A DNA stretch of 64,000 nt from Vairimorpha necatrix (taxonomy: Eukaryota): NCBI GenBank assembly GCA_036630325.1, contig CP142736.1, forward strand, positions 434,001 through 498,000, read 5' to 3'. This document shows, in pieces, positions 1 to 64,000 of this stretch (its first letter is position 1; each line of letters starts with the position of its first letter). Made by a program: the position numbers and the translations under genes. The notes under the pieces were generated by a model. It had not been told where the DNA came from, made no database searches, and worked only from the letters and a program-made list of their open reading frames with translations.

Positions 1-93
1 ATAGCGTAAATTCTTCGCTATCGACCATACGGCTTTCATTATTCCGTTTTTCTTCATAAGCACTGGTCTCTCATTAACACTTAATGAGCTCTT

Positions 94-324
94 TGGGTTT
101 TATTACCAGGGAGGCGGCCTGTTTGTAAGTAACATTCTAAGATGCTCCTCCCTGCGATATATTTTTAATTATTATAATAAAAAGATTGTTTATTTTTACT
201 TTTTGACTTTAGAGACTTCATTTTCTCTCTTCTTAGTTTCATCTTTAGGTGGGGTAAAATAAAAAGAAAATATTTGGAGGGAAAATGAAGTAAAAATAAA
301 AATAATGTGGTTAAAAATACCACA
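94..324 (-). repeat. LTR of lineage A, probably the 5' LTR of an element running off the left edge
   Basis: The minus strand starts TGTGGTATTTTTAACCACA and is homologous to the TSD-flanked solo LTRs at 37571 and 38048. It encodes RSILECYLQTGRLPG. No TSD is seen, and ORF-like sequence continues leftwards. Confidence 0.55.
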
Positions 325-465
325 TTTGTATTTAGATACAAAAAATAATTTTTATTAATTCTAATGATTATAGTTATTGTCACAGTTCGGAGCGAACGCC
401 AAGGGTAAAAAATTAAAAAAAATCTTTCAGTGAGGGGCGAACCAGAAAATAAGAACAAAAAAATG

Positions 466-1813
466 GGTTAAGTTGCGATGTTGCCTCCCTCCACCCCCCA
501 AAAAAATAAAAAAAGGGGAAAAAATAAAAAAAGACAAAACCAAATCTTATTCAATTAATTCTAAATCAAATTCAGGGATTGTATCGTAATTTAAAAACCA
601 TATATTTTGAACTTCAAAAAAGCATAACATTCTTTCAAGTAGTGATTCTCTAATAATTAACTTAAAACGAGCTATATAAAGTTTTCGAATTAGGTTTTTT
701 AAAGAACCATGGCTTGTTCCTTCTTTGCGCAATTCCCTTTTAATTACAGACAACATTCCAACAATTGTTTGGGTGTGGGCGCCTGTTGTTGGATTTACAA
801 AATTTTGGTTATAATTTACAGTAAAATGTAAATAGTTATAATCCGGACATAGTTCCGAAAACCCTTCATAACCCCGCCAACAATCAGTAATAATTGTAGA
901 TCCGGGTTCGATTTTTCGTTTTATTAAATCGACAAGAGTAGTTCTTGATCGATTTTCAACAATTTCGAAAAAAAAGAATTGCTGTCTCCTCTTACAACTT
1001 CACCAACAGCCCAAACTTGGTATTAATGGATTCAACCGTTATGGTTTTTACTTTAACAAGCAATGTTTCGTCTATTTCAACTACGCAATTTAAACCTCCT
1101 ATGGTTTTGTTTTGAAGGTAGTTGAAATAGGATAAGAATACAGCGTTATTAAAACGCGTAAACCAGCGAGATACGGTACTACTATCTATATCCAATTCGA
1201 TAATGGCCGAAACATTCCTGACGTAGCCATGCTGGTAAAAATGTTCCAGCATGTTGTCGTGGTCGTTTATATTAAATTTTTTATTTACAATGTTTTGTTT
1301 CTCGTTCCTCTGTTTTCTCATATTCATCGTTAGTTCGTATTTTAGGTATGGGTAAGGGCAAAATTTATATTTATAGTTTTCTTTGTTTGTTTGTAAACAA
1401 TTCGTTGAGATCAAACAAACAAAGAAACAAAAAAAAATGAATTACTTGTGGGATACCACAATTGCTTACGCCTTTAACCCATTTACACAGCAAAATTAAA
1501 AGATCTTCGATATCTAATCTAGAACTTTTAAAGATGCTTTCTTTGTAAATGTTACCTTCGTTTGAGCATTTTCTTCCATTTTGTCGTAAGTAACAACGAT
1601 ATTTGTCCAAATTATTTCTAATTTTGGTCATGAGTGTCATGTGCTTATTGCACATTGGTACCTTTAATATATTTTTTTCAAGAAGAAATAAAAATAATTA
1701 CTCTTATTTATATATTAATTTTCTAAAATTCTTTATGTTCATTTTAAAGGTATAATTTTATTCCTTTTTTTTATTTTTTTAGGGGTGGGGGGGGGTAACA
1801 TCGCAATTTAACC
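466..1813 (-). mobile_element. Merlin (IS1595/ISXO2-like) transposon, decayed
   Basis: TIR GGTTAAGTTGCGATGTT / AACATCGCAATTTAACC. VEIDETL, TDCW and HTQTI motifs in broken frames. Close relative at 56502-57605. TSD degenerate. Confidence 0.85.
1219..1460 (-). repeat. Solo LTR (lineage A-like) inserted in Merlin
   Basis: TG...CA ends and TSD ATTCC/ATTGC. Absent from the sister Merlin at 56502. Homologous to 57606-57803. Confidence 0.75.
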
Positions 1814-1821
1814 AAGAAAAG

Positions 1822-2205
1822 TTTATTTTGGAAACATTTGATGCTGAATCGGCGTGCGCCTTGCTCGTTTCTGTAACTAGTAGAAATACTGCTTTTCCTT
1901 GAGGGGTTACAAGAAAATATATAACCTGTTTCTGTTATGATCTCTAATCAATGGGTAGCATATGATGCCATATTAGCTAAGCAAAGGGACGGAGCACAGT
2001 ACTATAATCACTACATAAATACTGTAACCTCTAGCTATTCTACGTCAGAATACCATATAATTTAGTTGGTTTGGCTCATTTCTATAAGAGATATTTGATC
2101 TAGATATAAACAAAGAAGAACACTATGAGTACCTTTTACAGTTCCAAAGGGTTTTCCAAATTCCCAAAAATCACCAGATAAATTGTCTTCTGTCATTTTT
2201 TAAAA
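1822..2205 (+). pseudogene. Very degenerate Merlin transposase C-terminal remnant
   Basis: Hand translation gives SVMISNQWVAY...EHST/NHYIN...LVW, resembling the Merlin GS.IISD.W.AY...H.TVNHS...IE..W pattern. Confidence 0.3.
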
Positions 2206-2552
2206 TAAATCGTTAAGTCCCCTTTTTTATAATTTTTTTATTTTTCCCTTTTTTTAAATTTTTTTAAAGCGAAGTATTTATCCAAAGCGGGTTCGAAACG
2301 GTCATGTACCTAAATTTCATTAAAAAAATGTTTGTGTTATTAAGAGCATATAGTTGCTGTATTTCTAAATTAGTATCGCGATCTAGAACATCTGTTAAAC
2401 TTCTTCAGCGCGTTCTTCGTTCTCACATTCTTGTTAGTGATTTTCGCTGTTAATCGATTCTAAAAAACCCGTGATTATAGACTCGTCCATTATGTCTGTA
2501 ATGGGTCTACCAAACATCAGAGATAATGGTGTTTTTCTCGTAGTAGAGTGTC

Positions 2553-3398
2553 TTAGATTATTATAAGACCAGGTAACTTCTTCTCATACTTTGGTCCATG
2601 AACCAACGTATTTTTTGTTCTGAGAGTAGATGCAATCATCCACTTTATTGTTTGATTGCATCGTTCTATCTGTCCTTGTATCCATGGACATCTAGCTCTC
2701 CCCCTTACATGTCTTATTTCATATTTCTGACATAAATCGACGAGTGTTTGATTTACAAATTCTCTGATGTTATCAGTATGAAATATAAAACAAGAATTAC
2801 TTGTTCTAAACAATGTTTTAAAGGCATTCGCTACACTAAAACTTGTATTGTCAAGCAGTGGTACCATCCAACAAAATTTGGTAAAAGAATCTAGAAGATT
2901 CAATAACCATTTATAGCCTTCATAAAGTTCGTGATATAGCCGGAGATCAATCAAGTCTGCAACATATATTTCCCTTGATACTTTGCTTTATTTGGTTTAA
3001 TAACTGGTCTAGTTACTAGATTTCTCTTTGATCAACATATATCACAGCTTTTCAAGACTCCTAGATATCTTTTTGTGTTGCGTCGTAGCTTTTTGTTGCA
3101 ATAATGGAAACTCTGTCCCGTCCCCCATGCCCATTTAAGACGTGGATCAATTTTATATAATCAGTTTTGAATCGTTGCTAGTTGGTGGTAAAGAATCTAA
3201 ATGTGTTATATAGACCTACTTTAAATCTCATCGTGAGATCTGTAATACCGTCAATTACATTCTCAAAAAAAAATAAAATTGTGTGCTTTTTCCTGAAAGC
3301 ATCTCTATCTTGTTTTTTTACCACCTTGTTGGAACAGTACCAGTCTGTAAAAAAACAAAACTATTTTGTCTTTCATTGTTATTCAATTTTATTTTCAT
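2553..3398 (-). pseudogene. rve-type DDE integrase/transposase, frameshifted
   Basis: DL..D.FTKF, FHTDNIREF and QGQIERCNQT core motifs. Upstream HHCC remnant (IHVLNGHGGRD..SCDIC). ATG at 3398 follows GGG. Confidence 0.75.
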
Positions 3399-3715
3399 GC
3401 CCTTGAAATTAAAGAAATTTTAAATGCAAATTACAAATAACATCAATTTTTTTTAATTTTTTACCCTTTTCAATTAAGCATTTTCCCCGGCGTCCGCTCC
3501 GAACGGCGACAGTTATTATGAATTTTTTTACCTTTACGATTATTTTAATTTTTTTAATTGATAATTTATGTATTTATTTATCATAATTGGGGATCAAAAA
3601 TATAAGAATATATAACATCCCCCCTCCAAGACGGTTAGTCACCTACATCACCATTAACCCCAAGCAGATTTTTCAAGTCATAATGTCAATATTTAACATA
3701 TCGCCCATTAGATAG

Positions 3716-6700
3716 TGTGATGTTATGCCTAACATCCCAATTAAGTTTTATTTGTTTATTTGTCAAATGATTCAGGATGACCAACCATGAGGTCATACAA
3801 ACAAACAAAACGAAATCATATATTTCGTGGTACAATTATTAATACTCATATGTTTGTTGTAATATTGGAAAGGACGAATACGTCATCATAAAATATAAAA
3901 GGAAACTTCACAAAGAAGGGTACAGAATGTTCAGAGAGAAAAACACTAACAAGAAGGGTGAGTCTAGAAATGGGAAGACCCCATACGCCCAAAATAAATA
4001 TAATAATATAAACAACAATAAAAGTATTTTAAACAATTATTTTAAATTCATGAAACTTCCTGTGATACAGGACAGAATTGATATCAATTTACATAGGGTA
4101 TCGCAAGAGCAAGAGTGTTCAACCAAAGAGGGGTTGACATTTAAATATACAATCGAAGAAATCGATTTAGTGGTAGAAAAAAGAATCAGTCTGATAAGAG
4201 ACATTAAAGACTTTACAGAAGTCGAGTTAGATAATGGTTTGAAGATTTTAATCAGATAAGTAAACACAAAAAGTGGGACTTTACAAAGGAAAAAATGGCC
4301 TTGGAACAATTAATAAGAGATCCAAGTTTACAATCGATTTTTTCACTCGCTGATCTGGAAAAGATTTACAGATATGTGGAAAAAAGTTTACCACAAAAGC
4401 TAAATCCAGAATTATTGGCAATCAAGTTGCAGAATTGCAAACAATCAAAATTTAAATTCATTAAAGAATATTTAAGCCACCTAAAGGCTCTAATTGACCA
4501 ATATACTAGAATAGAAGGTCTAAATAAAAGAGAATACGAAAGAGAACTAAGAAAGAGTTTCTTCGCAGGTTTATCATTCGAGACAAGAATGAAAGTGCTC
4601 GATTCAGGTAAGAATACTATTGAAGAGATAATAACGCATCTAGAAACAGTTGAAGAAAATTTAATTTCAGAAGGCAGAAAAAAGGGTATCATGTCAAAGA
4701 CATACGACATAAGAACAGATAAGTTTGGGGATAAAAGGGACAGATACACTAGCAAGAAATGGTGTAGTCTCCATAAAAACAACACTCACAACTCAAAGGA
4801 GTGTTTAGTCTTAAATAATACTACAAGAGAGAAGCCAAGAGAAGGGAATTATAAGGATTCAAGAAGTAAGACTGAAAGAACTTACATAATGAGAGAAGCT
4901 GGACCAACTATTTTAGACTTAGAATTAAAAGGAGATATAAATGAGAAAGAAGTAAACATAGTTTTGGACACTGGTGCCTGTCACAACTTTATAGACAGGA
5001 AACTAGTAGAGGAGAATAATCTAATAGTAATAGTCAGGGAAGATAAACCCTTAAAAATAGTAACTGTGACCAACGAGAATCTTAAAATAAACTCAGTGGT
5101 AGATACAGTAGTAAGATTGAAAGGTCTAAAAAAGGAATTCAATGTGGTTTTATATGTGTTAGAGAAATCGGTAGTAGATGTGATTTTGGGAAATGAATTT
5201 ATCTTTTCAAATGAGATAGTTCTAAATTTTAAAAAGAATACAATCAGAATCGGGAGTGAAACAATTAATATATTAGGAGAAAACGAAAAAGTTAAAAAAG
5301 ATAATGAATTAGATGGGCTTTTCTATGAAAAATTAGGGTAAGTCAAAGAAAAGGAAGGTACAAATGAGGAATTAAATGATTTAATATATGTGTATAAAGA
5401 AGTTAACGAAAATTTTAATGTTTTTAAAATTAAGCCTGTAAAAATAAAACCCATGCACAACTCAAGCGTAAATCTGAAACGCTTGTCGTACAGCGTGCCT
5501 CACAAATATGTAGACGCGGGAAAAAGAGAAATTCAAAGACTTTTAAAAGTAGAGATTATAGTAGAGGTAGATGCAGAAGTGCATAGCCCCGCATTTTTTA
5601 TCGAGAAGAAAAACAAAGATTTGCGGCTAGTAATAGATTACAGAAAGGTGAACGAAATCATTAACGACGAACAATTTGATATACCAAAAATATTTGAGAA
5701 CCTACAATTAATTTGGAATATGGCATATTACACTAAGATAGATCTAAAAAATGGATTTAATAAAATTCCCATAGAACAAAAAATTCAGGGGATAACCGCC
5801 TTCAAAATCATAAACAAAACATATATGTATAAAAGAATACCGTTTGGTATAAGATCAGGTCCTAAAATATTTCAAAAGACCATTACTAGAATGCTGGAGG
5901 AACTTGGAAATTGCTTCGTGTATATAGACGACATCATAGTTTACGGAAAAGATAAAGCAGAACATGACGAGATAGTCATAAAGGTTTTAGAGAGACTAAT
6001 GAAATTCGAAGTAAAAATAAATTTCGAAAAGACAAGCTTTTATAATGAAGAGATTAAAATATTAGGCTTCTTCATAAACAAGAAAGGTATATTCGCAGAC
6101 ACTAAATACTTAGAAAACAAGGCTATGCAAATAATACCAAAGAACAAAAGACAGCTCCAGAAAATAATAGGAGTATTTAATTGGTATAGAAGATTTATAA
6201 AAAACATGAGCACTAAGTTACATAGTGTTACAAATTTATTAAATGAAGAAAAATATGTGTGGACAGAGGAACACATGAAGATAGTTGAAAACATTAAACA
6301 GGAGATTACCAATAACACTAATTAGCGTATCCTAATTTTAATGAAAAATTCATCTTAGAATGCGATCCATCCAACGTGGGAATCGGTGCGGTATTATATC
6401 AAGAAGGTGGTATAATTGGTTATTTCAGTAAAAAATTGAATAGTACCGAACAGAACTATTCTATAGTAGAAAAGGAGCTTTATGAGATAGTGAAAACATT
6501 GACATTTTTTAGAGAAATTACACAGGGTTATTATGTAGAAATTTATACAGACAATGAGAATTGTGTGTACGAAAACAAATGTTTCATAACAAGAATGGAA
6601 AGATGGAAAGTATTACTAAACGATTATAATTTTACATTAAAGAAAATAAAAGGGACTGGAAATCACATAGCCGATAATTTGTCAAGATACGGATTAGTTA

Positions 6701-8079
6701 AAACTAAGGAATCGAGAAGAATTTTATACAAGAAAAAAGCGAAAAGTTACTTAGACGATAACCTAGATGAACTAGGTAGAAAGAAAATAGTTGAAGGGAA
6801 GGATGAAGAATTTCTAAGGTTCATACACGAAGAAAGCGAGCATGCTGGGATAATTATATGCTACTATAACATAAAAAATTATGTGAAAATAAAGAATTTA
6901 GGGAAAAAATTAAAGAAAATCAAAGGTAATTGTATTAAATGCAAAGAAAATAAAAACAATAATAAATTTGGAAAAGAAATAATTTCAATAGCGGCCAAGG
7001 AGCCATTTGAAAGAGTTAGTTCGGATATCTACGGACCATTTGAGTTAGAAGATTATAAATGCAATACTCTCAAAGAAAAGGGTTATTTCATAACAATTAC
7101 AGACATAAAGTCAAGAATTACACATATCAGGCTTTCAACGAGTATTACAATAGGAAACATAATTAAAACGTTTAAAAAATGGATAGAAAAATACAAGCTT
7201 CCGAAGATAATCATATCAGACAATGGAAAGCAATATAGGAAGAACAAGGTAAAGGAATTTTTAGAAAGCCAAGAAATAGAGGCTAGATATATTCCGGCAT
7301 ACACACCAAGCTCTAATGGAATATCTGAGAGAATAAATCAAGTAATCTCGGAAATGTTAAGAATGAATAAATGTTTATCTATCGAAACCATCAAGAGAAA
7401 AATTTTACATAGGTTAAATGAAAATTACAATCTTAGTATAGGCTGCTCGCCGATGGCAGCTATTACTAAAAAGAATTATTTTTGCTTTGAAGAAAAGGTT
7501 GAAGAATTCAAAATTAAAGAACGAAAATTAGAAGATACTAGTACAAAAAGCATGTTAAAAACAGGAATTGAGGTGTACAAAAGGAATTTTTCTAGCGACA
7601 AATTAGACAAAAGGTTTATTGGACCCTAACAAATAGTACAGATAGGTAATAAAAATAGATGGGTAAAGCTAGACAATAACGAATGGATACATGTAAAAAA
7701 CTTAAAACTTTAGGGGAGGGCAGAATGTGATGTTATGCCTAACATCCCAATTAAGTTTTATTTGTCAAATGATTCGGGATGACCAACCATGAGGTCATAC
7801 AAACAAACAAACAAAACGAAATCATATTTTCGTGGTACAATTATTAATACTCATATGTTTGTTGTAATATTGGGAAGGACGAATACGTCATCATAAAAAA
7901 TAAAAGGAAACTTCAAAAAGAAGGGTACAGAATTTTCAGAGAGGAAAACACTAACAAGAAGGGTGAGTCTAGAAATGGGAAGACCCCATACGCCCAAAAT
8001 AAATATAATAATATAAACAACAATAAAAGTATTTTAAACAATTATTATAAATTCATAAAACTTCCTGTGATACAGGACA
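3716..8079 (+). mobile_element. Full-length Ty3/Gypsy LTR retrotransposon, lineage A (4.36 kb)
   Basis: LTRs at 3716-4074 and 7726-8079 (TGTGA...GGACA). TSD GATAG, PPT AGGGGAGGGCAGAA. Confidence 0.95.
3927..7713 (+). pseudogene. Gag-PR-RT-RNaseH-IN polyprotein with a few stops and frameshifts
   Basis: Knuckle CSLHKNNTHNSKEC, protease VLDTGA, RT YIDD, RNase H EKEL, integrase SDNG and SNGISER. Confidence 0.9.
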
Positions 8080-8084
8080 GATAG

Positions 8085-10888
8085 CTTCACAACATACGAG
8101 TCCCCAGGGCATATCACCATTATAATACCTTCGTCTAAAAACCTTCCCTTCTCATATTTATTACATCCTTTGATGTTTTCTTTCTTAGCTATCCTTACTC
8201 GTTGTCCTTCAATAAACCACTCTCTATATCTTCTAACAAATCTTTTACTGTAGTCTCCTTCTGGTCCATTTAATATCATCACTTTTCCCGTATTGTCTTT
8301 TACCGCTTCATTGGGAGTACTTCTTATACCTTCATGGTAACTATTATTATAAATTTTAAAGCTTTCCATCACTATGTCTTCAAAACTCGCCGTCTCTTTA
8401 CTCATTTTCAATATTAGCTCTCTAAGCGTTCCTATAACCCTTTCAACTCTACCATTGCTTCTATGAGACTCGACACTCACCTTATTATGGGTAATATCCA
8501 ATTTTCTACACAAATCCTTAAAGTCAACATTATCAAATTCTTTCCCATTATCCTTATTATTTCCTTCGGCCTCCTGCCATTTCTACATAATTCTCAATAA
8601 ACTGGGCCACAGAGGATCTCTTCTATCGTATAATACACATCCTCACGCTATCCTCGTGGTAATCTATCGCAACTAATACATTTTGCCCTTATCTGAAAAT
8701 CAATCAAATCTAACGCTACTTTTTCTAAATACCTGCTTGTAGCAACAAAATCACATCCTCCAGACTTTTTCGTATTGTAAATTTGACACTCTCGCATTTT
8801 TTTATCATTTTCACTATATCTTCTTTTATTCCTGGCCAATAATGATCAAACTTCACGGCATAATACATGCTTCCTAGTCCTCTGTGTCCATGCTTTTTAT
8901 GATAACGTCTCATAAGCTCATCTCTTTCTTCTATTTTAGGAATCAATGCTTTCCTTCCCAAATCAAAATTCCAGTATTCTTTACCGTCTATTGTCTCGAC
9001 GTGCTTCAACCATTTACCTTCAATTTGACGCTCACTTCTTTTTTTATATTTCTTTTCCTGGATCAACCTCCTCGTGTATCCTACTCAAATCATCCGCCAC
9101 GACCATATGTTCTGGTTTCCTGTAATCTATTTCAAAGTCAAATTCTTGGATCTTTTCAATCCATCGATTAATTCTATTATTATTAAAACACGGCTTTCTT
9201 CTTATTTCCGCCAATGCTTTGTGATCCGTTTTTACTTTAAATTTTCGTCCTCTAAACTCATACTCAAATTTCTTTATTCCCCAATACATGGCATACATTT
9301 CCTTTTCACTTATACCATATCTAGTTTCCATCGGGGTGAATTTCTTCGATGCCCATTGTACTAGCACCCACTCTTCTTTATCATTCTTCTGCATGAGTAC
9401 TGCGCCCATTCCTATATTACTCGCGTCAGTTCTTAATAAAAATTCCTTGTCATAGTTTACAATTTTCAACTTACTCATACTTCTTAACGTTTCCTTCATA
9501 TTTTCGAACTCTTTATTCAAGTCATCAGTCCAATTCAATACTTTACTTTTACCTTTCAAACTTTCAGTCATATATAATGTCTTCTCCGCATAATTCTTAA
9601 TAAATCCTCTAAACCATCCACTCAGTCCTAAAAATCTTCTTATGTCAGACACATTCGCGGCGTTGGAAACTCTAGTGCTTCGTTTTTCTTGATTTCAGAC
9701 GGCATCATATCATCTCCGTTTAGTGTAACTATTAATAACTTTACTTCCTTTCGGCAATACTGAATTTTCTTTGAATTTATCCGCATATTATTCCGTTCTA
9801 ACAATTCCATCGCTTCTACAAATAGTTTATCATGTTCTTTTCTAGTCTTAGCATGAATCACTATATCATCCATGTATACTTCTATTTTACCACCCAAATG
9901 TTTTTCAAAAATTTTATTCATAATTCTCTGCATGATCTGAGGCGAGTTTTTAAACCCCATGACCATACTATTCCATTCATATACTATCTTATCATACTCA
10001 AATGCAGTCTTATGCTTGTCTTGCTCTTCTATTTCGATTCCATAAAAAGCCTCCATAAGGTCTATAACACTGAAAAACTTCGATCCTTGCGTGTTCCTTA
10101 TGATATCCCTAATGTTCACTAATTTATAAGGGTCTTTCTCCACTAAATCATTTAATGCCATGAGATTGCTAACCAGTCTTATACTTCCATCTGGCTTAAT
10201 TAAAGCTTTAATCGGATTTCTCCATTCCGACGTCGATATTCTTATGACATTCCTTGTCTCTAACTTCTAAATATATTTTCTTAGCTCTTCTTTATGCGCT
10301 TGTGGCACCTGCTGACCTTTTCTTACAACTTTCTTACATTCTTCAGTTCTGATTCTGCATTTTTCGATTTTACAATATCTTATTTTCTCTTCTTCGTAGT
10401 CTATAACGTTCCTAAACCTCTTTCTCATGTCTTCTAATGTTAGACCGTTCTTTTCTAACTCATCATAACATCTTTTATTTCTTGTCTTCCATTCTTGAAC
10501 AATTATAACATCTCATTGTTCTTCTCTTCTCAAATATTCTTTCCTCTCTACTAATATTTCTAATCTCCTCTGCCACCACCTTTGAGACCTCCTCAATCAT
10601 CCGTAATCTCATATCCTTTTCCTCTTGTACTTTAACCAATTCCTCTAATTTGGTTTCCATAACTTTCCAATGATCTTCAATCTTAATATTCTTAACCATA
10701 AATTCTTTCAACTCATCAGTTCCAAGATCAAAAATCTCCTTCTTTACATTTTTCTCAAAAACATAATCAGACAATACTAATCCATAAACAATCCTCTTGA
10801 ACTCTTCTAATAACCTTCTGGCCTCTTGACCACAGCCAACACTTATTAACTCACGATTCGGTATCGCCCCCATGTATTTATTTATCAT
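8085..10888 (-). pseudogene. Family B mini-Gag-RT-RNaseH-IN polyprotein, fragmented, no protease
   Basis: ORFs 10475-10888, 9640-10161, 9044-9652, 8725-9066 and 8034-8513 are colinear with the ORFs at 46512-49336. Confidence 0.85.
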
Positions 10889-11726
10889 AATTGGGGATCA
10901 AAAATATAAGAATATATAACAATTTAATATAAAAAAAATTCTTTTAAAATCTTCCTTTATAATAAACTAACAATTAAAAAAAGAAATTATATTTATACAT
11001 AGAAAAATAAATAAACATTCTACAGCCGCAATAGCTTTTTTAATCAAAAAATTGCATATGAAAATATTGTTAATTAATCAGAAAAATATAGTTAAATGGA
11101 GACTTTCTTTTTATAAATGAAGTGGATTGAATATCCAAAGATATATTTTGTAAATAAATACCCCCTGACTTGGATATGTCTAACATGGTGGAGAATAAAA
11201 AAAACGAAGACATCATAAAGTTGTTAGCTAAGCTCACCCTACACATCTCGCGTAAAGATATTAAAGCTAAAATTGAACGTTTAGAAAGGAAAAGGGATTT
11301 CAAGTCCTTGTCCGATGAAGACAAAATCGAGAAAATTCTTGACAGAGCAGATGATGGATTTTTTGAGGCCCATCTACAATACGAAAAACAAAAAAAAATC
11401 TAGAAGAATGGTATATGTTGACTGGAAAGATTATATGTTGGCAAAATTTGAAAACAAAATATCAAAAAGAGATTTTTTAAAAAAGCATCAAAAGAAGGAT
11501 GAAAAATGTTTTGAATTTTTCAGAAGAATGAAAAAATTAGGCGATACTATAATTGAGGATCAAGAATTGATCTTTTTGATCAGTTTCCTTGGCTTACGTA
11601 AGATGCGGGAAGAAATTGAGAAAGCAACCGTAAGCTTTTCGGTTATTAACGATGACTTTTTAGAAATAGTAAAGAGACTAGAAGAAAAAAACGCAGCCGT
11701 ATATAGCAAGAATTCAAAAAAATCTT

Positions 11727-12839
11727 GGATCACGGGGATTTTTTACCCCAAACGTGTATCAGTGGGAATTTTTCCCTCATTGGGGGAAAAAATCCTAAAT
11801 TGTAAATTTTCAAAATTAGAAAAAGAAAAAAATTATAAATTAATTTTTAATAGAGTTAATATCTTTAAGAAGCGTTCATTCCTATTGTTAAACTTCCACA
11901 CCATTTCCTCCAAAAAATCGGACCTTTTGCTTGTCAAGACACCTTTTCTTTTTTTTATTTCACACTTTATAACATTATTAAAGGACTCAACAGCTTGAGT
12001 ATTTGTACCTGTCGCCTTGTTTATAAATTCTTTTTTGTGGCAAACTGAAGAGTGTACATATCCTAAAGAACCTAAACTGCAATAAGATTTATGCTCATCT
12101 GTCCAAATTATGCTTCCCTCTTGGACATTGTCATGGACAATGGGTATTATTGTCGAGGCCTTTTTATTCTCGATTACACAAGCATACGCTCGGGTAATCA
12201 TTGTATCGTGTTCTACAATACACAATGCATCTGTTTTATTAGAGGGTGACCTTCCCATGTGACTTTTGGCTTTGTTGTTTAACATTGTCTCGTCGATTTG
12301 CACGACCTTGCCAGGCCCTCCCAATTTGTCGTGCCTACTATCTAGCCTTCTACAGTAATCTAAGAACTTTAAAATAATTTTTTTATAAATTTTGGTGTCA
12401 ATTTGCATCTGCTCTATTATTGAGTGCTGAGTCTGGTTGGTTGACCATTTAATTAATACCTTTATTATTGTAATAAATGTCAAATTAAACCCCTGAAAAA
12501 AGCTACCCTTGCGAATAGAGACCTGCTTTTTATAACAAGTTCAACGAGCGTTCATACATACCCAAGCAATTTGGCACTTAATTTTGAAATAATTCTTTTT
12601 AACTAACAAATTATTGCAAATTTCGCAAGTTAAGCCACTAGCTAATAGGTTAGAATACATCAGAAATTCAACTAATTCCTGATCATTCATCCTAACTAAC
12701 TCGGTCTCGAACGAATCTAAACTCATAATAAGGGGTTAAAAAAATAAAAGTAAAAGTAAAAAATTTTGAAAGGATTTTTTCCCCCAAATGTATAACAGTG
12801 GGATTTTTTCCCCCAGTGGGGGAAAAATCCCACTGATCC
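11727..12839 (-). mobile_element. Merlin transposon (one nonsense codon at 12541)
   Basis: GGATCA..TGATCC termini and 8-bp TSD AAAATCTT. VQIDET, WTDEH and NTQAVES motifs. Near-identical to 39828-40940. Confidence 0.93.
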
Positions 12840-15800
12840 AAAATCTTTGATGGAAAGGAAATTTAAAAAAGAAGTGAATAATTTTGAAAATGTTGAAGAA
12901 ATAATTAAAGATATTACGTAGATATAAAAAATATTAAATTTAGAACAATTTTTGATACTGGTTCAGAGCTAAGTTTCATTACACTTAAAATTTCAAAGAA
13001 AGTAAAAGAGAGGATGTTTAAACTAAAGGAACCAATCACTCTATATACCTGTCTATTGGAAGAATTTAAAATAAAAGAATATGTATGGTTAGATTTCAAC
13101 TACAAAGGAAATTCGTCCAGAGAAAAATTTTATATATTACCTAAAAGAACAGACGCAACAATCATCATAGGAAGAAATTGAATGTCTCGGAGACAACAAA
13201 AAGTTGAAAAATCGGATATCGGCAACTATAAGTGTCAATTGATTTAGAGTTTTCCTTCATCCAAATTGGGGGTTTATAAAATTTAAAAATAAAAATCAAC
13301 ATCCCCCTTTTTAAAACATATCGTCAACTATTAATTTAAGCTGTGCAGCATGCCTTTTAAATCTTCTACAACCAACATCAATTCAGTAAGTGTTATTATC
13401 AAGCTAGTCAACTACCATCTCCGTTTAAGCACTTTGGAGCTCCTTTTTTATTTATGCCTTTGTTCCTTATCATCACTATATCCCCCTTTTCAAAATTGTA
13501 TTCCATAGGTTTCCTTTCATGCTTCGTTTTAAATTTTAGTATTTGCAGTAGTTGCGTTTTTTTCAATTTCTCAGCATTTTCTTCATTACATGCTTCTGTT
13601 GGTGTCATTATAATTCCCGTGTAGAATGTGGTGTTGTATACGTGTAAGGCACGTGCTAATCTTTGTATCAGTAGTTTTCCGGTAATATTTTTATAAATAA
13701 GATCCTGTAAAGTCCTGTTAAAACGCTCTACCCGTCCATTTGATTGATGATGGAATGGTGTGGTATAATAAAGACTAATATTCTTGCCGGCACATAAATT
13801 TTTAACTGCATTTTCCAAATTTTTCTTCGATTGGTCGATAATTGATGTTTTTATCTTTTACTTTTCATTGATCTCTTTAATAAATTCTGCGACTCTTGAG
13901 GTTTACCGCGATTTAATTATCTTAGCAAATCTGTATCTTGTAAAATAGTCAATTCCGGTGATTATGTATTGGTTATTAATGGGCCCAACAATATCAATGG
14001 CAACCTTCTCTCCGTTCTCGTATGCTGTTACGTATAGATATCTTCTGTCCTTTTTTGGATTATATTTTGCACAAATAGTGCATCTTTTGATAGCCTTTCT
14101 TATCATCTCTTCCGCGTTTTTTACCTTAAATCCCTTTTTTTCGATTTCATACTTCATAGATTGTATCCCTCTATGTAAGAGCTCTTTATAAATTTGCTCT
14201 ATCTGTTCTTCCGTGCAAACTGTTCTTTCAACTTCATTTATCGAGAGCTGTGAACTTAATTGTGCGAGAGGGCTAATTTCTGCTGAACAATTGGTAGGGT
14301 TTCGGCTTAGACAGTCTACGTGATGGTATATCCTTTCCTTTTTTATACTTTAATTTAAAACTAAAATTAGCAATTCTCTCCAACTATCTTTGTATTCTTA
14401 ACGACTTTATTTCTCCCTTTTTTAATGCCTCTAGGGCTTTATGGTCCGTTATTACTTCAAAATCAGTACCATACAAAAAGTACTTAAAATGTTCCATGCC
14501 CCATAGTATTGGAATCATTCCTTTATACTGATTCTGTATTTTATTTCCGATTCCTGCAGTCTTCTGGATGCAAAGGCTACGGCTTTATCTTCACCTTCGA
14601 ACTCTTAGAATAATATCGCAGCTATCCCACTGTTTGACGCATCAGTCTCTAATTTAAATCGCCTATTAAAATCTGGTTGTGCCAATTCCGTGCTATGTTT
14701 AAGTGAATTTATGAGGGCTAGGAATGCATTGTTTTCTGCTTCTCTCCAGTAAAACGTCTTATCACCCTTTAACAAATCATAAAAAGGTTTGCCTATTAAT
14801 GCACAATTGATGATGAATTTTCTATAGTAATTTAACAGCCCTAGGAATTCCTGTACTTTCTTCTTATCTTTCGGAGGCTCTAGATCTTCGAGCGCCTGTG
14901 TTCGTTTCACACAAGGTAGTACTTTATTATAGGTTATTTTTTCGCCCAAAAATTTCATTTCCTCTTTTTTGACTATTGATTTTTCCATATTGATATTCAT
15001 ATTATATTCTTTAAGTATATCTGTAACTCTTTTATATGCCTCGTCATGTTCTATCTCATTCCTTCAAAAAACTAGAATGTCGTCCACATAGCAATAACAC
15101 GACTTACCGAGCTCACTATTCAGAACATGATCCATATATCGTTGAAAAATAGCTGGGCTATTTTTTATATCCTTGTGGCATTTCTTGTCCACTCATATAG
15201 CACATGCTTGTATCGGAATGCTATTTTGTGTCTATCTCTAACACTTAATGGTATCTGAAAAAATCCGAGTTTTAGGTCGATCGTAGAAAAAACTTCATAT
15301 CTCTTAAATTGCATAATATTTCATCGATATTTGGTAATGAATAACGATCAGTTCGACAAGGTTGTTCAATGATACCAAATTAGTCGTTATTCTAACCTTT
15401 CCATCCGGCTTTATTACTGGTCGAAGATTATTTAACCAGGAGGAATTCGACTTACATATGTATCCTTTCTCGATGAGTGTCATTATAGATTTATACACTT
15501 CAACTTCTAGCTTTTTTTGGTAAAAGTAATACCTTCCCCACAACCTTACATCCTTCATTTGTTTTTATTTCACAAATATATTTAAATTCATCTTTGTTCA
15601 TCACCTTCTTTATCGTGTTTACTCCTATCAGAATTTTCTCAGATTTTACCTTTGAGAGAGCATAGAAATCGGCCGTACAATTAAAGTTTTTATATCTAAA
15701 TTCTAGTGAAACATATTGTTTGATACTGAATTGTTCTTCCAAACAGGTCCAGAATTTTTTTTATCTCATTCAATTCTTTAGGTATGAGTGATAGTCTTTG

Positions 15801-16337
15801 TATCACTGAGTAACTAATAAAGTTATATTTTGCACCAGTGTCAAATAAAACTGCAACTTTTTCGTCTTTAACATAGATAAAACTCTCTTTATTTAAAATT
15901 TCTGCAATATCTTCGCTTATCTCATTGATTCTCCTAGATCTATCGGTATCTTTTCCGTTATTTCTCACATTTTCAGGATACTTTCGACATGACCTAGCGA
16001 AATGACCCCATCGTCCGCATTTATAACATCCTGTAGACCTAGAATTTTCGTCGATTTTAAAGCAGTTAATTTTGCTAAAAGAGAATTTGGGTTATTCTTC
16101 TTGTCTACTTGTTTCTCTTTTTTCTTTTCTTCTTCCATGCAATGAATTTCTCTGAAGTTCCCGAGCTCCTATTGATTTAACTGACCATAGATATTTTTTT
16201 ATTTCGCTAAATCTGCATTTAGTCCTTCTGCGATGATGTCTCAATATCTAAATCTCTCAACTTGTAGATACTAGCCTTTTCTTTTACCCTTTCTATAAAG
16301 GCTACGATGCCTTCGTTCTCATCCTGGTTTACAGGGG

Positions 16338-16473
16338 TTTGCATTTTTTGCGTCCAACTTTTGCATTTTTTTTAGTCCAACTTTTGCATTTTTTTTAGTC
16401 CAACTTTTGCATTTTTATAGTCCAACTTTTGCATTTTATAGTCCAACTTTTGCATTTTTATAGTCCAACTTTT
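16338..16473. repeat. Tandem array of about six 20-22-bp units (TTTTGCATTTTTTAGTCCAAC)
   Basis: Read directly. The unit matches the inner part of the Tc1-like TIR. No spacers. Confidence 0.9.
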
Positions 16474-16932
16474 GAAAAAAAATAACAAAAAACCCAGATT
16501 TTGATACAATGAACAAAAATAGAATTATGTGTAAATAATATACAACCTCATTTAATTAGATAAACTCGTTTTTCTGCCTTGCCATTTCTAGCCATCTTAC
16601 CATATTAGTGTAGAATCCATCACACGAAAGGCTAAAATCATTGTTCAGCACTTGCTCCAAATCCGTTTCTACTGTATTATTTGAGTTTCGTATAGCACAA
16701 AACCTCGATTTTATCATAGAAAAAAATTCTTCAATGGGATTAAGTTGTGGGGAATACGGAGGCAAAAAAACATAAGATATGCCCAATTCTCTTAGCTTAT
16801 CCAAAACTTCTCTTGAATGATGAAATTTAGCATTATCCATTATTAAACTTTTTTGAGGATTTGTTTGGAAAAAATCTACAAGATGCCTTTCAATAAATTC
16901 GACGAATAGAGCAGAATTATATGCGCCCCTTT

Positions 16933-18007
16933 GGCTAAAATCAGCATTAGTGTAAAAAAAATGGGGGGGGGGTCAAAATTTTTAAAAAATTGCCCCTTTT
17001 TTAAAAAAAGGAAGGGAAGAGAAAACTTCAGGAAAATCCTAAAATGCAATTAAGATGTAGAAATGCATAAAAATTAACATTAAAATAAATAAATATATCA
17101 AAAACATAATTTTTATAATGCTTCGAAGGTATTTTGATTCTCATTTCTCCTAATCATATAGAGGGTCAAATATATCTCAGTTAGTTCATATGTCCTACAC
17201 CTATTGGGTATAGAGGCTTTTAAAGACCTCCAATTCCCTTCGATGGTGTTTGTATGAACACCCGTCTCACTGTCTCTAAAAATTTGACTGTGATTCACAG
17301 TCCTATGGTCCGCATAATGATTTTTTAACGTTGAATACGCCCTCCACATATCCGAATAAATGACGGATTCAAAATTTACATGCTTAAATAAAATGGGGAG
17401 CAATGTTTCCTTGTTTCTTTTTTTATTATTTGAAAGATTATCTTCTTTTCGGCTGTCCTTTCTACCATCCCGAAACACCAAAAACCTTTAACCAATCTTC
17501 CCCTGTGGTATTTATTCTTCCCTATTTTACTTTCATCGATCTCTACTATAATATTTCCGCCTCCAATTTGTTTTGTATTATTTATATACTTCTCGTAAAT
17601 TTTTAATTTATATAATTTTTCGAGTGTGTAACTTATATTTTGACCATTACAATCCAAAATTTTGTAAATTTGCGCTATTTTAATTCCAATTTTCCTCAGA
17701 TTAATTATTTTCAACATAAGAAGATGATCTATTTTACTATTTGAAAATAAGGTATTATTCCAAATTGAAAATCTGTGCCTGCATTTGGGAAACTTGCATC
17801 TCAAATAAGCTGTTTCGTTGGATACTCTAGACGTATTCCAACCACATTTTGCACATTTCTGCTTATATTTCTTGTTTAGCAGACGTTCGTAAAAATCTTC
17901 AATTTCTTCCTTACTCAGCATTCCCTTCCTTTTTTTAAAAAAGGGGCAATTTTTTAAAAATTTTGACCCCCCCCCCCATTTTTTTTACACTAATGCTGAT
18001 TTTAGCC
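16933..18007 (-). mobile_element. Merlin transposon with ~85-bp TIRs, one frameshift
   Basis: TIR GGCTAAAATCAGCATTAGTG, TSD GCCCCTTT. ORFs 17376-17921 and 17113-17481 carry EIDES, YSDMW and TNTIEG. Confidence 0.93.
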
Positions 18008-21000
18008 GCCCCTTTTCATTTCGTATGATATAATATTCGATTTTGAAATCACGAAAGACAACTTAAATTTTTGCCTCGATTTGCGGGGACTGTTTAATTG
18101 CTTTTTTATTTTTATAAAATAACCCAAAATGCCTTGTGGTATGGGCATTAAATCCAGTTTCATCCAAAAAAATCAAATTTTCTAGTGAATACCCCGATAT
18201 TTCCATGGCATATTCAGCTCTTTTATCAATTTTGTCCTGCGAATTACGCTCTGCAGGAATTAGAGATAGTCTTTTTCTTGTAATATTGAGATATTTAAAC
18301 TTTCGAGAAATAGTAGACAGAGACATTGAAACATTTCCTAAAGTATCTAGTTCTTCTTTGATTTCACCAAGAGTCTTGTCATTACTACGTACAATTATGT
18401 TTTTTGGCACAAGGTCGGATGGCTTTAATACACTAGGAGATGATACTTTGATACGATTTATTGTACTTGTAGAACAAATGGATTCTCCCTCTAACATTTT
18501 CCTATGTATCCTCCAAACTGTTTTATACCTTAAATCTAATGTAGTAGCTATATCTTTTAATGTCAAGTTTTCGTTTTTTATATGTTTTTCAATAAGTTTT
18601 AAGACATCTGGAGTGACTGTAGATCTTGGTTTTCTAGGCATTAGGGGAGTTTTTTTCAAAAAAAAGGCCTTCGGAAATAAAAAAAAAATGGACTATAAAA
18701 ATGCAAACCCCTGTAATCGGTATATCTCCTCTAGGGAAATCTCTTTCTTACCAAATACTTTTTTGGCGGACTCTAACCATTTTTTCATACAAAAGAACGC
18801 ACTTTCTTCGCGACTCTAAAAACTTCCCATGCCATTCTATAATGGCGTACCCTGCTCTTTCTATGATTTACTCAATTTTATCTTCATCGTTCATGTTGAT
18901 GAAGAAAGACAGCATTCCAAGTCTCTTACATTCTTTAAGTAGGTTTTCTTTTGTTATAACCATGTTTATGGGCTTTGATGTCCCATTCTCCACCATGTCA
19001 ATTGATTTAGTGTTTTCCTTCATCCAAATTGGGGGTTTATAAAATTTAAAAAAAATATCAACAATAAGGAAGAATTTTAAAAGCTGTGTGTATGTATATC
19101 AGAAGGTATATAGGATTTTGAATGTAGAATTGAAACCGAAAAAGGAAAAAAAAGTTGTCGTAAGTTCATATAGAATTCCACAAGCTTGGGAAAGGAAAGT
19201 AGAAGTGGAAATACAAAGGTTGTTAAAAAACAACTATATTCAGGAGTCTAAATCCACTTGGTTGAATAACGTGAGACCTGTAGAGAAAAAAGATGGTAGT
19301 GTTAGTTTAACTACAAATTTAATTAAACTTAATAACATATTGGAATTAGATAGTTATATGTTACCTAGATTAGAAGAATTGATTTTTTGCTTAGGTAAAA
19401 GCAAATATTTTTCTAAAATTGATCTTAAAGAAGCATTTTTTTAGGTAAAACACGTGAAGCTGACAGAGAAAAAACAGCCTTTAGAATCAAAAAAAAACAT
19501 ATGAATATGTAAGAATGCCAAAGGGATTTAAAAATTCGCCGGCAATGTTTCAAAGAGTTATCGATAAAGTTTTAAACGAAGAAATTGGTAAGACATGCTT
19601 TGCATATGTCGATGATGTTTTGGTTTTTACAGAAACTATCGAAGAACATAACAAAGCTTTAGCCAAAGTATGCTATTTGCTTAATAAAGCAGAATTTCCG
19701 CAAATAAAGATAAAATAACAATTTTAAAAGAAGAAGTTGAATTTTTAGGTCATAAAATTCTACAACATAAATTAAGACTTCTAATAGATAAACCCGAAGG
19801 AATAGTTAATAAAAAACACCAATGAATGCAGAAGATGTTAGGAAATTTTTAGGAGTTGTTAATTATCTTAGAAAATTTTATTAGGATTTGTTAGACATCT
19901 GTAATCTGTTGGTAATATTGTTAAAGAAAAATCACCAGTTTGTGTGTGGAGAAAGCCAAGAACAGGTATTTAAGGAACTAAAAAATATTAACTTCAAAAC
20001 TATGTTTATACCAACCAGATTTATTATCTAATTTAATCTTAACGACCGATGCATCATACACTGGACTTTATGCAATACTTAGCCAAATTCGTGATGGAAT
20101 AGAACGACTAATAGCATTTGCATCAAGACAACTGAGAGATGCAGAATTAAATTATACTATTACCGAGAAAGAAATGCTTGCTTCGTTATGGGCGATGTAA
20201 CACTTTAAATATTGGTTATTTGGTAGGAAATTTACGATTTTTACAGAACACATTGCGCTAAAAGCCCCTAACCAAAAAGGTGAAATTAAATCATCACAAA
20301 TCATTAGATGGATAGAAAGGATCCAGATGTATGACTTTGGATTAAATATAAGAAACCAACCGAATTGGAACATGTTGATGCGTTATCACACCAACACAAA
20401 GTAATAAATAATATCAATCGGACCTCTCATAAAGAGTACATAGTAAAAGCCCATGAAAAACTAGTTCATAGGGGAGCCAAAGCCACTTCCGAGTACTTAT
20501 CTGAAAGTGAGCCAGATAAAAATATTAAATTGGCAGGAGTAAAAGAAACTGTTAAAGATTGTCTAAAGTGTAAAGAATATAACCCTGTAAGAATAACAGG
20601 ATATAGACAGATTGAAGCTTTTGAACCTGGAGAAAAAGTGGCTTTCGACATTATAGGTCCAATAGAAAACTCTTACATTTTTACAGCAATAGATTACTTT
20701 TCGAGATACGCTGTAGCAAAAGTATTTAAAAATAAAACAAGCACAAATTTATTAATGTTCTTGGAAATAGTTAATGAGAATTTTAAGGTGAAGACATTGG
20801 TTTCCGATGCAGCTAAAGAAAATAGTAGTGACTATATGAGAAATTGGATGATAGAAAAAAAAGATTACTCATCACAATACTTCTCCATACCATCATTGCT
20901 CAAACGGTAGAATAGAACATTTTAATAGAACGATGCGCGAAGGTGTAAACAAACAAGAGAAAACGATAAGATTATCGAAACGAGTTGAAAATGTACTTGA

Positions 21001-21907
21001 TAGTTACAACAACATTCGTCATTCAGCTACAAACTTAACACCTAAAGAGGCATTGAATCTTGAAAACCTAGAACTACTAAAAAATAGACATTTTGAAAAT
21101 AGAATTGAGAAGTACAAGGAAATGTTAAACAAACTAAATATCTAAAATTATATCTACGTGACTTTGTTCTAATTGAAGATTACATACATAAATACAAAGG
21201 ACAGCCAAAATTTTCTGCTATGGGCGAAGTTGTAGGTATACTGGCTAACGATACTTATCTAATTAATGTAAAGGTAAAGTCAGTAAAAGACACATACTTC
21301 AGTTACGTAAATTATAAAAAAAGGAGTTACATCTTTAGAGAGGGAAAGAGGGCACAAATACCTAGTCGCGGGGATGTTGTGGATTGAATTTCCAAAGATA
21401 TATTTTATAAATAAATACCCCTTAACTTGGATATGTCTAACAAAAAATATTATTTTATATACGAATATATCTTTATTTGATGTTTTTAATGTTAAAAGAT
21501 GTATGTAATTGAATTGCTACTGCTTTTCTTCTTTTTTCTACATTTATTTCTGTGTTTGAAAAAACAAAGTAACACTCTCCGGGGGTATTTTCAGGTCTCA
21601 ATCCACTTTCTGAAAGTTTTAGATTTATATTAATTTCGCCTTCTTACCTTCCGTCCATGGTGAGGTATTATAAATACCACAGATTATTTATTTTTTATTT
21701 TATCAATTTCCCCTTTTTGGAATACACCATTCGACCGGTCTATTCCAAAAATCAAATATTTATTTCCTTTTTGCCCCGACCCCCACAAAATCATGAGACA
21801 TAATGAAGATCATCGCCCTTGGAATCTACGACCAAGGAAGGGCCTCAGAGCCAGGACCAGTATCCCATTACAGATGCCCAACGAGGCTTATATCAATACA
21901 ATAAATC

Positions 21908-22886
21908 GGAGCAGGGGGCCACGTTGGTCAAAAAATGGTATTTAAGCGAATTTGTTTTTTTTACCCCAAAAATGAAAAGTCGAGAGGAAGAGCTCTTGAA
22001 CATCTTTACAACAGCAATTCAAAATAAGACTGTAAAATGTCCAAAATGCGATGCTTACTGTAAAGTAAGTAATAAAAATAAATTAATGACTAAATGTGTT
22101 TGGAAAGCATGTCGGAGGAAAGTGTCATTATTAAAAGACTCTCCATTTTTTTACAAAAAGACAAATATTTTAGATGTTTTGTTAATAATAAAATTATGGT
22201 CTTGTAAGGTTAACCAGTTTGCTATAGGAGAATTTCTTGATATTGGTAAAAGATGTATTCGACATATCATAAAAAAAACAATTTCTACAATTGAAAATAA
22301 AGTATACGAACGAACTGGTAAAATCGGTGGACCAGGAATAATAGTAGAAATAGATATAAGCAATTTTGGTAAAGTAAAATACCACAGAGGACATCGGGTT
22401 GAAGGTGTATGGGTTTGGGGGATGGTTGAAAGAACCATCCAAAGAAAGATAGTTATGATTCCAGTCGACAATAGGAAAGCCAAAACACTAGAAGAAATAA
22501 TTAAAAATTATGTTCACTCCGAATCAATTATACACAGTGACTGCTTCAAGTCTTATTTTAAGTTAAAAGACTATTTTGCTGAACACAAAACTGTTCATAA
22601 TTCATTGGAGTTTGTAAATAATTCCAATAGATGTCATACTAACACAATTGAAGGAAATTGGAGTGGATTAAAAAATGAGACTTCGGCAAGACACAGAACC
22701 AGAACATTGATTACTGGTTCGTTGATAAGATATATGTTAAGAAGGAACTTTGAAGGTGATTTATTTACGAATATTATAAAATTTATTTTTTCTTCCTTTT
22801 TTGCCGTTTTGACTTTCCAAAAAAAGGGTCTTTTTTTAAAAAAAATATTTATACCATTTTTTTGACCAAAGTGGCCCCTTTAACCC
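21908..22886 (+). mobile_element. Merlin transposon
   Basis: Imperfect TIRs (GGGGCCAC.TTGGTCAAAAAATGGTAT) and 8-bp TSD AATAAATC. Confidence 0.9.
21972..22865 (+). CDS. Merlin/ISXO2-like transposase (open frame; DE motif reads DI)
   Basis: ATG follows CCCC. Zn-ribbon CPKC..CVWKAC, then VEIDISNFG, HSDCF and TNTIEGNW. Confidence 0.75.
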   Translation: MKSREEELLNIFTTAIQNKTVKCPKCDAYCKVSNKNKLMTKCVWKACRRKVSLLKDSPFFYKKTNILDVLLIIKLWSCKVNQFAIGEFLDIGKRCIRHIIKKTISTIENKVYERTGKIGGPGIIVEIDISNFGKVKYHRGHRVEGVWVWGMVERTIQRKIVMIPVDNRKAKTLEEIIKNYVHSESIIHSDCFKSYFKLKDYFAEHKTVHNSLEFVNNSNRCHTNTIEGNWSGLKNETSARHRTRTLITGSLIRYMLRRNFEGDLFTNIIKFIFSSFFAVLTFQKKGLFLKKIFIPFF

Positions 22887-24116
22887 AATAAATCAGTTAA
22901 TCTAATAGAATTATATTTGTCCAGAGGTACTCCTCTGGATTACGTCACATGGTAATACTGTTACATTATTTAAGTTTTTTTAACTCGGGGTCAAACAAAT
23001 CAATTTGTTGAAATGCTAAAATTGACACATGATTGATATAAATTAAATACTAAACTTAAAGAGTGTATTTATTGAAACAAGAAGTTTTTGAAGCACATCA
23101 AGATTTTCATATTCTAAAAACATATGAGACGGTAAATCTATAGTAATTGATGTAGTTTTTTCAATTATTGCAAAAAAAAAATCTACTTAAATTATAACAT
23201 ATGATTGTTTTTGTGCCTTTATGAAACTTTATACAAATTTAAATTAATAGCATTATTCAGTTGCGTGCCAAATTACCAAGGTTCTTTAAAAGATGTAGTC
23301 ATAAAAGAAATAGATAATGAACTTATTCAATATTTGACCATAATGAAATATTTTGTGAAGGAAATATATTTATCAATGAGTCTGATCTTCTAATTTTAGT
23401 GAAGTTAGAAGGAGCAATAGTATATTTTGATATTTCGTTAAGTAATGATAATAACAAGACTCCAGACCAATATAGCAACGTGGAAGATATTGCTCTAGAT
23501 ATTGAGAAAAAAATGTTTGAAATTGATGTTAACATTAACAAGTATTGCATTTTACTTATTTATAAAAAAAATGATTCAAAAAAAATATATTAGAACAATT
23601 TCATATCACATATAAAAAAAAAACAAATTTAAAAAAAAAAATAATAAAAGAAAAATGGGGATATATTACGATTATAATCTCGAAAATAATTGCATACTGA
23701 AGAGGAAAATTTTTGATAGAGAAAATATACTGGGCGTTGATAGAAAATTTGATAGTTTTTGTGATTTCTTAATTTCTTATGATCGAGAAAAGGGTTTATT
23801 TTTACAGTTCAAATCTATAAAAATAATCTTAGTTACTTTTCTTGGTACAGGAAAATGATTTTTATATCCTTTGTAACAACACTCTTAATTAGTACTATAA
23901 AAGCAATAAAAATAAAAAAGAGATATACAAATCTTTTCTGGATTTTGTGAACTATTTGATCCTAAAGAAATTAATAATTTTAACTTTTTTGAAACTATGA
24001 CTAAAAAACAACAAGATTAAAAATGATGATCTATTTTTTAAAAATAGTATAAAAAAGAATAAAGTGGTCATAAAACAACGAGAGAAGATATTTATATATA
24101 TATATATATATATATA

Positions 24117-26830
24117 TGTTACAGTCAATGTGTACATTTACTAGACAATGCATAAATTCGCTAAAATTCGTAGTTAAAGTATTCATTGAAACTGAAATGA
24201 ACACATTACCTAGTGAATGTATACATTCACGGGCTGCTCCTAGTCAAAGTGTTCACTCACTATTAAAATGGACATTTTAACTAGTGAATGCATGCATTAT
24301 CTAGATAATGTATGCAGAACACTAACCAACTGCAGTAAAAGCGTTAATTAATAAATTTTAGAATAAAAGATATTTAAACAAGTTTTTACAGGCACAAGAC
24401 CATGATCAACGTTCTAGATTCAGATTAAAACATAAATGTTGAATCGGGAAATTGAAATTAGAACACACAATGATTAAGTTTGAACAGTAAAACTAGGTAT
24501 TATTAAATATAAATTTTAGTTTTAAATTGAAATACATAATAATTTAGAACAAAAGTTTGAACAACATAAATAAATTATAATATTAAATAAAATATATCGA
24601 AAAAATGAATAAATAATTGACTCGATGATGATTGCAATAAAGCTAATTAAAATATAAAATTAGAAAAGATATAAATATAGAGCAAAAAATAAAATAAATA
24701 GAAAGAATAATTTACTACATAAAAATAAATATAATTAGTACAGAACGTTATTAGTTTGCACAATTTAACTTCCATGACATTTGGAGTTGCACGATTTGCT
24801 TGCTTTAAGGCATGCACATCTTTTTGTTGCGCATTTTGTTTTGCACTGGCATTTAGATCCTCACTGTCCGCTACCTATCGACTGTTTGGTAGCTATAGTA
24901 CGTAATGCAATTGCATTGTTTTGAATATCATTTGGTTTTAATATACTTTCGGGACACACGTTAAATTGAGATCTGGAATATAATCCTTTAAAAAACCCAT
25001 TACGTGTTCCAATTTGAATTTAATCATCATCTGTTTTGGTGAATATATATTCTAGTACTGCACGTGAATCTCCCCGTCCTCTATCAACTTCCGGTACATT
25101 AATTCTAACTGTCATTCCCACCTCCGCCGAGGGAAGCGAAGCATCAGAAATTTGTTTCATGCGCTTAGCTTGCTTGTTCAAGTTTTCTTTTGCTTCTGCT
25201 CGGGCATAATTTATGCGTGATTGCACCGTACAAATATCGCATATTTTAATGCATTCCGAATTGAGTAAAATGTCACATCCATCACATTTTCGAGTCTCAG
25301 TGTCGGGAGATATACTAGTATGTTCCGTGTCATCTAGTAGCAATTCCTTGACGCTTTCATCGAAGATTATCTGATTCTAGATCTAGATCCTCTTCCTCAA
25401 TAACTTCAACTTGTGGAATCTTCTAGACACTTTCTTCATTACAGTTGATATTTTTAAGAATATTTTTCAAATCTTGTTCACTGTTTATACTGCTTAATGC
25501 CTCGTGTGGTAGGCAAGAAGAAGTAAGGCCGACATTGGCGAATTGTCCAAACATTGCCTCGTAAGGACTTCGCTTTATACCAGCGTGAAAAGCTCGATTT
25601 TTCATAAACTGCACATAACCCAGTCCTCTACTCCAATTACTAGTTTGATTATCTTGCATCCATGCGGTAAAATATTCTTAATATCTTGATTCGCACGCTC
25701 CACACTGCCTTTAGACTGGCTGTAGCATGGCTTCCCATGCACAATTTTTAATTCGGGCCACAAACCTTTGAAATTATCAATGACGTGGTTAACAAATTCA
25801 AGGCCATTGTCCGATTGCAAAATAGATGGTGCCCCAAAAAGTAAAAAAATTTGAAGGAGTTGATCAGCAACTTCATATGCTGTCTTATTCTTAAGGGCTC
25901 AAAGAATGATAAACTTTGTTAAGTGGTCCTGGTATACCAATATAAATTTATAATTCTCATCAGGCTGTGATTGGAAGTCAATTAAATCTACTTGACACCT
26001 TGAATTAAAATGAGAAAACACCATTGTGTTTCACCAAGCCTTTCTTTTCATTCGCCCTTTTTAAGGCACACTTCACAATTATTTAAAAAGGTTTGAATAT
26101 CTTGTGCTGTTATATTTTTAAAGCGAAGGTTAATCTCCCTTTTTATTCTGTCTCATCCTCCATGTCCAATTGATTTATGAGTTATACATAAAACTTCAAA
26201 CAATTCTTAAACAGTAACATAATACAGCACTTTTTCATTTGCTATTGGTGCAATTAGTTTATCCACATTATCCACATATACTGTATCATAATGTTTTAGC
26301 AACCAGAAGTGACGGGGGGTTTTTTTTCTGAACAGATTTAGCGAATTGCCCATCACTTATTAGTTGAGTATATCTTTCCGTAGTCATACGAAAGCCGTTG
26401 TTTTTTTTGTAGAGTATTCTCAATATACTGGTAGAATTTATCTTTCATTGCTTGTTTATCCATTTTTTTAAGGCTAAAAGTAATTAAAAATTATAAATTT
26501 CTATGGACAAAAAAATAAAAAACTCGCTTACCATCCAACAAACAGTTCAGTGTGTGCTCTCTCAAACAGCACAGATTGATCAACAGCTAACAGCACACAG
26601 TGCATCACGAATAACGATGTTAGACTTAAGGTTTCCCGGTAAATTTAACGATTTATCCAACGGATTATACACACAACACACTTTGACTAGGAGCAGCCCG
26701 TGAATGTATAATCCACTAGGAAATGTGTTCATTTCAGTTACAATGAATCTTTTAACTACGAATTTTAGCGAATTTATGCATTAACTAGTAAATGTATACA
26801 TTGACTGGAATGTACACTTTGACTGCAACA
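24117..26830 (-). mobile_element. Ginger2/GIN-like DNA transposon (KRBA2/SCAND3-like integrase)
   Basis: ~135-150-bp TIRs with TGT...ACA ends, flanked by (TA)n on both sides. Confidence 0.85.
24751..26463 (-). pseudogene. Integrase-type transposase with a C-terminal Cys cluster, fragmented
   Basis: QVDLID, YQDHLTKF, LQSDNG.EF and SKGSVERANQD motifs. C-terminus CQCKTKCATKRCAC..CNSKCH. Confidence 0.85.
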
Positions 26831-28141
26831 TATATATATAAAAATAATACAAAGTTTAGTAAAAACACTATGGGTATTAGTGAAGAAATAATTGTTGAGT
26901 TTAAGAAAAATTTAAAATTTTTATCAGCAAACAAAAAGGATTGCTACGAATTCATTGGTTTGTTTTATAAATATCTAGAAATTGGTAATTCTATTTAATT
27001 TCTAACAAAACAAATTTTTGAAAAAGAAGATATTGCTTTACTTATAATTTTAAACATATCTTTTAAATATAGATGAAAAATATTAAGCAATGGAGAAGTT
27101 TAAAGAAAGTAAAATATCTAGATCGATTTTAAAAGGTCAAATTAGGAGTGATGTCATTCAATATTTATCTAGCACGAATGCCTCTTAGTTTGATGGATGT
27201 ATGATAAAACTATGTTTATTTTTAGATGCAGACACGTTTAGAAGATACGACATTAAGACAGATACTATCTTATTACACCCCCTTAACGAAATAAGAAACG
27301 TCATTTGGGTAGATTCATTTTTCACAAGATCAACAATAAGAATAAATAAAAGCGCCAGCTATTTAATAAAAGTATGCAGAGAAATTTATGATGGTTTGAA
27401 AAATATAAGAAAATATAATGAAAGATCTATAAATTACATGAACGTGATTTTGAAATTTTTTAAGGAAATTGACGTTAGCATTGATGAAATTGAAGACTGG
27501 GAAAGAAACAGTTTAAAAGAAAAAAAAAGGAAAGAATTTATTAAATTAAAAAATAATCGATACGAGATTGATGATGTGATTATGAAGAAACTAGAAAAGA
27601 ATATACGATTAAAACAAAAGGAAATGATAAAATATTAAATATTGAAAAAAATACTCTTGGCTGAAAAAAAACAAATAGAATAAGAAATGAACGCAGCTTT
27701 AAATGATATAATCGAAAAGATATGATAATGCTAAAATAAAATATTATAAAAATAATGTACTATAAATAATGCAGTTAGAATGTGAGGTGCCATTCTGATC
27801 TCTCGGAGCTGCGTTTATTTGGTCATACTTCATTTTATTATTTTTAGTAAAATATTTACTTTTTATGCAACGTAAAAACCTTAAATTTATATCAGTATGT
27901 ATTTACAGTTACATAACAAAAAAAAAACTTTTACTAAAGATAACTCTTGTTTTGAGCAGGCGTTATATGGTTGCATAATTGTAAAGATTCATTTGGGTTA
28001 GATACACGGGCAATATTGTCTCCGACTTGGCCCAGCGGGGTTCAAAGAGAGGAAAAAAAATTATTTTAAAAAATAAAATCAGCAAAACGTAGAAAAGACA
28101 CGTAGCAAACAAATGTAATTCTTAAAAGAAAAGATCAATAA

Positions 28142-28465
28142 TGTGGTATTGAAATTACAATAAACAATTTATTCTTTATTTCTTTATAATTTCCATTTTT
28201 GTAAATAGGCCATTCGACAGGTCTATTCAAAAAATTAATTGTTTATTTAAATTTTAATCCTTGCCCAAAAACAATTAAGAATAAGAGAAAATGGCAGAAA
28301 CTTTGATAACTAGTACTTTTAGGATACAACGTCAAGGAAGAGATAACCCCCTGGGGACGACTTAATGCTTCTTTCGTATGGCCAACGTACTCATTGTACA
28401 ATACATAAAATCACATTAGATCTCATTGAATTATATTTGAAAATGGTAGCTCCTCTGGGTCGTCA
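28142..28465 (+). repeat. Solo LTR (lineage A-like), old
   Basis: TGTGGTATT...CGTCA, colinear with 21661-22947. Encodes DLIELYLK. TSD degenerate. Confidence 0.6.
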
Positions 28466-28603
28466 TATACATGTGTGTCCTATTAGCTTTACAATATGGT
28501 ATGTCAAATTTTATTTGGTGTCGCGCAAATATAATATGCATAAACCTTTTATAAATTTAAAAAAATATTTCCTCAAAAAATTATTACCAATAACCTAAAA
28601 AAT

Positions 28604-28887
28604 GTGTGTGGTACTTTCTTTTAAAAAAGCCAAACACGAAAATATTGCACCAAAAAGGCGCAGATGTACTCGTTTTTTAATTGATTTATTAATGGTGGAA
28701 CTCGTCTTTGTGGTTGCCTTTGTTATTGTTATAGTTATTCTTGTTCATTTCTATTTTTGTCGTACCCTTCTTTGAATATTTTTTATTTATAAAAAATAAT
28801 TTCTAGAAAATGCATTTTTGTTAAATATTACAATAAATTAAAAAAAAGAAATGTAACAATTGGGTGGTAGGATACCTTAGTGTAGCA
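28604..28887 (-). repeat. Possible solo LTR remnant (lineage A-like)
   Basis: The minus strand has AAGAAGGGTA followed by ATG, as in other lineage A LTRs. Ends are uncertain. Confidence 0.3.
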
Positions 28888-31800
28888 AGACTTCTAGCTC
28901 AAATCGTGAACGGTGGTAGTGTTAAGCGCAAAAAATGTTTTGCCCATAAAGTTACAACATACATAGCAGTAATTTACTCCGGTGTTTTCTCTATAAAATT
29001 CTTAGGAAAATTTTTTTATTCTTTCAATTCATTATGTATATATATATATATACATTTTCCTACTTAATATAAGTAATAACCTATAAATAATCACAAAAAA
29101 AGTATAAAAATTAATCATTTATCAGACAAGATACCTCAAAAATTAAATCGTGTGCATAGTTTTATTTTAATCTCATATAAATTTTCTATCGTCGATTTAC
29201 GACATTATATATAATTGGATTAATTTTGAAACAAATTTATATAAGACAATAACAAAGAGATTGTTTTTACATTGAATATCTAATTTTAAATATAGGTTTT
29301 ATCATTTACGTACATATTTTTAAAGATATTTTATAATATGTAGATAAAAAATATTTTAATTAAAAAACCTATTCTAAATATTTTATTAATCCTTAGGAAT
29401 AATACTCCCCTTGTAAATCAAATCTTTAAAATTGTAAGTCCGTCCTTCTTTCAGATTAGCATTTTGATACTTTGGTTCGACCGGAGATATTCTAAACTCT
29501 ATTTTTTACTAGATATTACAATTAAATTCTCAAAGAGCTTCAATTTATTTTTAAAAAATATTTTTGCACACTTTAAATCATCCGTACTTGTGTCTATCGA
29601 CGTTTCTGAGCTGTCCCATGAAAACATGGCCATTTTTTAAATATATCTCTTTGAGACTTTTGTTATATTAGATATTTTTATTATCATTAAAAATATTCTT
29701 TTGGTTATGATCACTTTTAAAATTAATTATGCCCTCCTTTCTTAAGATTTTATTTATAATTTTTTTTAAAAACTTGGAGTAAAAATAAAATAAAATTATG
29801 TTATGAAAAGACATAACATCCTGCCTCCTCTAGAAATTCAGCTGACTTAGATATATCCAGTCGTCGTATCGAATTAGTTTTACCCATCTTCCATTTATAC
29901 CTACTTCTGAGACTTTATAGGGTCCGGAATATTTTGGTTCTAATTTATTAGTAGAAGGATTTTTCCTGTAGACTTCTTGTCCACATGTTACGATATCAGT
30001 GTCATGAACCTCTGTTCTGCTTGGTTGACTGTATTTCATTTCCTTTGATTCTAGATCATAAAAACTTCTTTTAAATACGATTTCTCTTGAAGAGCAACCT
30101 ATCGTTGTATTTACGTTGTTATTAATTCTATGTTTAATGCTTTGAACTATACTCTTTATATTCCTTTTTTTATTTATCCTCAACATTTTGGAAATTGTCC
30201 TGTTAACTCTTTCTGACACTCCGTTACTTTGTGGATGATACGCAGGTATCAATTATTGTTTTATTCCTTGTTTTTGCAAATAATTTTGTACTAAATGGCT
30301 TGTATACTGAGTTCCGTTATTTGAAACTACCTTTTTTGTTTAGTAAAATGTTCTTGCCAAACTTCTAAGCAATTTATAACTTCTTGATTTCGAATTTTCT
30401 TATTAGAAAATATCTGTGTATATCTGGAAAATAGATCTGTAATGGTTAGTATAAAACCTTTGGTCGAGTAGTATGTACTCTCAAACTCCTTCAAACTAAA
30501 AGGTCCATAAAAGTCGGTACTATTTGCCTCAAATATTATCTCGCTGTATATTTTCACGTTGCTGTATTTTTTCTTATTCCTCTCTTTATTGATTAAACAT
30601 TTGCTGCATCTTTGACATACTTCAGTCATATTTCGTTTTATTTTAGTACCCAGTAGTGTTTTTTGATATTAAAATACATAGTTACTTTGCCGCAATGTTC
30701 AGATATTTCGTGTAAAAACTTTAAAAACTCTTTTGCTTTACTTTCAATAGTAATTGTTCTCTGTTTATTGTCTTTTAATAAATCTTTTATTTCCATTCTA
30801 TTATTTGCATATGTGAAATAGCTCCGTACCTTTTCGTCGTATTACTGTTTATCTGTTTTACCTTGCGATATATTATTACAACCGATAAGGGGTCTGCAAT
30901 GTTATTTTTCTTCCCATCTATAATAAAAATTTCAAAATTAAATTCGGTTAATAAAACTTAGTATCTTTCTAATCAATTCGAAATTTTCTTGTTCTCAAAT
31001 GTACAGTTTTTACTGTCTGTTTCAATTCTAACATAATTACCTTGTATTATTCTTCTAAAATAATCCATTAACTTAACTATAGCGAATAATTCACTTCCGA
31101 ACTTGAGAAATTCTTTGAATAATGCCCTATAAGTCCATGTGCTTGAATTAATACGGAGCCCATTCCTGTATCGAATGCATCACATTGTAATATAAACTTC
31201 TTAGTAAAATCTGGGCTAACTAGGGTAATTGACTTCTTGATAATTTTTACTATAGTATTGTTTTCCATTGTATGTGACGAGTTCAATTTTAATCCCTGGG
31301 TGTCGGGGGTTTCAATAAAATCATTACTTGTTTGATTCATGTAATTAAGTTTGGTACGAAGGTTCTAAACCAATTGATAATTCCTAGAAGCCTCTGTAAT
31401 TTTTTCTTGTTTTTCGGTTCCTAGTAGTATTTTCTCATCTAACTTCTTCAAATTTGCGCGTATTCCTTGATCGTTTACAATACATCCTAATAATTCTATT
31501 TCTGTCTTGCAAAACTTTGATTTATCAAAGTTGACTCGTACGTTATGATTTTTAAGTGTTTTCAGAACTGTATTAAAGTTTCGTCATGCGCATCTTTACT
31601 CTTCCCGTATATGACGATATCGTCGATATACACGAAAACATTATTAATTTCTTCTAAAAATTTTGATATAATTCTTTAAAATAGCTTCGGTTAATTTTTT
31701 CAAAACGGAATTCTTTTATATTGATAGTGCTTCCCTAGTATGTAAAATTCTGTAATCACTCTGCTCTCTTCATCTATTAGGGCTTGATCAAATCCGTTAG

Positions 31801-32111
31801 TGAGGTCTAATTGCGAATAGTATAGGTACACAGATAATAATAATAGATTGTCATGAATATACGGAATTTGATATATTTCATTAAGTATATATTTGTTCAC
31901 ATGTCTGTAATCTATCACCAATCTTAAATCCTTGTTTTTCTTTTCTATTACAAATGCCGAGCTGGCAAACTTAGAATTACATCTTTCTATAATTTCTTCG
32001 CTTTCTAATCGTGTTTATGTTTTTCACATCTTCCTACGTATGCCAATGGAACTTTATAAAGATGAGCTTCATAATACTTTAGGCTTTTTTCATAAACTAT
32101 TTTTTGTAAAG

Positions 32112-34861
32112 TGTGGACGGCGGATAGTCCAGATATCATGATTGGTAACTCTAATCAGTAAAACGTTTCAGTCTGTTACAATGTTTCAGAAATAAATATA
32201 AATACCTTTTTGGAATAACAATCATGGGTAAAAATAAATACAATTCAACTAAATCTCATATTTCGTCTAACGTCGACATTGGCGACAACGAAGATAGACC
32301 TGCAGGTAAAGACAGGCTGAGCACGTTATTAGAAACAGTGGGTTCTAGGAAAGACATAAGATCATTTGGTGGTAGTGATGGCATAGAAGTTGAGGCATGG
32401 TTTGAACAGTTTTCCTATTTGGAAGAAGAATGGAAAGGCGAAAAACTACTCGCGTATATGAAGCCACATGTTGTGGGGAAAGCAAAGAAATGGATGGTAG
32501 CTTTGGAAGACATCGAGTGCACTGATTTCACTACATTCAAAGTAGCTTTCACAACCAGGTTCAGTAAAACTCAAAGTACAACAAAAAATGAGACTAAAGA
32601 GATGTACAAACTTTAAATATCAGGTCCCCGAAATAATGACCTCGAAGAATTTACACTTGACATTATGGCAAAGAACCGAAATCTAAACTTAATTTTAGTG
32701 TTATAAAGTTTGATTAATCGAGCTTTCCCCAAGTGTTCTTTTCGAACAAGTGAAAGCATCGATTGATTGGAAGAGTCTTTTGAAAATCATAAAAAAAAAT
32801 AAAAAGCTAATTAAAGGACTATACAGTCCTATAAGATCGCCGATAGAAGTGAAATCTAAAAATTTGATATCGGCAAGTAAACAAGGAAAAGAATCTAAAA
32901 TTAACTTTGCTTGCTATAACTGTGGAGGACCACATGTTGCAAAGAAGTGTCCAAGCGATAAGCGTCGGCAGACAAAAGAAACTAAAGAGGTGATAAAACT
33001 TTATGAAGAAGAAGAAAATAAAACTGATTTAGTCTATTTGAAAGTTAAACTTAATAAAAAAACTTGTTGATGCCTTATTAGATACAGGCGCATCTAATTC
33101 TTTTATTGACAAAAGTTTAGTCAAAAAATGTAAGTTAAAAAATGTTAAAAGGGAACCCATAACAACTGCGACTGGGATAGTTTCTAGTTATGGTACTATA
33201 GAAGAAGTCCTGGAGATTGAGGGGAAGAAGTATAGGATCCCACTCCAGGTGATGTGTCCCTTAAGTGAAGACATAATATTAGGTAGAGACTTCCTAACAA
33301 GAAACGAAGGAAAAATTGATTTCCAAAAGAAGAGAGTACCCCCTAGGAACAATATTATGAAAACAGGATATATGAAAAAGAATATGGACTGTCTCGAGTT
33401 GAGACAATTATCCATAGAGACATCACGTCAGCCAAGTGTGCACAGTGCGTGTGACACCTCCTTAGGATTGGTAAAGGAGTACTTCAAAAGACTGAATGGA
33501 CGTGAAGAAGGTCTCGGGAACACGTTGGGAATAGCCCATAAAATTGATTTACTTCCCAACGTGACGATAGCAAATATATGAAGCTATGCCATGGATGGCA
33601 AAAAGAAAGAATTTATTATTAATGAATGCCTGGAACTGGCTAAAAATGGTATAATTAAAGAAAGTGTGAGTAGGTGGAACGCGCCTATTGTAGTTGTAAA
33701 GAAACGCACAGGAGGACACAGAATGTGTATAGATTATCGTCAGTTAAATAATCGGACGGCGAAGGAAGTTTGCCAACCTCCAACGATTGAAGAGTGTCTG
33801 AACTCTCTGAGCGGAGCTAGATGGTTCACACAGTTAGATCTAGAAAAGGGTTATCATCAAGTACCGATGGACCCAGAGCCGGAAGAGCTTATGGCATTTA
33901 TGTCGCCAGTAGGCAAATTTCAGTATTGTAAGATGCCTTTTGGATTAACGAACGCGCCCGCAACCTTCCAGAGACTCATGTATGGAGTTTTTAGGAATTT
34001 AATAAATTCAAAAGTCGTGGTTTATATGGACGATATTACCATATACAGTAAACACACGAAGAACATCACGGGGACGTGAAAGAACTATGGGGATCTAAAT
34101 TTAAACATTTATCTCCATATCATCCCCAGGCTAATGGTCTTGCAGAGAGAACAAACAAGACGATAATAGAAAAAATATCTAAAGCCATGGTAGATCATGA
34201 ACAAAACTGGGACAGAGTATTCTCATATGTGCTAATGCAATATAGGATAGGGATAGTAGAGCGTTTTAATGCCTCACCATTTATGTTATTATAGGGTAGA
34301 GAGCCGACAATTTCAAGTAATCTACTTGAGATCCCTAAAGACTTTGAGCTATATTTTATTGATCCAATTGGATACGTAAGACAGAAGAAAGAGAAATTAA
34401 ATGTCATCCAGCAAAATGTGAAGGAAGTAGAAGGTAAGAAATGAGAAAAGGTTAACGAACGAAACCTTGAGAAGTCAGACCCTAATGACTTAGAAATAGG
34501 AGATATGGTTCTTCTGAAGAAACATGCACTTTTAAAGAGAAAATTTGAATCACCATACGAATATGAAGAGTTTGAAATTATTGCCGCGAAAGGCAAGGGT
34601 GCTTATCAGATAAGAAGTCTTTATGGAAGAAAACCCTTTGACATTAATCGTAAGGATTTAGTTGTTGTAACTGAAACTGAAAAGACGATATCTTATTTGA
34701 TGAAGGGAAGAGTGTGGACGGCGGATAGTCCAGATATCATGAATGGTAATTCTAATCAGTAAAACGTTTCAGAAATAAATATAAATACCTTTTTGGAATT
34801 ACAATCATGGGTAAAAATAAATACAATTCAACTAAATCTCATATTTCGTCTAACGGCAACA
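32112..34861 (+). mobile_element. Internally deleted Ty3/Gypsy element (family F)
   Basis: LTRs at 32112-32278 and 34713-34861, flanked by GTAAAG on both sides. PBS TGGCGACAACGAAG. Gag CYNCGGPHVAKKC, PR LDTGA, and RT up to YMDD joined to the end of IN (NGLAER). Confidence 0.92.
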
Positions 34862-36162
34862 GTAAAGTGTTCGTTTTAATGCATTTAATACTATCGTTAT
34901 TAAGCTTATAGAGATCCATTGTTTTATTAAACTTTAGTTCTATCTCTGTTACCAAGCTGAGTTTCTCGAACAATAGATTATCTAGTTTACATTCCTTGCT
35001 CTTATCGTGGAATGATATGATCCTATTTTTATACTCTTCTAGGCCTAATTTATAGTTTAAGATAAATCCATTCCCATGCAAAAATTCCGTTCCTAATATC
35101 ATCTCATCAGATCCTTCCTGTAACACCTGCAATTTCACTAATCGTCACTCCATTAAGTCGTTTATTTCCCGATTTACCAATGTTGAGTTACAACTGGTTT
35201 CTGTCTGATTATTTGCTAACTTTACGTCTACGGTCGCATCTTCTTTAATTTCTAGTTAACTCGGTGGCTAGCTTGTTTCCTATAAAATTTTTTGTGGCAC
35301 CAGAGTCTAAGATTAACTTAGCATCTTTGCCGTCGATTTTAACAAAAAATTTTATGGCGCTTATCTTTGTCATAGGTTCGATAATTATTTTTCATCTCTT
35401 CAAGATTTCTTGAGCTTTATTGGTTGGTAGACTATTTGAATGTTAATTATAAAAGCATTCTTTGGTGTGATGTGAGTTATTCTTATGAATGGAACACCAT
35501 TTTCTATTGTTGTAGTTATTTCTTGGATTTGTAGCATTAAAATGTTTTTCCGGTTCATTGTTACCAACAAAATTATTTATATTCTTACTTTCGTAACGTA
35601 TGATTTCTTTGTTTATTACTCTGTCAAGGTTTTTTAAATATTCTAAAGCTTCCTGTAAATTTTTTTTTGTTCTTGCCTTTACTATCTCGAAGTTACTATT
35701 TCTTCCTAGTTTGCTAAAAAAACATTCACTCATATGCCTGTTGTATTCCGCCTTGCTTATGTTGTAGTAAGCGCTGTATATGACAATTATCTCATAAATA
35801 GCATCGTAATGCTCGGTCATCATTCGGTAGCTGATTTGTAAAATTTGAAATGCTCGCTCAAAATGTCACTGGTACTAGCACCATTTTTTTTACTTAATTA
35901 TATTTCTTCTAATTGTTACGCAATCTTTTGCAAAAATCTCATTATCTAATCGGGAATCTGGGATTAAATTCCTTAAAATTAAAACTTGTTGTTCATTTGC
36001 CCAGGCATTCTAGATCGTTATTATTTCAAATTCTATGAACCAGGTTGTAATGTTCTAGTTATCCATGTTTCTAATTATTCTTATTTTCTTGTTAAATTCC
36101 GTTTCTGTTCCTGAAATTCTAATCATTACTTGTAAAAAGTCATCTTCATTATCAGATTTATT

Positions 36163-37264
36163 GGCGCTCCTTAAATTCAAAATCACAGAGGTTAAAAAAA
36201 TTAAAAAGTCCACGAACATGTATTGTAGACATTCTAAAAAAAATTACAAATGCCCTTATGATTTTAAATTTAAGGAAAGCGATTTTGTGAATTATAATTT
36301 TTTACCCATAATGCAAGTTAGAATTCTCTACAGCATAATATTTGAGGAAGATGAAGCAGCCAAAGAATACTTAAAGGCTTTAACTTCTACAGAATACTAT
36401 AAAGTGTGACTGTGGTTGTTTTATGAACCAAGTAAAATCTAAAAACTACTTGCTAGGAATCTGTTTTTGTTGTACAAATGGCTGCAAAAAGCGGAAAGCA
36501 TTAAAATGGTACTTATCTACAAAAGTCCAGGATGCCCACACACATACAACTGAGAATACTGTATTGCTGGGTGATGAAAATGGCCAACACAATGGTCTCA
36601 GTAACATGAGAGGTCTCAGAGCCCACCTACATTTTTTTAAGGGCTTTATCTCAGAAAAAATAAAAAATGAAATAATACATTTTTTGTAAAAATAGGTGGG
36701 CCGGGAATTACTATTCAAGTCGACGAGACAGCAATATGTAGAGGTCGTATAATTACGAATCCTACGACAGAAGAAGACGATATCCCTGGGACGACTTGGC
36801 TAGCCGGAGGTATATAAAATGAAAGCAACAATTGCTTCTTTAAAATAGTTCCTAATAGGACTGCCCCTATAATGTTAGATCTATTTAGGGAGTATGTAGT
36901 AGAAGGAACTACAATAAAAACTGATGGGTTTGCTTCGTATCGTTCTGCTGTTCGCGATTTCAAATCTGTTCATATAGTCGTTAAACATAGTGTTGGTTTT
37001 ACTAATGACAATGGACAACATACTAGCAAAATATAGAATCTGTGGAGTCATTTAAAGACCGAATTGAAAACAAGAAGAGGAATAACGAAGGTAAATATGG
37101 AAGATTTTATATACGAGTTTCAATTATGATCTAAATATTTAAAAGAGAAGAATTCTGATGTTTATGCAGAAACTTTACAAGAATACTCTTGTTAGAATAA
37201 ATGTTTCTTGTTTTTACTTTTTTTAATTTTTTTAACCTTTGTGATTTTAAATTTAAGGAGCGCC
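36163..37264 (+). mobile_element. Merlin transposon, decayed
   Basis: TIR GGCGCTCCTTAAATT.AAAATCACA, TSD GATTTATT. IQVDET and KTDG remnants. Confidence 0.88.
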
Positions 37265-37570
37265 GATTTATTCTCCTTAAAATTATTTTTGTTATTCTCT
37301 TTTGAATTCAAAATTAGCTGTCACATGAATACATGATCATTTTTTAAATATACCTCTATGAAGCTTTTGTTATATTTGATATTTAAATGTTTTTTATCAT
37401 AAAAAATATTCTTTTGGTTATGATTACCTTTAAAATTCATCGTGCCCTCCTTTCTTAGAAATTTATCTATTATTTTTTTTGAAAAAAATTGGTGGGAAAA
37501 TAAATAAAATAAAATTATGTTATGAAAAGGCATAACAGTTTCATTGCTATTTTCTTTTGGGTTTTATATG

Positions 37571-37886
37571 TGTGGTATTATCTACCACATTATTTACTTT
37601 TATTTTATTTCATCTCCAAACGAATTTTCTAGAAAATATTTAACTTTATATATTTTCTCTTTATTTTAACCCTACAACAATACACGCAAAAAGGAGTAGA
37701 GGAACTAAGAATCTCCTGAACGGCCATGTGAAGTCACCAAGAGACTTACACTCTTACAAGAGGATTACAAATGACCCGCATGGGCATAACAATAAAAACT
37801 TATTAACTAAAACTAATTTAGTTGCAGGGAGAAGCATTCTTGAATGCTATTTACAATATGGCCATCTCTCTGGTGGAAACACCACA
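37571..37886 (+). repeat. Solo LTR (lineage A-like)
   Basis: TGTGGTATT...CACCACA with perfect TSD ATATG. Encodes AGRSILECYLQYGHL. Confidence 0.85.
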
Positions 37887-38576
37887 ATATGGTAGTTGTA
37901 CTGTTCATACATCAGAAATTTACCCGCATTATCATAGTAGGTAATCTCATATTTCTACGTTGTATTGTAAATTTTGTAAACATTTTTTATTTGTTTTTTA
38001 CAGGAAATTATTATAAAAAAATGTCTCATGTGGGTGTTTTATAATAGTGTAGTATTATTTACCACATTATTTTACTTTTAATTATTTTTCCTCAAATGAA
38101 TTTTCTAGAAAATATTTTACTATAAATATTTTCTTTTTATTTTACCCCATCCACTTTTAGAATGAAAGCAATAAGAGAAAACAAGGAGTCTCATAACGTA
38201 AACCAGGGGTCGGCAACGAAGCGCCCGTTTTCATTTTTCACCTTGAGAAGAAATTATAAAAATTTAATATTTCATTTTTTTAAATAAATTTGGTCAATTA
38301 CATTTTTAATGCTAAATATTGGGAGTACATTATAAGGAGTTGATGTACTTTTCGTTATGCAAAAAGATCTTTAAACAAAAATTTTCTTACATATGATGAT
38401 TATGACAATAAAATTATATATTATAATTATCAAGTTCTTTAAAATTTATTTTACAGTAATTATGCCATAAAACATGCTAATTCAACATTTAATAAATTTT
38501 AAAAATTTATAACAAAAAATTTTTGCCCCTTTATGGAACCTTCAAAAAAAAAAAAGAAATTATCAATTCAATAATT

Positions 38577-39660
38577 GGTTAAGTTCTCGACTTACCCCCC
38601 CTAAAAAAAATGAAAAAAAGGGGAAAAAATAAAAAAATAAATTATTTGACCCATAATGAGAATTAAAGAATTTAGAAAACTCATCTATAAAAAAAAAGAG
38701 TTAATGCAATTTTTAATTGCAAAAAAACATTTTGAGGGTCCCTATGTGCAATAAATGCAATATACCAATGACTCAAAATCGGACCAACACTGAAAACTAT
38801 CGTTGTTATTCAAGACGTGATGGTAAAAAATGTTCTAACAAAGGAACCATAATGAAACAAAGCGTTTTTAAGAACTCAAAATTGCCTATTGAGGATCTTT
38901 TAATATTGCTTTGCGAATATTTAAAGAGTTCAAGTAATTTGGCCGCCACGTTAGAACTTGATATAGGTAAATGTACGGTATTAAGATGGTTTACGCGTTT
39001 CAATAACGCCGTGTACGTCTGCTATTCACCATATATAAACAATCAAACGATTGGCGGCGTCGTTTGTATTGTTGAAATTGATGAAACTTTACTTGTAAAA
39101 AGTAAAAACCATGCGGGAGGGTTCTTCAATATCAAGTATGGGCAGTTGGAGGCGTTGTGAGAGGGGATGCGAATTCTTTTTTCTTTGAAATCGTAGAAAA
39201 TAGAACAAGAGCTACTCTTGTTGAATTAATCACAAGAAAAATTGCTCCGGGGACCACAATTGTGACAGATTGTTGGCGTGGATATAGTGATATTCAAACA
39301 ATCTGTGTAGAATATGAGTATCTACATTTGACTGTGAATCACAGCCAAAATTTTGTTGATAATATAACTGGTGCGCATACTCAGACTATAGAGGGAATGT
39401 AGTCGGTTCTTAAAAGAGAACTAAGAAAAAGCGGAACTAGTCATGGTACTATTATGAATCTTGTAAGAAAGATTTACATTAATAGATTCAAATTAATATA
39501 TCGTGAAAATCTATTAGATAAAATGTTAGAATTTTTTGAAATTTGTAATGTTAGTATTGTAGCATATGATATTATTTCTGAAATAGACTTTACAATTATG
39601 GAATAATTTTTTTTGTTTTTTTTAGGGGTAAGGGGGGGGGGTTAAGTCGAGAACTTAACC
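38577..39660 (+). mobile_element. Merlin transposon, decayed (related to the 466 and 56502 copies)
   Basis: TIR GGTTAAGTTCTCGACTTA. VEIDETL, VTDCW and HTQTIEG motifs. TSD not clear. Confidence 0.88.
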
Positions 39661-39827
39661 AATTTTTGTTATTTCTTCGAGATTTAATCGAAAACAAAAT
39701 ATAAAATCTTTTTAAAAGTAATTATGAAGAAATATGCTTTGCGTTCTAGTCAAAACAATGTCTATTAAATCTATATAAAACCATTAAAATTATTTTTCTT
39801 CGATTCTTTAATTACATAAGAAAACTC

Positions 39828-40940
39828 GGATCAGTGGGATTTTTCCCCCACTGGGGGAAAAAATCTTACTGTTATACATTTGGGGGAAAAAATCCTTTCA
39901 AAATTTTTTACTTTTACTTTTATTTTTTTAACCCCTTATTATGAGTTTAGATTCGTTCGAGACCGAGTTAGTTAGGATGAATGATCAGGAATTAGTTGAA
40001 TTTCTGATGTATTCTAACCTATTAGCTAGTGGCTTAACTTGCGAAATTTGCAATAATTTGTTAGTTAAAAAGAATTATTTCAAAATTAAGTGCCAAATTG
40101 CTTGGGTATGTATGAACGCTCGTTGCACTTGTTATAAAAAGCAGGTCTCTATTCGCAAGGGTAGCTTTTTTCAGGGGGTTTAATTTGACATTTATTACAA
40201 TAATAAAGGTATTAATTAAATGGTCAACCAACCAGACTCGGCACTCAATAATAGAGCAGATGCAAATTGACACCAAGAGTTATAAAAAAATTTTTTTAAA
40301 GTTCTTAGATTACTGTAGAAGGCTAGATAGTAGGCACGACAAATTGGGAGGGCCTGGCAAGGTCGTGCAAATCGACGAGACAATGTTAAACAACAAAGCC
40401 AAAAGTCACATGGGAAGGTCACCCTATAATAAAACAGATGCATTGTGTATTGTAGAACACGATACAATGATTACCCGAGCGTATGCTTGTGTAATCGAGA
40501 ATAAAAAGGCCTCGACAATAATACCCATTGTCCATGACAATGTATAAGAGGGAAGCATAATTTGGACAGATGAGCATAAATCTTATTGCAGTTTAGGTTC
40601 TCTAGGATATGTACACTCTTCAGTTTGCCACAAAAAAGAATTTGTAAACAAGGCGACAGGGACAAATACTCAAGCTGTTGAGTCCTTTAATAATGTTATA
40701 AAGTGTGAAATAAAAAAAGAAAAGGTGTCTTGACAAGCAAAAGGTCCGAGTTTTTGGAGGAAATAGTGTGGAAGTTTAACAATAGGAATGAACGCTTCTT
40801 AAAGATATTAACTCTATTAAAAATTAATTTATAATTTTTTTCTTTTTCTAATTTTGAAAATTTACAATTTAGGATTTTTTCCCCCAATGGGGGAAAAATT
40901 CCCACTGATACACGTTTGGAAGAAAAAATCCCACTGATCC
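39828..40940 (+). mobile_element. Merlin transposon, sister of 11727-12839
   Basis: GGATCAGTGGGATTTTT TIR, TSD GAAAACTC. Frameshift at ~40175 and stop at 40545. Confidence 0.93.
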
Positions 40941-43900
40941 GAAAACTCTTGTGAAAAATTTAATTGAAAAAAATTATAATAGTATTATTCGCTACGAAAT
41001 GTTTAAAAAAAAAAGATTTCCAGAGCATTTATTTTAATTTTCTTAAATATTTTTTTTTGAGCTTCAGCCCGTTTTTCGTTTTAAGATTTTGAACATTGCC
41101 CATTTCGAACTTTATTTCAAAAAGGTTGCCGACCCCTGACGCAAACAATAAAAATAATTATAATAATAATCAACATTATATTGCAGGGAGGAGCACATAG
41201 AGTGCTATTTACCAACAGGCCGCCTCTAAGCGGAAACACCACAAATGGAAACCATGATATACCAAATATAATAAAGGTAATTTTAAATCTTTCCCCCCGA
41301 TTTCGTCTAACTTATCCTCTAACGTTTATTTAAAGGTTTTATCCGGAGAGGAATGCGAAAAGATGGAAAGGAAAATTGAGAAACAAAAAAATCTTTAAAA
41401 TACTTTCCTCAGCAACAGATACCACAGAAACAAAGTTAACAAAGGAGTTTTGCAAGTATTAACACTTAAAAAAGAAATAGCAGATTTTTGTTATATTATC
41501 ATTAAAGATAATATAATTTTATATGTTAATAAATGTTTGCAATTTATCAATGGCATCTTTTTTGTATTTAATTTCAACATTCGCCAAAAACAATATAAAA
41601 TTGTTTATTATAAAAAAGGCAATATCAGCAAAACGAAGAAAAGCCACAAAAACTTCACCAATAGAGAAAAATCATCAATAAATTCGTTTCACGCGTTAGC
41701 ATACATAACGGCTGCTTGTAAGAGAAAATTTCGTTTCTATATGATACATCTTTAGTCATAATGTGATTAGAGACTCTCTTTCGCGGGCTTTATGGAAAAC
41801 GAAAACGCCTGGCTCAAGACATCATTTAAGAACACGACTCAGATCAGCTTAAAAAATACAGCATCATGCCCGGCCCTTTTCAGATCAAATATATTTATCA
41901 TGTAAGTTTTTTTGGAAGTAAATTAACACCTCTTTCCTCTATTTCTAGATTTTGTCGTTTTAAATCATTCATATTAATTATCCTGTTTTGTTATCTCTTT
42001 AAGTTTCTTATCAAATATAATTCTTCTAGAGACAACCATCTTGTCTAAGTAGTCTCTAATGCAACAGAGTTCTTTTATCTTATCTGGGTTGTTTCTTAAT
42101 CCGATTATATTACTGTGATTTTATGTCCAACATCTCAATTGGGCAAAAAAGGTTTACATGTCAAATATCAATGACCTGCCGTCAGGTCATACAAAAAAAA
42201 AAGAAACAAAACGAAATCATATATTTCGTAGTACAATTGTAAGTATCCAAAGTTTGTTGAAATGTTTGAATTCTTAAAAACGTCATGATAAAATATAAAA
42301 ATAACTTTACAAAAGAATTGTACGTGATGTTTAAAGAAGAAACAAAGAACAGGAAGGGCGAGTGTAGAAATAGGAAGAGCCCATACGCCCGTAGAAACGA
42401 GAACAACACTTTCATAAATAAAGCTACATAAACAATTATTCCAAATTTAGGAAAATTTCTGTGATGCAGGACATAATTAATATCGCGTTCCATAAGGCAT
42501 CACAAGAGCGAGAAAGTTCAACAAAAGAAGGGTTGACATTCAAATACACGATCGATGAAATCGATTTGGCGGTAGAAAAAAGAATCTTTTTTATAAGAGA
42601 CATAAAGGACTCTACAGAAGTTGAGTTAGACAAATGGTTTGAAGATTTCAAACAAGTTAGCTAAAACAAGAAATGGGATGATAAAAAGGAAAAATGGCTT
42701 GTATAGAGTTAATAAGAGATTCAAGTAAACAATCAATCTTTTCATTTACAGATTTAGAAAAAGTTTACCCCCCAAAACAAATCCAGAGTTATTAGCAACT
42801 AAGTTACAAAATTGCAAGCAATAAAAGTTTAGGTTTATAAAGCAATATATGAGTAGCCTAAAGGCTTTAATCGACCAATATACAATAATTGAATTTCTGT
42901 CTTAAGAGAATATGAAAGAGAGCATAGAAAGAGTTTCTTTGCAGGTTTATCATTCGAGACAAGAATGAAGGTGGTCGATTTAGAAAAAAAACACGATTGA
43001 AGAGGTTATACTGCATCTTGAAACGGCAGAAGAAAACATAATGTCCTGTATAGAAGGAACTTTGCTTTATTAAATAGAATTTTTTAAAATTTTTGTAAAA
43101 TTAATGTATAAATTGATGGTGTTCTTGCTTATTTGATATTCCATAACCTTTAAAGATAAACTTCTTTTTATATTTTATGTCTTTATTTATCATAATGGGG
43201 GATAGAAATTATACAAATATATCACATCCCCCCTCAAGACGGTTAGTCTCATCCAATTTCCACATCTACCCCAAGCATACTCTTCAGGTCAGCATGTCTC
43301 TTCTTCACAAGCCTACCATTACTAAGTTTTACAATATAAGAATCTTTTCCACACTTTTCAACAATTCCCCCCGTATCCAAAAATCTTCCTTTTTTATACT
43401 TTTTAACGTCATGACCTCCAGTCACGACTTTATGATTCTTATTTTATTTGTTTGTTTGTTTATTTTATTTGTTTGTTTATATATTTTTATTATAAATATT
43501 TGTTTTTGAAAGAAGGGTAAAAAGAATGAATATGAAGAACATCAAACACCAAGAAAACAGTTTTAAGAATAAAAAGAAATTTAATAAAAGTATTTTAGAA
43601 ATATATTTAAAAAATGGGGATCTAACCCCGGTTCACCACATTTTGAATATAAAGAGAAAAATTGACTTAAAAGACGAAAAGAAGAATGAAGATGACTATT
43701 TACAAGTCAAGATAAAAATAGAAGGAACTGACATGGAATTTAAAAAGAAAATTAAGATAATAAGGAATATCGAATCATGGGACCTTTTGGCATGGTTTAA
43801 AGAATATGAAGCTATAGTTGCCCAGAACAAATGGACGAGAGAACAGAGTATTGTAATTTTAAGAAATCTAATCGTGGACGACAAGGTAAATGACAAAACT

Positions 43901-46478
43901 TTTGTATTCGATGCCGCGACAACCAAGAAGAATTCAATAAAGAAGCTCTTCAGAGTAGGAGCCAAAGACGTATTGAATGAAGCATTTAGGTTAAGACAGA
44001 TCGACTTTGTCTACATCAAGGACTATTACGATGCAATTTATGAGAAGATTAACATCTACAGCTCATTTTATGAGACAGCAAAGACGGAATTTAATCGTCA
44101 TTTAAGTGAATGTTTTAATCAAGGACTAGGAAGAAATAGTCTTTTGAAATAACTAAGCAGAATCTAGAAGAAGCATACAAGTGCTTACAAAATATCGAAA
44201 ATTCAGTCAAAAGAAATTACAAACGAGAATCTGAGAGGGTTGTTCAAGACAAGCAGGAAGTAAAGAACGAAAACCATAACTTCGGCAGCCAAAGTACAAA
44301 CACCAGGTTCGGTGTATGGGGAATGGTGTACTATACACAAGAATACCACGTATGACGCTAAAGATTGTTACCACAATAACAATCCCAGATATAATGCAAA
44401 GAATGGAGACAGGAAACTAAAAGAAAACGGGAAAAGAGAGTTAACCGAGAATTTGAAAGTGGTAACCGAGCCACTTAACACTATAAATGGAATAGAACTG
44501 AATGGAATAATTAATGAAAGAAGAATTAAATTTTTATTAGAAACAAAAGCTTCAAGAAACTTTATAAGCACGAAGCAAGTAGAAGATTTGAAATTAAAAA
44601 CGACAGAAGACGTAGCTATAACAGCAAGATTTGCTAATGAAGACACGGAGATTTGCAACGAACCCGTATTATTAAGATAGGATTAGATGATTTATGTGAA
44701 GATAAGCTAGTGAAATTTTATGTTCTCACAAATAGGAATGAAGATATTATATAGGAAACGAATTTCTAATAAGAAATCAAATGATAATAAATTATAAGGA
44801 CGGAACAATAATGTCTGGAAGAAAGAAAATGACGTTTTTAGATACATCCAACCAATGTGAGTTGGATAAAATGCTTTTTGAGAAGATACATGTTTGTAAG
44901 GAAGAAGAAAATGATATAAATAAAGCTATTGAATATTATCAGTTTCACAATGAGCAATTTAAATGTATGAAATTAGACCATCCACAGAGGTTAATATAAA
45001 AAAAAAGAATTACAGTTCTACGAAGCAAAGCCCTATAGTATAGCTATAGCATACAAAGAAAGATTAATAAAAGAACTTAGGAGATTAGAAAAAGAAAAAA
45101 TAATAGAAAGATGCAATTCACGTTTTTCAAGCCCTGCGTTTGTGATAGAAAATAAAACCAAAGACTTAAGATTGGTAATCGGCTATCGATACATTAATGA
45201 CTATATAGTCGATGAAATTTATTATAAACCACAAAATACATGACAATCTACAGCTTTTATCATGCTGTCAGTACTATTCTAAGCTGGATCTAAAAAATAG
45301 ATTCAATCAAGTAGAGCTTGATGAGGAAAGCAGGACTATTACTGGTTTCCATATATTTGGAAAACATTACCAATACAGAAGAATACCCTTTGGGATAAAA
45401 TCGGGTCCGAAACTGTTTCAAAAGATAGTTTCAAGAATTCTAGAAGAGATAAAGAATGTATTCGTCTATATAGACGTAATCGTAATATATGGAAAAGATG
45501 GAAAGGAACACGACGCAACGTTATTAGAAGTTTTAAAAGCGTTAAACAAACATCAAGTCGGAATTGCTTTTGAAAAATCAAATTTTAAGAAAGAAGAAAT
45601 TGATATATTAAGATGTATAGTAAACAAAAAAGGTATTAAGGCAAACTTGAAGTATTTAGACAAGGAAATTTTTGTGAAGACACAGCGAACCAAAAAAGAA
45701 GTGCAAAGATTATTAAGTATAATAAATTGGTTTAGGACTTTCGTACCAAACATGAGTACTAAGCTCAACAAGGTTACTAAACTTTTAGGACATACGGAAA
45801 ATAAAAGGATTGAATGGAACAACGAACAGTAAAGAGAAATAGGGAATATTTTAAAGATTATTGAAGAAAATTTAGTTTTAAAGAAATCAGATTTTACAAA
45901 GAAATTTATTTTGCAGTGCGATGCAAGCGACTTTGGAATGAGATCAGTTTTACTACAAGAACACGGACTCATCGGATGCTATTCGAAGAAATTCATAAGT
46001 TCTGAAAGTAGCTATTCGATTGTTGAAAAAGAATTATTTGCGATTGTAAAATCATTAGAGCACTTTCGCAGTCAGATCCAAGGATATTATGTAAGAATAG
46101 AAACAGATAGTAAAAATTGTGTATTCATAAACAAGAAAATATCAAGTAGACTTGAGCGATGGAAAGTAATATTAAATGAATACAATTTTGAAATAATAAA
46201 TATTGAGGGAGAAAAGAATAATGTAGCAGACCACTTATCAAGATGCTACACTGAAAGTGAAGTAGCAGATCAAAAAGAAGAATTTAAAGAAAAAATTATA
46301 CAACATTTTGCTTGTAAAAATAAAGGAAATGAAAAACTTATTGTAAAAGATAAAAAAGAAAGAATTAAAATCGATCCTAACAAAGCGAAAGAATTTATTG
46401 AGTTTATTCATGAAGTTTCGGGCCATTGCGGTCAAGTAATTTTATACTTGAATTTGAAAAACTTGTAAATGTACCTAA

Positions 46479-49400
46479 TGTTATATTCTGTAATATTATT
46501 GACCCCAATTTATGACAAATAAAGACATGGCGAACACAAGAAACAAAAAGTCAGCAAGCGAGGACTGTGGTCAGGCGATCAGAACGATATGGAATGAGTT
46601 TAGTATTTTTATGTATGGATTGAGATTGGGAGATATTTATAGTTTGGGTTCAGAGGATTTGAGAAATTTTATGGTAGAATATGTGAGGAAGGAGGACAAA
46701 ATTGAGAAAATGGAGAAAATTTTAGAAGAGATGTATAGAGTAGAGGAAGAGCAGAGAGGAGAGAAAGAGATGTTGAAGGAGATGACGGAAAGAATCGTCA
46801 GAGAGGTAAGAGGAGAGATTGAACTTCAGAGGCGTTGGGCTGTGAGAAGAAGAGTTATAAGATGTTATGAGTGTCAGAGAATGGGACATAAGAGTGATAG
46901 ATGTTATTACAAATATAAAGGAAAAGAAAATAAAAAGGAGTGCAATGCAGTCTACGAAAATGATAGTAGCGCTAGTGAGCGGAGTGGATATAGGACGACA
47001 GCAGCCGTGAAGAGGCAAAAGAAGCCTACAAGTAGAGAACTTCCAAAAAGAAAAAATGAAGTTGAGGCAGCTGGAAGCGTTTTAGGACTTGAAGAACTGA
47101 AGACAAAATATAGGAAAGTGTTTAGTTTTGGAGACGAGGTTATAGAATATTGTACGATTGATAAATGTAAGATAAAAACACAAGAGGATGTTAAAGTAGT
47201 GAAGAAAGGACAGTGCATACCTCAAGCATTAATGAAGGATACTGAAAATTTTATTAAAGGACTGGAAAAGAGGAATGTAATAAGAAGGTCGAATTCGGAA
47301 TGGAGAAATCCAATAAGAGCGTTAAGAAAGCCAGATGGCGGAATAAGGCTAGTGAGTAATTTGATGGCCTCGAATGATTTGGTTGAAAAGGATCCTTATG
47401 AGTTAGTTAATATAAGAGACATAATTAGGAATACACAGGGTTCAAAATATTTTACGGTTATTGATTTAAAGTAAGGATTTTATAGTATTGAGATCGACGA
47501 GGCAGATAAACATAAAACTGCATTTGAATTAAATAAAAGGGTTTATGAGTGAATAGTATGGTTATGGGATACAAGAACTCCCCGCAGATTTTACAAAGAA
47601 TAATGAATAAATTGTTTGAGAGACACTTGGGAAAAGGAATAGAAGTGTATATGGATGATATTGTTATACATGCAGTGACGAGAGAGAAACACGATATATT
47701 GTTAGGAGAAGCACTTAGGAAGTTGAAAGATAATAAGATGAGGATTAATATTAATGAGGTACAGTTATGCTTGAAGGAGGTAAAGCTATTGGGGGTTACA
47801 CTGAATGCTTCTGAAATAACACCGTCTGAAATAAAACAAAATGAAGCGTTAGAATTCCCAGAGCCACAAAACGTGTCGGAAGTAAGGAGATTTTTAGGAT
47901 TGACAGGATGGTTTAGGGACTTTATAAAAAATTATGCGGATTTAACGGTACATTTGACCGACAGTTTGAAGGGTAAGAACGAATGGAAATGGACAGAAAA
48001 TATGAAAGATGAATTTGTTAAGTTGAAAGAAAAGGTTAAGACATTGGGAAAGTTGAAGATAGTTAATTATGAAAAGGAGTTTTTATTGAGAACCGATGCG
48101 TCAAACCTAGGAATGGGCGCGGTATTAATGCAAAAGAATGACGAAGAGGAGTGGGTGCCGGTACAGTGGGCTTCGAAAAAGTTTACTCCCACGGAATCAA
48201 GATACGGAATAAGCGAGAAAGAGATGTATGCGGTCTACTGGGGAATCAAAAAGTTCGAATATAAATTAAGAGGTCGTAAATTTAAAGTTGAAACAGACCA
48301 TAAAGCTTTGATAGAAATCAGGAGAAAGCCACAATTCGATAATAATAGGATTAATAGGTGGATAGAGAAGATTCAAGAGTTCGATTTTACAATTGAGTAC
48401 ATGAAGCCAGATATAATGGTAGTGGCCGATGCGTTAAGTAGAGCGCCTGTTGAAGAGACTGAGAAAGAAGAAATGATAAAGAAAAGAACAGTAAAACAAA
48501 TAGAAGGAAAAGAGAAGAAACATACAGTATATGAAGATGAAAAGGAATACTGGGTCTTTGATAGTGGTATAAGAGCAGAGATACCAAAGGAAGAAAATAG
48601 TGCAAAGTTAATAATGGAATATCACGAAAATGGAGGCCCTCGTAGTGTTGGAAGTGTTTATTATGCGATGAAGAACCTTTACTATTGGTTAGGGATGAAG
48701 TCGGAGATTTATAATGAGTTATTGAAGTGTGAAAGATGTCAAATTTATAATAGGAAGAAGTTGGGCGGATGTGATTTTATTAGTACCAGTAGATATTTAG
48801 AGAAAGTAGCTTTTGATTTGATTGAATTTCGCGACGAATGTAGGTACATTTTGATTGGTGTTGATTACCATACTAGATTGATTTGGGGAGTGAGCATAAA
48901 GGAAAAAAAGGCTCAGAATGTTGCTTGGTTTATAGATAGTTTATGTAGGAACGGAAAACGACCAGAGGAATTAATAAACGATAATGGCAAGGAATTTGTT
49001 AACGAGGATCTTAGGATATTATGTAGAAGATTAGATATTGCTCACAGGAAGATAAGCATAGAAAGCCACCGTAGTAATGGACGTGTAGAGAGAGTAATAG
49101 AAACATTGAGAGAAGCTATTTTGAAAATGAGAGGCGATGATTTTGACGATAAGGTTATGAGAGCGATTGATATGTATGATAATAGTTACCACAGTGGGTT
49201 AGATTGTACACCGAAAGAGGCAATTATGGATACTAGTGGAAAAGTTATGATAGAAAATGGTCCTGAAGGAAGATACAGTAAGAAGTTTGTTAATGGAAGA
49301 GAGAAAAGTTTTACAGGAATAAGAAAGTACGAGTAGCGAAAAAAGAAAATTTGAAGGGATGTAATAAATATGAAAAAAGACGATTTATGGAGGAGGGAAA

Positions 49401-49575
49401 AATTTACGCGATTTGTGGAGGTGATTCGTATATTGTACGATTGGAAACAGGACGGCTGGTGAAGAAAAGACATTATGATTTAAAGGGGGGTTGAGTAAGT
49501 ATGAGACTACCCGTCTTGGAGGGGGATGTTATATTCTGTAATATTATTGACACTAATTTATGACAAATAAAGACA
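46479..49575 (+). mobile_element. Mini Ty3/Gypsy, family B copy 2, uninterrupted (3097 bp)
   Basis: 49-bp LTRs at 46479-46527 and 49527-49575 (2 differences). TSD CCTAA, PBS-like TGGCGAACACAAG, PPT GGAGGGGGA. Confidence 0.95.
46512..49494 (+). pseudogene. Single ~990-aa mini-Gag-RT-RNaseH-IN polyprotein (stop at 47472, frameshifts at ~47550 and ~49290)
   Basis: The CYECQRMGHKSDRC knuckle is followed by a charged linker and then RT (SEWRNPIRAL, YMDD), RNase H (LRTDAS, EKEM) and IN (FDLI, NDNG, SNGRVER). Confidence 0.9.
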
Positions 49576-49605
49576 CCTAATATAAAAGGAATTATTGAAG
49601 AAGTA

Positions 49606-63012: not shown

Positions 63013-64000
63013 TGTGAGTCTCCAAATATGGCTTTTTCATTCAAGAGGGGTCAATTTATTTTATTATTAATAATCAACATCCCTCCTTCTTTCGAATCAG
63101 CTCCTCGTCCACTAGTCTTTTTAATTGCAAAGCATGTCTTTTGAAAGACTTAGTACCAATTCTAATCAAATGAGAATTTCCTCTCAAATTACTGGAGATA
63201 AATCTTTTTACCCAATATCTCTGTTTGCTCTTTGTCATGTTTTCGTTCTTTATTAAAACCGTATCCTCAACAGTAAAGACCTCTTCCTTTGACAATTAAA
63301 TTGGTAGCCTTTGAATATTGTAATATATAATTAAATTGTGTTGTTTTAACCAATTCTTCAAATTTTTATTTATGCTTCGTTTGGTGTGCATCCAGATCCT
63401 ACGTGATAAGAGTTATTATACATTAAAATAGGCTTCATATTTTTGTTTTAAAACTTTTCATCATCGTTTATATTGATCATCTCTTGTAGGTTTCTAAAAA
63501 CCTTTCCACTCTCCCGTTCGATTGATGATGTAATGGAAGCGTGTAATGTAAAAAATATTATTTGTATTTGCAACATTTTTAACACTGTTGCTTAAATTTT
63601 CTTTTGAGCTTTCTAGAACAAGCGTTTTTATAGACACATTTTATTTCTGTCCTTTATAAATAGGGTTAATTTTTGGCCAGACCAATCGTTAATACTTCTA
63701 GCAAATCCTTTTCTAGTATAACGATCTAATCCTGTTATTATATAATTTTTGTTTAAAGGGCCTATAATGTCTATTCCCACTTTTTCGCCTGTTAAATAAG
63801 CTGTCACGAATATAAATTTTTTGTTTTTTTTTCGGATTTTACATCCTACATACAGTACAGCCATCTATCGCCTTTTGGTTAGTGTTTTAATATCAGGCCA
63901 ATTATATTTTTTTATAATATATAAATAATTGTTTTTGGACCTCTATGTAGCATTTCTTTATGCTTTTCGAATATATAAATAATTTTTCTTGTTTTGATGG
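63013..64000 (-). mobile_element. 3' end of a short-LTR Ty3/Gypsy element (family C/D-like)
   Basis: IN fragments (KVGIDIIGP, HHQSNGRVER, KRHALQLK), PPT GAAGGAGGGA and a putative ~67-bp LTR at 63013-63079. Confidence 0.8.

Follow-up and report, generated by a model that had tools for sequence, protein, structure and literature searches.

For Ty3/Gypsy elements and retroviruses, the parts regarded as standard include a protease, a capsid of two domains, and LTRs at least a hundred bases long. How many of these parts can a lineage lose and still spread? The question is raised by 64,000 nt of Vairimorpha necatrix DNA (GCA_036630325.1, contig CP142736.1, positions 434,001-498,000 of the forward strand; hereafter the window), in which we observe three diverged LTR retrotransposons, A, B, and C, each with 48- to 49-bp TG...CA LTRs and a perfect 5-bp TSD. 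All three are dead copies. We consider it rather probable that they are remnants of a microsporidia-specific Ty3/Gypsy lineage of ~3.1 kb that has no retropepsin and would have replicated via an unprocessed polyprotein.

Three decayed mini-elements in one window

A sequence-only reading of the window had reported three copies with paired LTRs and flanking TSDs, and all of these were found as it described, at the following positions.

46479-49575, plus strand: mini-element A
3569-10921, minus strand: mini-element B; LTRs at 10873-10921 and 3569-3617, identical 49-mers
43178-54899, minus strand: mini-element C; LTRs at 54852-54899 (48 bp) and 43178-43226 (49 bp)

The TSD of B is TAAAT (10922-10926 and 3564-3568) and that of C is TAAAA (54900-54904 and 43173-43177). 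Both elements are interrupted, B by a nested 4.36-kb Gypsy element (3716-8079) and C by a nested Gypsy element that itself contains copy A as well as an ISXO2-like transposase gene. Protein-level identity among A, B, and C is only 50-72%, and the layout is nonetheless common to all three. Matches to the LTRs within the window far exceed expectation, with 2 for the 25 nt of the LTR start (0.00 expected) and 6 for the shared 16-nt LTR end motif (0.07 expected), so that chance is excluded; the six are exactly the LTRs of A, B, and C. The parts of copy A are listed below.

46474-46478, plus strand: left TSD, CCTAA
46479-46527, plus strand: 5' LTR, 49 bp, TG...CA
46512-46862, plus strand: N-terminal helical region in an AlphaFold2 model, residues 1-117; structure-search matches are generic helical only
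46528-46545, plus strand: PBS-like sequence TGGCGAAC..., directly 3' of the 5' LTR (TGG...) and within the coding frame
46863-46904, plus strand: CCHC zinc knuckle, CX2CX4HX4C, intact; C118, C121, H126, and C131 nearly invariant
46905-47079, plus strand: polar linker without a protease, predicted disordered (pLDDT <50 at residues 143-157 and 174-189)
47080-48397, plus strand: reverse transcriptase and RNase H, disrupted by an in-frame TAA (47472-47474) and a frameshift near 47550
48599-49494, plus strand: integrase and C-terminal tail, with zinc-binding domain (48599-48754), catalytic core (48812-49048), a second frameshift near 49297-49318, and stop TGA (49492-49494)
49505-49526, plus strand: upstream block and polypurine tract; the tract, at 49518-49526, is GGAGGGGGA, directly 5' of the 3' LTR, and the block GACTA[AC]CCGTCTTG is conserved in A, B, and C
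49527-49575, plus strand: 3' LTR, 49 bp, differing from the 5' LTR at 2 positions
49576-49580, plus strand: right TSD, CCTAA

The earlier description of one open reading frame per copy did not hold. A has 1 in-frame stop and 2 frameshifts. B, which codes from 10888 down to ~8082 and then from 3715 down to 3618, is much decayed, with at least 9 stops in addition to frameshifts. C, coding from 54866 down to ~51915 with a tail from 43340 down to 43227, is heavily decayed and has at least 20 stops. The zinc knuckle is damaged in two copies, as had been noted: it is intact in A, has lost its His in B, and contains a stop codon in C.

Protease and capsid across the clade

A, B, and C belong to a microsporidian clade of single ~1000-aa polyproteins represented by 48 protein clusters, with named matches from Vairimorpha necatrix, Nosema granulosis, and Enteropsectra breve. 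Thirty clusters reach at least 930 aa, and 24 of these 30 lie on contigs of only 3.0-3.8 kb. Clade members begin with a helical region (median 134 aa), followed by the CCHC knuckle, a linker that is disordered, and RT-RNaseH-integrase, with a variable spacer of 26-93 aa between RNase H and integrase. CX2CX4HX4C is present in 37 of the 48 proteins, at least 6 of the remaining 11 being N-terminally truncated, and 21 of 34 alignment members have a zf-CCHC match. The Pfam order (RVT_1, RT_RNaseH, Integrase_H2C2, rve) is that of Gypsy pol, and hhalign relates the clade to Gypsy polyproteins with a probability of 100%. In a quick-search RT-RNaseH tree, the clade forms one side of a branch (49 rows) with an SH-aLRT support of only 85 for the whole clade and 100 for a 47-row core. 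A first metagenome scan with a 320-aa query alignment yielded no confirmed locus; a second yielded three (L001-L003), rearranged or decayed and with no LTR pair at the settings used, which were left out of the analysis.

We detect neither D[ST]G nor a protease Pfam family in the ORF pieces of A, B, and C among the 100 window ORF pieces scanned; five ORF pieces of neighbouring elements matched protease families in the same scan. A protease family is likewise missing from the precomputed Pfam lists of all 48 clade clusters and, at E <= 0.5, from all 27 full-length members, and D[ST]G occurs 5' of the RT in only 2 of the 48, at unrelated places. As a positive control, 33 Gypsy polyproteins from farther away were searched, and 18 gave a protease match at E <= 0.01. 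Among 25 distant Gypsy polyproteins with room for a protease, Pfam overlooked it in 7, so a lone miss is weak evidence, and the argument for absence therefore rests on many diverged members and on lack of room. The knuckle-RT linker spans 16-105 aa (median 45) with a mean identity of 14%, and the earlier statements that there is no protease motif, and no room for a protease between knuckle and RT, both stand. When the clade was compared by hhalign with 13 protease-bearing Gypsy polyproteins, the one match (clade columns 201-993, template 459-1334) begins after the template's protease, that is, the alignment runs only from the RT start onward. The structural reading, a Gypsy lineage that appears to do without a protease, is supported by these comparisons. 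Also supported is a lineage that would have been long-lived and active in other microsporidia: its persistence had been proposed earlier, and the protease-less layout recurs in 48 of 48 clusters from several genera at 35-60% identity.

Evidence for a capsid was sought in the N-terminus. No Gag or capsid Pfam family is found in 27 clade members. The AlphaFold2 model, of modest confidence (mean pLDDT 66.8, pTM 0.33), places helices, knuckle, and a disordered stretch ahead of the RT fingers; its N-terminus has three predicted helices (residues 18-39, 48-57, and 64-114), one of them 51 residues long. Foldseek against the PDB returned RT matches only, the best being Ty3 RT (4ol8; E 5.5e-3) and none at E <= 0.001. 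A structure search with residues 10-128 gave generic helical matches (Z <= 6.4), with no retroviral capsid among the 50 matches listed, which by itself does not argue against one, and the predicted complex of two copies of residues 1-140 had an uninformative score of 0.02. At the sequence level, a phmmer query of the first 200 residues, run on 1.84 billion representatives, produced 3 matches, one of them a fragment with 87% identity and the other two with E 1.5e-4, and no link to protease-bearing proteins. A protein atlas search with residues 1-215 had a best score of 0.81, at most a lead, with retroelement Gag-/CCHC-type clusters among the matches.

Ty3 of Saccharomyces cerevisiae, whose LTRs measure 340 bp, encodes a protease along with a capsid of two domains and matures by processing. 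The clade resembles it in TG...CA LTRs, 5-bp TSD, RT-RNaseH-IN order, and CCHC motif and differs from it in that no capsid fold or protease was found. Ty3/gypsy clades restricted to microsporidia have been described (Parisot et al. 2014, PMC4202319); the main text of that paper contains no occurrence of "protease" or "aspart", and its passages on these groups give no LTR lengths. Our clade, likewise confined to microsporidia, has a single polyprotein, one of the traits that would place it among groups 1-3 of that paper. Also restricted to microsporidia are the elements of Nosema bombycis named Nbr (Xu et al. 2006, as cited in PMC2474625). According to PMC2474625, nearly all N. bombycis elements code for Gag, a protease, RT, RNase H, and integrase; the clade differs, with its 48- to 49-bp LTRs and no protease. 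In the literature searched, we found no description of protease loss or micro-LTRs in microsporidian Gypsy elements.

Compact sisters and the order of events

Two further elements of the window bear on how the protease was lost.

13233-19063, minus strand: N2, protease-bearing sister (CCHC, then ...FDTGA...); LTRs of 68/69 bp at 19063-18996 and 13301-13233
11118-21442, plus strand: N3, protease-bearing sister (...FDTGS...IIGRN at 12909-13178); 68-bp LTRs at 11118-11185 and 21375-21442

N2 has the TSD CTTAT, an ATG inside the LTR, the PBS-like sequence TGGTGGAGAAT, and DNA transposons nested within it; N3, interrupted by N2, is flanked by ATAAA/AAAAA. The presence of DTG[AS] in neighbouring families had been recorded before and is confirmed, as DTGA in N2 and DTGS in N3. 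In the RT-RNaseH tree these families are the sister group of the protease-less clade, N2 and N3 together forming the branch nearest to it. An intact relative of the sister family was not found; a protein search with a piece of N2 gave 1 match at 37% identity.

N2 and N3 are like the clade in their micro-LTRs of 68-69 bp with TATA box, CCC motif, and ATG, in a reading frame that crosses the PBS position, in a small charged N-terminus followed by a CCHC knuckle, and in RT-RNaseH-IN order. They are unlike it in keeping a retropepsin (FDTGA, FDTGS...IIGRN) between knuckle and RT, and when the clade is aligned with a sister's knuckle-plus-protease piece, the knuckle alone aligns. The small Gag and micro-LTR that the sequence-only reading had singled out were thus seen but are not special to the mini-elements, since the protease-bearing sisters share both, together with an ORF start inside the LTR. 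Because sisters that have a protease already show 68- to 69-bp LTRs, a small Gag, an ATG in the LTR, and a translated PBS, protease loss followed compaction, and it took place in the ancestor of the clade, which then diversified across microsporidian genera. The loss probably occurred by in-frame deletion. New in the present analysis is this protease-bearing sister group in the same window, from which the sequence of steps follows: LTR and Gag were compacted first, and the protease was lost afterwards.

Packed into the 48- to 49-bp LTR are a TATA-like box, a CCC motif, AATAAA, and the ORF's first ATG. Relative to the ATG within the LTR, the TATA sequence is at -30/-27 and the CCC motif at -9 to -6; in the 5' LTR of A, the first ATG is at 46512, with TATA at -30, CCCC at -9/-8, and AATAAA at LTR positions 40-45. 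This spacing resembles the host-style promoter layout of Nosema ceranae genes, for which the passages on start codons in Cornman 2009 (PMC2685015) give an upstream TATA peak near -27 and CCC enrichment at -10 to -3. The LTR may act as a complete host-style mini-promoter and terminator, which would leave an R region of at most ~20 nt. Counting against the terminator part, AATAAA is just 5-10 nt from the LTR end, and ordinary eukaryotic spacing would put cleavage outside the LTR.

The ORF reads across the PBS position and stops ~30 nt short of the polypurine tract. As candidate PBS and PPT, TGG... lies directly 3' of every 5' LTR and GGAGGGGG(G)A directly 5' of every 3' LTR in A, B, and C. The candidate primer-site sequences are of two types, one beginning as in A and the other TGGGG(G)CGATACCGAATCG. 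The 64-kb window contains no tRNA gene, and inspection by eye alone revealed no LTR/primer-site complementarity of the kind expected for self-priming.

Possible routes of replication

We regard it as quite possible, though short of probable, that the clade is an autonomous LTR lineage that depends on neither a capsid shell nor a protease of its own. Its RNA would be bound, reverse-transcribed from a translated primer site, and integrated as a copy by a single unprocessed protein of ~118 kDa, and the 48- to 49-bp LTR would double as promoter, start-codon source, and poly(A) signal. In the reading that we rate rather probable, replication with an unprocessed polyprotein, binding and chaperoning of the RNA would fall to the N-terminal helices and the knuckle. 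RT and integrase would be active without being separated, in an RNP instead of a matured capsid particle; this mode of replication is the step that we infer.

A semi-autonomous lineage, with its own RT, RNase H, and integrase and with a protease and perhaps a capsid supplied by co-resident Gypsy families that keep a protease, such as N2/N3 or N1/N6, seems to us unlikely. Protease processing is required for activity in the Ty3/Gypsy elements and retroviruses that have been studied, which counts for such a helper, and the window also holds Gypsy elements with a protease, from at least two clades and in nested arrangements with the mini-elements. The poorly conserved knuckle-RT linker, however, offers no conserved site, the N-terminus of the mini-elements shows no similarity to the Gag-protease of N1, and the persistence and diversification of the clade in several genera would call for a compatible helper in every host. 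Processing by a host protease that cuts in disordered linkers appears less plausible still: the K/E/R/S-rich disordered linkers between knuckle and RT, and the variable stretch between RNase H and integrase, could accommodate such cuts, but these linkers lack a conserved motif.

It is very improbable that the elements have a protease which escapes detection through divergence or because it belongs to another class. The misses in the Pfam control leave some room for it, as do weak Peptidase_A17 matches in 4 of 27 members; these matches, however, fall at residues 483-615, over RT-RNaseH, and below the curated cut-off. Linkers as short as 16 aa that are predicted to be disordered, and the alignment of every post-linker segment to ordinary Gypsy RT, RNase H, and integrase, largely refute it. 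A recent origin of the copies by internal deletion from a full-length element that has these LTRs is of negligible likelihood and is refuted by the clade-wide layout, which the diverged A, B, and C share, by the tree branch, and by the LTR-motif census, in which all six matches in the window come from the three mini copies and none from a fuller element.

For the proposed unprocessed polyprotein, possible functional analogues are LINEs, DIRS, and Ngaro, in that an unprocessed multidomain protein would act on its own RNA. These retroelements work without a protease, and also without a DDE integrase and without the LTR/PBS/PPT replication scheme; unlike DIRS and Ngaro, which are marked by a tyrosine recombinase and by split or inverted repeats, the clade has an rve DDE integrase and ordinary direct LTRs. 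TRIM and LARD elements are small, non-autonomous LTR elements that lack part of the gene set and encode no enzymes, whereas the clade encodes RT, RNase H, and integrase.

Common LTR finders have a minimum LTR length of ~100 bp, and micro-LTR elements may be missed or mis-scored in microsporidian genome annotation. Whether an LTR element can replicate without processing of its polyprotein could now be put to a direct test, since a construct of 3.1 kb would suffice. If the proposal is true, a Ty3/Gypsy element can lose protease and capsid yet keep spreading, and this would set a new lower bound on what an LTR retroelement requires. Measured against the standard Ty3/Gypsy part list, the clade is a diversified lineage that has dropped its protease and carries LTRs of <50 bp.

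Structure, decay and nesting of the three copies

The window is AT-rich (~31% G+C) and densely packed with nested transposable elements, among them three diverged ~3.1-kb mini Gypsy copies (A, B, and C). The sequence-only reading had given each of these paired LTRs of 48-49 bp and a 5-bp target-site duplication (TSD), which LTR and flank sequence bear out.

Mini Gypsy copies and their LTRs
46479-49575, + strand: copy A, 3097 bp; LTRs 46479-46527 and 49527-49575 (49 bp, 2 mismatches, TG...CA); CCTAA on both flanks
3569-10921, - strand: copy B; identical 49-bp LTRs at 10873-10921 and 3569-3617; TSD TAAAT
43178-54899, - strand: copy C; LTRs 54852-54899 (48 bp) and 43178-43226 (49 bp); TSD TAAAA

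The first 25 nt of the copy A LTR have two matches in the window (0.00 expected by shuffling), and the 16-nt LTR-end motif ATGAYAAATAAAKACA has six matches with at most one mismatch, against 0.07 expected; these are exactly the six LTRs of the three copies. At the primer binding site (PBS) position, TGG... adjoins each 5' LTR, and GACTA[AC]CCGTCTTG(G)AGGGGG(G)A, comprising the polypurine tract (PPT) and a conserved block 5' of it, adjoins each 3' LTR on the upstream side. This block, GACTA[AC]CCGTCTTG, makes up the 13-14 nt immediately 5' of the PPT (49505-49526; 3618-3639, - strand; 43227-43248, - strand). It is nearly identical in A, B, and C, whereas their proteins share only 50-72% identity, and it probably extends the PPT as a cis-acting sequence. 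This stretch is translated as ...ETTRL... at the C-terminus of the related protein P0018, and another relative, P0013, ends in ...RLPSGGG....

Lesions were scored against the nearest intact relatives. Copy A spans residues 1-1005 of a 1017-aa relative and is full length, with one in-frame stop (TAA at 47472-47474, Glu in the relative); its frame shifts twice, near 47550 and 49300. Copy B carries at least nine stops and several frameshifts, and copy C at least 20 stops. Contrary to the earlier description of one ORF per copy, none of the three keeps a single open ORF, though all are full length. The CCHC zinc knuckle is indeed damaged in two copies, being intact in A, without its histidine in B, and interrupted by a stop in C.

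Two of the copies are themselves interrupted by related Gypsy elements with ordinary LTRs.

Gypsy elements inserted in copies B and C
3716-8079, + strand: 4.36 kb, in copy B near codon 1000; LTRs ~364 bp, duplication GATAG
~43412-51914, + strand: in copy C near codon 973; LTRs at least 225 bp

The element within copy C itself carries copy A and an ISXO2-like transposase gene; the order of insertion at this locus is copy C, then the Gypsy element, then copy A. Both nested elements run opposite to their host copy, and their insertion sites lie at most ~30 codons apart, close to where the integrase coding sequence ends, a clustering that may reflect chance or target preference. The ISXO2-like transposase domain also occurs in six ORF pieces, which mark an abundant DNA transposon family in this eukaryotic window; one further piece is of Tc1/mariner type.

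Transposase pieces in the window
550-999, - strand: DDE_Tnp_IS1595
11836-12540, - strand: DDE_Tnp_IS1595
17116-17487, - strand: DDE_Tnp_IS1595
21807-22862, + strand: DDE_Tnp_IS1595
39106-39399, + strand: DDE_Tnp_IS1595
49795-50655, - strand: DDE_Tnp_IS1595
16559-16972, - strand: DDE_3

A microsporidian protein family and its lack of a protease

Protein searches with the first 320 aa of copy A, then with its best match P0001, returned 107 proteins at E <= 1e-10, whose top 48 clusters (E <= 2e-136, identity at least 38%) form the clade considered here. The score falls sharply after cluster 48, from 475 to at most 308 bits, and the remaining 59 proteins are mostly larger (594-1769 aa), with a protease family listed for 13 of them. 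The named sources of the relatives, Vairimorpha necatrix, Nosema granulosis, and Enteropsectra breve, make the host of the family microsporidian; one relative is filed under a Clostridium MAG, presumably through a contaminant contig. Intact relatives are present beyond the window. Thirty of the 48 clusters reach at least 930 aa, and for 24 of these 30 the longest contig measures only 3.0-3.8 kb, as with P0001 (1017 aa, 3054 nt; contig 3141 nt); the compact layout is thus also that of intact elements from other hosts. Two metagenome loci, L001:1-3271 and L002:1000-4143, carry the same rearranged member, with an RNase H fragment directly upstream of the N-terminal region.

The PBS position is translated in A, B, and C (46528-46545; 10855-10872, - strand; 54834-54851, - strand), so the first polyprotein residues follow the type of primer site. 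The N-termini of P0001-P0048 include a MANTRNK... type with TGGCGAAC and a MGAIPNRE... type with TGGGG(G)CGATACC, and the few types among family members suggest several primer switches.

The proposal that these elements lack a protease is upheld by domain scans and by profile alignment. A Pfam scan of 100 stop-to-stop ORF pieces from the window matched retropepsin families to five pieces of neighbouring elements (4235-5338, 12909-13178, 15699-16091, 33042-33578, and 44264-44677) but to none from A, B, or C. Precomputed domain lists give a protease family for none of the 48 clusters, and none of the 27 full-length members matches RVP, RVP_2, Asp_protease, Asp_protease_2, gag-asp_proteas, or Peptidase_A2B (Pfam, E <= 0.5). 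For comparison, a protease family is found in 18 of 33 more distant Gypsy polyproteins (E <= 0.01), and in 18 of the 25 with at least 290 aa before RVT_1. Weak Peptidase_A17 matches at residues 483-615 (4 of 27 full-length members; 5 of 34 alignment members) were rejected as a protease, as they overlie the RT-RNaseH domains and fall under the curated cut-off. D[ST]G occurs upstream of RT in 2 of 48 clade proteins, at unrelated positions. Aligned by hhalign to 13 protease-bearing Gypsy polyproteins, the clade gives a single match (probability 100%; clade columns 201-993, template columns 459-1334) that takes in RT, RNase H, and integrase with its C-terminus and, starting at template column 459, begins just past the template's protease. 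Against the Gag-protease ORF of N1, a nested and more distant neighbour, the probability is 0.2%, and against the knuckle-plus-protease piece of neighbour N2 the knuckle alone aligned.

In the 27-member alignment the N-terminal helical part measures 99-231 aa (median 134; mean pairwise identity 18%) and the knuckle-to-RT linker 16-105 aa (median 45; identity 14%); identity is 52% in RT and 61% in RNase H. A retropepsin takes ~90-100 aa, so the shorter linkers are too small for one, in agreement with the earlier view that there is no room for it.

Sister elements and the order of loss

An RT-RNaseH tree (quick IQ-TREE search, LG+G4) was built from 101 rows: nine window elements, with X at breaks, and 92 of the 107 database proteins, the 15 covering <330 of 424 profile positions being excluded. 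All 49 protease-less rows fall on one side of one branch (SH-aLRT 85; 100 for a core of 47 rows). The nearest relative of A is P0001 (79% identity), and those of B and C are two different V. necatrix proteins (82% and 70%). The sister branch is formed by two window elements that both keep a retropepsin (support 98 for the pair).

Sister elements of the protease-less clade
13233-19063, - strand: N2; LTRs 68 and 69 bp, duplication CTTAT on both sides
11118-21442, + strand: N3, split by N2; 68-bp LTRs, design as in N2

In both, the ATG lies within the LTR, preceded in N2 by TATAAA and CCCCC, and the same TGGTGGAGAAT follows directly 3' of the LTR. In N2 a retropepsin (...LFDTGAKYNFIS...) follows the small, charged N-terminal part and the CCHC knuckle; that of N3 reads ...IFDTGSELSFIT...IIGRN. 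In the more distant neighbours N1 and N6 the LTRs are longer (225-364 bp), and so is Gag. Since the sisters share them, the small Gag, the micro-LTR with the ORF start inside, and translation of the primer site are older than the protease loss, which is a derived feature of the clade. An in-frame deletion between knuckle and RT would be the simplest explanation. Within N2, at 16345-16474, lie at least five tandem units of 21-23 bp, each with TATAAAA then ATG on the element's strand, repeatedly translated as MQKLDYK and resembling a repeated mini-promoter plus start.

The microsporidia-specific Ty3/gypsy groups of Parisot et al. 2014 (PMC4202319) have a single polyprotein; "protease" and "aspart" do not occur in the main text of that paper. 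Nearly all N. bombycis elements are summarized as carrying Gag, protease, RT, RNase H, and integrase (PMC2474625, after Xu et al. 2006). Full-text literature searches returned no account of a protease-less or micro-LTR microsporidian element; Xu 2006 and the supplements of Parisot et al. lie outside this coverage and might bear on the point.

N-terminal region, putative LTR function and possible modes of replication

An AlphaFold2 model of the first 320 aa of A (34-row alignment; mean pLDDT 66.8) predicts helices at residues 18-39, 48-57, and 64-114 (pLDDT ~90 in the third), followed by the knuckle (118-131) and RT fingers from ~193; pLDDT drops below 50 at 143-157 and 174-189. Foldseek against the PDB returned reverse transcriptases only (Ty3 RT best, E 5.5e-3), and in a wide structural search the matches listed for residues 10-128 were all generic helical folds, either hairpins or bundles of three helices (Z <= 6.4), rated common arrangements. 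This gives no sign of a two-domain capsid in the N-terminus, which falls short of proof of its absence.

All three copies place TATA at -30 or -27 and CCC at -9 to -6 relative to the LTR ATG (position 33/34), with AATAAA at LTR position 39/40. N. ceranae genes show a TATA peak near -27 and an enriched cytosine triplet at -10 to -3 of the start codon (Cornman et al. 2009, PMC2685015), and through this matching spacing the LTR looks like a complete host-type core promoter with the start codon and a putative poly(A) signal immediately after it. If so, R would be at most ~20 nt and U5 almost nil. For an Anncaliia algerae element, it is reported that SILAC detected the Pol polyprotein and that the promoter holds a microsporidian regulation signal (Parisot et al. 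2014, PMC4202319); this fits the reading but concerns another element.

How such a polyprotein replicates can be read in several ways. A cryptic protease within it is nearly excluded. Co-resident Gypsy elements, of which the window holds protease-bearing examples, could supply protease or capsid; alternatively, host proteases could cleave within the disordered linkers. The most likely reading is that the clade polyprotein acts unprocessed. A single ORF that lacks a protease would put Gag-like and Pol functions 1:1 on one chain, whose helices and knuckle would hold and chaperone RNA while RT and integrase would be active in the fused state, as an RNP.
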